Source: an uncultured bacterium
Lineage (GTDB): Bacteria; UBP4; UBA4092
NCBI GenBank assembly: GCA_963768165.1
Contig: CAVYHJ010000006.1
Span: 20,711 to 84,710 of the forward strand
Direction: 5' to 3'
Length of the DNA: 64,000 nucleotides
Shown: one piece after another, positions 1 to 64,000 of the stretch
Layout: the number at the start of each line of letters is the position of its first letter
Position numbering within the stretch: the stretch's first letter is position 1
Translations under genes and position numbers: made by a program
Notes under the pieces: model-generated
What the model was told of the DNA's origin: nothing
What the model saw: the letters and a program-made list of their open reading frames with translations, nothing else
Database searches by the model: none

Positions 1-45
1 TCAGAACTTGACAAACCCATTGTCCAACAAGAAGTCCTTAAAGAA

Positions 46-2481
46 ATGTCATCCCTTCCTTCGGTCAAAGAAACAAAAAACGCCTTACCCCCCATAGTAA
101 CATCACCAGCAAAATCACAAACCTATTCCATGGATCTGGAGGCGAAAATTGGAGGAAATTGGCTTAGCAAAATTGGAATCTTAACCTTATTTTTAGGATT
201 GGCATTTCTATTTCAATATGCCTATCAACATTCCTGGATTAGTGAAACCACCCGAGTCGTCATTGGGATATTAACCGGATTGGTCCTTTTAAGTCTGGGG
301 GAATATTTCCATAATAAAAATAAATATATTCCTTATGCGCGAGTCATGACCGGCGGTGGGATTGCGGTCCTTTATTTATCCTTTTACGCAGCTTATGGCT
401 TTTATCACTTAATAGCCATCTACCCGGCACTGGGTCTAATGTTGTTGACTACGCTAACAGCCCTGTTCTTCTCCATTCGATATAACACGGAGATTAATGC
501 TGTCATTGGAGTACTTGGTGCTTATTTGACACCCGTATTACTGAAGGCTGGGATGAATGATGTTTATCTCTACTTGTCCTATAGTTTCATCCTAACCTTT
601 GGAATTCTTTTGCTTTGTTATTGGAAGAAATGGAAATATACCCTGGTATTGGGAATTTTTGGCGGATACCTTCTCCCCATCTATCTACTCTCTGATTCAG
701 CACAATACTTAATTCCCATTCTGGCTTATTATTTAGTAGTTAGCGCCGGAGTCTTCTGGGTCACGGCTTCCTGTGAATGGGAGGAAATCTCGTGTCTGGG
801 AGTCCTCGGTGGTTATCTGGTTCCCCCAATTCTATTGACCAATACAACCCATCCCCATCCACCGGTATTCATTCTTTCCTTTTACCTCATCATTACGGCA
901 GGAGTATCCCTTTTTACCCAAATTCGCAAATGGCAGATATTTTCCTGGATAGGAATATTCCTGGCGTACCTGGTCCCCGCTTATTTGTTGCGGGAACAAA
1001 CCCAGGATTCTCAAATCATCCTTCTCTATTATTTCCTGACCACGGCTGGAATCCAGGGGATGGCTTATTTTCGAAAATGGCAGGATTTGTCGGTCATGGC
1101 AACGTTGGGTGGATTCCTTGTTCCCGCCTTCTTGTTTTTTGATGTGCCTTTGGACAATGTCCATATTCTAATCTATTTTGGTCTCCTAACCTTGATTTCC
1201 TATTTGGTTTCAGCACAAAAGGATTGGTTTGGGATAGCAGTACTGGGAGTTATTGGAGGATACCTGGGACCTTTATTTTTAACACCTCATTACAATTATC
1301 ATTCGGAAAATTTCCCATATTTTCTAATCCTTACATTACTTAGTATCGGGTTGGGAGTATACCGGGGATGGCAGCCGATGATTTATTTGGCCTATGTATT
1401 CACCTCTATTTCTGTTTTTGCTTGGGGACAGCAACACTATCTTAAATCCCTGCTGGGAATCACGGAGACCTGGCTGGTTATCTTCTTCTTGATACAGCAT
1501 ATCGGTACATCCTTGAATTCTCTGATCCAGAAAATGAAACTCACGGAATGGGGTATTTTTATCCAACTACTTATCGCCGCCAGCTATTTCTCGCCCACTT
1601 ATTGGATGTTGAAACCGGACTATCCTTATTGGCCGGGGTATATTGCCATTATCCTGATTGGATTTTATTTATTGAATGCCCTAATCGCTCAGAAACGGAA
1701 TCAGGGGGATATTCTATTATTATGGAATCAAATTGGGTTGGCATCGGTATTCGCCGCATTAGCCATTCCCATTTTACTGGATCAACAATGGATTACACTC
1801 GGGTGGGCAATGGAAGCGGTTATCCTCACCTGGATTGGATTAAAAGGGAAAAATGTCTATCTGCGGACAGGAGGTCTGGTATTACTGGCGGGCGTGGTCG
1901 TGCGATTGTTTTTCTATGACCGGATTGACATTTACTATCCACATAAAGATTTCGTGCTCATCTTCAATCGCCGTTTCTTGGCATTCCTTTCCGGCATTCT
2001 GTCGTCGTACGGAATTTTATATTTAATCCAGAAGAATAAAACAATTGTAGAGAAATCTGAAAAAGTTGGGATTTCTCTAGGCTTGGCAATACTTGCCAAT
2101 ATACTCACCCTCTGGGTATTCAGCGTCGAAATCCTCGATTTCATTGACGCAAAATATGGATTTTGGTTGTTAAATCCTGAAAAAGTCAATGATTTATGGA
2201 TGATGAAACAAATGGCGTTGTCCTGTCTCTGGGCAGTTTATTCCATTCTCCTGGTCACTCTCGGCATGTGGAAAAGACAAACGTTTCCAAGAATCTTTGC
2301 CATCGCTTTATTCGGAATCACCATTCTGAAAGTATTCTTGATGGATTTAAGTTCCCTGACCGGCTTCCCCCGGATACTTTCCTTTATCGTACTGGGCTTG
2401 ATCTTATTACTGGTTTCCTACATGTATCAGAGATTTCAGGAAAAATTAAAAGTATTTCTAACTCGAGAAAATAATATATAA
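46..2481 (+). CDS. DUF2339-like polytopic membrane protein with six internal ~49-aa repeats
   Basis: N-terminal 'LEAKIGGNWLSKIGILTLFLGLAFLFQYAY' and C-terminal 'KVFLMDLSSLTGFPRILSFIVLGLILLLVSYMYQRF' are typical of DUF2339; about 20 hydrophobic segments. Confidence 0.8.
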   Translation: MSSLPSVKETKNALPPIVTSPAKSQTYSMDLEAKIGGNWLSKIGILTLFLGLAFLFQYAYQHSWISETTRVVIGILTGLVLLSLGEYFHNKNKYIPYARVMTGGGIAVLYLSFYAAYGFYHLIAIYPALGLMLLTTLTALFFSIRYNTEINAVIGVLGAYLTPVLLKAGMNDVYLYLSYSFILTFGILLLCYWKKWKYTLVLGIFGGYLLPIYLLSDSAQYLIPILAYYLVVSAGVFWVTASCEWEEISCLGVLGGYLVPPILLTNTTHPHPPVFILSFYLIITAGVSLFTQIRKWQIFSWIGIFLAYLVPAYLLREQTQDSQIILLYYFLTTAGIQGMAYFRKWQDLSVMATLGGFLVPAFLFFDVPLDNVHILIYFGLLTLISYLVSAQKDWFGIAVLGVIGGYLGPLFLTPHYNYHSENFPYFLILTLLSIGLGVYRGWQPMIYLAYVFTSISVFAWGQQHYLKSLLGITETWLVIFFLIQHIGTSLNSLIQKMKLTEWGIFIQLLIAASYFSPTYWMLKPDYPYWPGYIAIILIGFYLLNALIAQKRNQGDILLLWNQIGLASVFAALAIPILLDQQWITLGWAMEAVILTWIGLKGKNVYLRTGGLVLLAGVVVRLFFYDRIDIYYPHKDFVLIFNRRFLAFLSGILSSYGILYLIQKNKTIVEKSEKVGISLGLAILANILTLWVFSVEILDFIDAKYGFWLLNPEKVNDLWMMKQMALSCLWAVYSILLVTLGMWKRQTFPRIFAIALFGITILKVFLMDLSSLTGFPRILSFIVLGLILLLVSYMYQRFQEKLKVFLTRENNI

Positions 2482-2493
2482 GGAGGATAAATC

Positions 2494-3876
2494 ATGGAAG
2501 AAAAGAAAAAAGCAGTTTCCTTAAAAACCTTGCAGTGGTTAATGCAAGAGATTGACTTATGGAGAACAGAAGGAGTCGTGAGTCCGGAACAGGCGGGACT
2601 GTTACAGACACGCTATCGGACGCAGTACGAATCTTTGGAAAAGGGACGACCGGATTTAATGACAACCGTCATCTCCATCATCGGTGCTCTGCTGATTGGC
2701 TTGGGGGTCATCCTGTTTTTTGCCTATAACTGGGATAAGATACCCCGTGAAGTCCGCATGGGAACGATATTGGGAGTAATGGTCATTGCCTATCTTGTAG
2801 GATATTTTGTGCGTGAACGTTTCCCTGCCTATCGCACTTTGGGAGAAGCCGCCCTTTTCCTAGGAGCGATATTATTTGGTTCCGGCATTTGGCTCATCGC
2901 GCAAATGTATAATATCAATTCCCATTACCCTAACGGGTTTCTCTTTTGGGCTATCGGTGCGATTGCCGTCTCTTATGTGACCCAAGCCGTATCCGTGAAT
3001 ATGTTGGCATCCGTTCTACTGGTTGCCTGGACATGCACCGAATCGTTCGGATTCGATCATGCCAATCTTTGGTATTTCCCTGCGGTTACTATCGGAATAT
3101 TCCCCTTTATTTATCAAACCAAATCACGGTACGCATTGACGGTGGCTCTCAGCGCTATCATTATTGGATTTATAGGGAATATAAATGGTCCCCCATACAA
3201 TTTATTTTACCTTTTACTCTACCAATATATCGGATTGGGCTGTATTCTCTTTCTGGCAGGAATGTTGCATTACCAAAAAGATTTAGAGAATACTTTTTCC
3301 CGAATTTATATCCGCATGAGTTTGAGAATTCTGGTCATCACGTTATTCATCGCTACCTTTTATGACCTGCACAAAGAGATATCTCATTATGCAGATAAAA
3401 TTCCTCTTTCTAGTGTTTGGATAGAGACGGGAATAGTGATCATAGGAGCTATTTTACTGTTCTATAACTGGGCAAAGAGCCGCTCTATCAATTGGATTCA
3501 AGATCCTTGGACTTCCAAATTGGTTTTAGGATTCCCACTAATACTCTTGTTGGCAACCGCCACACCCTTTCTGTTAAAGACAAATTACAGCGATACCATT
3601 GCTCTGCTCTTGGCTATATTTTGGAATGTCGTATATCTCGCGTTCGCCTTGGCTTTACTATACACCGGACAACAGCGCAATAAATTGTCCCTCCTGTACA
3701 CCGGCAGCCTGGTTCTGGTCTTGCTAACCATCGGACGCTATTTCGATTTTGGACATGACCGCCTGGAACGTTCCCTGTATTTTGTGATTGCCGGTGCCCT
3801 CTTTATTTATTATGCTTTTTGGCTGGCAAAAAAACGTAAAGTAATTCGCAGTATTCGAAAGGAGGTTCTCTCATGA
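2494..3876 (+). CDS. DUF2157-domain membrane protein
   Basis: 'WLMQEIDLWRTEGVVSPEQA', 'GLGVILFFAYNWDKIP' and 'LIAQMYNI' motifs; RBS GGAGG upstream. Confidence 0.8.
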   Translation: MEEKKKAVSLKTLQWLMQEIDLWRTEGVVSPEQAGLLQTRYRTQYESLEKGRPDLMTTVISIIGALLIGLGVILFFAYNWDKIPREVRMGTILGVMVIAYLVGYFVRERFPAYRTLGEAALFLGAILFGSGIWLIAQMYNINSHYPNGFLFWAIGAIAVSYVTQAVSVNMLASVLLVAWTCTESFGFDHANLWYFPAVTIGIFPFIYQTKSRYALTVALSAIIIGFIGNINGPPYNLFYLLLYQYIGLGCILFLAGMLHYQKDLENTFSRIYIRMSLRILVITLFIATFYDLHKEISHYADKIPLSSVWIETGIVIIGAILLFYNWAKSRSINWIQDPWTSKLVLGFPLILLLATATPFLLKTNYSDTIALLLAIFWNVVYLAFALALLYTGQQRNKLSLLYTGSLVLVLLTIGRYFDFGHDRLERSLYFVIAGALFIYYAFWLAKKRKVIRSIRKEVLS

Positions 3877-4451
3877 TTCGCCGTGTATCTTTTTTCATTG
3901 TCGTGCTTTTACAAGTGGTATTTTTAATCGGGATGGTCGCCTATCACCAGAAACAACTGGATACCGGATTCCCGGTGCGGTTGGAAGTCCTTCCGATTGA
4001 CCCCGATGACCTCATGCGCGGAGAATATGTCCGGTTGGGGTATAAGATGTCCAACTTGGATTTAACTCAGATACCTCACGATGCCGGGTCGTACGACAAG
4101 GGTTCAACCATTTATATCCTATTAAATCGGGACACCCAACTGGATTCAGTGCTATGGATTCCCAAGGCGGTTCGTAAATCACAACCCACATCGTCTGAAT
4201 TTCCCTTTATCAAAGGTCAGATTCAATGGAGTAATCAATGGTCTACGCCCACCTCCAGGAATTTTCAAGTGAACACGGATTATAGCATCGGGCAATATTA
4301 CGTTCAGGAAGGGCGCGCCAAAGAAATTCAGGCGGTGATTGGTAATTGGACTCAATCCACCTCCCGCCATGTGTCCGTGGAAGTACGTTTGGCAAAAGAT
4401 GGGACTCCAGCAATTGCTAAATTATTTGTTGATAATAAGGAATTTAGATAA
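3873..4451 (+). CDS. GDYXXLXY-family protein
   Basis: 'PIDPDDLMRGEYVRLGY' motif, N-terminal TM helix, 'YYVQEG' and 'VEVRLAKDG'; 4-bp ATGA overlap with the upstream gene. Confidence 0.85.
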   Translation: MIRRVSFFIVVLLQVVFLIGMVAYHQKQLDTGFPVRLEVLPIDPDDLMRGEYVRLGYKMSNLDLTQIPHDAGSYDKGSTIYILLNRDTQLDSVLWIPKAVRKSQPTSSEFPFIKGQIQWSNQWSTPTSRNFQVNTDYSIGQYYVQEGRAKEIQAVIGNWTQSTSRHVSVEVRLAKDGTPAIAKLFVDNKEFR

Positions 4452-4480
4452 AATGATACCGCATTAATAATACATTAGTT

Positions 4481-6100
4481 ATGGTTTCACAAGATATAAA
4501 ACCACAAATTCCTTTACCCGTCCCCTGCTGGCTGCAGGAATTGGGGAAATGTGTCAAAGGGTATGAAGGGCGGTTTTTGTCCAAGGTGGAGCATTGTTTA
4601 CCTTGCGACGTGTTTATTCAAGCCGCGCAAACCTCAGGAATATCCACTTCTGACTTTCTCGTTCAACAATTGCATATCTACGACCAACAGATTATGCGGA
4701 AACTGGAAGAGGTCAGACGTACATTGAAGGCGGACGTGGATGAACTCTCGGTACTCTTGGAAATCAGTACCGCCATGCAGGCGACTTCGGCTTTGGATGA
4801 AACTCTTTTCATCATATTAAGTGGATTGACCGCAGGATTTGCTCTGGGATTTAACCGCGCTTCGCTATTTTTAGTAGATGAACCGAAAAAAGAACTATAC
4901 GGGAAACTGGGAGTCGGGCCTGCTAGTGGTGAAGAAGCTCATCGCATTTGGTCGGAAATGTCTCATCAGCGAATTTCCCTTTCACGGATGACTACTCCTG
5001 AAGCCATCGCGGCATCCAAAACTTCTGCTATGACACAACTCACACAAAAAATTCGTGTCCCTATAGCGGCAGGAAAGGGCATTATGGCGACTACAGTTCT
5101 TGAAAAAAAACCGTTCCACATCAAAGATGCTTATAATGATCCCCGTATTAATAAGGAGATCCTTCAATTCTTCACAGCACGTACTTTTGCTACCATTCCT
5201 TTATTGGCGAAAGACAAAGTCGTGGGAGTTATTTACGTAGATAATATTTATACCAACGACCCTATCAAAGATGAAGATATGCAATCCTTGTCCCGGTTTG
5301 CGGCATTGGCAGGTTTAGCTATAGCCGAAGCCCAGGCCTATGAACGAATCGAACACTTTACCGAGGAATTATCTGCCGAAGTTGCCAGAGCAAAAGCAGA
5401 ATTGCGGGCCACAGAAAAAGAACTGGCACATCAGGAAAAATTAGCCGCTTTGGGTGAGATGGCTGCCGGGGTCGCTCATGAATTACGCAACCCCATGACC
5501 GCGGTAAAAGGGTTTGCACAACGCATATACCGAAAATTACCGGAAGGAGATTCCAATAAAAAATATGCTTCCATTATTGTAGAAGAAATGGACCGAATAA
5601 ACTGGTTAATCAAAGATGTTCTGGATTTTGCCCGAAAACCGAACCCTGTTTTCACTCCCAGTGATATTCACAAGATTCTGGAAGATGTTCTGTTTATGTT
5701 TAAAGAGAATTTCATAAAATTATCCATTCGAATTAATAAACAATTTGGAGATGTCCCGGAATTTGCTTTTGATGAAGACCAGATTAAGCAAGTGTTTACG
5801 AATATTATCGGAAATGCCATTGATGTTATGGAGGAAGGGGGAACGTTAACCCTGCGGACACAACATGACGATAAATGGGTTTATATAAATATCCAGGATA
5901 CCGGGCCGGGTATATGGCCGGAAATTTTAAAAGATATTTTTAATCCTTTTTTTACCACCAAAGCCACGGGAACCGGTTTGGGTCTCTCCAATGCCCACCG
6001 GTTGGTTGAGATGCACGGCGGGGATATCGTGGTAGACTCTCGTGTTGGACAAGGAAGCATATTTACTGTTAAACTTCCTTATCGGAGGATAATGAGCTAA
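4481..6100 (+). CDS. GAF-domain sensor histidine kinase (NtrB-like) with Cys-rich N-terminus
   Basis: H-box 'AHELRNPMT', N-box 'NIIGNAIDVM', G1 'DTGPGI', F-box 'FNPFFTTK', G2 'GTGLGL'; GAF segment 'PLLAKDKVVGVIYVDN'. Confidence 0.92.
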   Translation: MVSQDIKPQIPLPVPCWLQELGKCVKGYEGRFLSKVEHCLPCDVFIQAAQTSGISTSDFLVQQLHIYDQQIMRKLEEVRRTLKADVDELSVLLEISTAMQATSALDETLFIILSGLTAGFALGFNRASLFLVDEPKKELYGKLGVGPASGEEAHRIWSEMSHQRISLSRMTTPEAIAASKTSAMTQLTQKIRVPIAAGKGIMATTVLEKKPFHIKDAYNDPRINKEILQFFTARTFATIPLLAKDKVVGVIYVDNIYTNDPIKDEDMQSLSRFAALAGLAIAEAQAYERIEHFTEELSAEVARAKAELRATEKELAHQEKLAALGEMAAGVAHELRNPMTAVKGFAQRIYRKLPEGDSNKKYASIIVEEMDRINWLIKDVLDFARKPNPVFTPSDIHKILEDVLFMFKENFIKLSIRINKQFGDVPEFAFDEDQIKQVFTNIIGNAIDVMEEGGTLTLRTQHDDKWVYINIQDTGPGIWPEILKDIFNPFFTTKATGTGLGLSNAHRLVEMHGGDIVVDSRVGQGSIFTVKLPYRRIMS

Positions 6101-6154
6101 TTTACATTCCAGTAACACAATGCCCTTTACAATAACATTAGAGGAGTAACAATT

Positions 6155-6544
6155 ATGTCGACTATTTTGGTTGTGGATGATGAAAAAAATATCCGCCTTT
6201 TATTTGAAGAAGAATTGAAAGAAGCGGGATATACTGTCTTGACAGCGGAGAACGGTGAAGAAGCATTAAAGATATTTAAAAAAAATAGCCCTGATTTGAT
6301 TTTATTAGACTTGAAAATGCCCGGTTTACATGGAGTGGCAACTCTCGAGAAAATCAGGGAATTGGATAAAATCGTTCCGGTGGTTGTCGTTACAGCTCAT
6401 GGAGCCGGTCGACCTGTCCAAAAATCACAGACTGAATATGCCATTAAAGAAAAACAATTGAACATTGCAGATTATATTACCAAGCCCGTGGATATGGAAG
6501 AGTTGGTTTCTAAAATTCAGGTATTAATCGGTTCTCCCAAATAA
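6155..6544 (+). CDS. Single-domain response regulator (receiver)
   Basis: 'ILVVDDE', 'LLDLKMPG', 'VVTAHG', 'YITKPVD'. Confidence 0.92.
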   Translation: MSTILVVDDEKNIRLLFEEELKEAGYTVLTAENGEEALKIFKKNSPDLILLDLKMPGLHGVATLEKIRELDKIVPVVVVTAHGAGRPVQKSQTEYAIKEKQLNIADYITKPVDMEELVSKIQVLIGSPK

Positions 6545-6568
6545 TAATCGTTCAATGAAAATTTATTA

Positions 6569-6597
6569 TTGACAGTCTTAATAAATCGGGATAAAGT
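6569..6597 (+). promoter_or_regulatory. Putative sigma70 promoter for the carD-like gene
   Basis: TTGACA (6569-6574), 17-bp spacer, TAAAGT (6592-6597), 40 bp upstream of the ATG. Confidence 0.45.
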
Positions 6598-6636
6598 TAA
6601 TTAGTAGAACATAATATTCATATATCAGGAGCATCC

Positions 6637-7179
6637 ATGTTTAATATTGGTGATCAAGTCGTTCATAAAACTCACGGTGCCGGGGTCATTACCGGAATCG
6701 AAGAAAAAACTATTGATGGTGAATTACTTAAATTCCTAAGAGTTCATTTGACCTTAAAAGAAGGGGATATTTTAATTCCTTGCAATGCAGGAGTTTCAGC
6801 AGGATTGCGAAAAGCTGTGGATGAAGAGGGGATTAATCAACTGGAAGAAATTCTAGGAGGAAGAAAACAGGTGGTTCCGAAAGGGGCGGATGGTACACCG
6901 CCGGACTCGATTGCCCTAATCGAGACCAATGACCCATTCCAAATTGCCCAGGCTATCCGCGCTTTAACGGATGAAAGTAAATCAGAAAAGTTTGAAAAAA
7001 TGGAAAAAGATTTGTTGAGTGCCGCTCGGATGAAATTGGCGAGTGAATTGATGTTGGCTAAAGATCTCTCGAAGGCTGCCGCTTTATCTTTTATTAACCG
7101 CTCCATTCATGGAACGGAAAAATTTATGAAAGCAGCCCGGAAACGCCGCAAGAAAATTGCCAAAGCCAAAGAAGCTTGA
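6637..7179 (+). CDS. carD: CarD/CdnL-family RNA polymerase-binding regulator (atypical C-terminal domain)
   Basis: 'FNIGDQVVHKTHGAGVITGIEEK...ILIP...GLRK' is the CarD RID domain; helical C-terminal domain. Confidence 0.8.
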   Translation: MFNIGDQVVHKTHGAGVITGIEEKTIDGELLKFLRVHLTLKEGDILIPCNAGVSAGLRKAVDEEGINQLEEILGGRKQVVPKGADGTPPDSIALIETNDPFQIAQAIRALTDESKSEKFEKMEKDLLSAARMKLASELMLAKDLSKAAALSFINRSIHGTEKFMKAARKRRKKIAKAKEA

Positions 7180-7181
7180 TT

Positions 7182-7835
7182 TTATTCCTCTATCTCTTCC
7201 GGCTCAATCTTTCCAAGGTTGCGATGGACTGTTTCCTGTATGACCTCCGGTGAAAATCCTTTTTGCGCCAAATATTGATAGATTTTCCTTTTTCTGACGC
7301 GTGGATCCCTTTCTTTACTGTACATTTTTTTCTTTAGCAAAGCTTTTTCTGCTAAAATCATCTGGTCGTCTGTAGACTGGAGTGACTTCAATAACTCTGT
7401 AATTAATTCCCTGTCAATTCCCTTGCGTAACAACTCTTGCCGAAGAACGACTGGACCACGAGGGCGGTGGGCGATTCTGTCTTCAATCCAGGACTGGGCA
7501 AACTCTGAGTCATTAAGAAGTTTTTTTGACTCCAAATCCGCAATTAATTTCTCAGTGATAAAAGTTTCATAGCCCTTTTGGGTCAGCTTGGCGCGGATCT
7601 CATGGCACGTATAAAGCCGGCGGGATAAAAGATTTAAAACGTATTGCCGCGCTCGTGAATAGTCTTCCCGTACAACAAGTTCTTTCAAATCCTTTGGGTC
7701 AATCTCCTGCCCCTCTTTTAATCTGGCGTGATAGAGAACTTCCTCATCCAGTCCTAGAAAAAATTCATTATCTACATAGATTGAATACCGTCTCGTTCGG
7801 CGCTTTTGAGGAGTAATGGACGTTATTACTGGCAT
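7182..7835 (-). CDS. recX: Regulatory protein RecX
   Basis: Directly downstream of recA; 'LLNDSEFAQSWI', 'RGPVVLRQELLRKGI', 'YLAQKGFS'. Confidence 0.92.
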   Translation of the reverse strand: MPVITSITPQKRRTRRYSIYVDNEFFLGLDEEVLYHARLKEGQEIDPKDLKELVVREDYSRARQYVLNLLSRRLYTCHEIRAKLTQKGYETFITEKLIADLESKKLLNDSEFAQSWIEDRIAHRPRGPVVLRQELLRKGIDRELITELLKSLQSTDDQMILAEKALLKKKMYSKERDPRVRKRKIYQYLAQKGFSPEVIQETVHRNLGKIEPEEIEE

Positions 7836-7848
7836 TTGAATAGATTAT

Positions 7849-7876
7849 GTAGAGACGTAACATGTTACGTCTCTAC
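7849..7876. repeat. Perfect 28-bp palindrome GTAGAGACGTAACATGTTACGTCTCTAC (REP-like), copy 1
   Basis: Self-complementary; lies in the recA-recX spacer; identical copy at 32684-32711, variants at 39404-39431 and 17459-17487. Confidence 0.9.
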
Positions 7877-7901
7877 AATAAGATTGCAGAATGGAAATGT
7901 A

Positions 7902-8954
7902 TTACGACTCGGCTTCGGTTTCACTTTTCTTGGATATAAAATTTAATCCAAGCTTTTCCCGTAATTTCTTTTCAATATCAGAAGAAATATCAGGATTATC
8001 TTTCAGGAATTTACGCGCATTTTCCCGGCCCTGGCCTAATCTTTCATTCCCGTATGAAAACCAGGTTCCGCTCTTTTCAATTAATTTTTCATTGCACGCC
8101 AAATCCAAAATATCTCCTTCTTTGGAAATTCCTTCTCCATAAAGAATGTCAAATTCAGCTTCTTTAAAGGGTGGAGCGACTTTATTTTTGACGACTTTGA
8201 CTTTAGTCCGGCTGCCGATTACATTTTCCCCTTCACGAATCGTTGTCACCCGGCGAATATCCAACCGCACGGACGAATAAAATTTCAACGCCCGTCCTCC
8301 GGGTGTGGTTTCGGGATTACCGAACATGACACCTATTTTCTCACGAATCTGGTTGATGAAAATCACACAGGTTTTGGATTTGCTGATGGCAGAAGTTAAT
8401 TTTCTCAATGCCTGCGACATCAGCCGGGCTTGCAATCCCATGTGTGAATCCCCCATTTCCCCTTCAATTTCCGCTTGGGGAACTAACGCGGCGACCGAGT
8501 CAATGACGACAACATCCACGGCATTACTGCGAACCAGGGTTTCTACAATTTCCAATGCCTGTTCTCCGGTATCCGGTTGGGAAAGCCAGAGATTGTCGAG
8601 GTCAACGCCAAGAAGCTTGGAATAGGACGGGTCAAGAGCATGTTCTGCATCCACAAACGCTGCAATTCCACCCATCTTTTGAACCTGCGCAATAATTTGC
8701 AAAGAAAGAGTGGTTTTACCGGAAGATTCCGGACCAAAAATTTCTACGACCCGGCCTCGTGGAACACCGCCAATTCCCAAGGCATAATCCAGTGAAATTG
8801 ATCCGGTGGGAATTGCCGGAATTTCCAAATGAGCGCTGGATTCACCTAGTCGCATGATCGCGCCTTTGCCAAACTGCCGTTCAATTTGAGCGACGGCCAA
8901 TTCCAAAGCTTTACTCTTTTGAGTTTGTGTTTTACTATCCATTACTTGTGCCAT
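7902..8954 (-). CDS. recA: Recombinase A
   Basis: Walker A 'GPESSGKTT', '[10 protein letters not shown]', '[19 protein letters not shown]'. Confidence 0.99.
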
Positions 8955-9031
8955 AATTTACATTCTCCTTTTGAAAAAATACATAATTTACCCATGGACT
9001 ACACTCTCCATTTCCCCACTTTAGATACATT

Positions 9032-9060
9032 AGCCTATTGTGTTTCAGGTTATCTGTCAA
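9032..9060 (-). promoter_or_regulatory. Putative sigma70 promoter upstream of recA
   Basis: Minus strand TTGACA (9060-9055), 17-bp spacer, TAGGCT (9037-9032); weak -10. Confidence 0.35.
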
Positions 9061-9099
9061 GCAGAAAATTGACTATAGAAGAATAAAGCCTTGTTCCCT

Positions 9100-9639
9100 T
9101 TATTTCAAGAAGGGAACCAAGGTTGGAATGGACTCCAGTTTTGAGACATAGGCTGGACTTAAATTTTCCATGCGAGCGCCCTCAATAATGATTTTGAGAT
9201 ATTCTTCGGATGGCTTTAAGTCCGGCTGGCACCGTTCCTCCGAGACATAAAACAGTTTCACACGATGCACCGGCGCTCGATCATAAAGATATACTGTTAT
9301 CGGATCGTCATATTCCTCATAAAGACCGGGAACCCCATTTTTCCTTTTTATAACCCAATAATCTTCATCAAGAATATTATAGAGAACCCCGTGCAATAAA
9401 CCCTCGGGTTGAGGATGCACATTCGCTATACCACAATTATATTCCTCGGAATAATGGTCAAAGGTAAGTTTAAAATCTTTCAAGATTGCCGGTTGTTTGG
9501 ATAGAATTCGAATATGCCGTATCTTATGCAATTCGCACCAATCACCTAAATCTTTTAGATTGATATTCGTGCCGTAAGCAAAATAGTACATATATGAACC
9601 TTTGCTAGCCAAATGATAATACTCCGATTGCACATACAA
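9100..9639 (-). CDS. Gamma-glutamylcyclotransferase family protein
   Basis: 'YYFAYGTNIN', 'GIANV', 'HGVLY', 'PSEEYLKIIIEGA'; true start may be the second Met (MYYFAYG). Confidence 0.85.
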   Translation of the reverse strand: MYVQSEYYHLASKGSYMYYFAYGTNINLKDLGDWCELHKIRHIRILSKQPAILKDFKLTFDHYSEEYNCGIANVHPQPEGLLHGVLYNILDEDYWVIKRKNGVPGLYEEYDDPITVYLYDRAPVHRVKLFYVSEERCQPDLKPSEEYLKIIIEGARMENLSPAYVSKLESIPTLVPFLK

Positions 9640-9652
9640 GTCAAGTACTTAA

Positions 9653-10659
9653 GGTAATGTGTACAGACATATGGCGGGTTTTTTAGAATGAGGAGATGTC
9701 TATACGTATGGCAACGACGATTCAAGAGGAACGATTACGCTGGGTATTACCTATAATAAAGAAAGAGATACGGTTAAAGGAGGTGTGTAAGATTTGTCCA
9801 CACAGCCAACGAAGTTTGGAGCGATGGGCGGCGGCGTATCGGAAAGGAGGAGAGAAGGCTTTGGAGCCGCAATCCACCCGACCCAAAACTTGTACAAAAG
9901 AAACCACTCTCCGAGTGAAAGAGAGAATTCTGGAAATCCGGAAGAAAACGAAAAAGTGCGCTCTAAAGATCCATTGGCACTTGGCCAAAGAAGGAGTGAG
10001 GATTCATGCACGGACTATCGGGAAGATCTTGAAGAAAGAAGGGTTGGTGAGGAAATATCGGGTGAAGAAAATGAAATACAAGTATTTGAAAGCACCACGA
10101 TCGGTCGGTGAACTTCTAGAGATCGATGTGAAGTATGTTCCCGGAAAGGTAGCGGGACAACGCTATTATCAGTATACCGCCATTGATCTGGCGTCCCGCT
10201 GGAGACATTTGGCGGTCTATGACGAACAATCCAGTTTCCACTCTCTCCGGTTTTTAAAAGAGGTCCTGGATCGTTTCCCTCATAGAATACAAGCGATTAA
10301 AACTGACAACGGGGTGATCTTCACCAACTACTACACCGGCGTAAACAAACGCCGTGATCGAACCCTGAAAACCCTTCACCCGCTGGATGTCTTTTGCCAA
10401 GAAAGAAATATAGTGCATTATCTTATTGATCCGGGAAAGCCCGCGCAAAATGGAACCGTCGAACGAAGTCACCGGGAAGACCAGGAGAAATTTTATGACC
10501 AAAACACCTTCCAGAACTTCCAAGACTTGCAAAATAAATTGAAACGCTGGAATATAGAATACAATCATCTGGAACATTGCGGCTTACTGGGCAAATCACC
10601 CAATGAGTTCATGGCACAATACCAAAAACCTAAACCGCCAAATGTTCGTACCTAAAACA
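9653..10659 (+). mobile_element. IS481-family insertion sequence (~1.0 kb)
   Basis: Imperfect terminal IR cores GTACAGACATATGGCGG (9661-9677) vs reverse complement of CCGCCAAATGTTCGTAC (10635-10651); right end ...ACA at 10659; TTAA on both flanks (9649-9652, 10660-10663) as possible target duplication. Confidence 0.75.
9708..10655 (+). CDS. IS481-family DDE transposase
   Basis: N-terminal HTH, 'EIDVKY', 'YQYTAIDLASR', 'IKTDNG', 'PAQNGTVERSHR'; ATG 9708 chosen for RBS spacing (track start 9696). Confidence 0.9.
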   Translation: MATTIQEERLRWVLPIIKKEIRLKEVCKICPHSQRSLERWAAAYRKGGEKALEPQSTRPKTCTKETTLRVKERILEIRKKTKKCALKIHWHLAKEGVRIHARTIGKILKKEGLVRKYRVKKMKYKYLKAPRSVGELLEIDVKYVPGKVAGQRYYQYTAIDLASRWRHLAVYDEQSSFHSLRFLKEVLDRFPHRIQAIKTDNGVIFTNYYTGVNKRRDRTLKTLHPLDVFCQERNIVHYLIDPGKPAQNGTVERSHREDQEKFYDQNTFQNFQDLQNKLKRWNIEYNHLEHCGLLGKSPNEFMAQYQKPKPPNVRT

Positions 10660-10709
10660 TTAAATTATTTTGCATTTTAATCCCAAAACCGGTTACAATG
10701 TGAATCACA

Positions 10710-11564
10710 ATGATGCGTCGTTTAAATATACTTTTATGCATTATTTTCTTCGTTTTTGTGAGCATAACTGCCGAATCCAAGACAGAATTGCCCCAACCTG
10801 ATTACAACCGAATTATAAAAACAATAGTACATTTGACAAAAGATATTGGTTCCCGCCCAGCCGGGTCGGAACAAACGAGCCAGGCAATTCAATTTGTTTC
10901 TCAAGAACTAAAGAGTATGGGCTATCATCCTATTTATCAGGATTTTCGCCTGCCAGATAATACGCAGGGGCGCTCTGTGGATGTTTTTGATGTCGGCACT
11001 ACTCAACGAGAAATTATACTCACCGCTCACGTAGATACTCTGCCGGATAGTCCGGGCGCCAATGAGGATGCCAGCGGTGTCGCGGTACTCCTGGAATTGG
11101 CTCGGACGGTTCGGAAATATCATATCCCTGTGGGTGTTCATTTCCTTTTTTTGGGCGCGGAAGAAAAAATCCATGGGTATGAAGAAGAGTCTTATTTTAG
11201 TTCCGCACGTTTTATGGATTATCAAAAAGAACGGGGAGTACAATTCATGAATGGCGTTATTGTAATAGACAAAATTGGTGCAGGAGAAAAACTCCAAGTT
11301 ACACTCATAGACAGTACGACATCCAATATAATGGATAAATTACTCGACAAATCCAACCAATTGAAAATTCCTGTGGAAAAACAAGTGGTGCAACAAGAAG
11401 AACTGGAATCTATCCCTTATGTAGATATCGGACTGGAAACTGTTCGTTTGGAATGGAGTCCAAACCCCCATTTACATTCCTCTAAAGATACGGCAGATAA
11501 AATTGAAAGAAAAAAGATTGAAACTGCTTATACCCTGCTGGAGAATTTTCTCATTGTGCCTTAA
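10710..11564 (+). CDS. Secreted M28-family metallopeptidase
   Basis: Signal peptide; 'TAHVDT', 'GANEDASGVAVLLELAR', 'FLGAEE', 'HSSKDT'. Confidence 0.88.
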   Translation: MMRRLNILLCIIFFVFVSITAESKTELPQPDYNRIIKTIVHLTKDIGSRPAGSEQTSQAIQFVSQELKSMGYHPIYQDFRLPDNTQGRSVDVFDVGTTQREIILTAHVDTLPDSPGANEDASGVAVLLELARTVRKYHIPVGVHFLFLGAEEKIHGYEEESYFSSARFMDYQKERGVQFMNGVIVIDKIGAGEKLQVTLIDSTTSNIMDKLLDKSNQLKIPVEKQVVQQEELESIPYVDIGLETVRLEWSPNPHLHSSKDTADKIERKKIETAYTLLENFLIVP

Positions 11565-11723
11565 AAACTCGGAAAATAAAAGTACGGTTCTATTTTATTT
11601 GTCCGGTTATAGAACAGGATTGATTTAACCACTGACTTGTCTTGACATGATAATTAAAAGGAAGTATCAAGAATAATGCGCGGTTGATTTTCTCCCCGGA
11701 AGCAGTTATCTTTACTTGAAACC

Positions 11724-12218
11724 TTAGTCCAATTTGTGAATCGTCGCTGCGATTTTCCCATTCTTGATTTCAATAATCCCGACACCCAGGGGAAGGCTAA
11801 ACCGTTTTCTCCCTGCCCCACCGGGATTGAAAAATAAGGTTCCATCTATCTCTTTTTGAAAGGGGACATGGGTATGACCAAAGACGACAATATCTATTTT
11901 CTGATTTGCCAATTCCAGTTTCACGGTATCATGAATTTCCTGTCTAAGAGACGGTATGCCATACCCCAATGCCTGATGTATCAATAAGATGGTTTTCCCT
12001 TCAAAAGTCAAAATCTGCTTTTCCGGCAAACGTTTGAGTAAGATATACGGGTCTACATTACCCCGCACGGCATTGACCGGCGCAAGAGACTCCAATTGAA
12101 TTAAAACCTCTTCTGTATCAATATCCCCGGCGTGTAAAATAACATCCACTTTATCCAACAACTCAAAAACCTTGGGATGTATTTGTCCATGAGTGTCGGT
12201 GATTATGCCAAGTTTCAT
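11724..12218 (-). CDS. YfcE/MJ0936-type metallophosphoesterase
   Basis: 'ITDTHG', 'LHAGDI', 'VRGNVD', 'FGHTHVP', 'FNPGG'. Confidence 0.92.
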   Translation of the reverse strand: MKLGIITDTHGQIHPKVFELLDKVDVILHAGDIDTEEVLIQLESLAPVNAVRGNVDPYILLKRLPEKQILTFEGKTILLIHQALGYGIPSLRQEIHDTVKLELANQKIDIVVFGHTHVPFQKEIDGTLFFNPGGAGRKRFSLPLGVGIIEIKNGKIAATIHKLD

Positions 12219-12827
12219 GAAAATACTTTAACACATTAGTAAATATATTTGACGCAAAAGAATAAGAAAAATATTTTTACGATAACTTCAATCCTTTGGT
12301 ATTTATTATGAAGAAAAAATGAAATACTATCCCTCTGATTAGAATCATCCTTATTGCAATTTCTGCTATTGCTACGTGTATACAAGAGTGGCAACAACAT
12401 AGTTTAGATGAATCAGTTAAAACGGGTTTAACTCTTCCCCCCCTTTCAACTCTCATAGACATTCCGCTATTTATCGAACCATACAATTTTCTCCCCACTT
12501 GACATTATAGGTTTTGACATGCCGTTATCGGTGGCCAATCGCCAAATCTTGCAATTTTACGTTTCTGGGGACGGTTTCGGCTGTTTTTTTCATTGCCCAA
12601 GCCTATCCTGCTGTCGGTTATAGCGCTGGAAGACCGTAACGGGACAGGAACTGATAGAAGTAATAAGGTTGCCGCAACTTACTGTTTTTCAATACTTTAT
12701 AAAATTGTAATTTTTTTGTAAGGGAATAATGAATTCTGCCGTCTTTTAAAATAGAGAAAACGAAATATTTTGAAAGGAACAACTCCTTTTATTACCTACT
12801 ATAGTAAAAAATAGCAGGTATTGGCCA

Positions 12828-13283
12828 ATGAAACGGAAAACAAGAAAAAAACTTGTACATACCACTATTATACAGGAATGGAAGTGTCGTTCCTGTAATA
12901 ATACAGCATGTGTCTTTTCCGCGGCTTGTTCCCATGTATATTTTCCTGACCAGATTCATTCACTATCTCCAATCTTAGTAAGGGGACTCCAAATAATGCG
13001 CAATTACCATCATTATCCGGATTTGCGTGTAACCGATATAGCCAAAACCATGCATTTATCCGTGAGGAAATTACAAAGCTTATTTCACAAAGAACTCCAT
13101 TATATCTTTCGCGACTATTTAAGCGAAATGCGCTTATCTCATGCCCGGAAAATGCAATTCGAACGCCCTTGGTTAACTCTTGACCAAATCCGCAAAAGAG
13201 TCGGGTTTGCCTCAAAAAATGGGTATTATTTCGCTCTCCATAAACAACAACAAAAACTTATTAAGCATTTTCTTAATTCATAG
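12828..13283 (+). CDS. Small AraC-type HTH regulator with a Cys-rich N-terminal segment
   Basis: 'LRVTDIAKTMHLSVRKLQSLF...FRDYLSEMRLSHARK...LTLDQIRKRVGFASKNGYY' is the AraC double HTH; no standard ligand-binding domain. Confidence 0.75.
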   Translation: MKRKTRKKLVHTTIIQEWKCRSCNNTACVFSAACSHVYFPDQIHSLSPILVRGLQIMRNYHHYPDLRVTDIAKTMHLSVRKLQSLFHKELHYIFRDYLSEMRLSHARKMQFERPWLTLDQIRKRVGFASKNGYYFALHKQQQKLIKHFLNS

Positions 13284-13390
13284 GAAGAATCTCTCATTTC
13301 CAACGAATTCCTGCCATTCTTTTATTCTCTAATTAAAAAATATCCCCCATAACATTCAAATCCACTCATTTTTTTTGCACATATTGGGAC

Positions 13391-13418
13391 TTGACAATTA
13401 AGAATTCAAGGTTAATAT
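13391..13418 (+). promoter_or_regulatory. Putative sigma70 promoter for the fibre-Rhs operon
   Basis: TTGACA 13391-13396, 16-bp spacer, TAATAT 13413-13418, ~130 bp upstream of the AGGAGG RBS. Confidence 0.35.
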
Positions 13419-13550
13419 TCTTGTACGATAATTTTAATTTTAGGGATAGGAAAGGGGTAAAAAAGAAGTAACTATCTGATCGACTATATGTCAACTCAAG
13501 GCTATAGTGACTCTTGTCCAGGAAAATAAAAATACAAAAGGAGGTTGCTT

Positions 13551-16500
13551 ATGTTCAAAAAGAACAATACGTACAGATTTAATTTTTTGATGTATCTTCG
13601 TTGGGTGGTATTAACAGGAATCTTATCTCTGTGCTTGTCTCAGGAAAGTTTGGCGAGTATTCCCTTTCAAATCAATATCCAAGGACAAGTGACGGATACC
13701 ACGGGGAATCCGGTGCCGGATGGAAACTACACTTTCACGTTTAATCTTTACGCGACCTCCGCCGGAAGTACTACGGCTTATATATATACAGAAAGTACTT
13801 CCAACTATCCAGTACAAAGCGGAATATTCAGTTATCTTTTGGGAACCAATAATGCGTTAACCTTACCGTTTGGAGTTCCTTATTGGCTGGGTGTTCAATT
13901 CAATAATGATCCCGAAATGACTCCCCGGCAGGAGATCGTTTCGGTGGGTAATGCCTATAAAGCATGGAATTCGGATAGTGCGGGTATAGCGGTATATGCC
14001 ATAGTTGCTGGTACTGCCTCTACTGCCAATAATGCTACTAATGCAATCAATGCCACGAATGCCAATTCTGCGACATTCGCTTTTACGGCCAGCACCGCCA
14101 CGACTCTGATTTCGGCTTCGAATATTTTGGGCGGTACACTGGCGAATACACTGTTGGATCCCACCGTTGCACTACTGACGGCCAACCAGAACTATACCGG
14201 GATTAATACATTCGGAGTGGTCACGGCAACCGATACATGGTCGTTGGTAACGGTTCAATCGGCATCCAGCACCAAGAACATCTGGGTATTAGATACGGTC
14301 AATGCACCCTATGTCAATGCGACCGTTAATTATGCGATAACCGCTGGGAGTGTAACAAGCGCCACGAATGCAGTTTTTGCCTATACCGCCAGCACCTCTT
14401 CCACGGCAATTTATGCCCTAGTTGCCGGTAATGCCTCTACTGCCAATAATGCTACTAATGCAATCAATGCCACGAATGCCAATTCTGCGACATTCGCTTT
14501 TACGGCCAGCACCGCCACGACTCTGATTTCGGCTTCGAATATTTTGGGCGGTACACTGGCGAATACACTGTTGGATCCCACTGTTTCATTACTGACGGCC
14601 AACCAGAACTATACCGGGATTAATACATTCGGGGTAGTCACGGCAACCGATACATGGTCGTTGGTAACGGTTCAATCGGCATCCAGTACCAAGAACATCT
14701 GGGTATTAGATACGGTCAATGCACCCTATGTCAATGCGACCGTTAATTATGCGATAACCGCTGGCAATGTAACAAGCGCCACGAATGCAGTTTTTGCCTA
14801 TACCGCCAGCACCTCTTCTACGGCAATTTATGCCCTAGTTGCCGGTAATGCCTCTACCGCCGATAATGCTACTAATGCAATCAATGCCACGAATGCCAAT
14901 TCTGCGACATTCGCTTTTACGGCCAGCACCGCCACGACTCTGATTTCGGCTTCGAATATTTTGGGCGGTACACTGGCGAATACACTGTTGGATCCCACCG
15001 TTGCACTACTGACGGCCAACCAGAACTATACCGGGATTAATACATTCGGGGTAGTCACGGCAACCGATACGTGGTCGTTGATAACAGTTCAATCGGCATC
15101 CAGCACCAAGAACATCTGGGTATTAGATACGGTCAATGCACCCTATGTCAATGCGACCGTTAATTATGCGATAACCGCTGGGAGTGTAACAAGCGCCACG
15201 AATGCAGTTTTTGCCTATACCGCCAGCACCTCTTCCACGGCAATTTATGCCCTAGTTGCCGGTAATGCCTCTACCGCCGATAATGCTACGAATGCAGTCA
15301 ATGCCACCAATGCCAATTCTGCGACATTCGCTTTTACGGCCAGCACCGCCACGACTCTGATTTCGGCTTCGAATATTTTGGGCGGTACACTGGCGAATAC
15401 ACTGTTGGATCCCACCGTTGCACTACTGACGGCCAACCAGAACTATACCGGGATTAATACATTCGGAGTGGTCACGGCAACCGATACATGGTCGTTGGTA
15501 ACGGTTCAATCGGCATCCAGCACCAAGAACATCTGGGTATTAGATACGGTCAATGCACCCTATGTCAATGCGACCGTTAATTATGCGATAACCGCTGGGA
15601 GTGTAACAAGCGCCACGAATGCAGTTTTTGCCTATACCGCCAGCACCTCTTCCACGGCAATCTTTGCCTATACGGCCAGCACCGCCACAACTCTAATTTC
15701 GGCAGCCAATATTAGCGGAGGAACTTTAGCCGATGCCCGATTGTCTTCAAATGTACCTTTTCTGAATGCGAATCAGACTTTTACAGGAATTAATGTCCTA
15801 GGAATAGTTACTGCGAATAATACTTGGTCTCTAACCACCATTCAATCCGGACTTTCAACCAAATATATTTGGGCAACCGATACCTTAAATGGTCCCACGT
15901 ATATTATTTCCACTGTAGCGTATGCCTATCAATCGGGAACTACCAGTTTTGCCAACGGAAATGCAATCTTTGCTTATACCGCCAGTACTTCTTCCACGGC
16001 AATTTTTTCCTATACGGCTTCTACGGCTACCACTCTAACTTCGGCAGCCAACATCGCGGGAGGCACTCTGGCAGATGCACGGCTTTCTACAAATGTTCCA
16101 CTATTAAATGCGAATAATACTTTTAGTGTAGCTAATTATTTTTATGGTGTTACTATCAGCAGTAACTGGAGTCCGTCACAAGAAACATCCTTGGTTGTGC
16201 AAGGTTCCTCGAATGGTTCTGGTTGGCCCGGAATGATGAGTATTGGTGGGAATGGACAAGTTTCAGTTTCATATGGAGGTATTGGTGCGGGATTATTTGG
16301 TGGTATCGGTGCCAACAGTGGTGGATCACATACTTATCAAGCCGGTCCAGGAGGGGCGGGAGCATATCTTTCAGGTGGTCAAGGAGGAATTAATTATGGC
16401 GGTGGTAACGGCAATGGGGGAGTAGGGTTAATTGTACTTGGTGGATATGATTCCAGTACGACTACTCGTTCGAGTGCGATCCAAGCGACAGGAAATATCA

Positions 16501-16856
16501 CCTTGGGAACAGGGTACACGGTAGATGGAGTAGATGTCAGCCAGCAAAATGCCACTTGGCTGGGGTCTACCGCTTCACAAACCCTCACCGCTGCTTCGTT
16601 TTATGATGTCGTTACATCGGTCAATTATGTTAATGGAGGAGTCAATGTAGCATGGTCAGCACCATTCACCCAGCCGCCCTCAATTACAAGCGGAATTCTT
16701 AATTCCAGTTATTCAACAGTTACTTCGTATGATGTTCAATGGACATACTCATCCAGTACCGTCGGCACCTTTCGGGTTAACTATCATACTGGTGTAACTT
16801 CTGGTGAAGCTGCCACCAATGCAGTGACTGTAATGATTCATACCATCGGAAAATAA
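13551..16856 (+). CDS. Large secreted tail-fibre-like repeat protein (Thr/Ala/Asn/Ser-rich)
   Basis: RBS AGGAGGT at 13539-13545; signal peptide; N-terminal 'INIQGQVTDTTGNPVPDGNYTFTFNLY...YWLGVQFNNDPEMTPRQEIVSVGNA' domain typical of chromosomal tail-fibre-like proteins; 'GTLADARLSSNVPFLNANQTFTGIN' fibre repeats; Gly-rich and beta-rich C-terminus; no S74 chaperone domain recognised. Confidence 0.7.
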   Translation: MFKKNNTYRFNFLMYLRWVVLTGILSLCLSQESLASIPFQINIQGQVTDTTGNPVPDGNYTFTFNLYATSAGSTTAYIYTESTSNYPVQSGIFSYLLGTNNALTLPFGVPYWLGVQFNNDPEMTPRQEIVSVGNAYKAWNSDSAGIAVYAIVAGTASTANNATNAINATNANSATFAFTASTATTLISASNILGGTLANTLLDPTVALLTANQNYTGINTFGVVTATDTWSLVTVQSASSTKNIWVLDTVNAPYVNATVNYAITAGSVTSATNAVFAYTASTSSTAIYALVAGNASTANNATNAINATNANSATFAFTASTATTLISASNILGGTLANTLLDPTVSLLTANQNYTGINTFGVVTATDTWSLVTVQSASSTKNIWVLDTVNAPYVNATVNYAITAGNVTSATNAVFAYTASTSSTAIYALVAGNASTADNATNAINATNANSATFAFTASTATTLISASNILGGTLANTLLDPTVALLTANQNYTGINTFGVVTATDTWSLITVQSASSTKNIWVLDTVNAPYVNATVNYAITAGSVTSATNAVFAYTASTSSTAIYALVAGNASTADNATNAVNATNANSATFAFTASTATTLISASNILGGTLANTLLDPTVALLTANQNYTGINTFGVVTATDTWSLVTVQSASSTKNIWVLDTVNAPYVNATVNYAITAGSVTSATNAVFAYTASTSSTAIFAYTASTATTLISAANISGGTLADARLSSNVPFLNANQTFTGINVLGIVTANNTWSLTTIQSGLSTKYIWATDTLNGPTYIISTVAYAYQSGTTSFANGNAIFAYTASTSSTAIFSYTASTATTLTSAANIAGGTLADARLSTNVPLLNANNTFSVANYFYGVTISSNWSPSQETSLVVQGSSNGSGWPGMMSIGGNGQVSVSYGGIGAGLFGGIGANSGGSHTYQAGPGGAGAYLSGGQGGINYGGGNGNGGVGLIVLGGYDSSTTTRSSAIQATGNITLGTGYTVDGVDVSQQNATWLGSTASQTLTAASFYDVVTSVNYVNGGVNVAWSAPFTQPPSITSGILNSSYSTVTSYDVQWTYSSSTVGTFRVNYHTGVTSGEAATNAVTVMIHTIGK
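13995..15662 (+). repeat. Four tandem near-identical 417-bp (139-aa) intragenic repeats
   Basis: Marker AGATACGGTCAATGCACCC at 14291, 14708, 15125, 15542 (spacing exactly 417); a few SNPs between copies. Confidence 0.95.
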
Positions 16857-16868
16857 AAGGAGGAAATT

Positions 16869-17435
16869 ATGAAAAAATTATTACTACTGTTTGTTTTATT
16901 GCCCTGCCTGTCATGGGCGCAGGTAACCTATAGTGGGGTGAGTATTGTTTCTATAATGACCACGAGAGATTCCCCACCTGAGATTACCGTGAGTGCGGGA
17001 TGTGTGTTCCGCGGTGTATCTTCCGCTCAAGCAAATCAATTGGGATTGATGGGTATTGGACGAGATTCAACCACCGAGTCAATAGTCACAACCTATAACG
17101 GATATGATCCACAAACCCAGCAAGCGTTTATTTTGATTCCCAATCAAACCTTTACCCTTCCCAATGATGGATTGACTTCGGACCAATATGTGACCTCGAT
17201 TCAAAATTATGTCGCGAAACGATATAAAATCTACGCCGACCAAATTACAGGCAGATTCTTCACGACTCCTAAGATAAAGAACAATATAAATTTGAATTCC
17301 TCGGTATCTCCTCAATATCAGGTGGAGAAATCGGAGAAGGAACACTACTCTTCCACTCAAACGGATAACGGCACAACGAATACGCCGAATGTTTTTTGGA
17401 ATAAAAATATCTTGGCATCCAATACGAAAGAATAA
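16869..17435 (+). CDS. Secreted hypothetical protein (fibre-Rhs operon)
   Basis: RBS AGGAGG; signal peptide MKKLLLLFVLLPCLSWA; 12 bp after the fibre gene stop. Confidence 0.7.
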   Translation: MKKLLLLFVLLPCLSWAQVTYSGVSIVSIMTTRDSPPEITVSAGCVFRGVSSAQANQLGLMGIGRDSTTESIVTTYNGYDPQTQQAFILIPNQTFTLPNDGLTSDQYVTSIQNYVAKRYKIYADQITGRFFTTPKIKNNINLNSSVSPQYQVEKSEKEHYSSTQTDNGTTNTPNVFWNKNILASNTKE

Positions 17436-17458
17436 AGTATTATATACGCGAGTTGCCA

Positions 17459-17487
17459 GTAGAGACGTTCCACCAGAACGTCTCTAC
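17459..17487. repeat. REP-like hairpin GTAGAGACGTTC-CACCA-GAACGTCTCTAC
   Basis: 12-bp perfect stem with the same arm ends as the 28-bp palindrome family; just upstream of the rhs RBS. Confidence 0.85.
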
Positions 17488-17509
17488 TATTCATGGAGGT
17501 ATAACGGTT

Positions 17510-20500
17510 ATGTATAAGAAAAAGTGGTTCTCTCGACTATTTATCGGTATATTCTTTTTTTTAATTGTATATTTATCTTTTTTACAAAACATATATGCAC
17601 TGGCGATTGATGGTGTTGCCTACGACGACTCTGCGTTTAATGGTGGGAATAGTAGTGTTTGCACTTCTATTTGGATTCATGTAATAGGTATTAATACAAA
17701 TGCTGCTGTTAATGGAGGATTAACTATTACTGTTGATGGCCAAGGAACTAACAGTGATACATTAGGAAGCTTGGATACATGTTATGATCTTTATACGAAT
17801 GATGAAATAGATACGTATAATCGGTTATGTCAATATAGTTATTGTTTTGTTACGGCTTCGTATACGGATGATTCTGGAAATATCACTACTTACCCTTGTG
17901 AACAAAGTAACACAAATGGTATGTATTGGACTATTTATGGTGTTACTGATTCTACTATTTTGATTTGTAATCCTGCTCAAGGTTGGGCTTGTGGCAGTGA
18001 CGCTGATACTAATCCTGACGATTTAAATACTTCTCAAGCGTGCTTTACTGGAAATGATCTTTGGTTGAATGTATTCTCTGGAGGTAATCCAGGGTTTTAC
18101 AATGGACCCCATACAATAACGGTAACACAATTTTATGCGACTTGGACATCATTCCTGACCGATGCAGGGACCTATCCATGTCAGGGTTTTGAAGGTGTTA
18201 CTGTAAATTATTATTTACTCTCTAGTGACGCTGTATCTTCAACAATAGATTTTGAAAATACACTTCCCGGAGTTAACGCCTGTTCTCAATCCGTTGACTC
18301 CTCTATTGAGCCTACATTCTGTGAATTGGGAGTTTGTATATATCCCTTTTGTTTTGCTAAAAACAAAATATATACTCTACAAAATGATATTACCATGTCG
18401 GGAACCCCTGGATTATCAATGACCCGGGCCTATAATCTGCGTCAACCTTTTAGTGATTACAGTGTAGCAAACGGGTTTTATGAAATGGGCTATGGATGGT
18501 GGTCGGAGTATTCTCAATGCATTGAAGACAATTATGGATGGGTCTACTATTTTGATGAAACCGGCAGGAAAATTTATTTTCAAAGGACGACTCCTTATTT
18601 CTCAGATTATCAACCAAATCTAACAGAATACTACTGCCAGGAGACGGAATACGTTCTTACAAAAACTAATTCCATGGAAGAGGAGGTTGTGGGAGATACG
18701 CTTGGACAGCAAAATCAAGGATATCAGTATACTTTAATAAAAGGTAACGGCTGTTGCGGTGGTGGATATAAAACGTTGACGTTCGATAAACTTGGAAGAA
18801 TAACGCAGATTGCAGATTCTAATAATAATACAATTAATATTGATTATTGTCTTAACCATGATCAATTTGGTTGTCTTACTGAAGACTGGACATATACACC
18901 GCTTACAACACAAATCTATAATTCCAATGGACAAGTTATTCACCTAATTAGATATAATATCGGAGATGAAACAACTAAAATTCAGTATGCGGTATGTTAT
19001 AACACCAATGATCAAAATTTATCGATTTTGACTGTAAAGTATAATTATGACGGTTATGACAATTTAACCAGTGTTATCAACCAAGGAGGGCAAACTGCCA
19101 GTTTTATTTATTCGGATGCGGCGAATCATCAACTTTCACAATATATAAATATCAATGGAGAAACCACAAATTGGGTTTTTGATACCAATGGCGTTTGTAC
19201 GAATACCAATGTCAATGGAATCTTCAGTCTATTTACATATAATTTTCAACCTACGAACAATCTTACCATTCAGGCAGATACGGCTAATAAACAGGTCATT
19301 TATCATTGGCTGAATAACGGAATTGTTACTGGGAAAGACTATCCCGATAATTCTTCAACACAACAATTCCCCGACCAATACAATAACATCACTACGGCCA
19401 TCAATGAAAATGGCGATACAACGAATATGTTTTATGACGCATACAATAACCTTACGACCGCTATTGATTATGCGGGGAATACCACCCAATATTTTTATGA
19501 TGATAATTTTGAAGTATGCACCACCTTGATCAATGCCGCAGGACAGCAATATAACTTTTTACTGGATGGAAACGGGAATATTACCACCATGATTTTCCCG
19601 GATTCCTCCCAATGGTACGCCTATTACGACAGTTCCGGGAATTTAACGACATTGGTCAATCCCTTGGGCTATGCTTCGTATTACTTCTATGATGTGTATG
19701 GGAACCCCTCGGGGTTTCAAGATCCTCTGGGGAATCAGAGTTTTACTTTTTATGACAGTTTTGGAAATCTAACCGCCACCATCAATGCGTTATCCCAACA
19801 AGTGGAATTCCAATATGATACTCTTGACCGGGTTACAGCGGTGCTAATGCCCTTGGGTCGCAATTCGTATCTTTCGTATAATAACACCTTCAATCCCATC
19901 TCCGCCATAGACCCCATGGGACATCAAACCCAGTTCCAGTACGATAGTTTGGATAGACTCACGAGTACTTTGTCCGCGGCATCCACCTCTATTTCCAAAT
20001 ATTATGACAACTATAGCCTGTTAACCACGGGAATGGATGAAAATGGCAATCCAACTTTTTATCAATATGACAGTTGTAGTAGATTAATTCAAGGTATAGA
20101 TGCCGCAGGGAATTATAGTCAGGTTTATTACGATGCCGCCAGCCAGGTGACCTCGGCACGTAAACCGGATGGAACTTTATTACCCCGTTGGTACGATGTT
20201 TTGGGACAGGTTACCGCCTATGTTCATGGAGAAACCCAAGGATTAGTCACTACTTTTCAATGGTACGACGTGTTGGGGAATTTAACGACGGTCTACGACA
20301 TCAATCAAGGTTATACTCAATATTACTATGACCTCATGGGACGGATTACCACCAAATGTTATTCCACTTATACGGTTTCCTATTTTTATGATGTATTGGG
20401 ACGAAAGACGGCATATCTTGACCCGCAGGGGAATCTTTTCACGTATACCTATGATGCGGACAATCACCTGATTTCCCTAAACAATTGGGCGAACCAGACG

Positions 20501-22300
20501 ACCTCTTATAGTTATGACGCCTTGGGAGAGGAGACCGCAGAGTATTATCCCAACGGTACGATAATGAATTATTATTATGATGTTTTGGGTGAGCTGACAT
20601 CCATCCAATTTTCTTATGCCCCCGTGGGAGAACAGAATGCGCAGTATTATGCCAATGGTAAGAGAATGAATTATTCCCATAATGCCTTCGGGAGACTGAC
20701 ATCCATCCAAATTTCAAACAACTATGCTTATGGACAAACTTCTTCCATACTGTTGAATGCGGGGAGTCAGGAAACCAGTACGAATTATGGGTTGCAACTG
20801 GCCATCGGAGATACAGTAATTGGCCAATCCTCCTCGGCAAATTATACCGTTCATTGGGGACTGGGACAATTTAATTATATGAATCCTTCCACTCTTAATT
20901 ATATAAATCCATCTACCTTGCAAGTGTTGGCGTATGCGTATGATTCTGTGGGGAATAGGACTTTGCAAGTAGACATCTCCAATAATTCCACCTTCTATTA
21001 TTACGATACTTTGTATCGTCTCACGACCGAGCAACGGATTGGAACCAATGCCTACACGCGAAGCTATACCTATGACCCTGCCGGGAATCGGACCCAGATG
21101 CTGATTCTGTCCGATAGCACATCTACTACCACATATATCCTGAATAACTTGAACCAAATCACCGCTTCCACGACCAATGGGGTGGAAACCCTTTACTCCT
21201 ATGATGCCAATGGGAACTTGCTCTCCAAAGGAAGTACGTCCTATTTGTGGAATAAAGACGACCAACTCATCACCGTGTTCTTGAGTAACGATACGGTGAG
21301 TTATCTCTATGATTCCTTTGGACGAAGGTCCCAGAGGGTACATGGGAATTCGACTACAAACTATCAATTGGAAGGGTTGGATACACAAATTGAATTAGAC
21401 AACAGCACAGTCCAGCGAACCTATACTCTATCGGGAGGACTCACCGGACAAATCATTTCCGTTCGATATAACGGGGATGATTACTTCTATCACTATGATT
21501 CTTGGGGAAATGTTCTATTTATTACTGATTCTTCAGGAGCTATTGTTTCTTCCTATATCCAGGAAAGTTTCGGAAATGTTCTTGATAACCTAATTGGGTT
21601 TCCTATACAACATAATTTACAAAGTGAATATCAAGAGGGTCCTCCAAATTATTATCACTTAAATACGGGGGAACTGGACCCGGTCACAGGTCTCTACCAT
21701 TGTCAATCTCGTTGGTATGATCCAACCTCTGGAACATGGATTTGTAACGATTATTATAAATATAGTAGTTATAAATCTAATTCTAATAATAATCCTAATT
21801 CATTAATTTTAAAGCCAGTACCTTTAGAATTAGATCCACAACTTATTGACCTTATAATAGCATTTTCTATGCCGGGAGGAAACGAAGGTAAAGCGGGCGA
21901 AGGGTTGTTGTCTAAAATATGCAAAATAAAATATATACCGATTTGGGGTAGAACTTTTCTGGGGGAAGGAACTCTTGGGGTGGCCAAAGAGGGTTATGGA
22001 TTTACATCCTTTGAGGCTCTTAAAAAATATTTAGGGGATCCTGGACCGAATAATGTATGGCATCATATTGTGGAACAACGGGAGCCAAATGTATTACGAT
22101 TTAAACCATGTAATATTCATAATACTAAAAATGCAATTGCTGTAAGTAAGGAAATTAATCAAAAAATTGCCGATTATTTTTCTTCAAAACAACCCTTTAC
22201 TGAAGGAATGACTCTTAGAGAGTGGTTAAATAATCAGCCCTATGAGGAACATTACAAACGGGGAATAGAAGCATTAAAAATTTATGGTGTGTTAAAATAG
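17510..22300 (+). CDS. Rhs/YD-repeat polymorphic toxin with signal peptide and C-terminal HNH-like nuclease
   Basis: GGAGGT RBS then ATG 17510 (MYKKKWFSRLFIGIFFFLIVYLSFLQNIYALA); DUF6531-like 'NDITMSGTPGLSMTRAYN'; many YD repeats; 'LDPVTGLYHCQSRWYDP'; tip 'WHHIVEQ...IHNTKNAI' resembles the HH-type nuclease toxins paired with DUF2019. Confidence 0.9.
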   Translation: MYKKKWFSRLFIGIFFFLIVYLSFLQNIYALAIDGVAYDDSAFNGGNSSVCTSIWIHVIGINTNAAVNGGLTITVDGQGTNSDTLGSLDTCYDLYTNDEIDTYNRLCQYSYCFVTASYTDDSGNITTYPCEQSNTNGMYWTIYGVTDSTILICNPAQGWACGSDADTNPDDLNTSQACFTGNDLWLNVFSGGNPGFYNGPHTITVTQFYATWTSFLTDAGTYPCQGFEGVTVNYYLLSSDAVSSTIDFENTLPGVNACSQSVDSSIEPTFCELGVCIYPFCFAKNKIYTLQNDITMSGTPGLSMTRAYNLRQPFSDYSVANGFYEMGYGWWSEYSQCIEDNYGWVYYFDETGRKIYFQRTTPYFSDYQPNLTEYYCQETEYVLTKTNSMEEEVVGDTLGQQNQGYQYTLIKGNGCCGGGYKTLTFDKLGRITQIADSNNNTINIDYCLNHDQFGCLTEDWTYTPLTTQIYNSNGQVIHLIRYNIGDETTKIQYAVCYNTNDQNLSILTVKYNYDGYDNLTSVINQGGQTASFIYSDAANHQLSQYININGETTNWVFDTNGVCTNTNVNGIFSLFTYNFQPTNNLTIQADTANKQVIYHWLNNGIVTGKDYPDNSSTQQFPDQYNNITTAINENGDTTNMFYDAYNNLTTAIDYAGNTTQYFYDDNFEVCTTLINAAGQQYNFLLDGNGNITTMIFPDSSQWYAYYDSSGNLTTLVNPLGYASYYFYDVYGNPSGFQDPLGNQSFTFYDSFGNLTATINALSQQVEFQYDTLDRVTAVLMPLGRNSYLSYNNTFNPISAIDPMGHQTQFQYDSLDRLTSTLSAASTSISKYYDNYSLLTTGMDENGNPTFYQYDSCSRLIQGIDAAGNYSQVYYDAASQVTSARKPDGTLLPRWYDVLGQVTAYVHGETQGLVTTFQWYDVLGNLTTVYDINQGYTQYYYDLMGRITTKCYSTYTVSYFYDVLGRKTAYLDPQGNLFTYTYDADNHLISLNNWANQTTSYSYDALGEETAEYYPNGTIMNYYYDVLGELTSIQFSYAPVGEQNAQYYANGKRMNYSHNAFGRLTSIQISNNYAYGQTSSILLNAGSQETSTNYGLQLAIGDTVIGQSSSANYTVHWGLGQFNYMNPSTLNYINPSTLQVLAYAYDSVGNRTLQVDISNNSTFYYYDTLYRLTTEQRIGTNAYTRSYTYDPAGNRTQMLILSDSTSTTTYILNNLNQITASTTNGVETLYSYDANGNLLSKGSTSYLWNKDDQLITVFLSNDTVSYLYDSFGRRSQRVHGNSTTNYQLEGLDTQIELDNSTVQRTYTLSGGLTGQIISVRYNGDDYFYHYDSWGNVLFITDSSGAIVSSYIQESFGNVLDNLIGFPIQHNLQSEYQEGPPNYYHLNTGELDPVTGLYHCQSRWYDPTSGTWICNDYYKYSSYKSNSNNNPNSLILKPVPLELDPQLIDLIIAFSMPGGNEGKAGEGLLSKICKIKYIPIWGRTFLGEGTLGVAKEGYGFTSFEALKKYLGDPGPNNVWHHIVEQREPNVLRFKPCNIHNTKNAIAVSKEINQKIADYFSSKQPFTEGMTLREWLNNQPYEEHYKRGIEALKIYGVLK

Positions 22301-22317
22301 CAATTAGGGAGTTATAT

Positions 22318-22665
22318 ATGAAAAATTTAGATAAATTAATTAATAAATATATTGAAGCTGCTATCCTGCAAGGAAAGGCAACGAATGAGGCAAAATCTAA
22401 AACAGGAAATCAGCAATATACTATTATTTCAAAGATTTATCATCAATTAAAAAATGATCCAGAAGTTGGATTATTACCTTTGGTTAAATTGTTAAATCAT
22501 TCCAATGATTATGTAAAATTATGGGCAGCCGCACAAACATTATCAATAGAACCTAAAAAAGCCGAGAAGGTACTTCTGGAGCTAAGCGAAAAACCAAGAT
22601 TTCTAGGGTATAATGCTAAAATGACTTTGGAGGAATGGAGAAAAAAAGGGGAACTGAAGTTTTAA
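22318..22665 (+). CDS. DUF2019-like immunity protein, copy 1 (probable cognate)
   Basis: Directly after the toxin; 'SKTGNQQY...LVKLLNHSNDYVKLWAAA...AEKVL...AKMTLEEW'. Confidence 0.8.
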   Translation: MKNLDKLINKYIEAAILQGKATNEAKSKTGNQQYTIISKIYHQLKNDPEVGLLPLVKLLNHSNDYVKLWAAAQTLSIEPKKAEKVLLELSEKPRFLGYNAKMTLEEWRKKGELKF

Positions 22666-22666
22666 T

Positions 22667-23008
22667 ATGATGAATTTTGATAGGCTAATCAATAAATTTA
22701 TTAATACCGCAATTTTGCATGGAGAAGCATCTAACGAAGGAAAATATATAATTGCATACCGACAATATAAAGTTGTTGTAAATATTGTTAATAAACTAAA
22801 AAATGATTCAATGGTTGGACTTTCTCCATTAATTCCACTATTAAAACATCCCAATGATTATGTAAAGTTAGCCGCAGCTGCTTATACTTTTTCCATAGCG
22901 ACACAAAAGGCTGAGAAAGTACTCATAGAACTCAGTGAAAAACCAAAAACATTAGGGCTTAATGCCACAATCATCTTAAGAGAATGGAAGAATGGAAACA
23001 TGCATTAA
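22667..23008 (+). CDS. DUF2019-like immunity protein, copy 2 (divergent)
   Basis: Paralogue of copies 1 and 3: 'LLKHPNDYVKLAAAAY...AEKVLIELSEKP...LREWK'. Confidence 0.78.
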   Translation: MMNFDRLINKFINTAILHGEASNEGKYIIAYRQYKVVVNIVNKLKNDSMVGLSPLIPLLKHPNDYVKLAAAAYTFSIATQKAEKVLIELSEKPKTLGLNATIILREWKNGNMH

Positions 23009-23018
23009 ATATTAAGCT

Positions 23019-23369
23019 ATGAGTATAAGAAATTTAGATAAATTAATTAATAAATATATTGAAGCTGCTATCCTGCAAGGAAAGGCAACGAATGAGGCAA
23101 AATCTAAAACAGGAAATCAGCAATATACTATTATTTCAAAGATTTATCATCAATTGAAAAATGATCCAGAAGTTGGATTATTGCCTTTGGTTAAATTGTT
23201 AAATCATTCCAATGATTATGTAAGATTATGGGCTGCTGCACACACGTTATCAATCAATCCCGAAAAAGCTGAGAAAGTACTTATGGAACTCAGTGATAAA
23301 AAACCATTTTGGGGGTTTAATGCTAAAATGACTTTACAGGAATGGAAAAAGGGAAGCTTAAATTTTTAA
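23019..23369 (+). CDS. DUF2019-like immunity protein, copy 3
   Basis: First ~190 bp nearly identical to copy 1; 3' third diverged. Confidence 0.8.
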   Translation: MSIRNLDKLINKYIEAAILQGKATNEAKSKTGNQQYTIISKIYHQLKNDPEVGLLPLVKLLNHSNDYVRLWAAAHTLSINPEKAEKVLMELSDKKPFWGFNAKMTLQEWKKGSLNF

Positions 23370-23431
23370 CACTTTAAGATTTCTTGATAACTTTATAAAC
23401 ATTCAACCACCCCAATAATATATAATAATTC

Positions 23432-24211
23432 GTGATACAACAATTTTATATTCTGAAACCCGAAGGGGATGAATTATTTGGGACGAAATTTGCCTATGGA
23501 CAGATGGGAACGCCGTATTCATTAGGAGATTGTGAGTATTGTCCAAAGTGTCATTCAGCGGTTAGTATGTTGTTATGGCTTCCGCTCCATCGCTTAGAGT
23601 TATCTTCCTCGAAACCAGAGAAATGGGGTGATTTCTTATTTGGAGCAGATTATCACCCCTTTGTTTCAGCAAAATTTAAAAGTATCTTTGAGCAAGAAGA
23701 ATTGAAAGGGTTGATAACGTTCCATCCACCAGCAAAGATTATTAAACTGGGGACTAAAAGTCCTAAGGATGTTATCGAGTCTTTACCGGTTTATCATATG
23801 ATGGAAATTCCTTGTGAGGGAGCAGAAATTGATATTGAAGCATCCCACATGGTATACAACAAGCCATCCAATTGTGATAAATGTAAACAATCAAATCGGA
23901 TTTTTAAAAGTCATAAAGGATTAATAATTAAAGAGAATTCCTGGATAGGGTTGGATATCTTTCGACCATGGGGTGGTTTGAATTATATTTTTGTTACCGA
24001 AAGATTCAAATCTGTATTAGAAAAATACAAACCGACTAACTATTTATTATATCCCGCAGATCAATGGTGGGAAGAAGAACCCAATTTGAATCCCTTTTAT
24101 ACGCATGAAGATGCTAAAAGGGAAAAGGAACTAGCGGAACAATTTAGAAGAAGTATGAAAGATGCAAAAATTACAATAACCCTTCCAAAAGGATTTCAAA
24201 ATAAAACGTAG
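23432..24211 (+). CDS. Orphan putative immunity protein (Imm11/DUF1629-like, two CxxC motifs)
   Basis: 'CPKC...LWLP', 'WGDFLFG', 'CDKC', 'LDIFRPWGG..IFVTERF' resemble immunity proteins found with HNH/AHH toxins; position in the array. Confidence 0.55.
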   Translation: MIQQFYILKPEGDELFGTKFAYGQMGTPYSLGDCEYCPKCHSAVSMLLWLPLHRLELSSSKPEKWGDFLFGADYHPFVSAKFKSIFEQEELKGLITFHPPAKIIKLGTKSPKDVIESLPVYHMMEIPCEGAEIDIEASHMVYNKPSNCDKCKQSNRIFKSHKGLIIKENSWIGLDIFRPWGGLNYIFVTERFKSVLEKYKPTNYLLYPADQWWEEEPNLNPFYTHEDAKREKELAEQFRRSMKDAKITITLPKGFQNKT

Positions 24212-24336
24212 ACAACTAATCTTCAAAACCACCATCGAATGGGTTGATTACAAGAGATTGCTTCCACCGGTACTTTTAACTGGAAATGAAACTAAAAAAC
24301 TACCTGTTATAATGTAAAAATAAATAACAAATAATC

Positions 24337-25077
24337 ATGGATCTTGATGAAGAAATAAAGAAAAGTTTAAAACATTCTGAGGATTTGAAAAAGTCTGGAT
24401 TAGGTCCAAAAGACGTCCGAAAGTATATTCGGAAACATTTTAAACCTTTTGCCAAAGAATATGGTTTCCAATTTCGGACCCAAATTACACTATATCGGAT
24501 CCATCAAAATGTACTTCATTCACTAGGGTTTGAGAATCTCTCCAGCGGCTTTACCTGTCAAGTTGCGATTCAACCATTATATTATCCTGGCGATTCATAT
24601 TTTTTTAATTTCGGTGATAGAATCAGTAACTTTAAAGTTCATCTTTTAGAAACTTGGGATTATCTATATCCAGAGAAGGGTGTTCTTGAGATATTAGAGC
24701 TAGTGAAACGAGATGTACTCCCTTGGTTTGACAAATTTGGACACCCCGCAGGTATCATAGATTTTGTTGAAAATTATAAGGAGTATAAAAAAGAATATGT
24801 GTATTGTAGAATCTCACCAGATGCTCGTGAAGAGAGTGCCTGTTTTAGTTATCTATATCTAGGACAATATCAAAAAGCGACTGAATATTTAAAAAAAGGT
24901 ATTGTGTTATTGAAACAAATTATACAAGAACATCCTGAATGGTCAGTTGACTGGCATGGGAAAGAGTTAGCTATGTATGAACATTTATTGGGTTTAATTC
25001 AAAATGATCCTCCTAAAATAAAACCTCAATTAGATGAGTATATTCAATATACCAAGAAAAATTTGAAAATTGAATAA
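24337..25077 (+). CDS. Orphan putative immunity protein (DUF4304-like)
   Basis: 'FKPFAKEYGF', 'QPLYYP', 'LPWFDK' and a helical TPR-like tail; AT-rich; position in the array. Confidence 0.5.
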   Translation: MDLDEEIKKSLKHSEDLKKSGLGPKDVRKYIRKHFKPFAKEYGFQFRTQITLYRIHQNVLHSLGFENLSSGFTCQVAIQPLYYPGDSYFFNFGDRISNFKVHLLETWDYLYPEKGVLEILELVKRDVLPWFDKFGHPAGIIDFVENYKEYKKEYVYCRISPDAREESACFSYLYLGQYQKATEYLKKGIVLLKQIIQEHPEWSVDWHGKELAMYEHLLGLIQNDPPKIKPQLDEYIQYTKKNLKIE

Positions 25078-25134
25078 AAATATTTGTTTTATGATAAAGA
25101 TTATATTCTTGTTAATTCTGTACAACCATTTTAT

Positions 25135-27203
25135 CCCGTTGGTATGATGTTCTAGGACAAGTTACCGCCTATGTTCATGGAGAAACCCAAGGGTTAGTCA
25201 CTACTTTTCAATGGTACGACGTATTGGGGAATTTAACGACGGTCTATGATATCAATCAGGGATATACCCAATATTACTATGACCTCATGGGACGGATTAC
25301 CACGAAATGCTATTCCACTTATACGGTTTCCTATTTTTATGATGTATTGGGACGAAAGACGGCATATCTTGACCCCCAAGGGAATCTTTTCACGTATACC
25401 TATGATGCGGACAATCAACTGATTTCCCTAAACAATTGGACAAACCAGACGACTTCGTATAGTTATGATGCCTTGGGAGAAGAGACCGCAGAGTATTATC
25501 CCAACGGTACGAGAATGAATTATTACTACGATGTTTTGGGGGAACTGACATCCATCCAATTTTCTTATGCCCCCGTGGGAGAACAGACCACTATGAGAAT
25601 GAATCCTTACCATAATGTCGTCGGGGGACCGACATCCATCCAATTTTCAAACAACTATGCCTATGGACAAACTTCTTCCATACTGTTGAATGCGGGGAGT
25701 CTGGAAACCAGTACGAATTATGGGTTGCAACTGGCCATCGGAGACACGGTGATTGGCCAATCCACCTCAGCGAATTATACCGTTCATTGGGGACTGGGAG
25801 AATTTAATTATGTGAATACATCCACTATACAGGTGCTGGCGTATGCCTATGATTCTGTGGGGAACCGGACCTTGCAAGTAGACCTTTCTAATAATTCTAC
25901 CTTCTATTATTACGATATCTTGTATCGGTTAACCACCGAGCAAAGAATTGGAACCAATGCCTATACGCGGATCTATACCTATGACCCTGCCGGGAATCGG
26001 ACACAGATGTTGATTCTATCCGATAGCACATCTACTACCACCTATATCCTGAATAACTTGAACCAAATAACCGTTTCCACGACCAATGGGGTGGAGACTC
26101 TTTATTCCTATGATGCCAATGGGAACTTACTCTCCAAAGGGAGTACTTCGTATCTGTGGAATAAAGACAACCAACTCATCTCCGTGTTCTTGAGTAACGA
26201 TACGGTGAGTTATCTCTATGATTCCTTGGGACGAAGGTCGCAGAGAATACATGGGAATTCGACTACAAATTACCAGTTGGAAGGGTTGGATACCCAAGTT
26301 GAATTGGACAATAGCACAGTCCAGCGAACCTATACCCTATCAGGAGGACTCACTGGACAAATCATCTCCGTCCGACACAACAATGCCGATTATTTCTATC
26401 ATTACGATGCCATCGGAAACGTATTATTCATCACCGATGCATCGGGAGCCATTGTTACTGCCTATACCCAGGAAGGGTTTGGAAATGTCTTGGCAACCCT
26501 GAGCAACTTTAGCAACTCTTACCACTTAACCACCAAAGAACAAGACCCGGTAACAGGATTATATTACTTTGGTGCACGATGGTACGACCCGCAAGTGGGA
26601 AGATGGTTATCTAGAGAGCCGACAGGACAAGATGGGCCGAATTTGTATCGTTTTGGATTTAATAATCCGGTTAATGGTTTTGACCCGAATGGGCTATCTT
26701 ATATAGAATTTTTTAGGGGGGATGATATGATAGGCACATTGTATGTTTTTGATAAAGACGATAATCTTATACGTTCTATACCTGCGGGAAATCAGACTTG
26801 CGGAGTAAACCCCAAAACAAAGAAAAAATTTACCCCTCTTCCAGACGACACCTATACAATTACAGGAAGGCCAAGGAAGGCGTATTCAAAAAACAAAAAA
26901 GATATAACCTTAAATGGAAAACTTGGGGCATATGTAATACCTATTAATGATTATACAGATGAAGATGGTGTTTTACATGATGCATTAAGAATCCATGGAG
27001 GAAGAGGAAATTTTACTTTTCCACATTGTACAAATGGTTGTATTCGTATTTCAAACGATGACGCAAAATGGTTTTATGATAATTTTGGCGTTAAAAGTGG
27101 ACAATATTATAATGACCAATTAGAATATATTAGCATAGAAACACTAGATGATCCTGATTTTCAATTTCTTGTAAATGGGAATGCGGAATTTATAAAAAAT
27201 TAA
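25135..27203 (+). pseudogene. Silent 5'-truncated rhs cassette (orphan toxin module) with L,D-transpeptidase-like/Tlde1-like tip
   Basis: 25135-~26400 is a close copy of 20184-~21490; frame opens after TAA at 25113-25115 with no ATG or RBS; canonical 'NPVNGFDPNGL' junction; tip 'LRIHGG...TNGCIRIS'. Confidence 0.85.
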
Positions 27204-27308
27204 TTTAAAAGTTTTTTACATAAAAGTAAATGCAAAATAACAGATAATTATATGATTTTCAACAGGTGTTATGACAGTACGAAATAATCATTTCGAAGGT
27301 AGATAAAG

Positions 27309-28124
27309 ATGAAAAAGATATTTTTTACGTTGTCATTGTTTCTTTTTGTTAATTCAATTGTATTAGCTGTTGATAAAAAAGTACTTTCCAATGATACCTC
27401 CCATTTTTCTATCGATTTAATAGATCCCTATATTACAAGTGGTGATTTCGAGAAAAGACTAAGTGATTTGTCCGAAAGTACCTCAGCAACAAACCGGCGG
27501 TTCTCTTATTTTGTACTGAATGGAATGTTGAATTATGCCGATATAGCGACTAATAATTTTGAAAAAGAAAATGATATAACCAATAAAAGAATGTTGGCTT
27601 TAATAGGGTATAGGATGTATCCACAATCTAGAATATGGAAGAGTAGATTGTTAAAATATTTCCCTAGAACAGAAAAAGATATACGAGAAACATTTTGTAG
27701 TTATGAAGGAAATTTTATGTATGACCAAGAACAGAATTATTTTGAATTTTTGGGAAATATTGCCGTTACCCAAAGTGATTCTGAAGTATTATACATTATA
27801 TTAGAAGATTATGACCAATTGAGTAATTCTGCTGAAATTATAGATATAGTAGGAGGATTATTATTTGATATAAGTAATAAATCACCGAAACTATTTTTAA
27901 GAACACTTAAGAAGTTACCAAACTATAAACAAGGTTCTATTCTTGTGAATTTTGTTTATGGTCCAGATTCTCCTGGTATATCTTTTGTATGTCCCTTTAC
28001 TAAAGAATTAGAACGATTGGTTAAAACTAAAGATAAAGAACTTTCCTCATATGCCGCTGTTGTACTGAAAAAAATACAGAATATTGTTCAAGAACATGAA
28101 AAGGAAGAAAAGAAAAACAAATAA
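27309..28124 (+). CDS. Secreted putative immunity protein for the Tlde1-like tip
   Basis: Signal peptide MKKIFFTLSLFLFVNSIVLA; follows the toxin tip; no family recognised. Confidence 0.6.
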   Translation: MKKIFFTLSLFLFVNSIVLAVDKKVLSNDTSHFSIDLIDPYITSGDFEKRLSDLSESTSATNRRFSYFVLNGMLNYADIATNNFEKENDITNKRMLALIGYRMYPQSRIWKSRLLKYFPRTEKDIRETFCSYEGNFMYDQEQNYFEFLGNIAVTQSDSEVLYIILEDYDQLSNSAEIIDIVGGLLFDISNKSPKLFLRTLKKLPNYKQGSILVNFVYGPDSPGISFVCPFTKELERLVKTKDKELSSYAAVVLKKIQNIVQEHEKEEKKNK

Positions 28125-28134
28125 TTAAATATTA

Positions 28135-28220
28135 GATGCCGCCAGCCAGGTGACCTCGTCTCGTAAACCGGACGAAACCGTATTCCCCCGTTGGTATGAT
28201 GTTCTAGGACAGGTTACCGC
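28135..28220 (+). repeat. 86-bp third copy (stump) of the rhs core segment
   Basis: Matches 20132-20217; shares TATGATGTTCTAGGA with the orphan cassette rather than TACGATGTTTTGGGA of the main gene. Confidence 0.9.
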
Positions 28221-28346
28221 GCCAGTTAGAATCTTACCTTCGGTTATACGATATCCCCGCAGGACTCTTGACCCTTCAACTTCACCCCACCCGCTTTCCT
28301 TGAGTTTTGGGTCTATGTATTCAACTCTAGTTTCGGGTTCGTTCAT
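28221..28346 (-). pseudogene. hsdR: Type I restriction enzyme R subunit, 5' stub (~42 codons)
   Basis: 'MNEPETRVEYIDPKLKESGWGEVEGSRVLRGYRITEGKI' is the N-terminus of EcoAI/EcoEI-type HsdR; runs directly into the antisense rhs stump. Confidence 0.75.
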
Positions 28347-28356
28347 AGGTTATTTT

Positions 28357-29232
28357 TTATTTTACTCCAATTTTCCAAACACCTTTTTCAAGAAACGCTT
28401 CTATAGTTTGGCGATTTGCTTTATTGATCAAATTAGAGTGGGAAAGTTTATATTTTTTGGCATACTCTGCCAGGGTCATGATGTTCGCACCTTCCAGATA
28501 CGCCAGTCTCTTGTGATAACTATTGGTAAGCGCTTTCCCAACGATTTCCTCCATAATTTTCGCAGTCTTCTTATCGTCAAATTCCCTAAACGCTTCGTAA
28601 TACATTTTTCTATCCATGAATTTAATATTCACTGGCACGAAACCTTCCCGTATCAACAAATAATTATTGATGACTCTTCCGATACGTCCATTACCGTCCA
28701 CAAAGGGATGCGTATGTTCAAAAGTAAGGTGTAATAGGGCAATCCTCTTGATAATATTTTCATGGCTGTTGGCATTATACCCTGCCATCATTTTCTCCAA
28801 TCTTCCTACGACTTCTTTGGGATCTGGCGCGATATGGTTTGCTACCCTGACCCATTCACCGTCTTTACGGAATCTTCCGGCAATATCATCTCGAATATTC
28901 GCAATCAGCATTTTGTGAAGCGACACAATTATATCCAGGGTAAGCTCTTGCTCTTTGGCTTTTGTTTGAATGTAGGACACGATCCGCGCGAGGTTTTTGG
29001 CTTCAAATATTTCTCTTTCTGTAATGTATCTATCCAAATTTATTTGTAAAAGGATTTTTTCTGTTTCTTCCAAAGTGAGAGTGCTGTTCTCTATGGCATT
29101 GGAGTTATACACTTGCTCAGCGACTTCAGCTTCATTTATTAATTGTATGAGCGCCTCTTTACCAACAACCACATTATAATAACGCTCTCGTAAACGTTGA
29201 ATTGCATTGAAGATATGTAATATTTTTGCCAT
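28357..29232 (-). CDS. Fic-family protein (AMPylase-type)
   Basis: Intact Fic motif 'HPFVDGNGRIGR'; 'VYNSNAIENSTLT'. Confidence 0.93.
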   Translation of the reverse strand: MAKILHIFNAIQRLRERYYNVVVGKEALIQLINEAEVAEQVYNSNAIENSTLTLEETEKILLQINLDRYITEREIFEAKNLARIVSYIQTKAKEQELTLDIIVSLHKMLIANIRDDIAGRFRKDGEWVRVANHIAPDPKEVVGRLEKMMAGYNANSHENIIKRIALLHLTFEHTHPFVDGNGRIGRVINNYLLIREGFVPVNIKFMDRKMYYEAFREFDDKKTAKIMEEIVGKALTNSYHKRLAYLEGANIMTLAEYAKKYKLSHSNLINKANRQTIEAFLEKGVWKIGVK

Positions 29233-29315
29233 ACCTACAGTATATACTTTTTCACTCTTTTGTCAAGATAACCGTGAATAATAGCAAAGAAAATAGTAAG
29301 TTTCACGATTTTGGA

Positions 29316-29456
29316 CTATAATTTTCCGCTAAAGGCTTTTTTCAAGACTGATTTTTTGAGTTCTTCCAAATTTACCAGTTTTTGCTGATAAATGGCTTTC
29401 TGCTTTTTAGTTTCGGTGGAAAGGGCGTCGAGTTTGGTGACCATACTGTGTTGTAA
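29316..29456 (-). pseudogene. hsdS: Type I R-M specificity subunit, 3' stub
   Basis: Hand translation 'LQHSMVTKLDALSTETKKQKAIYQQKLVNLEELKKSVLKKAFSGKL*' (TAG at 29318-29316) is the conserved HsdS C-terminal helix; not in the ORF track. Confidence 0.8.
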
Positions 29457-29489
29457 GGTCAGGGATGGAAAAGGAAATAGTTACCCAAA

Positions 29490-29955
29490 GTTACCCTCAC
29501 CCCAGACCTCTCCCAAAGGGGGGAAATGTTTGTGTAGGGGCGTGAGACATCAAGTCCAAGGTTGTCATTGTGAGGAACGAAGCAATCCCGCTTTTAGGGT
29601 TGTCATTCCCGACCCCGAGCGGGGAATCCAGTATTTTTAGAATAGGTGTTGCGTGATACACCCATAAAGGACTACACTACGCTCCGTTCAAGGACATGGA
29701 TTTAAGATATAGAAGGGAATTATTCCGTTGGAAGGTGTCTGGAAATGCTCACATATTCTACGACACTTTAGTGTACGGTTCTTGGGGCTTTAGCCCATTA
29801 TGTCTTGGACTGAAGTCCGATAACCCTCGACTAAAGTCGGGTAGAAGAAAAAAAGGACGGGATTTTAGATTGAAGATTTCATCCTTCGCTCCACTCAAGG
29901 ACATGGATTTAGGATTTAGAAGAGAATTACTCCGTTGGAAGGCATCGGGAAATCT
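29490..29955. repeat. Mosaic of several REP-like palindrome families plus a 67-bp direct repeat
   Basis: CCCTCACCCCAGACCTCTCCCAAAGGGGGG; GTAGGGGCG half-site; GTCATTGTGAGGAACGAAGCAATCCC (29564); GTCATTCCCGACCCCGAGCGGGGAATCCAG (29602-29631); GGGCTTTAGCCC; GGACTGAAGTCC; 29680-29746 vs 29887-29953 (58/67 identical). Confidence 0.75.
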
Positions 29956-29994
29956 ATTTCATTCCATTCCCGACGTAGAGAAACTTAAATACTA

Positions 29995-30174
29995 TTATTT
30001 TTTCCCTGTAGCCTGATTATTATTGGATCCTTGTCCTTTGGGAGGTTCTGCGGGTCTAGGGGTTGACGGTCTGGCGTTAATACCGCCTTTTTTAACTATG
30101 CCTTCACCTAATTTTTCCGTATCTTCATTAACTTCTATCATTTTTCTAATTTTAATTTCTTCATTATTTGACAT
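29995..30174 (-). CDS. Small Pro-rich peptide B (59 aa), unannotated
   Basis: MSNNEEIKIRKMIEVNEDTEKLGEGIVKKGGINARPSTPRPAEPPKGQGSNNNQATGKK*; AAGGA RBS; paralogue of peptide A. Confidence 0.8.
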   Translation of the reverse strand: MSNNEEIKIRKMIEVNEDTEKLGEGIVKKGGINARPSTPRPAEPPKGQGSNNNQATGKK

Positions 30175-30187
30175 ATTTATTCCTTGA

Positions 30188-30346
30188 TTACTTCTTATCT
30201 GTTACATTATTATTTGGACTTTGCCCTTTGGGTGGTTCAGCAGGTCTGGGTGTAGAAGGTCTTGAATTAAGCCCGCCCTTTTTGACTATACCCTCTTGAC
30301 CATTAAATTGGATATTTTTATTTTCGATGTTTTCATTGCTTGTCAT
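30188..30346 (-). CDS. Small Pro-rich peptide A (52 aa), unannotated
   Basis: MTSNENIENKNIQFNGQEGIVKKGGLNSRPSTPRPAEPPKGQSPNNNVTDKK*; AGGAGG RBS at the stop of the upstream gene. Confidence 0.82.
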   Translation of the reverse strand: MTSNENIENKNIQFNGQEGIVKKGGLNSRPSTPRPAEPPKGQSPNNNVTDKK

Positions 30347-30357
30347 GCAAAAACCTC

Positions 30358-31014
30358 CTATTTTCTAGGTCTATCTTTATATTCAGTATAACCTAAATTA
30401 GGAAATTCTACAATCAAAAACTCTCGTTTTCTTGGTATATATAGTCCCGGTGTTTCATATAATGGGTCGCCTGTTGAGTTCCTAAATACTTTAACATCCC
30501 GAAGAAATAATTCGTGTTCTTCAGTGCTGTCTGAAAACGCCATTACCCATCCCTCATACATTAAGTCATTTTGTATATCCCGAACTACAACCCATTCTGG
30601 AATCCCTGTGTTCATGAGATAACTCCAAACACCTACATCACCAAATTTTTTAGATACCGAAAGTTTGTGGGCAATCCTGTGTAAAAACTTATGATTGCTT
30701 ATAAAGGAAAAAAGAAATCCTATAGGGAACGATAAAATTGTTGCCCAAAGTATCTCTTTTAAATCTGGTTTTATAGAATTATCTGTCAGGCTTTTAAAAA
30801 ATGATAATTCAATATGAAAAGGTAAGAAGAACGATATTATAGAAACAACGAAGGAATATCCCATATAGCAAATAAAGCCATATAAGAGAGAATAAAATAC
30901 TTTATCGTGAAACACTGTTTCTTTATGAATGGTTAATTTATCAACAATATAAAAGGTAATAAGTCCCGGTATAAAGATTAGTATCAACCGAAAAGTAAAT
31001 TCAGATATTTCCAT
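30358..31014 (-). CDS. DUF6338-like membrane protein (N-terminal TM helices, C-terminal beta domain)
   Basis: 'LILIFIPGLI', about three TM helices, 'VWSYLM...EWVVVRD...YEGWVMAFSD...LFLRDVKVF'; AGGAGG RBS. Confidence 0.7.
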   Translation of the reverse strand: MEISEFTFRLILIFIPGLITFYIVDKLTIHKETVFHDKVFYSLLYGFICYMGYSFVVSIISFFLPFHIELSFFKSLTDNSIKPDLKEILWATILSFPIGFLFSFISNHKFLHRIAHKLSVSKKFGDVGVWSYLMNTGIPEWVVVRDIQNDLMYEGWVMAFSDSTEEHELFLRDVKVFRNSTGDPLYETPGLYIPRKREFLIVEFPNLGYTEYKDRPRK

Positions 31015-31026
31015 TTTTTTAACCTC

Positions 31027-33894
31027 CTATTTAGTTCCATCATTTATAATCTTAATTTCCTCATCTGTCAAGCCGTACAATTCATAAACCAATTGGTCAA
31101 TTTGGTTATCAGTGGTGGTGATTTGGCGTTGGAGGGATTCTTTGTCATGGGGTGTTTTGGCTTTGGGTAATTGTTGATTTAATTCCAGCATTCGGTCTAC
31201 CAGTTTCACCATTCTGTCATGACGGAGGTCCTCCTTTTTCATAACAGGGATTGGCAAACGCCTTAATTCTGCAAGTGTGGTTTGACGAAAATCATCTTTT
31301 GTAGCAATAGAAGAAGTATTAATATACAAATAAGAGATCAATCTGCTATTTATAATACCTAATACAAAAAGCGGGTTCCACTCTGGTTTTGTAATAATAA
31401 ATGGATTAATATCTTTCTTGAAAACCATCTTTTGGTCTATGTAGGCAGCCATCAACCTGTCTTGTCTATTAATGACTCTTCTAATTAAGATTTTGGGATT
31501 CTTTTCATAAAACACTTTCAAAGACGGTTTGTCATTAAGGTCTGTATAAAGTATTTGATTAAATTCCAAGAGGTATCTGTAAACTTGACCGCTTTCAAGG
31601 AATGGATATAAATTCTTGCTTCCCTTTTTATTTTCTTTCTCAAATCTATTGCCAGCTAAACCTTGAGTTGACATAGTAAAACTTCCTAAAGATACATATT
31701 TTGAGTTATCTAACAGGCGATTAATAATTGTTTGTGTTTCAGGCTCCAGGACAACCTTATAATCTGGTGCTTTAACAAGTTCTGTTGGCACTTCAGTATA
31801 TTTAAGATTCCCAAGATTAGGAGATTTCTCCTTTTTTGGGAAGCGAAAAATAGAATATTTGTTTACCGGGCTTCCCGATAAGATATAAATACCTGTATCA
31901 ACATAGGCGTTTTTGAATACATCAAAAGGCAAGTTGATAAGAGTTGTAACTCCTGTTTTAGTAAACATGTATTTTCTAAGCTTATTAAAGTTTTCACCTG
32001 TCCACCAAGTTAAGGAAGATATGAAGCCCAAGCGACCAGAGGATTTAAGCTTTTTCAAAAGTGCCAAAATAAAAATAATAGAAGAATCATACTTTCTTTC
32101 TAATTCAGAATAATGATCTTGGTAATATATTCTTTGTTCATCAGTCATCATTTCTATTGGAATATACGGTGGATTTCCGATGACAGCATCAAACCCACTA
32201 GATTTCATGATGTCGGGGAATTCGGTGTTCCAGTCGAAGACGTTGATACGATATTTTTCTTCTTCATCAATGAGGAGTAATTGTTGATTGTCATAGAAAT
32301 CGGGACCGATGAGGGAGTTACCGCATTTGATATTTTTGCCGAGGTCGGGGAGGGCGCGTTCATGGAGTAATTGTAATTGTTTTTCTAACGTTTGTTCATT
32401 TTCTCCTTCGAGGACTTTGAGGAGGAGGGAGAGTTTGGTGACTTCAACGGCTTGGGTGTCAATATCCACGCCATAGATATTATTGAGAAGAATTCTTTTT
32501 CGTTCCTGCGTGGTCAAACGCCATCCGCCTGTTGCGGTTTGATGAACGGCAGAGGATTTTTCGGGGTTATTGTCCATATAATATTTCAAATGCCAATCGA
32601 GGAGATATTGATAGGCACCTAAAAGAAAAGAACCGGAACCGCAGGCGGGGTCAAGGATTTTTAATTTGGCGACCTGTTTGGGGGTAGAGACGTAACATGT
32701 TACGTCTCTACGGTTAGGGTCATCACCCAATAATTTTCCTACGGTATTTTTCACAATGTAATCCACGATATAGGTCGGGGTATAGTAGACGCCTCCGGCT
32801 TTTTTGACTTCGGGTTTATCATCAACAACGGCATGATGGGCATCGGTTAAACGAATGACTTTGCCGAGGAATTGTTCGTAGACTTGTCCGAGAATATCGC
32901 TGGGAAGAACTGAGAATTCATAAGGACTGTCGGGGTAATATAGTGAAGTAATGATTTCCTTGAGAGGTTTGTCGTCTATTTTTAGATGAAGGGTCAATTC
33001 ATCGGGTTGTTCAGACCGGTCTTTTTCTTTGGAGAAATGAAATAAGCCGGAATTATAGCGTTCATCGGCACGTTCAAAGTATTCACAGAGACGCGGATAA
33101 ACTCTTTCCCCATTAGTCAAAGCTCTTAATTTACCATACTCTTCAATGCTCCGGTCTTCGCAAATTCTGAGGAAGATAATGCGGTCAATGGTGCACTGAA
33201 CGGCGAAATTAAGGTCTCGGGGAGATAGTTTAAGATTTCGTAGAGCAATATTTTTGGCTAAGGAGTCCCGCCAAGATTCAATTTCCTCAAGAAAAGCATC
33301 GTCCACCTCAGCAGTGCCTTTTTTGGCTTTGGTGGATTCAACGTATTTATCGAAAGAACCTTTGAGAATGGCATCGAGGGAAAAAGTGGAATAAATCTCC
33401 TCCCAATTTTTAAGGTATTCTTCATAGGTCAGGTATTTAATTCGAGCGGTGGCAGGTTTATCCGATATCACAGGACGGATGCGGGTGTCATAGACAACAA
33501 ATTCTTTAAAGTCGGTAAGGATACTTAACGGAAGTTTGGCAGACCACGCATAACGGCGAAGTTGAAACGCGGGACTGATGTCGTCTTTGAGATTGACGGA
33601 CGGGCGTTTGGCTTCAAGGAAGAATTTACTGGTTCCCCCGATTCGAAAACAATAATCCGGGGCTTTGGTTTCCGTACCGACTTTGACAGCGGGTTCGTGA
33701 ATGACATATTTATACGCTTCAGCCAATCCTTGTTTATTGTCCATGTCCCAGCCCAGCAGGGTAAAGAAAGGGTTAATGAATTCCTGTCGAACCTGTGTTT
33801 CGTTATATTGCCCGGAGGTATAGGAATCTTTATTCCGGTCAAAACGTTCGACCAGATCAATTAATTCTTTTGGCGTATCCAGTATCCCTGACAT
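31027..33894 (-). CDS. Type IIG (Eco57I-like) fused restriction endonuclease/N6-adenine methyltransferase
   Basis: N-terminal nuclease 'PDYCF...FFLEAKRP'; motif I 'ILDPACGSGSFL'; motif IV 'VIGNPPY'; TaqI_C-like tail. Confidence 0.9.
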   Translation of the reverse strand: MSGILDTPKELIDLVERFDRNKDSYTSGQYNETQVRQEFINPFFTLLGWDMDNKQGLAEAYKYVIHEPAVKVGTETKAPDYCFRIGGTSKFFLEAKRPSVNLKDDISPAFQLRRYAWSAKLPLSILTDFKEFVVYDTRIRPVISDKPATARIKYLTYEEYLKNWEEIYSTFSLDAILKGSFDKYVESTKAKKGTAEVDDAFLEEIESWRDSLAKNIALRNLKLSPRDLNFAVQCTIDRIIFLRICEDRSIEEYGKLRALTNGERVYPRLCEYFERADERYNSGLFHFSKEKDRSEQPDELTLHLKIDDKPLKEIITSLYYPDSPYEFSVLPSDILGQVYEQFLGKVIRLTDAHHAVVDDKPEVKKAGGVYYTPTYIVDYIVKNTVGKLLGDDPNRRDVTCYVSTPKQVAKLKILDPACGSGSFLLGAYQYLLDWHLKYYMDNNPEKSSAVHQTATGGWRLTTQERKRILLNNIYGVDIDTQAVEVTKLSLLLKVLEGENEQTLEKQLQLLHERALPDLGKNIKCGNSLIGPDFYDNQQLLLIDEEEKYRINVFDWNTEFPDIMKSSGFDAVIGNPPYIPIEMMTDEQRIYYQDHYSELERKYDSSIIFILALLKKLKSSGRLGFISSLTWWTGENFNKLRKYMFTKTGVTTLINLPFDVFKNAYVDTGIYILSGSPVNKYSIFRFPKKEKSPNLGNLKYTEVPTELVKAPDYKVVLEPETQTIINRLLDNSKYVSLGSFTMSTQGLAGNRFEKENKKGSKNLYPFLESGQVYRYLLEFNQILYTDLNDKPSLKVFYEKNPKILIRRVINRQDRLMAAYIDQKMVFKKDINPFIITKPEWNPLFVLGIINSRLISYLYINTSSIATKDDFRQTTLAELRRLPIPVMKKEDLRHDRMVKLVDRMLELNQQLPKAKTPHDKESLQRQITTTDNQIDQLVYELYGLTDEEIKIINDGTK
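32684..32711. repeat. 28-bp palindrome copy inside the R-M gene
   Basis: Identical to 7849-7876; read in frame as ...RRDVTCYVST... Confidence 0.92.
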
Positions 33895-33944
33895 TTTGAT
33901 AGGTATAGTTTTATTGATTGGAGAAGAAATGTCAAGGGTAAAGA

Positions 33945-34034
33945 CTGGATTCCCTGATTAAATCGGGGAATGACGGGGTGGAGGGGAAAGCGAGATCACC
34001 ACGCACGCTCGTGATGACAAAGTACTAGATTCCC
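33945..34034 (+). repeat. ~90-bp composite REP-like unit, left copy
   Basis: CTGGATTCC..GGAATGAC + GGGGTGGAGGGGAAAGC + GAGATCACCACGCACGCTCGTGATGAC + AAAGTACTAGATTCC; direct repeat of 36038-36128. Confidence 0.85.
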
Positions 34035-34040
34035 GCTTTC

Positions 34041-35706
34041 GAGACTGTGTCATAATGGGGAACAAAATTAATAAGAGGGATGTTTTAGAGGGAAAGGAGG
34101 AGAGCATGGCATATCGTTACGGGAATCGAAGGCAGGAGATGTTACTTCCAGAAAGTATTGAAGATTATGTGAGAGAGGAGGACCCGGTACGCGCCTACGA
34201 TGCGTTTGTGGATACATTGGATGTATCGGAATTGGGGGTTGTCTTGGAGGAGAATCCAATAGGACCTCCCGCATATGATCCGGTGAGCATGTTGAAACTT
34301 TTAGTGTATGGCTATTCCTATGGGATTCGTAGTTCGCGGAAGTTGGAACGAGCGGTGTATCATAACTTGTCATTTATCTGGTTAGTGGGAGGATTACGTC
34401 CGGATCACAAGACGATTTCATCCTTTCGACGAAAGCACCGGAAAGCGTTGGCAAAGGTGCTGGGACAATGTGCCTGGATGTGCCTGCGCTTGGGTCTGGT
34501 AGAAGGGAATGTACTTTTTGTGGATGGAACCAAAATCCGAGCCAATGCCTCCTTAGACCAGACGTGGGATGGGAAACGCTGTGAGCATGCCCTGTCCGAG
34601 ATAGACCACCGGGTAGAACAACTTTTGAGAGACATTGACAGTGTCGATCAGCAGGAAGAAGGGCAGGAATCTTGGGTACGCATGAGCGCGGCGTTAGCGG
34701 ATCAACAAGAGTTGCGGCGGAAGGTGGAAGAGATAGCCCAAGGCTTGAAAAGGAGAAAAAATCCAAAGGTGGGAACGGCTCCGCTGAATGTGGTCGATCC
34801 CGATAGTCGTCGGATCAAGAAGAGCGGTGAAACTCTTCAGGGATATAACGGACAAATGGTCTGCGATGAAAAACATGGACTGATCGTTTCGACAGATGTC
34901 GTCAATATGCCCAATGACACCCAACAGTTCGCCACCCAGATTCAGCAAGCCGAAGGGAATCTAGGACACGTCTGCTCCACCGCGGTGGCCGATGCGGGAT
35001 ACTACAATACCCAGACGTTGCGGGAAGTGACTCAGAAGGGAACCCAGGTGATTGTTCCGACTCCGCGAACGGGGAATGCCTGGGGCACTCCGGAAGCTTT
35101 TGAGAAGCGTGTCTTTCGTTATGATTCGGAACAAGATTGTTACTGGTGTCCCCAGGGATATCGTTTGAAGTGGATCAAGCAGGATCGTCGACGGGCCGGT
35201 CACGTGTATACCATTGAGAAAGTCGAATATTGTCGTGCCTGTCCTCAGTGGGGAGTCTGTACCCAGGCCAAGGCGGGACGTTCCATTGTACGTCTGGAAC
35301 AGGAAGAACTCCGAGAAACATTACGCCAACAGTTTGAACAACCAGAAACTAAAAAAGTGTTTGCCCGACGCAAAGCCGTCGTGGAACATCCCTTTGGTCA
35401 TTTAAAAAGAAACTTGGGAATGAGAACCTTTCTCCTGCGAGGATTTCTGGGGGTCAAAGCCGAGTTTGCTTTGGGAGCCACCGCTTTTAATCTGACCCGG
35501 ATGCTCCGTTTGTTGGGTGGAACCACGGCTTTCCGCAGGGCTCTCCAAACGGGATAATATCGTGAAAAAACCGCTCCCCCGTATTCCCCTATAAAAAAAC
35601 AAGGTGCTTTTGTAACTGTTTTTCTAAATTGGCACAGGGATATTTTGTAATCATAACATTAGAGAACTTTGAACCCTCTTTTGTAAACTTATTATGACAC
35701 AGTCTC
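34041..35706 (+). mobile_element. IS1182-family insertion sequence (1666 bp)
   Basis: Perfect 16-bp terminal IR GAGACTGTGTCATAAT (34041-34056) / ATTATGACACAGTCTC (35691-35706) around the transposase. Confidence 0.92.
34106..35557 (+). CDS. IS1182-family transposase
   Basis: AGGAGG RBS then ATG 34106; 'GPPAYDPVSMLKLLVYGYSYGIRSSRKLE', 'PDHKTISSFR', 'VDGTKIRANAS', 'ADAGYY', 'VEHPFGHLK'. Confidence 0.93.
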   Translation: MAYRYGNRRQEMLLPESIEDYVREEDPVRAYDAFVDTLDVSELGVVLEENPIGPPAYDPVSMLKLLVYGYSYGIRSSRKLERAVYHNLSFIWLVGGLRPDHKTISSFRRKHRKALAKVLGQCAWMCLRLGLVEGNVLFVDGTKIRANASLDQTWDGKRCEHALSEIDHRVEQLLRDIDSVDQQEEGQESWVRMSAALADQQELRRKVEEIAQGLKRRKNPKVGTAPLNVVDPDSRRIKKSGETLQGYNGQMVCDEKHGLIVSTDVVNMPNDTQQFATQIQQAEGNLGHVCSTAVADAGYYNTQTLREVTQKGTQVIVPTPRTGNAWGTPEAFEKRVFRYDSEQDCYWCPQGYRLKWIKQDRRRAGHVYTIEKVEYCRACPQWGVCTQAKAGRSIVRLEQEELRETLRQQFEQPETKKVFARRKAVVEHPFGHLKRNLGMRTFLLRGFLGVKAEFALGATAFNLTRMLRLLGGTTAFRRALQTG

Positions 35707-35736
35707 GCAAAAGGGAATCCAGTATTATATAAGCTT

Positions 35737-36033
35737 ATGAAAGAATATTATGTTTACATTCTTGCCAGTCAACGAAATGGGACTTTATACATTGGGATGA
35801 CAAATGATTTATTGCGCAGGGTGAAAGAACATAAAGAGGATATCCAAGAAGGGTTCACGAAAAAATATCAAGTCCATCAATTAGTTTATTATGAATCCAC
35901 GAATGATCCAACCATAGCGATCAATAGGGAAAAGCAATTGAAACATTGGAATCGAAAATGGAAATTGGATTTAATTGAGTCGGAAAATCCTGAGTGGAAG
36001 GATTTGTATTATGAAGAATTAGGTGGTAAATAA
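35737..36033 (+). CDS. Small GIY-YIG nuclease (YhbQ-like)
   Basis: 'YYVYILASQRNGTLYIGMTNDLLRRVKEHK', 'AINREKQLKHWNRKWKLDLIE..NPEWKDL'. Confidence 0.93.
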   Translation: MKEYYVYILASQRNGTLYIGMTNDLLRRVKEHKEDIQEGFTKKYQVHQLVYYESTNDPTIAINREKQLKHWNRKWKLDLIESENPEWKDLYYEELGGK

Positions 36034-36037
36034 AAAT

Positions 36038-36145
36038 CTGGATTCTCGATCGGAGTCGAGAATGACGGGGTGGGAGGGGAAAGCGAGATCACCACGCTAC
36101 GCTCGTGATGACAAAGTACTGGATTCCTGCCTGCGCAGGAATGAC
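36038..36145 (+). repeat. ~90-bp composite REP-like unit, right copy, plus terminal palindrome
   Basis: Direct repeat of 33945-34034; ends in CTGGATTCCTGCCTGCGCAGGAATGAC (36119-36145). Confidence 0.85.
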
Positions 36146-36913
36146 GGAATAAGAGGGTGAGGGTGACAAATTCTAGCAGTCTCAAGCCTCAAGTCTCAGG
36201 TTTCAAGTTAAAAATGAGAATCTAAAAGTATGTCAAAATGGCATAGCTAAATTTGCGATTTAAGGGGCATAAAATGTCTCAAAATTGGGTATGAGTTATC
36301 TACGTACCAACTCCCTACCAACTCCGTATTAACTCCCATTGAAAAACAGTGATGAATCGGTTCGGGACTTGATTTGAGATTCTTTCAGGTAGATTTATTG
36401 TCTATAGGTTGGTTTTGAGTGGTTTCTAAAGGTTTTAAAAGTGGATGCGATTATTTTTGGAAAAAGATATAGATTTAGAAACGAGTGAGTGGTTTAGGTT
36501 TCCCTGAATTTGAACCAATTTTCGTAGGGGAATTGGAGAAAGGCATCCATGAAATCGATACAGGATAAAAATGTAACGATTAGAGGAAGCATCAGGAATA
36601 GGTGGAACAAAAGTTCCTGATGCATCCAAATCGATTGATTCTGGCAATAGGTTCAGAGCAAAGTTGCCCATATCAACTCTGCTAACTATAATAAAATCAA
36701 TCTCTTTTCAAAGTCGTCCTGTGCGACTCTGAAAACTCTCGGCATTACCCACAATTTCAAGTTTGCCATTGGCGAATTTGAAAATTGTCTTCCTTGTCGA
36801 CACTTTACTCAGGAATTCGCGGAAAGAATGAAAAACTCTCAGCACTGCGGACACTTATTCCACCATCTCATGGAAATCTTAAGCGTGCCAATTTGGCATT
36901 TGGAATGGAGAAC

Positions 36914-36942
36914 GAGCGGAATTAAAAAAAGCAATTCCGCTC
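36914..36942 (-). terminator. Hairpin downstream of the HD-GYP gene
   Basis: 10-bp stem GAGCGGAATT/AATTCCGCTC; no clear U-tract on the minus strand. Confidence 0.3.
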
Positions 36943-36974
36943 ATGCGCCGGAAGTTTAATGTGGAGAGAAAGGG

Positions 36975-38654
36975 TTAGGCTTCTTTAAGTTTAAGCCAGT
37001 CATCTTTGGGGATTTGGAGATAGGCATCAACGACTTGAGGGTCAAAATGGGTCCCCCTACCCTTTTTAATTTCCTCGACGGCTTCTTCATAAGAGACGGG
37101 TTTCCGATAAGGACGGGTGGAAGTTAAGGCATCATAGACATCGGCGACGGCAAATATCCTGGCACCCAGGAAAATATTTTCTCCCTGTAACCCATGGGGG
37201 TATCCTTTACCATCCACTTTTTCATGATGGTGCAAGACCAGAGGTACGGCTTTATCCAAGAACTTAATGCCTTCGAGCATTTTAAATCCCATCAGGGGAT
37301 GTTGTTTCATCGCTTCCCGTTCTTCGTCTGTCAAGGGACCGGGTTTACGCAAGATCGCATCAGCAATACCAATTTTCCCGACATCATGGAGGAGGGCGCC
37401 CCAGCGAATGGATTGTAAATCTTTTTCCGGGATATTCATTTGTTTGGCAATTGCCATGGTATACCGCACGACCCGTTCTGAATGTCCGAAGGTTTCGGAA
37501 TCACGCGCGTCCAGTGCGACCATTACGGCGCGGATGGCGCTGGTATAGGATTCTTCTTTTTCCATTTGTAATCTTTCCAGAGATTCGACCATGGTATTAA
37601 ATGATTCCGTGAGGGATTTCATTTCAGGGTCTCTAGACCGGGTATCAATGCGATGCGCCAAGTCACCGGAATGAGTAATTTCGCTCATGGTATTCACGAG
37701 ATGTTCGCGGGGAGCCATGATGGATCGGGTGATATAGTAACTGAATATCAGTGCAAAAAAAGCCAGTATGGAACTTACAATAATTAATGCCCATTGGACT
37801 TGATGAGGAAATTTCAAGTATTGTTCAAGGGACAAGAACACGACCCCATCCAATTCCCCTGAAGGACCCGGGAAAAGGATGGAAGGAATCATCAGGTATT
37901 TTGCCCCATTCAAGGTAATAATTTCGGGGTCGGTCCTGTTTAATTTTATTTCCATGGTTCCTTTTTGATGTTCGATAGGATTTTTCTCAAGGTATTTAGC
38001 GAATTCCAGTCGCTCCGGCGAATCGAGGGACGAACTTAATATTTTATTGCGGGCAAGAAAAGCAATGGATGCCTTATAACGGTTTTGCAAACTGAACGCC
38101 AGCTTGGGATTGGTCATTTCATACCCGAGAGAAAGAGTTCCGATAACCCCGGAGAGGGAAGATACAGGCACCGTGACGACCAGATAGGTTTTTTCACCCA
38201 AACTCCAGACATCCGTACCCGATTGACCGGTACGCGCCTGCTGCAAAGAATACATGCCACCCACATATTCAAAGGTTTGGGGCGGAGCACCCTTGCCATA
38301 CGAATAACGAACCGCATTCGTCTCGCCGCCGGTAATCATCATCAAGTCACAGGGAATCAGCGAAAGCATTTCATCGGCCACTTTGGGAAGTGCCTGGGGA
38401 TCCGCATCGGGGCTGAGACTTCCTTTTAAACGGGGTGATTGGGCGAGTTCTTTAGAGAGACGGTATAAGTCATCGGTTTTCCTGGTTAAATCGTCTTGAA
38501 TGGAACCCTGTTTAATTTTGAGCGCATCTTCTACTATCGGGCTGAGAATAGTTTTAATCAGGTAATTGACCGTGATACTGGTGGAGAATGCCAAGCCCAA
38601 GATAACCGCCGCGGTCAATAACCAGATTTTCCATTGTAGAGTCAGTTTGAACAT
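36975..38654 (-). CDS. Membrane HAMP + HD-GYP cyclic-dinucleotide phosphodiesterase with periplasmic Cache-like domain
   Basis: Two TM helices flanking an extracytoplasmic domain; HAMP; 'LLHDVGKIG', 'HHEKVDGKGYP', 'ADVYDALTSTRPYRK'. Confidence 0.9.
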   Translation of the reverse strand: MFKLTLQWKIWLLTAAVILGLAFSTSITVNYLIKTILSPIVEDALKIKQGSIQDDLTRKTDDLYRLSKELAQSPRLKGSLSPDADPQALPKVADEMLSLIPCDLMMITGGETNAVRYSYGKGAPPQTFEYVGGMYSLQQARTGQSGTDVWSLGEKTYLVVTVPVSSLSGVIGTLSLGYEMTNPKLAFSLQNRYKASIAFLARNKILSSSLDSPERLEFAKYLEKNPIEHQKGTMEIKLNRTDPEIITLNGAKYLMIPSILFPGPSGELDGVVFLSLEQYLKFPHQVQWALIIVSSILAFFALIFSYYITRSIMAPREHLVNTMSEITHSGDLAHRIDTRSRDPEMKSLTESFNTMVESLERLQMEKEESYTSAIRAVMVALDARDSETFGHSERVVRYTMAIAKQMNIPEKDLQSIRWGALLHDVGKIGIADAILRKPGPLTDEEREAMKQHPLMGFKMLEGIKFLDKAVPLVLHHHEKVDGKGYPHGLQGENIFLGARIFAVADVYDALTSTRPYRKPVSYEEAVEEIKKGRGTHFDPQVVDAYLQIPKDDWLKLKEA

Positions 38655-38690
38655 ATCATTTTAAGTTTTAAATTCCAATATCACGAAAAA

Positions 38691-39371
38691 CTATTTTTTT
38701 GCCAATTGAAAATCGATTTTAACTTCTCCTTTAGCCGGAACATCAATTTCTTGTTTAACCGGTTTCAAGAAATCATGCCAGGCAACGAGAGTGTAATGTC
38801 CGGGGGGTACAAGAAAAATATTATAATTCCCGCTGGAGTCCGGTTTCGTAAAATAGGGATTTTGCAAAACTATAATAAATGCCTGCATATCGGGATGGAT
38901 TTGACAATACACATCCACAACGCCGGTTTTATAAAACGCGACCGGCCGTTTTTCGGGTTTGGCATATTGGTCCAAGTCAAAGGATTTTGTTTTGGAGAAA
39001 GAAAAGGGATGGTGATAAAAGTTGTCGTCATTTAAAAAGTCTACTGTGGTTCCTACAAGAATCGGAAGGACATGGGGCAGATAGGATTGATTTTTCATGT
39101 CCATCACGACACTTTTCGAAGTCATCAGGTAGGGTTGTTCCCGGGGTGTTTTTTCGATATAGACCACGACGTTATCATATTCACTGTTTGTTAACTGCAG
39201 CGCCATATTCGACATACCCGAAGAATTGGATTGAGAAGGGCGCACAATTTTATCGGGTAATTTCACAGTTCCGGTAATCGTTCCTGAAAAAGCGATGCCG
39301 GTTAATAACACACTGAACAGCACGGGAACAGACAAGTTGCCAAATATTTTTCTGTGGAATGCGTATTTCAT
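38691..39371 (-). CDS. Secreted cupredoxin-like / carboxypeptidase-regulatory-like domain protein
   Basis: Signal peptide; 'VGTTVDFLNDDNFYHHPFS' and 'VYCQIHPDMQAFI' (His...Cys-x2-His-x2-Met); 'VPPGHYTLVAWH'. Confidence 0.75.
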   Translation of the reverse strand: MKYAFHRKIFGNLSVPVLFSVLLTGIAFSGTITGTVKLPDKIVRPSQSNSSGMSNMALQLTNSEYDNVVVYIEKTPREQPYLMTSKSVVMDMKNQSYLPHVLPILVGTTVDFLNDDNFYHHPFSFSKTKSFDLDQYAKPEKRPVAFYKTGVVDVYCQIHPDMQAFIIVLQNPYFTKPDSSGNYNIFLVPPGHYTLVAWHDFLKPVKQEIDVPAKGEVKIDFQLAKK

Positions 39372-39403
39372 TTTATCTCGAAACCGACATGGTTGAATTT
39401 TTC

Positions 39404-39431
39404 GTAGGGGCGTAACATATTACGTCTCTAC
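39404..39431. repeat. Variant of the 28-bp palindrome (GTAGGGGCGTAACATATTACGTCTCTAC)
   Basis: 3 mismatches to 7849-7876; intergenic, upstream of the cupredoxin gene. Confidence 0.85.
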
Positions 39432-39562
39432 TCTATAGAAAAAAAGATTATCATAACTTACAGGCAGGGTCAAAATTCAAGTATGGAGGATGGATTGTCG
39501 CTTTCCTAGACGAAAAGAACTATTTCTTCTATAATATCAAAAATTTAAAGGAATATAATTTA

Positions 39563-40849
39563 ATGCTAGAACTCAAATTTATCCGTGAAAATCCGGAAAT
39601 TGTCCGGGAGAGATTGAAGAAAAGAGACCCGTCTATATCCATCGAACCCTTGTTGGAATTGGATCAGCAATGGCGTAATGCATTACGGTCCGCGGAAGAT
39701 TTAAAAGCCGAGAGAAACAAGGTTTCTGAAGAAATCTCCAAATTAAAAAAAGAGAAACAAAATGCCGACGAAAAGATTAAAGCAATGCGCGCCGTCGGAG
39801 ATCAGATCAAGGAATTGGATGGAAAGATAAAACAACTGGAAGAACAGATTCAAGCCATATTGTTAACCCTTCCGAATCTTCCACATCCCAGTGTACCGAT
39901 TGGACTCAAGGAAGAAGAGAATGTTGAAATTCACAAATGGGGAATACCGAAGAAATATGACTTTGAACCATTAGCCCATTGGGATTTGGGTGAACTACAT
40001 GATGTCCTGGATTTCGGCAGAGCGGCAAAAATAACCGGCGCGCGATTTCCGCTTTATAAGGGTTGGGGCGCAAAATTGGAACGGGCATTGATTAACTTCA
40101 TGCTCGACTTACATACACAAGAAGATGGATATACAGAAATATTTCCACCTATCCTGGCGAATCGGGAAGCACTCATTGGAACAACACAATTGCCAAAATT
40201 TGCGGAGGAAATGTTCCGGTGCGCGGACGATCCGTATTATTTGATCTCGACGTCAGAAATATCTCTGGTAAATATCCATCGAGAAGAGATATTGCAGAGC
40301 AGACAATTGCCTATCTATTACACAGCGTTTACACCCTGTTTCCGGCGTGAGGCAGGCGCCGCGGGTAAAGACACACGGGGATTAATACGCAACCATCAAT
40401 TTAACAAAGTTGAAATGGTGAAATTTACCAAACCGGAGGATTCCTATCAGGAATTGGAAAAATTAACCAAAGACGCGGAAAAGGTATTACAAAAACTAAA
40501 TTTGCCTTACCGGGTTGTAGAACATTGCGCGGGAGACCTTGGTTTTTCCGCGGCAAAGAGCTATGATATAGAAGTATGGTTTCCAGCCCAAAATACATAT
40601 AGAGAGATTTCTTCCTGTAGTAATGTGGAGGATTTCCAGGCGAGGCGGGCGAATATTCGATACCGAAAATCACAAAATGAGAAACCCGAATATGTGCATA
40701 CATTAAATGGATCCGGATTAGCCGTAGGAAGAACTTGGGCGGCTATATTGGAAAATTATCAAAATGCAGACCGGAGCATAAATATTCCAGAGGTGCTACA
40801 ACCTTATTTCAATGGTGATAAACAATTTGAGTTAAATCCAAAATCATAG
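39563..40849 (+). CDS. serS: Serine--tRNA ligase
   Basis: N-terminal coiled coil; '[25 protein letters not shown]', 'YREISSCSN', '[13 protein letters not shown]'. Confidence 0.98.
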
Positions 40850-40867
40850 ATAGAGGAATACTCCATT

Positions 40868-41320
40868 ATGGATAAAGCACGAGTTTTAATCGTTGATGAT
40901 ACCTATGACATCGTTCGGACTTTGGAATTATTACTGCAAGATAGATATGAAGTGATTTCAGCGCCGGATGGTCTCGTAGGTTTCACCAAGGCCTTGCGCT
41001 ACTTACCGGATTTAATCGTACTGGATATTATGATGCCTAAAATGACCGGTTATCAATTTTGCGACCAATTAAAAAAGAATCCCACCCTATATAATATTCC
41101 GATAGTTTTTTTAAGCGCCAAAGGGACACGTATTGACCAGGAATATGGCATTAAAAAAGGGGCAGCCGCGTATGTTCCCAAACCGTTTGAACCTCAGATA
41201 TTGCTGAATGTCATTGCCGATTTGTTGCAACAAAATCCCCAGGGGAAAAAGAATCGGCCCAATTACGAACAGATATTAATTGATGAATCCAAAGAAAATA
41301 AAGTAAACTGGAAAGGATAA
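40868..41320 (+). CDS. Response regulator (receiver domain)
   Basis: 'VLIVDD', 'VLDIMMPKMTG', 'FLSAKG', 'YVPKPF'. Confidence 0.9.
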   Translation: MDKARVLIVDDTYDIVRTLELLLQDRYEVISAPDGLVGFTKALRYLPDLIVLDIMMPKMTGYQFCDQLKKNPTLYNIPIVFLSAKGTRIDQEYGIKKGAAAYVPKPFEPQILLNVIADLLQQNPQGKKNRPNYEQILIDESKENKVNWKG

Positions 41321-41327
41321 TTTTCTC

Positions 41328-42665
41328 TTGGAACACACCATGGAGAACCTTTCTGAGCTAACCCCACTTGCCGACCGGATGAGACCCAGGTCACTGGATG
41401 AAGTGGTTGGACAAGAACATTTGGTCGGGCACGGAAAAGTCTTACAACGCGCTGTCGAACAAGACACTCTTCAATCGTTTATTCTCTGGGGTCCCCCCGG
41501 AACCGGGAAAACCACCATTGCCAAATTGGTCGCTTCAAACATTAATGCACAGTTTATCAATCTATCCGCGGTTACTTCCGGCATTAAAGAAGTTAAAGAA
41601 GTCATGAAATCCGCGGAACAACAACAATCCATGTTTCACCGAAAAACCATTTTATTCATTGATGAAATTCACCGTTTCAATAAATCCCAACAGGATGCCT
41701 TTTTACCTTACGTTGAAAAAGGTATTATTATTTTTATTGGCGCTACCACAGAAAATCCGTCTTTTGAGGTAAATTCGGCACTCTTATCGAGATGCCAGGT
41801 ATATGTATTGAATCCTCTTACAGAAGAACAACTTGCCATATTAATTGGCAGGGCATTGCAAGATTCGGAACGCGGGTTGGGATATATGAAAATCACCTTA
41901 TTGCCGGATGCGCAAAGATATGTTACTTCCATGTCGAACGGGGATGCCCGTGTCACAATGAATACTTTGGAATTATCAGCAATACTCGCAGAACCTGACA
42001 AGGATCAGGTGAGAATTATCACTAAAGAAATTGTTCAACAGGCTTTGCAAAAACGGGCAACTCTCTATGACAAATCCGGTGAAGAGCACTATAATTTGAT
42101 TTCAGCATTACATAAAAGTATTCGAGGAAGTGACCCGGACGGAGCTGTTTATTGGCTGGCACGAATGCTGGAATCGGGGGAGGACCCGTTATATATCGCC
42201 AGACGCGTGGTTCGAGCGGCTGTAGAAGATATTGGGAATGCGGCACCCAATGCCCTGTCTGTTGCTTTAGCCGCCAAAGAAGCTATTGATTTTTTAGGTA
42301 TGCCGGAAGGGAACCTGGCATTAGCACAAGCTGTTATCTATTTGGCATGTGCACCCAAATCCAATGCGATTTACGCAGCCTATACAGAGGCAGCGAAAGA
42401 TGTACAGGAAAAAGAAAATATGCCGGTTCCACTACATTTACGGAACGCACCGACAACTTTAATGAAAAAGCTTAATTACGGAAAAGATTATAAATATGCT
42501 CATAATTATCCGGATCATTATATTGAACAAGAATATTTACCGGAGAATCTAGCCGGCCGAATTTATTACCAACCGGATGGCCAGGGATATGAAGCAGAAA
42601 TTCTAAAAAGGATGAATCAATGGCGGAAAAAAGCTCCTCTCAACTCGTTGCAGAACAAACAGTAA
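41328..42665 (+). CDS. rarA: Replication-associated recombination protein A (RarA/MgsA)
   Basis: 'PLADRMRP', 'WGPPGTGKTT', 'DEIHRFNKSQQD', 'ISALHKSIRGSDPD', 'EDIGNA'. Confidence 0.95.
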   Translation: MEHTMENLSELTPLADRMRPRSLDEVVGQEHLVGHGKVLQRAVEQDTLQSFILWGPPGTGKTTIAKLVASNINAQFINLSAVTSGIKEVKEVMKSAEQQQSMFHRKTILFIDEIHRFNKSQQDAFLPYVEKGIIIFIGATTENPSFEVNSALLSRCQVYVLNPLTEEQLAILIGRALQDSERGLGYMKITLLPDAQRYVTSMSNGDARVTMNTLELSAILAEPDKDQVRIITKEIVQQALQKRATLYDKSGEEHYNLISALHKSIRGSDPDGAVYWLARMLESGEDPLYIARRVVRAAVEDIGNAAPNALSVALAAKEAIDFLGMPEGNLALAQAVIYLACAPKSNAIYAAYTEAAKDVQEKENMPVPLHLRNAPTTLMKKLNYGKDYKYAHNYPDHYIEQEYLPENLAGRIYYQPDGQGYEAEILKRMNQWRKKAPLNSLQNKQ

Positions 42666-43609
42666 ATAATTCCACACCCGTGATATTAAACCGTATTCTT
42701 GATAATGTCGAACAAGTTATTATTGGGAAACGGGAGGTGGTTGAGCTATGCCTGGTTTGTTTCCTAGCCCAAGGTCATCTCTTGATTGAAGACGTACCCG
42801 GCATTGGAAAAACCATGTTGGCACGCAGTATAGCAGCATCTTTGGGATTGTCCTATAAACGAATACAATTTACCCCGGATCTTCTTCCATCGGATATTAC
42901 CGGGGTTTCTATTTATAACCAAAAGTCAGGTGATTTTCAATTTGTTCAAGGACCCGTTTTTACTCATGTACTTCTTGCGGATGAAATTAATCGAACTCCT
43001 CCTAGAACACAATCCAGTCTTTTGGAATGTATGGAAGAACAACAAGTTACTGTAGACGGTAAAACGCTGCCTTTGTCCAGTCCATTTTTTGTCATGGCAA
43101 CCATCAATAGTATTGAATATCATGGTACATATCCCTTACCGGAGGCCCAGTTAGACAGATTTTTATTACATATTCAAATTGGCTATCCTTCTCCCCAGGA
43201 TGAAATCAGAATTCTTGAACGACAAGAAAAAGAACACCCCATCCGCCACTTGCAACCAGTCACTTCATTGGATGAAGTTCTGGTACTTCAAGAACAAACA
43301 AAAAACATTTTTGTTCACCCCAGTGTAGTGCACTATATAGTCCAACTTGTCGAAGAGACCCGTCATCATCCTCAAATCCACCTTGGAGCAAGCCCTAGAG
43401 GTACTTTGGCATTACGAAGGTCCGCTCAAGCATTGGCCTTATTAAAAGGCCGAGAGTTTGTCTTACCTGATGATGTAAAACTACTTTATCCATTTGTTTT
43501 ATCTCACCGAATATTATTACAGTCGGGAGCACGAATACATTACAAACCTTTGGATATCCTCCATGAAATCCTTAACAAAACTCCAGTTCCTGTTTTACCG
43601 TCAAAATAA
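42620..43609 (+). CDS. MoxR-family AAA+ ATPase
   Basis: 'EDVPGIGKT', 'RIQFTPDLLPSDITG', 'ADEINRTPPRTQSSLLECMEE', 'PLPEAQLDRF'; true start may be downstream of 42620. Confidence 0.95.
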   Translation: MAEKSSSQLVAEQTVNNSTPVILNRILDNVEQVIIGKREVVELCLVCFLAQGHLLIEDVPGIGKTMLARSIAASLGLSYKRIQFTPDLLPSDITGVSIYNQKSGDFQFVQGPVFTHVLLADEINRTPPRTQSSLLECMEEQQVTVDGKTLPLSSPFFVMATINSIEYHGTYPLPEAQLDRFLLHIQIGYPSPQDEIRILERQEKEHPIRHLQPVTSLDEVLVLQEQTKNIFVHPSVVHYIVQLVEETRHHPQIHLGASPRGTLALRRSAQALALLKGREFVLPDDVKLLYPFVLSHRILLQSGARIHYKPLDILHEILNKTPVPVLPSK

Positions 43610-43618
43610 AAGCAAACT

Positions 43619-44842
43619 ATGGGTCGTGTCCGGGTAATATTCTTAATCTTTATTGCAGCGGGATTATATTTTGCCGCATTCAATGTGGATGCTCCTCTAC
43701 TCTATGTACTGACATCACTTGTGCTTTCTTTTCTTGTGGTGGCCTGGTTTGCATCTCAACGGAGTTTACGCAAAATTGCTTGCAAACGAATATTCCCTAA
43801 ATATCAAGTTTTCGAAAATCAACTGGTAAATCTAACATATGAGCTAAAGAGTAATTCCAATTTATCGCATTATGCCATTTCTCTTATTGATTCTATCCAA
43901 CACCAATCCAATGTGAAATACCAGAATAATTTTAACGGATGGATCGCCCAGTTACCTAAAAAGAAGATTCAAAATTTAACCTTTTCCTATCGTTTTCCTC
44001 AACGGGGACGTTATATTTTCGGCCCTCTGACCATTCGTTCTAATTATCCTTTTGACCTGTTTTATAAGAGGCGCAAATTACAAAATCAAGAATCACTTCG
44101 CGTATTCCCTGAGATCATTCCTTTAACAGATATACCGCCATTACGCGGGTATTTTGAGTTTCTATCTATGGAATCCCGCTTATTCATCGGACAAGGTGAT
44201 GAATTTTATGGTATCCGGGAATACCGATTTGGCGACCCTTTACGGCATATCCATTGGAAAGGAACCGCACGGCACAGAGAATTAATGGTTCGTGAAGTAC
44301 AAAGAATTGCAGAACCTATAATGGCTCTTTGCATGGACAGTAACCAATATACCCAGGCAGGGACAGGAAAAGATTCTACTTTTGAATACAGTGTAAAAAT
44401 CTGCGCTTCCCTTGCTTTTTATGCGGAAAATCACCGTTATCCTCTTGAGTTCAGGACTCAATCCAGTCCTATTTTTAATTCTTTTTTGGAAACAATGGAT
44501 TATCTCTCAGAATGTCAGGCAAACTCGGAAATTCCTCTTCAGAATATTCTTTGGGAAATGGTAAATGAGCAACGTCCTTTCACAACACTATTTGTTTTTT
44601 TTTCCGGAACACAAGAAGAAATACTTCAACCTTTAAAATTAGCGTATGAGAAACACATCAACATTGTAATTATTTGGCTACAAAAGGAATCTTTTTCCCT
44701 CAAAGTATCCAGCCCCGTAGATTCCAATTTTACTAAATCTTTGTATGAACTTATCCCTTACATTTACGAGATTCATAAGGGGGATTCTATCGCTACTGTA
44801 CTACAATCAACCACATTTGAAACCTTGAACATTGGACTTTAG
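43619..44842 (+). CDS. DUF58-domain protein
   Basis: '[29 protein letters not shown]'. Confidence 0.92.
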
Positions 44843-44849
44843 ACTATTT

Positions 44850-47150
44850 ATGCCGGTTAATCGAGAATTACTTTTACGAATGATTGTACACATAGGAACT
44901 TTTCTATTAGTCTACTCTATCTGTCTTAGTATCGCGGCCTACGAACATCCATCTTTATTTTTTGTATTACTTTTCATTTTCCCCATTGAATTTGGATTAT
45001 CCTGGATATTAAAAAACAAAAAGCTCACATGGCGTCGTCCCTTGGCAACATTCCTTTCGGTCTTGGGTATTCCTTTGGTTATCTTTGTAAGTCCCACTTT
45101 AACCAATAACTATAGATTCTTATTTGGCAATTACTTGATATGGCTATTCCTTGTAATAGTGCCCTGTATCGAAAAGAAAAAAGATTATTTGTGGATTTTA
45201 CTAATGTGCGTCATGCTTTCTTCCTTGATAACCACCGTCCGTTTATCCAGTAGTTTTCCAATATTATTTAGCATCCTAACCGTAGGAACGGTTTCAATTC
45301 TTCTACTGCTTACTCTGTTGGGTCCGGAAAAAGAAGAAATAACATCCCCTCAAATTTATTCTCATTCTTTCTATATTTCCTGGAATCGATATCTATTAAC
45401 TGTTACTTTATTTACTTTCATCATAATTTCCGGCTCTATCGCCTTTACCATTTTTCTACCACGATACAGTACCTTTGGTTCACCGAATGAAACCCTGCGA
45501 ACGCGTCCGCCACGCATCCGCAAATTACCTCCCCCCGTTAATCCTGAGGGACAAGCCGGTAATGACCGTGGACCGGCAGAAGATACTTCTCTTCCCGGAG
45601 ATATCAATAATTCTTTCCTCCTGTGGTTTCAACGGCTAATTTCTGATATTGAAGGAATTAACCCAACACTTCAATACCGGGATACTGTGGCTGGTTTCTC
45701 AGATCGGTTGGATCTAAGATCGAAAGGAACGAATTGGCAAAACACTTCTATCGCCATGGTCGTTCGCAGCAGATTTGCATCCTATTCCCGCACTATCGTA
45801 TATGATTTTTATAACGGAATCACATGGACTCGCTCCAGAACAAATTTCATCCAAAAAAAAGATCCTATAGGTGTTTTTACACTTAATCCAAAAGAATTTC
45901 CATTCAACTATCGTCCTACATACGCCGGGAGTAAAGTTATCTATAATATTCGTACAGATCTCAGTGGAGTTATTCCCTCTCCTTATTATCCGGGTACGAT
46001 TTATTTCCCGGACCAAATACTTTTTATTGACCAGGCGGAAATTTTACAAAGTCCATTCCTTTTAACGGCCGGAACAGTATATACCATTCAACCCAATATT
46101 CCCGATTACAATTTAAAATTCTTAAAAACGATTATTTCTTCTTCAACCGATAACCAATACTTGCAATTACCGAAAATGCCGAACCGGATTTCGGAACTGG
46201 CACATAAGATAACTGACTCTTATCCGACTCAATTGTCGAAAATATCTGCTCTGGAACGTTTTGTAAATAAAAATCATTATGTATTGGATTATCCTGCGTT
46301 ACCCCATGACAGGGATTTTGTAGATTACTTCCTTTTCGAAAGTAAGAAAGGCAATTGTCAGCATTTCGCCAGTGCTTTAGCCGTTTTATGCCGCTCTATC
46401 GGCATACCCTCCCGCTTGGTATCCGGATTTGCACCGGGAATTTATAATCCCTTAACCGATTATAGTGAAGTACGCTTCAGCGATGCCCATGCATGGGTTG
46501 AAATATATTTTCAAGGTCATGGATGGCTTCCATTCGATCCCACTCCGGGGTCCGCCTCTTTTTCTCAGCAGTTAAATAAAGCGGATTTCTTTAATAATTT
46601 TTTAGTTTATCTTCAGGCACGTTGGCTGGGTTCTTCCTCACCACTTATTTCTCGATTCTTCAAAAATGCCGGTGAATTTCTTTCAACACTCTGGGACATT
46701 ATAAAAATCATTGTATATAACGTAGGAATATTTTTACAAGATTTGCCTTTTCCGATTCTCGTTTTAGTTATCGCCGGTATTTGTTTATTGGCTTACATTA
46801 TCGTTCGCCAAATCAAAAAGGTTAAACAGACAAGGTATCTGAAAGAATATGTTCTTCATGGGCTTGAGAATATCTCTTATCCTGATTCGGCCTGGTCCAT
46901 TTTCCGTCTCTATAGCGATTTTTGCCGATTTTTTGACCAAAAAGGAATTTCCGTTTCTCCGCAAATGACTCCCTATGAATATCTTGACCGGTTGCGACCG
47001 CATCTAGGAATGCTGTATCCTATCCCTGTGGAAATTACCGAATTGTTTTGTTCCACACGGTATGGGTTTCAAATACCCAACGAACTGGTGATTCAAAAGC
47101 TGGAAACGCAATTCGCTATCTTTAAAAAAGAATTCAATAAAATTAAGTAA
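44850..47150 (+). CDS. Membrane transglutaminase-like protein (TgpA-type)
   Basis: N-terminal TM region; '[27 protein letters not shown]', 'HAWVEIYF...FDPTP'; ATG 44850 after the DUF58 stop (track start TTG 44832). Confidence 0.9.
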
Positions 47151-47171
47151 ATAAAACGGAAGACACTTTAT

Positions 47172-47765
47172 ATGTCTGATTGGAAAATTCTTCTTGCCAC
47201 CTTCATTCCTCTATTCATTGCCGTTGATCCCATCGGTTTACTTCCAATCTATGTCAATTTAACTCTGGACTTAACCAAAGAACAAAAACATAAAATTCTC
47301 TGGCAATCTCTAGTAACAGCCACTGTTGTAGCGCTTCTTTTTACTTTTGTCGGAAAAGTGATATTTAATTTTCTAGGTATTACAATCAGTGATTTCCAAA
47401 TTGCCGGTGGACTCATTCTATTGGTTCTGGCCATTATGGATTTATTGGTTGCACAGAAAATTGGTTTTACTTACTCCACAACTTCGGGTATTGTTCCTAT
47501 TGGTGTGCCCTTGATAGTCGGACCGGCAGTGCTCACCACGGTCATAATGCAAATTGATGCTCACGGAATCATTCCAACCATTGTATCTCTTTTAATCAAT
47601 TTGGTCATTGTGGGCATTATTTTTATTCAATCCCATTTCGTCTTGCACCTCCTCGGAGAAGGAGGCGCCAAAGCCGTTTCCAAGGTTGTCAGCCTGTTAC
47701 TCGCTGCCATTGCCGTTATGATGATTCGAGTCGGAATTTTAAATCTTCTTACATCCGCTCGTTAA
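47172..47765 (+). CDS. MarC-family membrane protein
   Basis: 'LFIAVDPIG', 'FQIAGGLIL', 'VPIGVPLIVGPAVLT'. Confidence 0.92.
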   Translation: MSDWKILLATFIPLFIAVDPIGLLPIYVNLTLDLTKEQKHKILWQSLVTATVVALLFTFVGKVIFNFLGITISDFQIAGGLILLVLAIMDLLVAQKIGFTYSTTSGIVPIGVPLIVGPAVLTTVIMQIDAHGIIPTIVSLLINLVIVGIIFIQSHFVLHLLGEGGAKAVSKVVSLLLAAIAVMMIRVGILNLLTSAR

Positions 47766-48683
47766 TTGTTTCCCTTGAGACTTTAAACTTGAAATTGCCG
47801 CCAAACATGTATTTGCATGAATCTCCACTGTATCTAGTGTGTCTTCTGCATACCCACCGGCAAATACGATAACTAACGGAAGATTTCTTTCCACGCAAGA
47901 CTGAATGACCCAAAGGTCCCGTTGAATCAAACCTTCCTTGGTAAGCTTTAATGCCCCCAATTGATCCTTTTCAAACGGGTCGGCACCGGCAACATAGACG
48001 ACAAAATCCGCGCCGAATTTGTCAATCTCCTTCGGAACTACTTTTTTCAATTCTTTTAGATAATCATCATCACCAGCAAAATCTTTGAGACCAATATCCA
48101 GATTACTTTTTTCTTTTTTAGGATAATTGTTTTCCTGATGAATCGAAAAAGTAAATACCGTCGGGTCGTCTTTGAAAATATTCGCCGTACCATTTCCCTG
48201 ATGCAAATCACAATCTACCACGAATGCTTTCTTGATTTTTTTTTCTTTTTGCAGCACTCGAATTCCTACGGCAATATCATTGATATAACAAAACCCTTCC
48301 GCATGATCGGTATACGCATGATGAAATCCACCGCCAATGTGAATTCCAATCCCATGTTCCAATGCCAATCGCCCCGCCAGAATCGTTCCTCCTGCCGCTA
48401 AAATGTATGAATTCACAACCTCGGCATTTAAAGGCAACTCGGATCGCTGCGTCCGGTATGTCCATAGTCGATTTTGTATATCATCCAAAAATTCTGATGT
48501 ATGCACTAACAAGAGTTGATTTCGGGTTGCCGGTTTGGAATGAATAAGTTCGTTGGATCGGATATGTTTTTGCTTAATCAAGACATCCTTCACCATGCGA
48601 TACTTTTCCGTAGGAAAAACATGGGCACCGATGTCTACCTCATATTTATCCGAATAAACAAAACCAGGTCGTCTATTTTTCAT
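47739..48683 (-). CDS. Histone deacetylase-family amidohydrolase
   Basis: 'HVFPTEKY', 'GGGFHHA', 'EGFCYIND', 'DCDLHQGNGT', 'AGADP', 'GGY'; ATG 48683 by RBS (track start 48701). Confidence 0.92.
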   Translation of the reverse strand: MKNRRPGFVYSDKYEVDIGAHVFPTEKYRMVKDVLIKQKHIRSNELIHSKPATRNQLLLVHTSEFLDDIQNRLWTYRTQRSELPLNAEVVNSYILAAGGTILAGRLALEHGIGIHIGGGFHHAYTDHAEGFCYINDIAVGIRVLQKEKKIKKAFVVDCDLHQGNGTANIFKDDPTVFTFSIHQENNYPKKEKSNLDIGLKDFAGDDDYLKELKKVVPKEIDKFGADFVVYVAGADPFEKDQLGALKLTKEGLIQRDLWVIQSCVERNLPLVIVFAGGYAEDTLDTVEIHANTCLAAISSLKSQGKQLTSGCKKI

Positions 48684-48749
48684 GATTACAGACTCCCTCA
48701 TTTGAATATCAACCCCCAGACAAGAAACCTATTCGAAAAAATATTCGTA

Positions 48750-49304
48750 TTATAACTTGGGTAAAGTGACACCCTGTTGCGCCTGATATTTTCCTTTTTT
48801 ATCAGCGTAAGAAATTTCACAAGGTTCATCCGATTCGAAAAATAAGACCTGTGCCAATCCTTCATTTGCGTAAATTTTTGCAGGTAATGGGGTCGTATTG
48901 GAAATTTCGAGCGTCACATATCCTTCCCACTCGGGCTCAAAGGGAGTCACGTTGACGATAATTCCACATCGCGCATATGTTGACTTTCCCAAGCATACTG
49001 TAATCACGTTTCTGGGAATTTTGAAATATTCAATACTCCGGCTCAAGGCAAATGAATTCGGTGGAATTATACATATGTCCCCTTTGTAATCCACAAAAGA
49101 TTTTGGATCAAATTGTTTTGGGTCAACAATCGTCGAATTGATATTGGTGAATATTTTAAACTCATCGGCAACCCTCAAATCATAGCCATAAGAGGACAGC
49201 CCGAACGATACCACGCCTTTCCGCACCTGCCGATCGGCAAACGGGGATATCATTCCATGTTCCAACGCCATTCGCTTTATCCATTTATCCGATTTTACAC
49301 TCAT
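48750..49304 (-). CDS. dcd: dCTP deaminase
   Basis: '[10 protein letters not shown]', '[10 protein letters not shown]', 'TPFEPEWEG', 'YADKKGKYQ'; ATG 49304 by RBS. Confidence 0.96.
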
Positions 49305-49409
49305 TATTCTCTCCACATTTTAAATTCATTATTTTATTTTTCAAGTATACCAATATTCTCCTCTATTTGTCATTCCCATTTTATAATAATCTCTTAATAA
49401 GACCGCCCT

Positions 49410-50504
49410 ATGGACAACTTTGTAATGAACAAGATCAGTCTCGTTCATTTCAGCCACACACAAAAAATGGACGCTTTTAACATTTTTAAGTATACTTTAT
49501 CTACTATGCTGAAAAAAATTGGGTGTTTGTTTTTGGTTGGGTTATGGTTAACGGGATGTTCCCCGAAAGGATCATCGTCCACGGAATCCCCAATTTCCGT
49601 TACCGTGCAGTTAAAAGGCGGAATTGAGGCCGAATCGGCGGGATATTATATTGCCTTAAACAAAGGGTTTTATCTGGATGAGGGAGTAGATGTGAAATTA
49701 ATCCCCGGGGATTTGTTAACTCGACAAGAGGATCCTGTTTTGTCCGGGACAGTGACTTTTGGAGTTATGTGGTTACCCAGATTGTTGGTTTTACGGGATC
49801 AAGGGAAATCCTTGGTTCATTTGGCACAAATATTTCAGAAGAGCGGGACTCGGTTGGTCGCCAAAAGAACCAATGGTATCAATTATCCGATAGATTTGTT
49901 ACATCACCGAGCGTCCATTTGGCCGGAAGGAAATGGATATGAATTTGGAGTATTTCTTGGTGAAAATGGAGTTGGGTCACAATTTGTGCAGATTTCTGAA
50001 GATAAAGAACCATTAAAAGCATTTATGGAAAATCGGACAGATATTGCTTCTCTTCTTTCTTATAAGGATTATCAGGATTTAATGAAACAGAAATTGCCCA
50101 ATTTATTGGTCTTTGATGGAACCACGGAATCCTGGGGATTACCGCAAGATTGTATATTCGCAACCGAGCAAACCGCTGCCAATAAAAAAGATTTATGCGA
50201 ACGTTTTCTCCGCGCTTCCATCAAGGGTTGGGAATATGTGTTAACCAATCCAAAGGAAAGCGCTCAGATATTAAAAGATTTTGACAAAACCAATAAATTA
50301 GACGTGGACTATGAAATGAATGGAATTCGCGAAATTGGGAAATTAATCTGCCAGGAAAATAATCCAACACAGAAAATAGGTTATCTTTCTACCGAAGAAT
50401 TCAATCGGGTGAATCAATTATTGGTAAAATATCAAATCTTAAAAAATCCGGTCAAGGATAATGTGCTGGATAGTGATATTTGGAAAGATATTTATAAGCC
50501 GTAA
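49410..50504 (+). CDS. NMT1/THI5-like ABC substrate-binding lipoprotein
   Basis: Lipobox 'LWLTGC'; 'AGYYIALNKGFYLDEGVDV', 'FLRASIKGWEY'; true start probably later than 49410. Confidence 0.8.
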   Translation: MDNFVMNKISLVHFSHTQKMDAFNIFKYTLSTMLKKIGCLFLVGLWLTGCSPKGSSSTESPISVTVQLKGGIEAESAGYYIALNKGFYLDEGVDVKLIPGDLLTRQEDPVLSGTVTFGVMWLPRLLVLRDQGKSLVHLAQIFQKSGTRLVAKRTNGINYPIDLLHHRASIWPEGNGYEFGVFLGENGVGSQFVQISEDKEPLKAFMENRTDIASLLSYKDYQDLMKQKLPNLLVFDGTTESWGLPQDCIFATEQTAANKKDLCERFLRASIKGWEYVLTNPKESAQILKDFDKTNKLDVDYEMNGIREIGKLICQENNPTQKIGYLSTEEFNRVNQLLVKYQILKNPVKDNVLDSDIWKDIYKP

Positions 50505-50516
50505 CACATAAGCAAA

Positions 50517-52592
50517 TCAAGGGTGTTTTTTATTTGATTTCGTTGAAAACATAATCAGTAAAAGAGCTGACAGAAATGTCAAAACCCATCCCATTTTTTC
50601 AGCCATAGTAGATTCATAGCGAATTGAAATTGAGTAATTAGCACCTTCTGGTAACTGCAATCGCATTAAGCCCATTTCGTCAGATTTTAAAGGAATTCGT
50701 TTATGACCCATATAGGCTTTCCAGCGGGGATAATAACCCATTTTGATTAACAATAACGAGTCCTTTCGAGACTTCCTCACTTGTATATTAATTTGGTCAT
50801 CACTGAATTTTACGATGCCTGCTTCAACAGAATTATTATCCGAGAGTAACCAGGAAGAAGAATAGTTTTTCAGATGATAAAGATGAAATACACCTATTTG
50901 TCGAACAGGGATGAATTTATCCGAATGGTTGAGAAAATCATTGACCTTGGATTCCTCATCATTAGCGATAATCGTTGTTGCATTAAACCGCCGGCAAAAG
51001 TTCCAGAATGTGTCGGAGGACATTTTCTCCCAAGGAATGCCAAACAGAGATTCGTTTTGCAGAAAATCCGCTTCTTCTCTAACAATGTTCGGAGGTTTTA
51101 CGCCAAAATAAAGAAAACTTGCCGTTGAGTAAAAAGGCTCATTCACAGCACCTAGAATAGGACGGCCTGTATAATCCGGAGTTAAAGCTACGGCATGCGT
51201 CACAAAACGACTCGGAAGATTGGGATATCCTATTCGAGCGGAAGTAAAAAGTATTCTTCCATCCGAATCGGATTTCAAATAATTCCATAATTCATCCAAT
51301 TGAAGAATTCTCCGGGTTTGGCTTAGAGAGGCGAATTGGCTAAATCCGGTATAATGAAAACAATAACTCATAATTTCGATACTAAAATATCCCACTCCGA
51401 ACAAGACTAGGAATAATCCAGTTGCCATTAATTTATTCATCTCCCGTAATTTCCAATTTTTGACATTTTCAAGAAATTTCTCAATTAAAAAACCAATGCC
51501 AATCCCACTTGTGAGGATGATAGAAAAGTGGAAATCATCCTGCAAGCGCCAAGGGTCAATCATATAATTTCGTAAAAGACCGTTTAACACCAATCGGATA
51601 AGCAACAAAAACACCAGCATAAATACTGGTGTTAAAAGTAATCCGGCTAGAACGGCTTTACGTTTTTCTGTATGATTTCCATAAAGCAGGGACAGGGCAC
51701 TGGAACAATAAAGAACCAAAAATAGTTTTTTTGACCAACCTTCTGAAAGCGCATAAAGTAAATCCTTGAATTTATTGCTACCCGACCAAACCTGCATTTG
51801 TGAAACAAAACCGGAATGAAGAAATAATGGTACCCACCAAAATGAAACCAGACCTATTCCTAGAAGAAGAACGAAAAATAATTTTCTCATTACTTTATTA
51901 GAAACATTTATCCCTATTCGACTCCAAGTATAGAGTTGAGCTGCAACGCCAAAAAATGGTAAAAAGCTGTGATACGGATGGAATAAGATAACCAAGGCGA
52001 CTGAGAGTGCCAGTAAAATCCACGGCCATCTTTGAGTATGACGTTCAAGACAGTAAAAAAAGAACATCATAATAAGGAAAAATAATCCGAGAGCAAATCG
52101 TGAATTAATCAATCCGACAATAATCCCAAACAATATTCCGCTGTCTGTTTCTGCATAAGTTAACAAAAATAGACTTGAAATGAGTCCTCCCCACCAGGGA
52201 AACTCTATTTTACGAAGCAAGAAATATCCTGTAATTGCAGGCAGAAATAAAGTGGTTAGTAAAATAATTTGATATATTGTTCCCGGGGTAAGCGTTGCGA
52301 AAGTGAGATAATAAAGAATCGCCCCAAGAAAGGCAAATCCCGGAGGATAAAATTGTAATTCCGGTATTCCACCAAACCAATTGGGATTCCAATCAATAAA
52401 ACGGTGGTGCACCGGAATGGATTTTGTCAAAACGTAATTTAACGTTGCGAAATGAAATCCATGATCGTCATAAACAAAGGGGTCTGTGGAGAAGAGAAAT
52501 CCCAAAGCAGAATAGCCGACAGCAAAGAGAAGACCAACAGCCAAGACATCCGGTATCCACCGGTACGCGCTGGTTGACGGGCGATTATTCAT
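50517..52592 (-). CDS. Polytopic membrane protein, PTPS-related / GT-C-like (YfhO-like C-terminus)
   Basis: 'DDHGFH', 'WNPNWFGGIPELQFYPP' and C-terminal 'YYPRWKAY'; many TM helices. Confidence 0.65.
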   Translation of the reverse strand: MNNRPSTSAYRWIPDVLAVGLLFAVGYSALGFLFSTDPFVYDDHGFHFATLNYVLTKSIPVHHRFIDWNPNWFGGIPELQFYPPGFAFLGAILYYLTFATLTPGTIYQIILLTTLFLPAITGYFLLRKIEFPWWGGLISSLFLLTYAETDSGILFGIIVGLINSRFALGLFFLIMMFFFYCLERHTQRWPWILLALSVALVILFHPYHSFLPFFGVAAQLYTWSRIGINVSNKVMRKLFFVLLLGIGLVSFWWVPLFLHSGFVSQMQVWSGSNKFKDLLYALSEGWSKKLFLVLYCSSALSLLYGNHTEKRKAVLAGLLLTPVFMLVFLLLIRLVLNGLLRNYMIDPWRLQDDFHFSIILTSGIGIGFLIEKFLENVKNWKLREMNKLMATGLFLVLFGVGYFSIEIMSYCFHYTGFSQFASLSQTRRILQLDELWNYLKSDSDGRILFTSARIGYPNLPSRFVTHAVALTPDYTGRPILGAVNEPFYSTASFLYFGVKPPNIVREEADFLQNESLFGIPWEKMSSDTFWNFCRRFNATTIIANDEESKVNDFLNHSDKFIPVRQIGVFHLYHLKNYSSSWLLSDNNSVEAGIVKFSDDQINIQVRKSRKDSLLLIKMGYYPRWKAYMGHKRIPLKSDEMGLMRLQLPEGANYSISIRYESTMAEKMGWVLTFLSALLLIMFSTKSNKKHP

Positions 52593-52687
52593 GTATACGC
52601 CTTGATTCTATCCTCATAAAAAAACTTCTTATCACCATCGTACTGTGATAAGAAGTTTACTAAATCCCAAATGTTCTTGCAAATGTA

Positions 52688-53731
52688 TTATTTAAAAAGC
52701 GCTCGCGCCAATTTCATCCAATCGTCATTGACCAGTTTTAATTCCCCGGTGGCTTTGGATAAATCCACGCTTTTCACTTCCGTTCCAACCAAACAAGCCA
52801 TCTTGCCAAATTCTTTGTTATGCAGCATTTCCACAGCTTTAACACCAACCCGTGTGCCTAATATCCTATCAAAAACGGTAGGAGACCCGCCGCGTTGGAT
52901 ATGACCAATAACGGAAGCACGTGTATCCACGCCTGTAGCCTCTTTAATGATTTTAGCGACACTTTCACCAATGCGTTTTTCCTTGAGAATCTTATGCCCA
53001 AAAGAATCCACCTGGTCGCCTTCACTCCCCGTAACGGGCAGTTCTACACCTTCAGACACCGCAACGAGTGCATAGCGCTTCCCCCGTTTGAGAACATCTT
53101 TCAAGTGTTGCGTCATCGCATCCAATTCTGCTTTGATGTCTTTATTATGTTCCGGTAAAAGAATCCAATCTGCACCACCTGCTAATCCGGTATAAAGCGC
53201 AACCCATCCGGCATACCGTCCCATAACTTCCAAAACCATAATCCGGCGATGGGACTTTGCCGTATCCCTCAACCTGTCCAGCGCATCCACAGCCACTGTG
53301 ACGGAGGTATCAAAACCAAAAGTAAAATCGGTTGCGGACAAATCGTTATCCATGGTTTTCGGAACTCCGACCGTTTGAATTTTATGTTTTTCATATAATT
53401 TTCTCGCGACACCCAGAGTGTCATCTCCACCGATTGCTACCAACCCATCTAAACCAATTTTTTTAATATTTTCCAATACTTTGGGAACATCTTCCGCTTC
53501 TTTCTTAAAGGGATTCGTCCGAGAAGTTCCCAAAATTGTTCCACCTTGATTAAGAATTTCTTCCACATCTTCCAATCGTAAAGGTCGCGTGATATTTTTT
53601 ACCAACCCCGCCCATCCATCTTCAATTCCGACGACCGTATCTCCATAATCCAAAGCCCGTAAAACCACTCCACGTATAGCTGGATTTAACCCGGGACAAT
53701 CTCCACCACCGGTTAATACACCGATTTTCAT
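52688..53731 (-). CDS. pfkA: 6-phosphofructokinase
   Basis: 'LTGGGDCPGLN', 'GGTILGTSR', 'GVPKTMDND', 'EVMGR', 'GHIQRGG'. Confidence 0.95.
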   Translation of the reverse strand: MKIGVLTGGGDCPGLNPAIRGVVLRALDYGDTVVGIEDGWAGLVKNITRPLRLEDVEEILNQGGTILGTSRTNPFKKEAEDVPKVLENIKKIGLDGLVAIGGDDTLGVARKLYEKHKIQTVGVPKTMDNDLSATDFTFGFDTSVTVAVDALDRLRDTAKSHRRIMVLEVMGRYAGWVALYTGLAGGADWILLPEHNKDIKAELDAMTQHLKDVLKRGKRYALVAVSEGVELPVTGSEGDQVDSFGHKILKEKRIGESVAKIIKEATGVDTRASVIGHIQRGGSPTVFDRILGTRVGVKAVEMLHNKEFGKMACLVGTEVKSVDLSKATGELKLVNDDWMKLARALFK

Positions 53732-53776
53732 ACACTTTCCTCCTATAAAGAAATGAAATAAATAATAAAAATATAA

Positions 53777-54541
53777 TTAATTTTTTGAAGCGGCTTGAAC
53801 AATGGCAGTAAATGAATCTATTTTCAGGCTGGCGCCGCCGATGAGTCCCCCGTCAATATCTTTAACTTTCATTAAAACATCGGCGTTCTTTTCACTGACA
53901 TTTCCGCCATATTGAATACGGACATTTTCAGCGACATTCGCACCAAACTGTTTCGTTAACAATTGTCGAATAAATTTATGTACTTCATCTGCTTGTTCGG
54001 GAGTCGCCGGAGTTTTCCCTACTCCGATAGCCCACACCGGTTCATACGCAATAATTGTGGTAAGTATTTCTTCTGAACTCAGACCCGTCAGTCCGTTCAG
54101 AACATGATCCTCTACAACCTTTTGAGTAAATCCGGCCTGACGTTCTTCCCATGTTTCACCAACACACATAATTGGGAGGAGACCATGTTTATGGGCTGCT
54201 TTTACTTTTTTATTCACCGTTTCATTGGTTTCACCAAATAATGCGCGGCGTTCCGAATGTCCAATAATGACATATTTACAGCCTGTATCTAAAAGCATAG
54301 CAGGTGAGATTTCTCCGGTATAAGCCCCGGAGACTTCCCAATACATATCTTGTGCACCCAAAGCAATTTTACTTCCTTTAATGACTTCCGCAACCGTCAC
54401 TAATGCCGTAAATGGCGGGCAGAAAACTATATCGCATTGGGTTATTTCACCCACAGATTTAACCAGAGCGGAAGCAAGTTCTTTTGCTTCCGCAGGTGTT
54501 TTATTCATTTTCCAGTTTCCAGCAATAATTTTTTTTCTCAT
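53777..54541 (-). CDS. tpiA: Triosephosphate isomerase
   Basis: 'AGNWKMN', 'IIGHSERR', 'AYEPVWAIG', 'YGG', 'GGASL'. Confidence 0.99.
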   Translation of the reverse strand: MRKKIIAGNWKMNKTPAEAKELASALVKSVGEITQCDIVFCPPFTALVTVAEVIKGSKIALGAQDMYWEVSGAYTGEISPAMLLDTGCKYVIIGHSERRALFGETNETVNKKVKAAHKHGLLPIMCVGETWEERQAGFTQKVVEDHVLNGLTGLSSEEILTTIIAYEPVWAIGVGKTPATPEQADEVHKFIRQLLTKQFGANVAENVRIQYGGNVSEKNADVLMKVKDIDGGLIGGASLKIDSFTAIVQAASKN

Positions 54542-54558
54542 GTTATAGTATCCTCAGA

Positions 54559-55626
<1,068 letters not shown>

Positions 55627-55711
55627 CTAGCAAATCCTTATATATAATATTACAATAAAGTGATTTTATCGTCAACAAACCATTATTACTGAATGGATGG
55701 AAAAAACTCTT

Positions 55712-56614
55712 TTAGTCTATTAAATTCAAATGCGTTGCAGGTTTATAATTCTGGCCGGTTGTTTCCGTGCTGGGTGGAGTTGGTGAACTTGGCGGAGGGG
55801 TACCGGGAATCGGCACATTTCCCAATAACTTAGCGATTTCCACATCCAGATTTTCTCTCGCATTGGTATCCACAAGAATCCCGTTTTTATTTACCATCCA
55901 CATGGTGGGAATCACGCTAATGTCATATATTTTTCCGAAATAATTATCTTTGGATTTTTCTTCATAATATTGCGGCCAAGGGATTGCATTGTCCTTAACC
56001 GCTTTTAAAAAATCACTCATTATCGTGTCAAAACTAATCCCGACAATTTCAAACCCTTTTTCATGGTATTCTTCATATAACTGTTTTAACACGGGAATGT
56101 CTTTCATACTGTTATCCGATAAGGTTGCCCAATAATCAATCAATACGACTTTCCCTTTCATATGGGTCAAATCTACAGACCTTCCGTCCATGGAATTAAA
56201 ATGAAGATAGAAGGGTTTACCCAACAAGGTAAGATAGTACAACTTATCCGCTGCTTGCCTTGCCCAATCGTCATTTCCAATTTTTTCGATTTTCTGATAT
56301 AACTTTCTCGCTCTTTCCACATCATAATTTTGAACTGTTTCAGCGATAGCCTCATATAGTTCCGGTTTTTTCATTTCTTCGGGATAGGATTGATAATACT
56401 CCTGTGCTATTTGTTCCATTTGGTCAAAAATCATCCCATTATTTCCGTCATCCCGGAGTTGGCTTTTGAGTATTTTAAATTTTTGTCCATAAGATGCCGC
56501 GACCTCCTTCTTCACGGAATCGTCACTAAAAGCAAACGTAAACGAGGCCAGTCCCATGACCAAATGAACAGTAATAATAAGAAGAAGAAACCTAAAACCA
56601 TATCGTAAGTACAT
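55712..56614 (-). CDS. TlpA/redoxin-fold protein lacking the CxxC motif
   Basis: Signal peptide/TM; 'GKVVLIDYWATLSDNS', 'GFEIVGISFD', 'IPWPQ', 'IPTMWMV'. Confidence 0.8.
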   Translation of the reverse strand: MYLRYGFRFLLLIITVHLVMGLASFTFAFSDDSVKKEVAASYGQKFKILKSQLRDDGNNGMIFDQMEQIAQEYYQSYPEEMKKPELYEAIAETVQNYDVERARKLYQKIEKIGNDDWARQAADKLYYLTLLGKPFYLHFNSMDGRSVDLTHMKGKVVLIDYWATLSDNSMKDIPVLKQLYEEYHEKGFEIVGISFDTIMSDFLKAVKDNAIPWPQYYEEKSKDNYFGKIYDISVIPTMWMVNKNGILVDTNARENLDVEIAKLLGNVPIPGTPPPSSPTPPSTETTGQNYKPATHLNLID

Positions 56615-56777
56615 ATTTGTCTTCTCTTGAGTTGATGAAGAAAATAATTGATTCCAGAGATTAATACGTGCCTAAATATCTTGCTCTTGAAAAGGACGAA
56701 TGGCAAAAGTGTACAAAGGGAAACTCTAAAAGATAATCCAAAAAAACATATTCTAACAACGTCTCGTTTTCGAACAA

Positions 56778-58052
56778 TTACAAGAAATAGGCGTTTTTCC
56801 AATAAACCTTGTTATATTCACTATCTACCGCAAAAAACCACGGTGGAGACATGTACATAAATCGATTATCATAGTTAAAATCCCTGACTTGGAACCCATC
56901 ACTCCCACTTACAAATGAACCATTCCCCCATGTAGCATAAGATCCATTAAGAGTCAGGGTGCCCATGGGTACATTGAGTGCAGGCCCTGCTTCAAAAAGA
57001 CCAATACCTGAATCCATCGCATATATAGCCGCGTCAACGGTTAAATTCGCAGGAGCTGTGGAAGCAATTTGTACAATTTGATTCGTTATCAATCCAAGAA
57101 TATCCGGACTGGTCAAAGCGGTATTGGAATATACAAGATTGTTAACGAGAGTAATAGTACTATTAGAAACCACACTTACATCTCCATGCAATGTCCCGGA
57201 TATAAAGACTTGGGGACGCAATCCGATTAATGTACCCGTTGTAGTAGTAGATAATGAATAATAAATGGTCGTGGTCCTACTAGAAGTAGGGCCGACCAGT
57301 GTAATGATCGCCGTATTCATGTTAAAAGTAACTGTCGCCGCCGTGTAATTAGTCGTTCCCCCGCCGTATTTACCATCATAAAATCCTGAGGAACTCGCAA
57401 TACTCAAAATGGAGTTTATACTGTAGGTTGAAATAGCTGATAGGGCAGGCGCACCATATTGTACTCCACCTAAAAATGAGGGAGTTCCTCCAGAATTCAC
57501 CAGCAAACCCACAACCTTTACCGGACCATCAAATATAGGGTTACCATTCGTGAGTATATTGCTCCCTATATACACAGGACCCGTAGCCTCATACCCTGTT
57601 CCAAAAGTAGCGGACATTTCATCCCGAAACACCAAATAATCATTAAAAAAGGCAGTTCTGGTTACTCCAAGAATAGATGCCTGGGAATAGGTATTAGTGG
57701 GAGTCCCAATAGAAACAATCTGCCAGGCATGAATAATATTAGTCGTTTGAATCAGATTTACCGTCACTTTATAGCTGCCAATGGTCTGTCCGGCATAGGA
57801 TAAATATTGAATTGGAGGCGATGTGCTCGCACCGAAACCTGCATCCGACGCCCGAAGAACTTCATTCCCATAATTAATTCCCGCGTCCGCCAGATAAAAC
57901 GCCTGAATACGATACGTTTGATTTTGGCTAATATGTAGTTCAATTAACCCGACGGCAAAAAAAGGCGCCGCAATCGCAACCAGTGCGAATATGACAATCA
58001 TAGTGAACGCCAGAACATTCCCTTTATCGTTTGCTAAAAATTTAGCTTTCAT
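56778..58052 (-). CDS. PilX-like type IV pilus/T2SS minor pilin-associated protein
   Basis: 'KGNVLAFTMIVIFAL', 'AFYLADAGIN', 'YDNRF...PPWF'; ATG 58052 by AAGGAGG RBS. Confidence 0.8.
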   Translation of the reverse strand: MKAKFLANDKGNVLAFTMIVIFALVAIAAPFFAVGLIELHISQNQTYRIQAFYLADAGINYGNEVLRASDAGFGASTSPPIQYLSYAGQTIGSYKVTVNLIQTTNIIHAWQIVSIGTPTNTYSQASILGVTRTAFFNDYLVFRDEMSATFGTGYEATGPVYIGSNILTNGNPIFDGPVKVVGLLVNSGGTPSFLGGVQYGAPALSAISTYSINSILSIASSSGFYDGKYGGGTTNYTAATVTFNMNTAIITLVGPTSSRTTTIYYSLSTTTTGTLIGLRPQVFISGTLHGDVSVVSNSTITLVNNLVYSNTALTSPDILGLITNQIVQIASTAPANLTVDAAIYAMDSGIGLFEAGPALNVPMGTLTLNGSYATWGNGSFVSGSDGFQVRDFNYDNRFMYMSPPWFFAVDSEYNKVYWKNAYFL

Positions 58053-58071
58053 AATTTCCTCCTTTGATAAT

Positions 58072-58710
58072 TTATTGATGAGAATTTCGTATTCCAACAT
58101 CGGTAATTAGAGCATAATTTTCCACATGGATTTGATGACCGGAAGAAACTTGGGTCACTGTAGAAAGAACCGTGGTTTGGGCATAAACAGAAACTGTAAA
58201 ATAGTACGGATTATAGGGATTTGATGATGCGTCAAAGCCTGCCGTAGAATTAATTAGAGTATGCGAGACATAAAAAGTTTGAATATTGCCTGCCACCTCA
58301 AAAGACGAAGACCCACCTGTTGCCCAACTGACGGTTCGTATAAGAATTCCACTTGAAAGAGAATAGGTAACAGTATTTAAAGCCCACGGATTATTTGCCA
58401 GCATATAGGTATCATACTCGCCTGTTGATATAGTAAAGACTAAATTATTCGTACTGGAGGCAGTCGCGTAATCGGGGGTAAGCACAGAGGAACCGGTAGC
58501 ATAATAATTAATCGCCCCGTGGAGTTCCATATTTAACCAATCCGAGGCAATGCGGGCATCCTGTTGAGATTCCACCAACCCTTCGGAAATCGACCAGGAT
58601 TGAACGGTTTGATAAAATACGGAAAATAAAACGGTCAACAAAAGAGCGAATATAAACAAACTAATCATCAATTCCATTACGGTAAAACCATTGTATTTAT
58701 ATGTATTCAT
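58072..58710 (-). CDS. PilW-like prepilin
   Basis: Class III signal 'G/FTVMELMISLFIF'. Confidence 0.88.
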   Translation of the reverse strand: MNTYKYNGFTVMELMISLFIFALLLTVLFSVFYQTVQSWSISEGLVESQQDARIASDWLNMELHGAINYYATGSSVLTPDYATASSTNNLVFTISTGEYDTYMLANNPWALNTVTYSLSSGILIRTVSWATGGSSSFEVAGNIQTFYVSHTLINSTAGFDASSNPYNPYYFTVSVYAQTTVLSTVTQVSSGHQIHVENYALITDVGIRNSHQ

Positions 58711-58724
58711 AATATTATTCTTTT

Positions 58725-59183
58725 TTAGTTATAAGCTCTTGCCGAAATCAAGGTTACACTGGTTGTATAACCGCTCTTGGCACTTAGCCAATAGACATTC
58801 ACAACATACTGTTTGAAATACGCATTATAAGGTGCCGGGGATGCCTGTACCGACCAATTGTATGTATACGTTGTCGAATCTCCGTTATAGGTAACTTGAC
58901 GCCGCACCGTACTTGCATCATTGTAAATATTTTCAACGTTTGGAAAATTGCTATACGCCAACATTTGTTCCATATACCCTTTGGCAACCATAACCGCCGC
59001 GGAGTTGTTATTGGAGACTCTATCCATTCTCATACCCGCGCTTAATAAACTAATCAAAGCGATAACGGATAAGACAATCAAAACCAATGCAATCAGTACT
59101 TCCATAAGTGTAAACCCTGGATGGCGGCAAGAGTTATCACGATGCCAACGGGGTTTACCACGATGATGGTGATGTATCTTCAA
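58725..59183 (-). CDS. PilV-like prepilin
   Basis: 'G/FTLMEVLIALVLI', 'AKGYMEQ'. Confidence 0.88.
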   Translation of the reverse strand: MKIHHHHRGKPRWHRDNSCRHPGFTLMEVLIALVLIVLSVIALISLLSAGMRMDRVSNNNSAAVMVAKGYMEQMLAYSNFPNVENIYNDASTVRRQVTYNGDSTTYTYNWSVQASPAPYNAYFKQYVVNVYWLSAKSGYTTSVTLISARAYN

Positions 59184-59760
59184 AGATTTTCACCTTTCCT
59201 GTGGAATATTTTATCGCTACCACCCAAAAATGGGTAGAGGTATTGCTAAAATCAGAATTTTGGTTAATTCGGATAAGCCCATCGTTCAAAGGAGTATCAC
59301 TGCCATTCGGTGTAAACGTGATCAAATTATTGGCAAATCCAGTCGACAAAATAGAACAGGTGTTACTCATCGTGACTGATTTTACGAGCGTGGTACTGGT
59401 GGAAACCGTGGTGGAGATAATATAATAGATTGCATAACTATTCTGCACACTATCAATACTCGAATTATTGGGCGTTCCAGTGGCCGTATTTAATTGCATG
59501 TAATAATTATTCACGTTGGTGATTGCCAATTGTTCCGCATAGCGAATGTCTCCAGCCAGTTGATCCGCGGCTCCATTTGCGTTATACACATTGTACATAT
59601 GCATCATGCCGGGAACGGAAAATGCGATAAACAATATCGCAATAATCATGACAACCATGATTTCCATCATAGTAAATCCCCTGGAGAAATCCCGCACTGA
59701 GTGTACAGAAGAAAATACATTCCGAAAAGCACTTTTTATGGATTTCACCTTACTTGTCAT
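59155..59760 (-). CDS. FimT/GspH-like prepilin
   Basis: 'G/FTMMEIMVVMII', 'LAGDIRYAEQLAI', 'ITFTPNG', 'TGKVK'. Confidence 0.88.
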   Translation of the reverse strand: MTSKVKSIKSAFRNVFSSVHSVRDFSRGFTMMEIMVVMIIAILFIAFSVPGMMHMYNVYNANGAADQLAGDIRYAEQLAITNVNNYYMQLNTATGTPNNSSIDSVQNSYAIYYIISTTVSTSTTLVKSVTMSNTCSILSTGFANNLITFTPNGSDTPLNDGLIRINQNSDFSNTSTHFWVVAIKYSTGKVKIFEDTSPSSW

Positions 59761-60119
59761 TTCTTTCTCTCACTCTACCAAAAAGTTTACGATACTAAAG
59801 AGTTTATGCCAAAAAATCTATTCTGTCAATAGCTAGAAACACCTCAACTATAAGAGATATTATAGCATGTTTTGTGCCTCATTTGTAAAATTATAAATAA
59901 TTGATAAATAAAGAGTTGAAAATATATTTTGTATCATAAAATTAATAATTTTACAGTATTAACCATTTTCGTGTAACTTTAGGGTAACATAAATACTTTC
60001 TCATGTTAAAATAGGCTTCCAAAAATAGAGGTTAATTAAAACCAACATAAATGTAGCAACAAACAACAAAAATGTCGGCTACTCATCTTAAGTATTAACA
60101 AATGAACTGTATTACATGA

Positions 60120-61424
60120 TCACTTAGTCAATTCTTTAAGGATGAGTCGGGCAGTGCGCTGACCTTGATGAATAGAGTCATTAATGGAACGTTCGGGATA
60201 GGAATGCATCATTCCAGCAGTATAGAGACCTTCCACAGGTGTGGCGATTGGCAATATTTTCGAGAGGTAACCTTTGGTGTAAACGGGAGAAGTGAAAAGT
60301 CCACGACTCAATCTCCACCATAGTAAATTATCGGGAGAAACTTTAAAAATATTTTGCAGGGCTTGAAAATAGATATGGAATATCTCTTCATCGGATTTTT
60401 GCCAGATGGGAGCCATGATATCCTGAATGTAGCTCGCGAGGTAAAAGATATGGTGATTGCCATAATTACGGTTATAGAAGTTGGTATGTTCCAGCAAGAC
60501 GGCGAACGGTAAATCAGGGTTGGCGATATTCAACCAATAGACATCTGAAACTTTGCAATCCAAGCCAATGAGAATACAAATGGTGTGTTGAAATTGGATT
60601 TGGTTTAGTTGATTAATGTAAGCCGGGGGAAGTCCATTGTCCGCCAATTTTGAAAGAAGCTGCGGGCTGGCAGTGTTGATGACAGACTTGGCAGAAATAT
60701 CTTCATTTTCGGCTTGTACTCCTTTGACAATTCCTTTTTCAATCAAAATTTTATTTACTCCGATATCCAACTTAATCTCCCCATGCTTGTGAGTAATCCG
60801 ATCGCATAATGTATCTATTAAACTCGAAAAACCCCCTTCCAGATAACCCAATTTCTCACCGGTTGTAATAGAGCGGGAAGAACGGATGCGGATGCGTTCC
60901 ATCATCCAGGCGGCAGAAATATTCTCTATATCTTCTCCGAATTTTCCATGAAGCAAAGGTTCAAAGAAATTGTGAAAGACCCTTTTGCCCGCGTGCTGAA
61001 TGAGCCACTCTTTAGCGGATTGGTTATCGAATTGTATGATATCCTTTGCGAATCGCACATACTGAACAGTCATCGCAAGACGAACTTTATCAATAACATT
61101 GAGGGCAGGAAATTTGAGAATATCCACTGGTGTGTCCAATTTATATACAGTCTTATCAAGTAAATAACCGACAGAGGATGGAAGCCAGATGAGTTTATTA
61201 CCAAGGTTTAATTCATAGATTAAATCCTGAAGGATGTTATCTCCGCCCAAAATATGATGATAAAATTTTTCGATTTTAAATGAATGGATGGAATAACTTG
61301 CGAGAAGCCCACCGGGTTCAGCACCTTTTTCAAGCACTAAAACTTTTTTGCCATGTTGCGTAAGGTGATAGGCGGCGGCTAAACCCGTGACACCGGCGCC
61401 GATGATGATAGTATCGTAATTCAT
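60120..61424 (-). CDS. FAD-dependent oxidoreductase (amine oxidase/protoporphyrinogen oxidase-like)
   Basis: 'IIIGAGVTGLAAAY', 'GGLLAS', 'EKFYHH', 'YPERSIN'. Confidence 0.85.
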   Translation of the reverse strand: MNYDTIIIGAGVTGLAAAYHLTQHGKKVLVLEKGAEPGGLLASYSIHSFKIEKFYHHILGGDNILQDLIYELNLGNKLIWLPSSVGYLLDKTVYKLDTPVDILKFPALNVIDKVRLAMTVQYVRFAKDIIQFDNQSAKEWLIQHAGKRVFHNFFEPLLHGKFGEDIENISAAWMMERIRIRSSRSITTGEKLGYLEGGFSSLIDTLCDRITHKHGEIKLDIGVNKILIEKGIVKGVQAENEDISAKSVINTASPQLLSKLADNGLPPAYINQLNQIQFQHTICILIGLDCKVSDVYWLNIANPDLPFAVLLEHTNFYNRNYGNHHIFYLASYIQDIMAPIWQKSDEEIFHIYFQALQNIFKVSPDNLLWWRLSRGLFTSPVYTKGYLSKILPIATPVEGLYTAGMMHSYPERSINDSIHQGQRTARLILKELTK

Positions 61425-61430
61425 AAGGCA

Positions 61431-62111
61431 TCATTCATAACTAGGTTGTCTTGAGTTTGAAAATCTTTTCCGTTTGGGGATAATTTTCACCAAAACCATT
61501 CCCGTTAAAAACCCGCCGACATGAGCGAACCAGGCAACCCCACCGCCAGTATGCAAAGTATCAGAAGTTCCGCCGATAAATTGATAGACAAACCAAATTC
61601 CCAGAAAGAAAAAAGCGGGAATACGAATGACTTGAAAAAAGAAAAAGATGGGAATCAAAGTTACTATGCGAGCGCTCGGAAAAAGAAGAATGTACGCACC
61701 TAAAATCCCGGAGATAGCACCAGATGCGCCAATCGTTGGAATTGTAGAATGTGTATTCATCACAATATACACAATTGAAGCCCCAATTCCTGATAGGAAA
61801 TAGAACAGGAGAAAACGGAAATGTCCCAAAGCATTTTCGACGCTTTTTCCGAATATCCAGAGGAACCACATATTCCCCAATAAATGTAAAATCCCCGCGT
61901 GGAGGAACATGGAAGCGAGAATCGTTGAATAATGCAGGGTATCGGGTTCTCGAATCAAGAGAGCGGGACGCAAACCAAAAATTTTTGTTAAATCAATATG
62001 TTGCGAAACCAAACTGATTTGATAAATAAATACCAATACATTCGCGAGAATCAATCCGATAGTAAAAATAGGAAATGTATCGGATGAATTCTCGTCTTTG
62101 AGCGGGATCAT
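61431..62111 (-). CDS. Rhomboid-family intramembrane serine protease
   Basis: 'SMFLHAGILHLLGNMWFL', 'GASGAISG', 'AHVGGF'. Confidence 0.95.
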   Translation of the reverse strand: MIPLKDENSSDTFPIFTIGLILANVLVFIYQISLVSQHIDLTKIFGLRPALLIREPDTLHYSTILASMFLHAGILHLLGNMWFLWIFGKSVENALGHFRFLLFYFLSGIGASIVYIVMNTHSTIPTIGASGAISGILGAYILLFPSARIVTLIPIFFFFQVIRIPAFFFLGIWFVYQFIGGTSDTLHTGGGVAWFAHVGGFLTGMVLVKIIPKRKRFSNSRQPSYE

Positions 62112-62172
62112 GGTTATAAATTATAGACGATATTCCCATTCTTACGAAATAGGATTTTTAACATGCGCAGTT

Positions 62173-63186
62173 TCAGCCTTCCGGGGTATGATTCGGAAGG
62201 CTGAAATAGAAAGTGGCACCCGCGTTGATTTTTCCCTCCGCCCAGACTTCGCCTTTATGTCTTTGGATAATCCGATCTACGATGGAGAGACCCACCCCAT
62301 TTCCCTCAAACTCTTCTTCCTTATGTAACCGTTGAAAGATACCGAATATTTTATCTTGTTGTTTGTGGTCAAAACCCACCCCATTATCCCGTACGAAGTA
62401 AATGTTCTTATCCTTTTCTTTCCGTCCACTAATTTCAATGCAAGCATTATCAACCGTGCGGCTATATTTGATTGCATTGGACAACAAATTTACAAAAACC
62501 TGACTTAGCAGGACCTGGTCTCCATAGACTGGCGGAAGGGAATCAATATGAAAGTCTATCCTGCGTCCGATTGTAAGAGGTTGAAGTTCCTCCAATACAT
62601 CCTTTACTAATTGTGTCATTTCAATATAAGTCAATTTGATTTCTTGATTTCCAGAACGGGAATAATTCAAAAGACTGTTCATTAAACATTCCATTTTCGC
62701 CGCCGACTTGTAAATAATCTCCAATTTTTTCACCACATCCGACTCCATTTGATCCGAATAATGTTTCAATAATGCATTGCTGAATCCACCAATTAACTGG
62801 AGGGGATTTCGTAAATCATGGGAGAGTGAATAATTAAAAGCTTCCAGTTCCTTGTTAACAACAACCAATTCCGTGATCTTTTTATTCAATTCTTGATTTA
62901 AAACTCTAACTTCTTCTTCTGCCTGTTTACGGTTATAAATTTCCAGGCGAAGTTCCTGCCAACGCCGAAAAGAGAAGATTGCAAAAGCGAACGAAAGAAA
63001 AATGAATACTGTGAATATTTCGTCAAACCGTCTTACTCCATACAGATGCTCCCACTCGGCTAGTTGATGAAAAAGACGAAAGTGAAAGGAAATAAGAAAA
63101 ATAATAATGGCAATGACGGATATGGTAACTAGGTCTTTAAAAGATTTGTATTTCGGAGAAAGTTGGGGGGAAGCGGGCTGTTTCAT
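62173..63186 (-). CDS. Membrane sensor histidine kinase
   Basis: Two TM helices; 'SHDLRNPL', 'NLLSNAIKY', 'DNGVGF', 'FQRLH', 'GNGVGLSIV'. Confidence 0.92.
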   Translation of the reverse strand: MKQPASPQLSPKYKSFKDLVTISVIAIIIFLISFHFRLFHQLAEWEHLYGVRRFDEIFTVFIFLSFAFAIFSFRRWQELRLEIYNRKQAEEEVRVLNQELNKKITELVVVNKELEAFNYSLSHDLRNPLQLIGGFSNALLKHYSDQMESDVVKKLEIIYKSAAKMECLMNSLLNYSRSGNQEIKLTYIEMTQLVKDVLEELQPLTIGRRIDFHIDSLPPVYGDQVLLSQVFVNLLSNAIKYSRTVDNACIEISGRKEKDKNIYFVRDNGVGFDHKQQDKIFGIFQRLHKEEEFEGNGVGLSIVDRIIQRHKGEVWAEGKINAGATFYFSLPNHTPEG

Positions 63187-63308
63187 GATATAATAACAAC
63201 TTTCCTGGATAAAAACATATTATAATACCAACCTGTAAACTATATACTACAATTTATTTTTTGGAGTTGACAGGAAAGGGATTAATCTAGAAAGGGATTC
63301 TTTGAAAG

Positions 63309-63336
63309 AAGGGGATCGAAGGTTACCGATCCCCTT
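63309..63336 (-). terminator. Probable intrinsic terminator after leuD
   Basis: 10-bp perfect stem AAGGGGATCG/CGATCCCCTT with an 8-nt loop, 7 bp past the stop; short T-rich tail on the minus strand. Confidence 0.6.
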
Positions 63337-63343
63337 GATTATT

Positions 63344-63856
63344 TTACGCGGCTTTCCCCGCTAATTTCTTTTTGGCGTAATTCATGAGACCGCCGGATTC
63401 CATGAGGGCACGCATGAAGGGAGGGAACGGCGCGGCTTGATAGGATTTTCCGGTAGATTTATTGGTAATTTTTCCTGCTTCCAGATTAATCTCCAACTCG
63501 TCCCCTGTGTTCAAGTCTTCCACGGCTTCGGGACATTCGAGAATCGGCATTCCCATGTTGATACAATTGCGATAAAAGATGCGCGCAAAGGTTTTGGCGA
63601 TTACGCATCCAACATTCGCATGTTTTAATGAAATAGGCGCGTGTTCACGAGAGGAACCGCAACCAAAGTTCTTTCCGGCAACAATAATATCTCCCGCTTT
63701 CATGTTCTTGACGAAATCCTTGTCTAAATCTTCCATGCAATGCGCCGCCAAAACTTTGGGATCATGCGTATTCATGTATCGCGCGGGGATGATGACATCA
63801 GTATTGATGTCGTCACCGTATTTCCATACTTTTCCTGATATTTTTAATATTTCCAT
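63344..63856 (-). CDS. leuD: 3-isopropylmalate dehydratase small subunit
   Basis: '[14 protein letters not shown]', '[12 protein letters not shown]', 'FARIFYRN'. Confidence 0.93.
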
Positions 63857-63926
63857 AATTTTACCTTTCTAAGAAAAGCTTTTACCAATTGGTAAAAGCT
63901 TTAACTCTAATAGATTCAATTGTATA

Positions 63927-64000
63927 TTAAACTGTCACTTCCACTTTACTCCCCATAATTTCTTCGGGATGGGTAATACGCCCGGTAATTGCCGTAGCCG
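63927..64000 (-). CDS. leuC: 3' end of the dehydratase large subunit (partial)
   Basis: Hand translation 'ATAITGRITHPEEIMGSKVEVTV*' is a typical LeuC/HacA C-terminus and lies upstream of leuD. Confidence 0.8.
   Translation of the reverse strand, partial: ATAITGRITHPEEIMGSKVEVTV

Follow-up and report, generated by a model that had tools for sequence, protein, structure and literature searches.

A chromosomal Rhs polymorphic-toxin locus with probable functional coupling to a MAT-like surface-fibre cassette

The stretch of DNA analyzed here (the window) is 64,000 nucleotides long and comes from an uncultured bacterium. Genes encoding an AraC-type regulator, a tail-fibre-like protein, a 188-aa protein and a Rhs protein lie in that order on one strand (Table 1). 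The gaps are 12 nt between the fibre and 188-aa genes and 74 nt between the 188-aa and Rhs genes, and a ribosome-binding site (RBS) precedes each of these three genes, all as placed by the initial annotation. That annotation had drawn the locus at 12828-22665; the gene content given there stands, but the end does not, as an orphan Rhs C-terminus followed by a Rhs scar carries the Rhs region on to ~28220. No intrinsic terminator was found between the fibre, 188-aa and Rhs genes. The regulator lacks a ligand-binding domain, having just one HTH_18 region at its C-terminus, and its NCBIfam matches to AraC-family regulators are weak. IS elements are present near the Rhs locus at 9696-10655 and 34055-35557.

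Table 1 Features of the fibre and Rhs region, in window coordinates
Feature	Position	Strand	Basis
Short AraC-type regulator, 151 aa	12828-13283	+	Pfam HTH_18 E 1.3e-9, sole Pfam match
Promoter-like site TTGACA-N16/17-TAATAT, 5' of fibre gene	13391-13419	+	10/12 consensus positions; consensus match alone
Fibre ORF	13545-16856	+	ORF call
Secreted tail-fibre-like (MAT-like) protein, 1101 aa	13551-16856	+	ORF, RBS, start codon
Conserved N-terminal beta-sandwich domain (N-domain), right after signal peptide	13656-13970	+	Profile match 1.4e-61, the window's only one
417-nt (139-aa) tandem repeat in fibre stalk, 4.0 copies, 97% identity	13995-15668	+	
Fibre C-terminal (distal) domain	16098-16853	+	Alignment; common to P0014
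Small secreted protein, 188 aa	16869-17435	+	ORF; AAAGGAGG upstream
13-bp-stem hairpin without T-run, between small gene and Rhs gene	17458-17488	+	
Rhs ORF	17453-22300	+	ORF call
Rhs/YD-repeat polymorphic toxin, 1596 aa	17510-22300	+	RHS_repeat E 2.9e-52, DUF6531
Cys-rich N-terminal domain of Rhs protein	17600-18364	+	Cys count
Triple SxNYxL module, 53 aa, inserted between shell YD repeats of Rhs	20714-20872	+	Module HMM i-E 1.1e-8
C-terminal toxin domain after Rhs core, VWHHIVEQ motif	21740-22297	+	
Three DUF2019 paralogues, candidate immunity	22318-22665, 22667-23008, 23019-23369	+	Pfam DUF2019 E 6e-7, 1.6e-7, 5.3e-9
Two small genes	23432-24211, 24337-25077	+	Weak Imm11 and Gmx_para_CXXCG matches, below curated cut-offs
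Orphan Rhs C-terminal fragment (ORF 25224-27203)	25124-27203	+	Repeat of Rhs 20173 onward, 88-93% identity
Candidate immunity gene for orphan toxin, 271 aa	27309-28124	+	Position alone; no family match
Rhs scar, 86 nt, 88% identical to Rhs 20132-20217	28135-28220	+	Far edge of Rhs region

Translation of the fibre gene probably starts at the ATG at 13551, 6 nt 3' of AAAGGAGG. Signal peptides were judged by eye, and the Sec-type signals proposed earlier for the fibre, 188-aa and Rhs proteins were seen on all three; that of the fibre reads MFKKNNTYRFNFLMYLRWVVLTGILSLCLSQESLA before the cut and S after it. The family of the fibre N-domain is cellular and very large, with 17,980 cluster representatives at E<=1e-3, which bears out the initial remark that this domain is common. 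Its AlphaFold2 model has a pLDDT of 84.5, and neither the PDB nor BFVD holds a specific relative; the whole fibre lacks a match in Pfam, PHROGs, NCBIfam and the PDB sequences. Diverged copies of the stalk repeat run on to ~16136. The distal domain, which has no Pfam family, recurs in P0014, a 408-aa fibre relative lacking the stalk repeats. The conserved part of the fibre is its N-terminal, cell-proximal end. Some members of the N-domain family terminate in Peptidase_S74.

The 188-aa protein has the signal peptide MKKLLLLFVLLPCLSWA followed by Q, and its mature N-terminus, QVTYSGVS, is invariant across the five known members of the family, the protein itself having only four relatives. No family match was found in Pfam, NCBIfam or PHROGs, and the AlphaFold2 model was poor (pLDDT 55). 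The protein would most likely be a lineage-specific fibre accessory, acting as an assembly factor or adaptor. RNA folding of the segment between its gene and the Rhs gene (17436-17512) gave -24.7 kcal/mol (z -3.1), and two bases of the Rhs Shine-Dalgarno sequence pair in the outer helix of the hairpin found there.

The probable start of the Rhs protein is the ATG at 17510, which has GGAGG upstream. The N-terminus reads MYKKKWFSRLFIGIFFFLIVYLSFLQNIYA before the cut and L after it, with a 16-residue hydrophobic core, and could instead be an uncleaved anchor. The shell repeats match PF05593 in eight stretches (E 2.9e-52) and TIGR01643 (E 4.1e-33), and the NCBIfam matches were YD_repeat_2x and, weakly, the Rhs core. 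The core model TIGR03696 gave a weak match to the main gene (E 1.6e-4, below cut-off) and a clear one to the orphan copy (1.4e-18). A DPVTGL core motif at residue 1390 (nt 21677) is followed by ~200 unrelated residues, the toxin domain, for which no credible Pfam or PDB match was found at E<=1; its VWHHIVEQ motif may resemble that of the 'WHH'-type nucleases of the HNH/EndoVII kind. The first 400 residues contain 15 Cys, of which 13 fall inside the Cys-rich domain, and the first 401 residues, that domain included, gave no match in a word-index search of 5.8 billion proteins.

As the initial annotation had it, genes of immunity type follow the Rhs gene. The first of the three DUF2019 genes begins 18 nt past the Rhs stop, and copies 1 and 3 share 90% DNA identity. 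From this position the DUF2019 proteins are candidate immunity proteins; we found in the literature no paper tying DUF2019 to immunity. The two small genes further downstream may be immunity or orphan-immunity genes. The orphan fragment retains a copy of the SxNYxL module (25647-25805, i-E 1.1e-9) and terminates in a YkuD/Tlde1-like L,D-transpeptidase toxin (YkuD E 5.7e-8; Tlde1_dom weak, E 1.6e-3).

In its YD shell, DUF6531, DPxGL motif and variable C-terminal toxin, the Rhs gene resembles the Rhs toxins of E. coli/Dickeya and WapA of B. subtilis. The downstream small immunity-type genes, the displaced orphan C-terminus with its 3' core and the scar are likewise features of those loci, and the protein shares with WapA a Sec signal in place of PAAR. 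In contrast to the known Rhs toxins, it has neither a PAAR/VgrG partner nor cell-wall-binding repeats; its Cys-rich N-domain is without detectable relatives, and its shell is interrupted by a triple SxNYxL module. Rhs toxins often serve as T6SS effectors, and the protein might accordingly be the effector of a T6SS whose genes lie outside the window; the resemblance of the orphan toxin to Tlde1, a known T6SS effector family, fits such a role. However, substrates of T6SS are loaded from the cytoplasm, whereas a Sec-type signal or anchor forms the N-terminus of this protein, and its Cys-rich domain is of exported type. It also lacks PAAR, and no VgrG, Hcp or Tss genes are present in the 64 kb, making a T6SS cargo very improbable. 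Pfam scans of 49 window ORFs found no PAAR, VgrG, Hcp, phage-tail or T9SS-CTD domain, in agreement with the initial annotation.

Two other toxin systems were rejected. CDI (CdiA/CdiB) was discarded because Pfam detected no TPS domain, filamentous haemagglutinin repeats or CdiB in the fibre, the small protein, the Rhs protein or their neighbours. A Tc toxin was discarded because Pfam found no SpvB, FG-GAP or TcdB domain in the Rhs protein or its neighbours, and no TcA gene was seen. Note that a likeness to the TcB-TcC cocoons of the Tc (ABC) toxins does occur in toxins of related fibre loci (L033, L036, L038, L107 and L124), which have SpvB, FG-GAP, TcdB_toxin_midN and RHS domains.

The fibre is best compared with the mosaic adhesive trimer (MAT) fibres of Bdellovibrio bacteriovorus, which are trimeric and have a conserved, beta-rich N-domain of ~130 aa right after the signal peptide; the cell-surface partner of that domain was left unidentified, and no toxin partner was described (Caulton et al. 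2024, PMC10769870). The window fibre likewise consists of a signal peptide, a beta-rich N-domain without PDB homologue, a long variable fibre and a variable tip, and its N-domain fits the MAT N-domain as published, the comparison being with the description rather than with the HD100 sequences. The link between the window family and MAT proteins is indirect and runs through one family member, L051, in which the fibre N-domain is joined to at least 20 copies of the MAT 'capping-loop' motif and for which the Bd2133 structure 8OND was a match. Unlike MAT fibres, the window fibre has a stalk made of a recent 139-aa tandem repeat. As it contains neither Peptidase_S74 nor the capping-loop motif V-G-G/N-x-x-x-P-x-x-x-L, only a MAT protein of the non-S74 type is possible.

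The proposed connection between toxin and fibre comes from the SxNYxL module. We built the module HMM solely from 14 fibre-adjacent proteins of other loci, and it matched the Rhs insertion at 29.8 bits over model positions 4-52 of 55. The Rhs protein and its orphan copy were the sole matches among the window's 440 ORF segments, the next best ORF having an E value of 1.9. The independent NCBIfam model of the tip pilin PamT (NF058579) matched the same ~50 Rhs residues (E 6.1e-5). No PDB chain matched the module, those of solved Rhs, Tc and teneurin structures included, and the module is therefore not a general Rhs feature.

In a survey of 160 related fibre loci, 67 encode the module (70 matches), and 53 of these 67 played no part in building the HMM. 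All 70 matches are on the fibre strand, with a median gap of 46 nt between module gene and fibre ORF. The frequency was 24 of 37 among loci having at least 5 kb on both sides. Module-bearing genes adjoin fibre genes in many bacterial phyla, and their products are pilin-like, enzymatic, dockerin and Rhs/Tc-like proteins. The window has the same arrangement: a single gene separates the end of the fibre gene (16856) from the start of the module-bearing Rhs gene (17510) on the same strand. The module is internal in the window Rhs protein, whereas elsewhere it is usually N-terminal, and the C-terminal partners joined to it are varied (dockerin, Fn3, Peptidase_C13, T9SS CTD and others).

The module occupies positions 29-77 of the PamT model, and the likeness lies in the N-terminus of PamT. 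In CPR bacteria a tail-fibre-like gene co-localizes with the pam operon of Pam pili (bioRxiv 10.64898/2026.03.03.709456), and CPR loci of the survey have PamT-like genes and pam-like chaperones beside the tail-fibre-like gene. The Rhs insertion itself was rejected as a PamT, as the match covers the module part only (model positions 29-76, 22.5 bits against a cut-off of 240), and no pilin C-domain, pam chaperone or pilin is encoded in the window. These relationships raise the alternative that SxNYxL serves broadly as a sorting or anchoring tag, directing proteins to some surface structure or assembly route (Pam-like pili, for example, or an envelope polymer). The fibre and Rhs proteins would then be co-regulated surface proteins that both use this structure, neither binding the other. 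A generic tag predicts the diverse C-terminal domains seen on module proteins, and pam-like chaperones and pilins do lie beside fibre genes in ~14 of the 160 loci. The module is more widespread than the pam operon, however (67 loci against ~14), and most module-bearing loci, like the window, lack a pam-like chaperone or pilin. Moreover, the linkage of module genes to fibre genes is tight and extends to fusion of module and fibre N-domain in one ORF (L070 and L078), and a location inside the shell does not resemble that of an N-terminal sorting signal. We therefore regard a tag of this kind as unlikely.

The initial annotation had suggested that the fibre and Rhs proteins could form one device and proposed a search for co-occurrence of the fibre N-domain with signal-peptide Rhs genes. 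The pairing does recur: at least four other loci (L033, L107, L083 and L124) have a fibre gene together with a Rhs or Tc-like toxin that bears the module. In L036 and L038 a Rhs gene adjoins the fibre gene without a significant module match, and the L038 order resembles that of the window (fibre, small secreted protein, Rhs, immunity, orphan Rhs C-terminus). Rhs genes are nevertheless absent from 154 of the 160 fibre loci, and the two closest fibre relatives with context (L080 and L081) have non-toxin module proteins as partners and no Rhs gene. Probable functional coupling is supported by the module and the other loci, but conserved synteny of the exact AraC/fibre/188-aa/Rhs set was not found, the 188-aa protein being encoded in none of the 160 fibre loci. 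Because the first 401 Rhs residues are matchless and the 188-aa protein has so few relatives, conservation of the whole cassette is not demonstrable.

The rarity of Rhs genes at fibre loci would be expected if the neighbours had come together by chance, an ordinary Sec-exported Rhs island having landed beside an unrelated adhesin gene pair, with a shell insertion that has no delivery role. Rhs loci are recombination hotspots, and here an orphan C-terminus and a scar are present, with IS elements close by. The base composition steps along the locus, from a GC fraction of ~0.48-0.49 in the fibre repeats to 0.37-0.42 in the Rhs gene and 0.31-0.34 in the immunity genes, as could be the case in a mosaic Rhs island acquired independently. 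The fibre gene also has a promoter-like site to itself, and between the small gene and the Rhs gene lies a strong hairpin. Chance placement does not readily give the only two module matches in 64 kb to the Rhs gene and its copy, beside the only gene with a fibre N-domain, nor the recurrence of this pairing in four or more further loci that differ in architecture, and we find it doubtful.

These data favor functional coupling of a chromosomal Rhs polymorphic-toxin locus to a surface-fibre cassette of MAT-like kind, a reading to which we give a probability of about 0.55. The fibre, and not a T6SS, is the probable partner of the Rhs toxin, because the toxin gene adjoins the fibre gene and carries a module that elsewhere is encoded beside fibre genes. 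The observations behind this assignment are gene order, spacing, domain content, module homology and the statistical link of the module to fibre genes. In the mechanism we propose, the fibre, 188-aa and Rhs proteins would be exported by Sec. By analogy with MAT, the fibre would probably be a trimer having its variable C-terminal domain outward and its N-terminal beta-sandwich near the cell. The 53-aa module in the shell insertion would tie the Rhs cage to the fibre, either directly or via a shared surface structure. The toxin would be displayed at the surface, contact made by the fibre would bring it to a neighbouring cell, and the cognate DUF2019 proteins may protect kin. A diderm host would need a further outer-membrane export step, which lies outside this scheme.

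A more specific and tentative version is possible, in which the triple module is a pseudo-threefold docking cap that fixes a single-copy cargo to the N-domain of trimeric MAT-like fibres. Docking at that domain would place the toxin at the fibre base rather than out on the tip. As the module has three repeats and MAT fibres are trimeric, we draw an analogy to PAAR-Rhs proteins on the VgrG trimer of T6SS. Only the logic is alike, that of a three-part module hypothetically capping or docking on a trimeric fibre-like partner; unlike PAAR-Rhs and VgrG, the window proteins are Sec-exported, have no sheath, tube or baseplate, and show no sequence relationship. Should the docking cap be real, the cargo fixed by it would range from pilin-like proteins, enzymes and dockerin proteins to entire Rhs or Tc-like toxin cages, and modular Sec-dependent surface display and delivery would be found in CPR bacteria, Omnitrophota, Planctomycetota, Bdellovibrionota and other phyla. 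Such systems would follow the PAAR-on-VgrG logic while being unrelated to T6SS, CDI and Tc-A, and the missing cell-side partner of the MAT fibre N-domain would have been found.

The conserved unit at this locus is a gene pair: a gene for the fibre N-domain, the predicted beta-sandwich that follows the signal peptide of the fibre protein, and a gene bearing a module of three S-x-N-Y-x-L units. As the module-bearing gene of the window is the Rhs toxin gene, we think, from sequence comparison, that fibre and toxin would belong to one surface device.

ORF calling in the window showed that the genes proposed in the initial annotation are real and all lie on the same strand. The AraC-type gene has HTH_18 as its sole Pfam match. 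The fibre gene most likely starts at ATG 13551, with AAAGGAGG 6 nt upstream and a promoter-like TTGACA-N16-TAATAT at 13391, upstream of the gene. Its stop lies 12 nt before the gene of the 188-residue protein, and the Rhs gene most likely starts at ATG 17510, 74 nt past that small gene. The region between the latter two genes (17436-17512) forms a hairpin with a 13-bp stem and no T-run (-24.7 kcal/mol, z -3.1). In its outer helix, two bases of the Rhs Shine-Dalgarno sequence are paired, and this strong hairpin may reduce Rhs expression relative to the fibre genes. A mosaic origin of the locus fits the composition steps, the separate promoter-like site and the hairpin. Sec-type signals, assigned by eye, are present at the N-termini of the fibre, 188-residue and Rhs proteins, as had been claimed; by the length of its hydrophobic core, the Rhs signal could be an anchor.

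When 49 ORFs from the whole length of the window were scanned against Pfam, the reported lack of PAAR, VgrG, Hcp, phage-tail and T9SS genes was also borne out. The scans gave housekeeping genes (recA, recX, carD, serS and glycolysis), two IS elements, a Fic gene and a type IIG restriction enzyme, and the Rhs locus appears to be part of a variable island. Elsewhere in the window, an N-terminal methylation (pseudopilin) motif is encoded by at least one gene of a minus-strand cluster of small genes at 56778-59760. The cluster could belong to a type II secretion or type IV pilus machinery, which might be relevant to how Sec-exported proteins cross an outer membrane. A plus-strand set at 42620-47150 (MoxR AAA ATPase, DUF58 and transglutaminase-like TgpA) is ordinary looking and apparently unrelated to the fibre and Rhs genes.

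Features of the fibre-Rhs locus and its surroundings in the window
Feature	Position	Strand	Remark
IS481-like integrase gene	9696-10655	+	one flank of the wider region
AraC-type gene	12828-13283		
Fibre gene	13551-16856		
188-residue protein gene	16869-17435		
Rhs toxin gene	17510-22300		
Three tandem DUF2019 paralogues	22318-23369		directly after the Rhs gene; followed by two unassigned small genes
Candidate immunity gene and 86-nt Rhs scar	28135 (scar)		far end of the array
Fic/DOC gene	28357-29232	-	just past the Rhs scar
Eco57I/MmeI-type IIG restriction-modification gene	31027-33894	-	just past the Rhs scar
DDE transposase gene	34055-35557	+	other flank of the wider region

In its layout the Rhs locus is typical of polymorphic-toxin arrays. 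DUF6531, eight RHS-repeat stretches and the DPVTGL core motif at residue 1390 were identified in the Rhs protein. Its unclassified C-terminal domain of about 200 residues, which may be a 'WHH-like nuclease', has no family match in Pfam or PDB, and the first 401 residues (the N-terminal region with 15 cysteines and DUF6531 included) gave no match in a word-index search. The first and third DUF2019 copies are 90% identical in DNA sequence and the middle copy is 69% identical to the first. As a single toxin stands ahead of all three, the trio suggests immunity genes accumulated through earlier toxin swaps. Downstream lies an orphan Rhs C-terminus, in which the 3' core is duplicated (88-93% identity) ahead of a terminal YkuD/Tlde1-like domain.

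Synteny was assessed in 160 loci with a fibre N-domain gene, drawn from two collection scans (the best 80 hits of each) with one viral hit added, a sample rather than a census. As a profile built on 89 N-domain proteins proved too diverse to locate loci, an alignment of closer fibre relatives (A3) was used. The proposed three-gene set of fibre, 188-residue protein and Rhs toxin is not conserved: the 188-residue protein was found in none of the 160 loci, and the closest fibre relatives with genomic context (L080 and L081, 53-56% identity) lack an Rhs gene. The suggested co-occurrence of N-domain and Rhs genes held in part, in that six loci (L033, L036, L038, L107, L083 and L124) carry a same-strand Rhs or Tc-like gene beside the fibre gene. 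The L038 order is that of the window: fibre, small secreted protein, signal-peptide Rhs, immunity and orphan Rhs C-terminus. A recurrent locus type was seen in Omnitrophota or Planctomycetia MAGs (L033:3708-13401, L036:2693-13075, L107:227-7587 and L124:5649-12214). There a separate SpvB-like gene precedes a short fibre gene whose product has a C-terminus of the phage Collar type, and the last gene encodes a LamG/FG-GAP/TcdB-mid/RHS toxin, sometimes with a methyltransferase between fibre and toxin; no TcA gene was in view. We found no earlier description of fibre-linked Rhs toxins in the literature.

The 188-residue protein has only four relatives. For their genomic context, exact look-ups of this protein and of its nearest homologues, P0002 and P0003, gave no match, and neither did a family-alignment scan of genome contigs. 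The AlphaFold2 model of the 188-residue protein was of insufficient quality for fold searching. HMM comparisons and hhalign (probabilities <1%) rejected it both as a member of the module family and as a homologue of the small proteins behind other fibre genes. Given the position of its gene directly after the fibre gene, our guess is that it is a lineage-specific fibre accessory.

What recurs beside the fibre genes is the module. The products of many adjacent genes start, after a signal peptide, with three S-x-N-Y-x-L...G units, and 14 of these proteins, all from outside the window, served as seed for an HMM. Searched against the window, the HMM matched a 53-residue stretch of the Rhs protein inserted between YD repeats (nt 20714-20872, i-E 1.1e-8), together with a copy in the orphan Rhs fragment (1.1e-9). 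These were the sole matches among 440 window ORF segments, the next best having an E value of 1.9. Other YD repeats of the Rhs protein scored below zero, and the module was thus rejected as a diverged YD repeat. It was found in no PDB chain and is therefore not a general Rhs feature.

The association of fibre and module is based on the 160 loci and simple HMMs. The module was present in 67 loci (70 matches), 53 of them outside the seed, and in 24 of the 37 loci having at least 5 kb on both sides. All 70 matches lie on the fibre strand, with a median gap of 46 nt between module gene and fibre ORF. Adjacency of fibre and Rhs by plain chance is possible; module-bearing Rhs or Tc-like proteins were found in L033, L107, L083 and L124. 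Moreover, in two Saccharibacteria MAGs (L070:59-2341 and L078:8984-10663) module and fibre N-domain occur in a single ORF, a natural fusion of the two partners. These ORFs encode a signal peptide, the module, a domain of about 230 residues, a membrane helix, a short basic loop and a second signal-like hydrophobic segment, after which comes the N-domain.

The simplest mechanism would be docking of the three-unit module on the conserved, cell-proximal N-domain of the fibre, which would place the Rhs cage at the fibre base, not the tip. A shared anchoring route for fibre and Rhs, with no direct contact, is also possible. Rhs toxins are sorted by trafficking domain: PAAR for T6SS, LXG or WXG for T7SS, SpvB for Tc toxins and a plain signal peptide for WapA. 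If the single-device reading is true, a module joining the Rhs cage to a tail-fibre-like adhesin would be an additional delivery route, acting in mostly uncultured, often predatory or epibiotic lineages.

The fibre itself had no match in Pfam, PHROGs, NCBIfam or PDB sequences. Its stalk contains 4.0 copies of a 417-nt repeat at 97% identity, and the stalk region (13995-16136) adds diverged copies with spacings of 336 and 342 nt. A 408-residue relative (P0014) shares both terminal domains of the fibre and lacks the repeats. The repeats seem to have expanded recently, and the fibre may vary in length. The N-domain is common, as the initial annotation had stated: HMMER found 17,980 cluster representatives at E<=1e-3 and 4,469 at 1e-10. 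Note that the family was visible only by exhaustive HMMER search, a word-index search giving one fragment. Species-representative genomes contained 290 confirmed N-domain stretches, and metagenomes contained more than 416. The domain always lies immediately behind a signal peptide, and Peptidase_S74, phage Collar, collagen and Gp10_C are among the C-terminal partners seen in 89 sampled members. The N-domain model, a beta-sandwich (pLDDT 84.5), has no specific structural relative in PDB or the viral BFVD; on this result, the lack of a PHROG match and the finding of a single N-domain locus among 2.9 million viral contigs, a phage origin of the fibre was rejected. The N-domain is cellular rather than phage-borne.

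No Pfam model covers the module. Positions 29-77 of the NCBIfam model 'CPR-type pilus protein PamT', the tip pilin of Pam pili, match it, with E values of 1e-7 to 1e-18 for fibre-adjacent proteins (all under the equivalog cut-off) and 6.1e-5 for the window Rhs insertion. Pam pili, which are of the donor-strand-exchange kind, were recently reported from CPR bacteria, where the pam operon co-localises with a tail-fibre-like gene (bioRxiv 10.64898/2026.03.03.709456). The pairing of N-domain and module genes is a candidate reason for this gene travelling with the operon. In contrast to the Pam system, pam-like chaperones and pilins are both absent from the window; in the 160 loci these accompany fibre genes in about 14 cases, versus 67 for the module. 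C-terminal domains joined to the module are pilin-like, dockerin, Fn3, PKD, Peptidase_C13, beta-propeller, T9SS CTD and Rhs/Tc.

The L051 fibre (>3498 residues) combines the N-domain with at least 20 capping-loop motifs of the mosaic adhesive trimer (MAT) fibres of Bdellovibrio and matches the Bd2133 structure 8OND. It would thus bridge the window N-domain family to MAT, and the gene pairing offers a testable candidate for the binding target of the MAT fibre N-domain. Upstream of this fibre gene, on a contig from a MAG labelled uncultured Bdellovibrionales (L051:2400-8395, CAZKWX010000004.1), lies a complete pam-like operon of two pilin-like genes, a PamT-like gene and three chaperone genes, whose PapD-like products carry C-terminal membrane helices; L063 is a further case. 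As Pam pilins were reported to be exclusive to CPR bacteria, either the L051 contig was assigned to the wrong bin or the system occurs more widely.

Follow-up and report, generated by a model that had tools for sequence, protein, structure and literature searches.

The window, a 64,000-nucleotide stretch of bacterial DNA, carries a gene for a MAT-like fibre and, two genes downstream, a gene for an Rhs/YD-repeat toxin with a short segment in its core that resembles proteins usually encoded beside such fibres. The features considered here, all on the forward strand, are as follows.

13545..16856, +, MAT-like fibre gene of 1103 aa, whose translation shows a signal peptide and, N-terminally, a 'IQGQVTDTTGNPVPDGNYTFTFNLY' domain
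13629..14051, +, fibre N-domain, aa 29-169 (NCBIfam NF053851 Bdello_MAT_N, E 2.9e-7)
16869..17435, +, 188-aa ORF separating the fibre gene from the Rhs gene, encoding a signal peptide and no NY module
17453..22300, +, Rhs/YD-repeat toxin gene, 1615 aa from TTG or 1596 aa from the ATG at 17510
20714..20878, +, possible extended module, aa 1088-1142, adding a degenerate upstream 'NNYAYGQTSSILLNAG' element
20756..20872, +, NY module copy 1, 39 aa, aa 1102-1140 of the Rhs ORF 17453-22300
20873..20920, +, tandem octapeptide duplication NYMNPSTL/NYINPSTL, immediately 3' of the module (pairwise alignment)
22318..23369, +, three paralogous DUF2019 genes (Pfam PF09450, E 6e-7 to 5e-9)
25224..27203, +, orphan Rhs C-terminal cassette, 659 aa (Pfam RHS_repeat and YkuD)
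25689..25805, +, NY module copy 2, NAGSLETSTNYGLQLAIGDTVIGQSTSANYTVHWGLGEF, inside the orphan cassette

The main Rhs protein runs from a Sec-like signal peptide through a Cys-rich N-region, a DUF6531 plug (aa 305-376) and a YD shell to a putative C-terminal toxin domain. It matches Pfam RHS_repeat (PF05593) in 8 stretches at E 2.9e-52 and TIGR01643 at E 4e-33, and its relatives in the PDB (E 1e-29 to 1e-16) include Tse5 (8cp6) and the Rhs entries 8h8a and 7q97. The Rhs_assc_core model TIGR03696 gives 22.1 bits, under its cut-off of 32.5, and the protein reads '...LELDPQLI' there, not DPxGL. We found no Pfam match for the C-terminal ~135 aa, which contain a 'VWHHIVEQ' motif that may be WHH/HNH-like. 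PAAR, VgrG and T9SS sorting domains were all absent in domain searches of the protein, and its N-terminal region had no relatives in the fetched loci. The three DUF2019 genes are candidate immunity genes because they are positioned after the toxin domain. The orphan cassette has the last ~440 core residues in common with the main gene, keeps the canonical core ending 'FDPNGL' (TIGR03696, 67.2 bits) and finishes in a YkuD-like (L,D-transpeptidase-fold) putative toxin domain (YkuD E 2.2e-6).

Pfam gave nothing meaningful for the fibre gene, whose N-domain aligns to positions 4-135 of the 162 in Bdello_MAT_N with 30.4 bits. As this lies under the curated cut-off of 60, the profile comparison indicates a distantly related homologous domain that falls beyond the curated Bdellovibrio subfamily. 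Fibre N-domains of 18 loci in the FCB superphylum, candidate division KSB1 and Myxococcales share 34-54% identity with it. The fibre stalk consists of a 417-nt (139-aa) repeat in 4.0 copies with 97% matches (TRF), and the C-terminal tip has no S74 domain. From the end of the fibre gene to the Rhs gene, on the same strand, there are 596 nt with one small ORF between, the 188-aa ORF, for which we found no Pfam or NCBIfam family and no homologue in the 137 fetched loci.

The segment at 20756-20872 had been pointed out in an initial annotation as lying within the Rhs core, and the translation of these 39 codons, NAGSQETSTNYGLQLAIGDTVIGQSSSANYTVHWGLGQF, agrees exactly. It contains two tandem S-x-N-Y-x-[LV] units at a spacing of 19 residues, with Gly at fixed positions. 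Copies 1 and 2 are the only matches in the window to the back-translated tandem pattern, while 100 dinucleotide-preserving shuffles gave 0.00 matches. The second copy exists as annotated, except that its coordinates, first given as 25688-25804, were one base out of frame and should read 25689-25805. The octapeptide that follows the module is present twice in the main Rhs protein and once only in the orphan cassette (pairwise alignment). Upstream, the 'NNYAYGQTSSILLNAG' element pairs with the first 'SYSIDWFTIDGGGG' strand of the NY family in a MAFFT alignment. As a candidate for the family's first 'S.NY.I..D.IN.GG' element it lacks statistical support, the upstream-element HMM giving no match there.

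To assign the segment to a family, we used an HMM built from 105 unrelated NY family members, with no window sequence included. Copy 1 scores 30.9 bits (E 7.6e-9) and copy 2 32.5 bits (E 2.4e-9), against 3.8 bits for the next-best ORF of the window, at most 2 bits for the other repeats of the main Rhs protein, and at most 0 bits over 65,649 aa from 32 other Rhs proteins, where no YD repeat scored higher. When only the 37 columns not fixed by the search pattern are counted, the segment still reaches 5.6 bits, a score that only 283 of 200,000 shuffles attain (p ~1.4e-3), against a shuffle-null mean of -19.9. With an HMM made from FCB-type partners only, which lack the 'NY', the two Rhs ORFs rank first and second of 1104 and the alignment falls exactly on the segment, at weak E-values of 0.15-0.2. 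The curated model NF058579 (CPR_pilus_PamT) also matches copy 1 (E 5.1e-5) and copy 2 (E 3.1e-4), with the Rhs segment aligning to profile positions 29-77 of 241, which make up the first ~50 residues after the PamT signal peptide, at a score of 22.8 bits that is far under the curated cut-off of 240. By these profile scores the Rhs segment is a member of the NY module family, and its non-YD character, proposed from the letters alone, holds.

The description of the segment as an insert is right in part. Extra residues are present, and since homologous Rhs proteins carry about two to three YD hairpins opposite it and the gain is only ~13-21 residues, the segment is partly a replacement of YD hairpins. 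It was also said to be kept almost unchanged in the orphan cassette despite indels nearby, which is literally so, with 36 of 39 residues identical between copies 1 and 2 and indels of 6 aa upstream and 8 aa downstream. This is unexceptional, however, because the entire shared core (aa 941-1380) is ~93% identical between the main Rhs protein and the orphan cassette. Both copies are under purifying selection (dS 0.20, dN 0.035), and the dN/dS of the motif (0.17) is not below that of the flanks (0.04-0.10) or the overall value of 0.13. Special conservation of the module between copies is therefore ruled out, and the argument built on it fails because the flanks are equally conserved.

In AlphaFold2 models of Rhs aa 300-1480, the shell is usable (pLDDT 70-88) and the segment (model residues 790-857) is of low confidence, with a pLDDT of 34-56 and no separate domain apparent. 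An isolated 97-aa piece modelled with the family alignment gave a mean pLDDT of 48.9 and no strands in the motif. The initial annotation's reading of the motif as a docking tag is thus supported in part, by family membership and gene neighbourhood, whereas its beta-hairpin form stays putative in these models. Folding as ordinary YD strands of the cage had been put forward as a refutation of any docking role, but it is not a clean one, because the module seems to replace hairpins of the wall; the module could sit in the cage wall and still display a docking face.

Outside the window, the back-translated pattern retrieved at least 119 NY module loci, spanning CPR/Patescibacteria, Ignavibacteria, Zixibacteria, Verrucomicrobia, Chloroflexi and others. 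The motif family that the initial annotation had described as occurring beside QG..TD fibre genes is thus real, being found both by this pattern search and in loci gathered through the fibre. The module has ~45 residues and reads roughly [W]..I..GG..S.S.NY.L..T[IV]GQ...G..S.S.NY.L..GF. Nearly all examples are the N-termini of small secreted proteins; of 144 family ORFs, 132 have the module N-terminally in the mature protein. What follows it differs between lineages. FCB partners consist of a signal peptide, the module and a T9SS sorting domain, the fusion to this type IX secretion domain being seen in Ignavibacteria and Bacteroidota; Chloroflexi proteins consist of the module and a short C-terminal 'YLPLV(K/R)' tail; and in CPR bacteria, whose module proteins match NF058579 at E 5e-13, it is joined to an Ig-like domain, that of PamT, which is predicted to form the pilus tip. 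Other C-terminal companions are LamG, dockerin-like repeats and giant adhesin-like proteins (L057, L133). We conclude that the NY module is a widespread, largely undescribed surface-protein module, and that the N-terminal part of PamT belongs to a family reaching far beyond CPR bacteria.

Within this family, the Rhs copy stands apart. It is internal, without the conserved leading Trp and without a significant first element, and a free N-terminus could matter for module function. Searches of 1.84 billion representatives and of the 137 loci brought up no other Rhs protein with an NY module. When the segment and its flanks (91 aa) were run through phmmer exhaustively, the window's own two proteins were the only genuine matches, seven further ones being repeat-inflated artefacts on inspection by eye. 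A motif-only word-index protein search gave zero candidates, and the same type of search with a 65-sequence motif profile gave 27 short fragments only, of Verrucomicrobia/Chloroflexi type and with no domain context. No donor lineage for the Rhs module stands out in the lineage comparison, and no solved structure containing an NY module or a MAT-type N-domain was found.

Module genes and fibre N-domain genes cluster strongly, whether the search starts from the one or from the other. The two occur together in 46 other loci, usually adjacent and on the same strand. Starting from the fibre, 11 of 16 distinct loci have a module gene adjoining the fibre gene; starting from the motif, at least 33 of 119 loci have a fibre N-domain gene in the same 8-kb block, a lower bound because the blocks are not centred on the match. 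In the usual layout, the motif gene directly follows the fibre gene in the same orientation, either overlapping it or lying less than 160 bp away, with a fibre to module gene ratio that is not 1:1 in some loci. The window Rhs gene occupies this usual partner position, 3' of the fibre gene. Family membership and the gene-level association with fibres are established by these counts and scores. As the module normally sits beside fibre genes, and a fibre gene lies two genes upstream, a physical link between the Rhs toxin and the fibre is possible.

The explanation that we favour, tentatively and with somewhat less than even confidence, is that the NY module is the element gripped by the fibre N-domain, and that the Rhs protein and the fibre form one surface complex. 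The module would be built into the wall of the Rhs cage in place of about two YD hairpins, and the Rhs gene occupies the usual site of the partner gene, downstream of the fibre gene and on the same strand. The conserved N-domain of the fibre would then hold on to the module, so that the Sec-exported cage and the trimeric fibre make a single complex in which the cage would hold the toxin and the variable fibre tip would locate the target cell. Inference here covers direct binding, how many copies of each make up the complex, and a possible part in delivery. A wider reading, that the module is a general adaptor for MAT-type N-domains, from CPR pilus tips to the T9SS stubs of FCB bacteria, and was captured by an Rhs protein, is rather doubtful.

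The alternative that survives best, though we consider it unlikely, is that the module is a general element for surface retention or ligand binding (to a glycan, the S-layer or another envelope component), its closeness to fibre genes reflecting no more than that both are parts of cell-surface operons; on the Rhs cage it would keep the toxin on the producer or bind a ligand on the target. The variety of C-terminal domains that accompany the module (PamT-like Ig, LamG, dockerin-like, adhesin-like), the differing numbers of fibre and module genes in some loci, and the finding that just 33 of the 119 motif loci have a fibre gene within their 8-kb block are in keeping with this, but that last fraction underestimates the association. 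Moreover, the partners in FCB bacteria and Chloroflexi are already anchored by their T9SS domain or tail, making a second retention element redundant, and general retention does not readily account for genes that sit so tightly together, overlapping and on one strand, in phyla very far apart.

It is less likely still that the module is a signal read by an export or assembly factor (a PamC/PamD-like chaperone or an outer-membrane translocon) that also handles fibres, and that the Rhs protein borrowed it to use the fibre route. Such a route would suit a protein that has a Sec signal peptide and no PAAR, VgrG or T9SS domain and so needs a way to the surface, and the CPR module does form part of PamT, which belongs to a pilus assembled by chaperone-assisted donor-strand exchange. 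However, we found no Pam-like chaperone or other third gene common to the CPR and FCB loci or in the window, and export signals are normally terminal rather than buried at residue ~1100 of a folded cage. Finally, the segment is very improbably a diverged pair of YD hairpins with a purely structural role and a likeness to NY repeats by convergence: both repeats are ~20-residue beta-hairpin units, and the hairpins opposite the segment in homologues, the small gain in length, the lack of a separate domain in AlphaFold2 and the ordinary conservation would all suit it, but neither the gap in NY HMM scores to every other YD repeat, nor the match to the independent curated model NF058579, nor the score of the non-pattern columns would be expected, and nothing would explain why a MAT-type fibre gene happens to lie alongside.

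Should binding between module and fibre not be borne out, there would still be an unusual Rhs variant, well documented, and a widespread surface-protein module that lacks annotation. The favoured docking reading also bears on the fibres themselves, as the cell-side partner that holds the MAT N-domain was not identified in the work on Bdellovibrio (Caulton et al. 2024, PMC10769870). Module genes beside fibres in many phyla are concrete candidates for this holder, with the smallest partners (the module plus a T9SS sorting domain, or plus a short tail) offering simple test objects.

Compared with known systems, the window fibre resembles the Bdellovibrio mosaic adhesive trimer (MAT) fibres (NF053851) in its signal peptide, its conserved beta-rich N-domain of ~110-140 aa, its repetitive stalk and its putatively variable tip. 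Among its relatives in the fetched loci, some have a phage-type S74 chaperone domain at the end and others do not. The Bdellovibrio fibres are homotrimeric and at the cell surface; what the sequence of the window fibre shows is the repetitive stalk and the non-S74 C-terminus. No MAT fibre is known to have been linked to an Rhs toxin. [quoted passage not shown] Whereas PamT has a truncated Ig-like pilin domain, the window Rhs protein has none and its module is internal, so that on this architecture and its score far below the equivalog cut-off it is judged not to be a PamT.

T6SS or Tc-type delivery is the frame in which most Rhs toxins are understood. The window protein shares the YD shell and DUF6531 plug of the Rhs/YD toxins (Tse5 8cp6, RhsA, Photorhabdus Rhs1 7q97, TcB-TcC cocoons and the teneurin-like 9pt5), as well as a putative variable C-terminal toxin followed by candidate immunity genes and an orphan cassette with a putative alternative toxin. 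It departs from them in having a Sec-type signal peptide rather than PAAR/VgrG coupling, from 32 homologues and the solved relatives in the non-YD module of its shell, and from known Rhs toxins in the MAT-like fibre gene nearby and the main copy without the canonical DPxGL end. The window protein is a real, previously unseen variant of Rhs toxin, for which docking on a fibre is plausible, and a Sec signal peptide without PAAR or VgrG, together with a fibre-partner module, suggests another route for mounting or targeting the Rhs cage. The proposed arrangement has a parallel, by analogy only, in Tc toxins (TcA with TcB-TcC) and in phage-tail-like or fibre-assisted toxin delivery (CDI/CdiA filaments), the shared idea being that a toxin enclosed in a YD cocoon is joined to a distinct receptor-binding or targeting part. 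The window locus has no TcA-like or TpsB/CdiB-like gene, and its coupling would be between a ~45-residue putative hairpin module and the N-domain of a trimeric fibre. If the adaptor reading is true, the Sec-exported toxin cage would ride on a receptor-binding fibre, an undescribed, secretion-system-independent way of aiming an Rhs toxin.

Two copies of the NY module, an element of about 45 residues with two tandem S-x-N-Y-x-[LV] units, are present in the window. Copy 1 (the segment) lies at 20756-20872 on the forward strand (NAGSQETSTNYGLQLAIGDTVIGQSSSANYTVHWGLGQF), forming residues 1102-1140 of ORF 17453-22300, which encodes 1615 aa from a TTG start and in its database version (P0001) begins at the ATG at 17510. 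This ORF is an Rhs gene, matched by Pfam RHS_repeat (eight stretches, E 2.9e-52), by DUF6531 at residues 305-376 and by TIGR01643; the match to the Rhs-associated core is weak and under its cut-off, and the canonical DPxGL cleavage motif is absent. Solved relatives include Tse5 (8cp6), 8h8a, 7q97 and bacterial teneurin-like proteins. Copy 2, which the initial annotation had rightly noticed but set one base out of frame, is at 25689-25805 inside the orphan cassette, a second, shorter Rhs C-terminal gene. The back-translated tandem pattern matches the window at these two sites only, with 0.00 matches in 100 dinucleotide-preserving shuffles. The genes of the region are as follows.

Genes around the two module copies
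13545-16856, forward strand: fibre gene, with a signal peptide, an N-domain of the mosaic adhesive trimer (MAT) type, a stalk built from four 139-aa repeats, and a tip lacking S74
16869-17435, forward strand: secreted 188-aa ORF, 12 nt past the fibre gene, for which no relatives were found
17453-22300, forward strand: Rhs, starting 17 nt past the 188-aa ORF, with a signal-peptide-like N-terminus
22318-23369, forward strand: three DUF2019 genes
23432-24211 and 24337-25077, forward strand: two small ORFs
25224-27203, forward strand: orphan cassette, with its own NY module copy and a YkuD-like toxin domain

The MAT-type fibre gene thus stands just upstream of Rhs. A canonical small partner (the small secreted protein encoded beside fibre genes elsewhere) is missing from the window, where only Rhs and its orphan carry the module; Rhs therefore takes the partner slot. 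No PAAR, VgrG or T9SS sorting domain was found in the window Rhs. The 417-nt repeat of the fibre stalk (13995-15668) occurs four times at 97% identity, implying recent expansion or ongoing homogenisation. At the C-terminus of the main Rhs (21890-22297), where Pfam is silent, we noted 'VWHHIVEQ', which we take to be WHH/HNH-type nuclease-like, and the three paralogous DUF2019 genes that follow are probably immunity genes. The YkuD-like (L,D-transpeptidase-fold) domain at the end of the orphan cassette (26745-27089, Pfam E 2.2e-6) suggests a peptidoglycan-targeting toxin, for which ORF 27309-28124 just downstream, without a family, may provide immunity. Shortly after the Rhs region come an Eco57I/MmeI-like type IIG restriction-modification gene (31027-33894, reverse strand) and a DDE transposase (34055-35557, forward strand), as would fit a variable genomic island.

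The segment is real, non-random and distinct from YD repeats. With a family HMM built from 105 members from elsewhere, the window sequence excluded, copy 1 scored 30.9 bits (E 7.6e-9) and copy 2 32.5 bits (E 2.4e-9, both E-values within the window), compared with at most 3.8 bits for the remaining window ORFs and for every further YD repeat of the main Rhs, and a top domain of at most 0 bits over 65,649 aa of other Rhs proteins. The tandem motif was found in 0 of 32 Rhs homologues (identity at most 28%). The initial description of a non-YD insert in the Rhs core was therefore right as to its non-YD character but less apt as to insertion: aligned by MAFFT with homologues, the segment faces roughly two to three ordinary YD hairpins and only some 13-21 residues are extra, so that it is better termed a wall-hairpin replacement than a free-standing insertion. 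An AlphaFold2 model of Rhs residues 300-1480 (17 other sequences in the alignment; mean pLDDT 64.7, pTM 0.37) showed regular hairpins in the YD shell on either side (pLDDT 70-88) and short irregular strands at model residues 790-857 (Rhs residues ~1089-1156; pLDDT 34-56), and the isolated 97-aa piece, modelled with 27 family fragments as alignment, gave a motif without strands (pLDDT 48.9). The models speak neither for nor against the hairpin or docking idea. Since a module replacing wall hairpins could sit in the wall and still show a specific outer face, folding as ordinary YD strands would not be a clean refutation of docking.

The conservation argument originally made for the motif adds nothing once the two copies are compared. 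Residues 941-1380 of the main Rhs and 1-430 of the orphan are about 93% identical, the motif is identical at 36 of 39 positions, and indels of 6 aa upstream and 8 aa downstream surround it. The motif codons (dS 0.20, dN 0.035) have a dN/dS of 0.17, against 0.04 in the upstream flank, 0.10 in the downstream flank and 0.13 over the whole shared core; the module is under purifying selection without special protection. The 8-aa downstream indel is a tandem NYMNPSTL/NYINPSTL duplication immediately behind the module in the main Rhs (20873-20920), single in the orphan.

The motif family described in the initial annotation does exist. Searching with the N-domain of the window fibre gene 13545-16856 ('IQGQVTDTTGNPVPDGNYTFTFNLY') returned 18 loci, 16 of them distinct, in MAGs of Bacteroidota, Ignavibacteria, Chlorobi, candidate division KSB1, Fidelibacterota and Myxococcales, and 11 of the 16 have a secreted-protein gene beside the fibre gene, mostly directly downstream, overlapping or less than 160 bp away. 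The mature N-terminus of these partners (for example 'VAWSSFNAGSGIPQSSTSAIKNAVGQNFVGTSQSTNSKVGSGFL') aligns to the Rhs segment free of gaps. With an HMM from nine such partners alone, the two Rhs ORFs took the top two places among 1104 window ORFs, matching precisely at the segment; the scores are weak (8.0 and 6.5 bits; E 0.15 and 0.2). The back-translated pattern NY.L....G....G.....NY.[LVF]..G., run against 185,579 species genomes, gave at least 119 loci; among the matches listed, at least about 105 are plainly one family (typically 'WQVISSGATDGSSTNYHLRGTVGQIAVGTGSSENYGLGHGYWQ', 'SDSINIGGGLSSSTNYSLESSIGEVATGPSDSTNYSLRAGYQQMQE', 'WFTIDGGGGTSAGGNYSLSGTIGQPDAGVMTGGNYSLTGGFW'), from Patescibacteria (CPR; most), Ignavibacteria, Zixibacteria, Verrucomicrobia, Planctomycetes, Chloroflexi and others. 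Because the pattern was derived from the Rhs segment, scoring was repeated on only the 37 columns it leaves free: the segment scored 5.6 bits against a shuffle null of -19.9 ± 8.1, a value reached by 283 of 200,000 shuffles, and 20,303 other 46-aa windows of the window DNA had a mean of -33 and a maximum of 6.2. The Rhs segment very probably belongs to the NY module family. There is no YD protein among the module-bearing ORFs and no YD-repeat ORF in any of the 137 fetched loci, and when the segment and its flanks were searched exhaustively by phmmer against 1.84 billion representatives, the window's own two proteins were the only matches retained, so an NY module embedded in Rhs is unique so far. 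Other phmmer matches were rejected as repeat artefacts.

Independent curated models also matched the module and the fibre N-domain. NCBIfam NF058579 ('CPR-type pilus protein PamT', a predicted pilus tip) matched the 97-aa Rhs segment (E 5.1e-5, 22.8 bits, profile 29-77 of 241), the orphan copy (E 3.1e-4), a CPR family member (E 5e-13), an Ignavibacteriales partner (E 1.4e-4) and a Verrucomicrobia-type fragment (E 2.8e-6), all far under the equivalog cut-off of 240; these matches mark a common N-terminal module, not PamT orthology. NF053851 ('Bdello_MAT_N') matched residues 29-169 of the window fibre (E 2.9e-7, 30.4 bits with a cut-off of 60, profile 4-135 of 162) and the fibre of locus L001 (E 1.6e-8). 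Pfam holds no family for the module or the fibre N-domain, its sole match in partners being the T9SS sorting domain, and we found no solved structure containing either.

What the module is fused to varies by lineage. It is joined to a domain of about 190 aa in CPR bacteria and some others (PamT-like proteins), to a T9SS sorting domain at the C-terminus, in many cases with little in between, in Ignavibacteria, Bacteroidota and candidate division KSB1, to dockerin-like repeats in one Ignavibacteriales protein, to LamG-like regions in some Planctomycetes and Peribacteria proteins, and, in Chloroflexi, to nothing more than a short '[VI]YLP[LMV]V.[KR]' tail. From this shared pattern of module plus the lineage's own anchor, the module would seem to be the working part, with the task of holding something at the surface. 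The Chloroflexi-type proteins P0036 and P0039-P0042 (62-79 aa) comprise a leader, the module and a C-terminal '[VI]YLP[LMV][VI].[KR]' tail, which looks like an undescribed sorting or anchoring signal. In Gammaproteobacteria-labelled MAGs, giant proteins with lengths of at least 1763 to 2417 aa (L057:1-7251, reverse; L133:2-5290, forward; L024:6265-7998, reverse) have the module some 190 aa short of the C-terminus, before a PamT-like domain, so that it can also join very large N-terminal passengers.

At the gene level the family is tightly linked to MAT-type fibre genes. Loci holding both genes number at least 46 over both search directions; a narrow fibre N-domain HMM found a fibre gene in at least 33 of the 119 motif-first loci listed, a lower bound because these are fixed 8-kb blocks in which the match is not centred. 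The two genes share a strand: in FCB-type loci the module gene comes straight after the fibre gene, often overlapping it, and in CPR-type loci it lies 1-2 kb upstream. The module directly follows the signal peptide in 132 of the 144 module-bearing ORFs of the loci listed, with more than 150 residues ahead of it in the other 12. Three loci (L121, L122 and L131) have two or three tandem fibre genes sharing the N-domain and only one or two module genes, so the pairing is not strictly one to one. One contig labelled archaeal (L095, MAG DATDSO010000004) combines, within 8 kb, an ORF resembling the motif and a weak match to the fibre N-domain (E 1e-5), at 3308-4141 and 7501-7577; the pair is either genuinely archaeal or due to faulty binning. 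In 34 CPR loci (L019:5506-7527 and 33 others) a conserved membrane protein of about 520-670 aa adjoins the PamT-like gene; it combines an FN3-like portion with a Pro-rich stretch, TM helices and a CarboxypepD_reg-like segment, and matched no named Pam component.

Our tentative reading, which we hold to be quite possible, is that the fibre N-domain would bind the NY module and that the Rhs cage and fibre would thereby form one complex. A general surface-retention or ligand-binding module seems unlikely as an alternative. That the module is a shared assembly or export signal we consider less likely still. Convergent, degenerate YD hairpins are a highly improbable source of the segment. If binding by the fibre N-domain is confirmed, a long-sought fibre anchor would have been identified as well.

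Previous work described 21 Bdellovibrio MAT fibres (Caulton et al. 2024, PMC10769870), and a recent study determined the structure of PamA/PamB pili from a CPR bacterium, proposed PamT as a single-domain tip pilin from AlphaFold models, reported a 'tail fibre-like protein' consistently co-localised with the pam operon and termed Pam pilins CPR-exclusive (Troman et al. 2026, bioRxiv 10.64898/2026.03.03.709456). Neither paper, nor the literature we found, connects the N-terminal stretch of PamT with the fibre N-domain, with bacteria outside CPR or with Rhs toxins. Rhs scaffold, MAT fibres and PamT are each already known; what is new is that the module is recognised as a family extending far past CPR bacteria, that it is systematically paired with MAT-type N-domains and that it occurs inside an Rhs shell.
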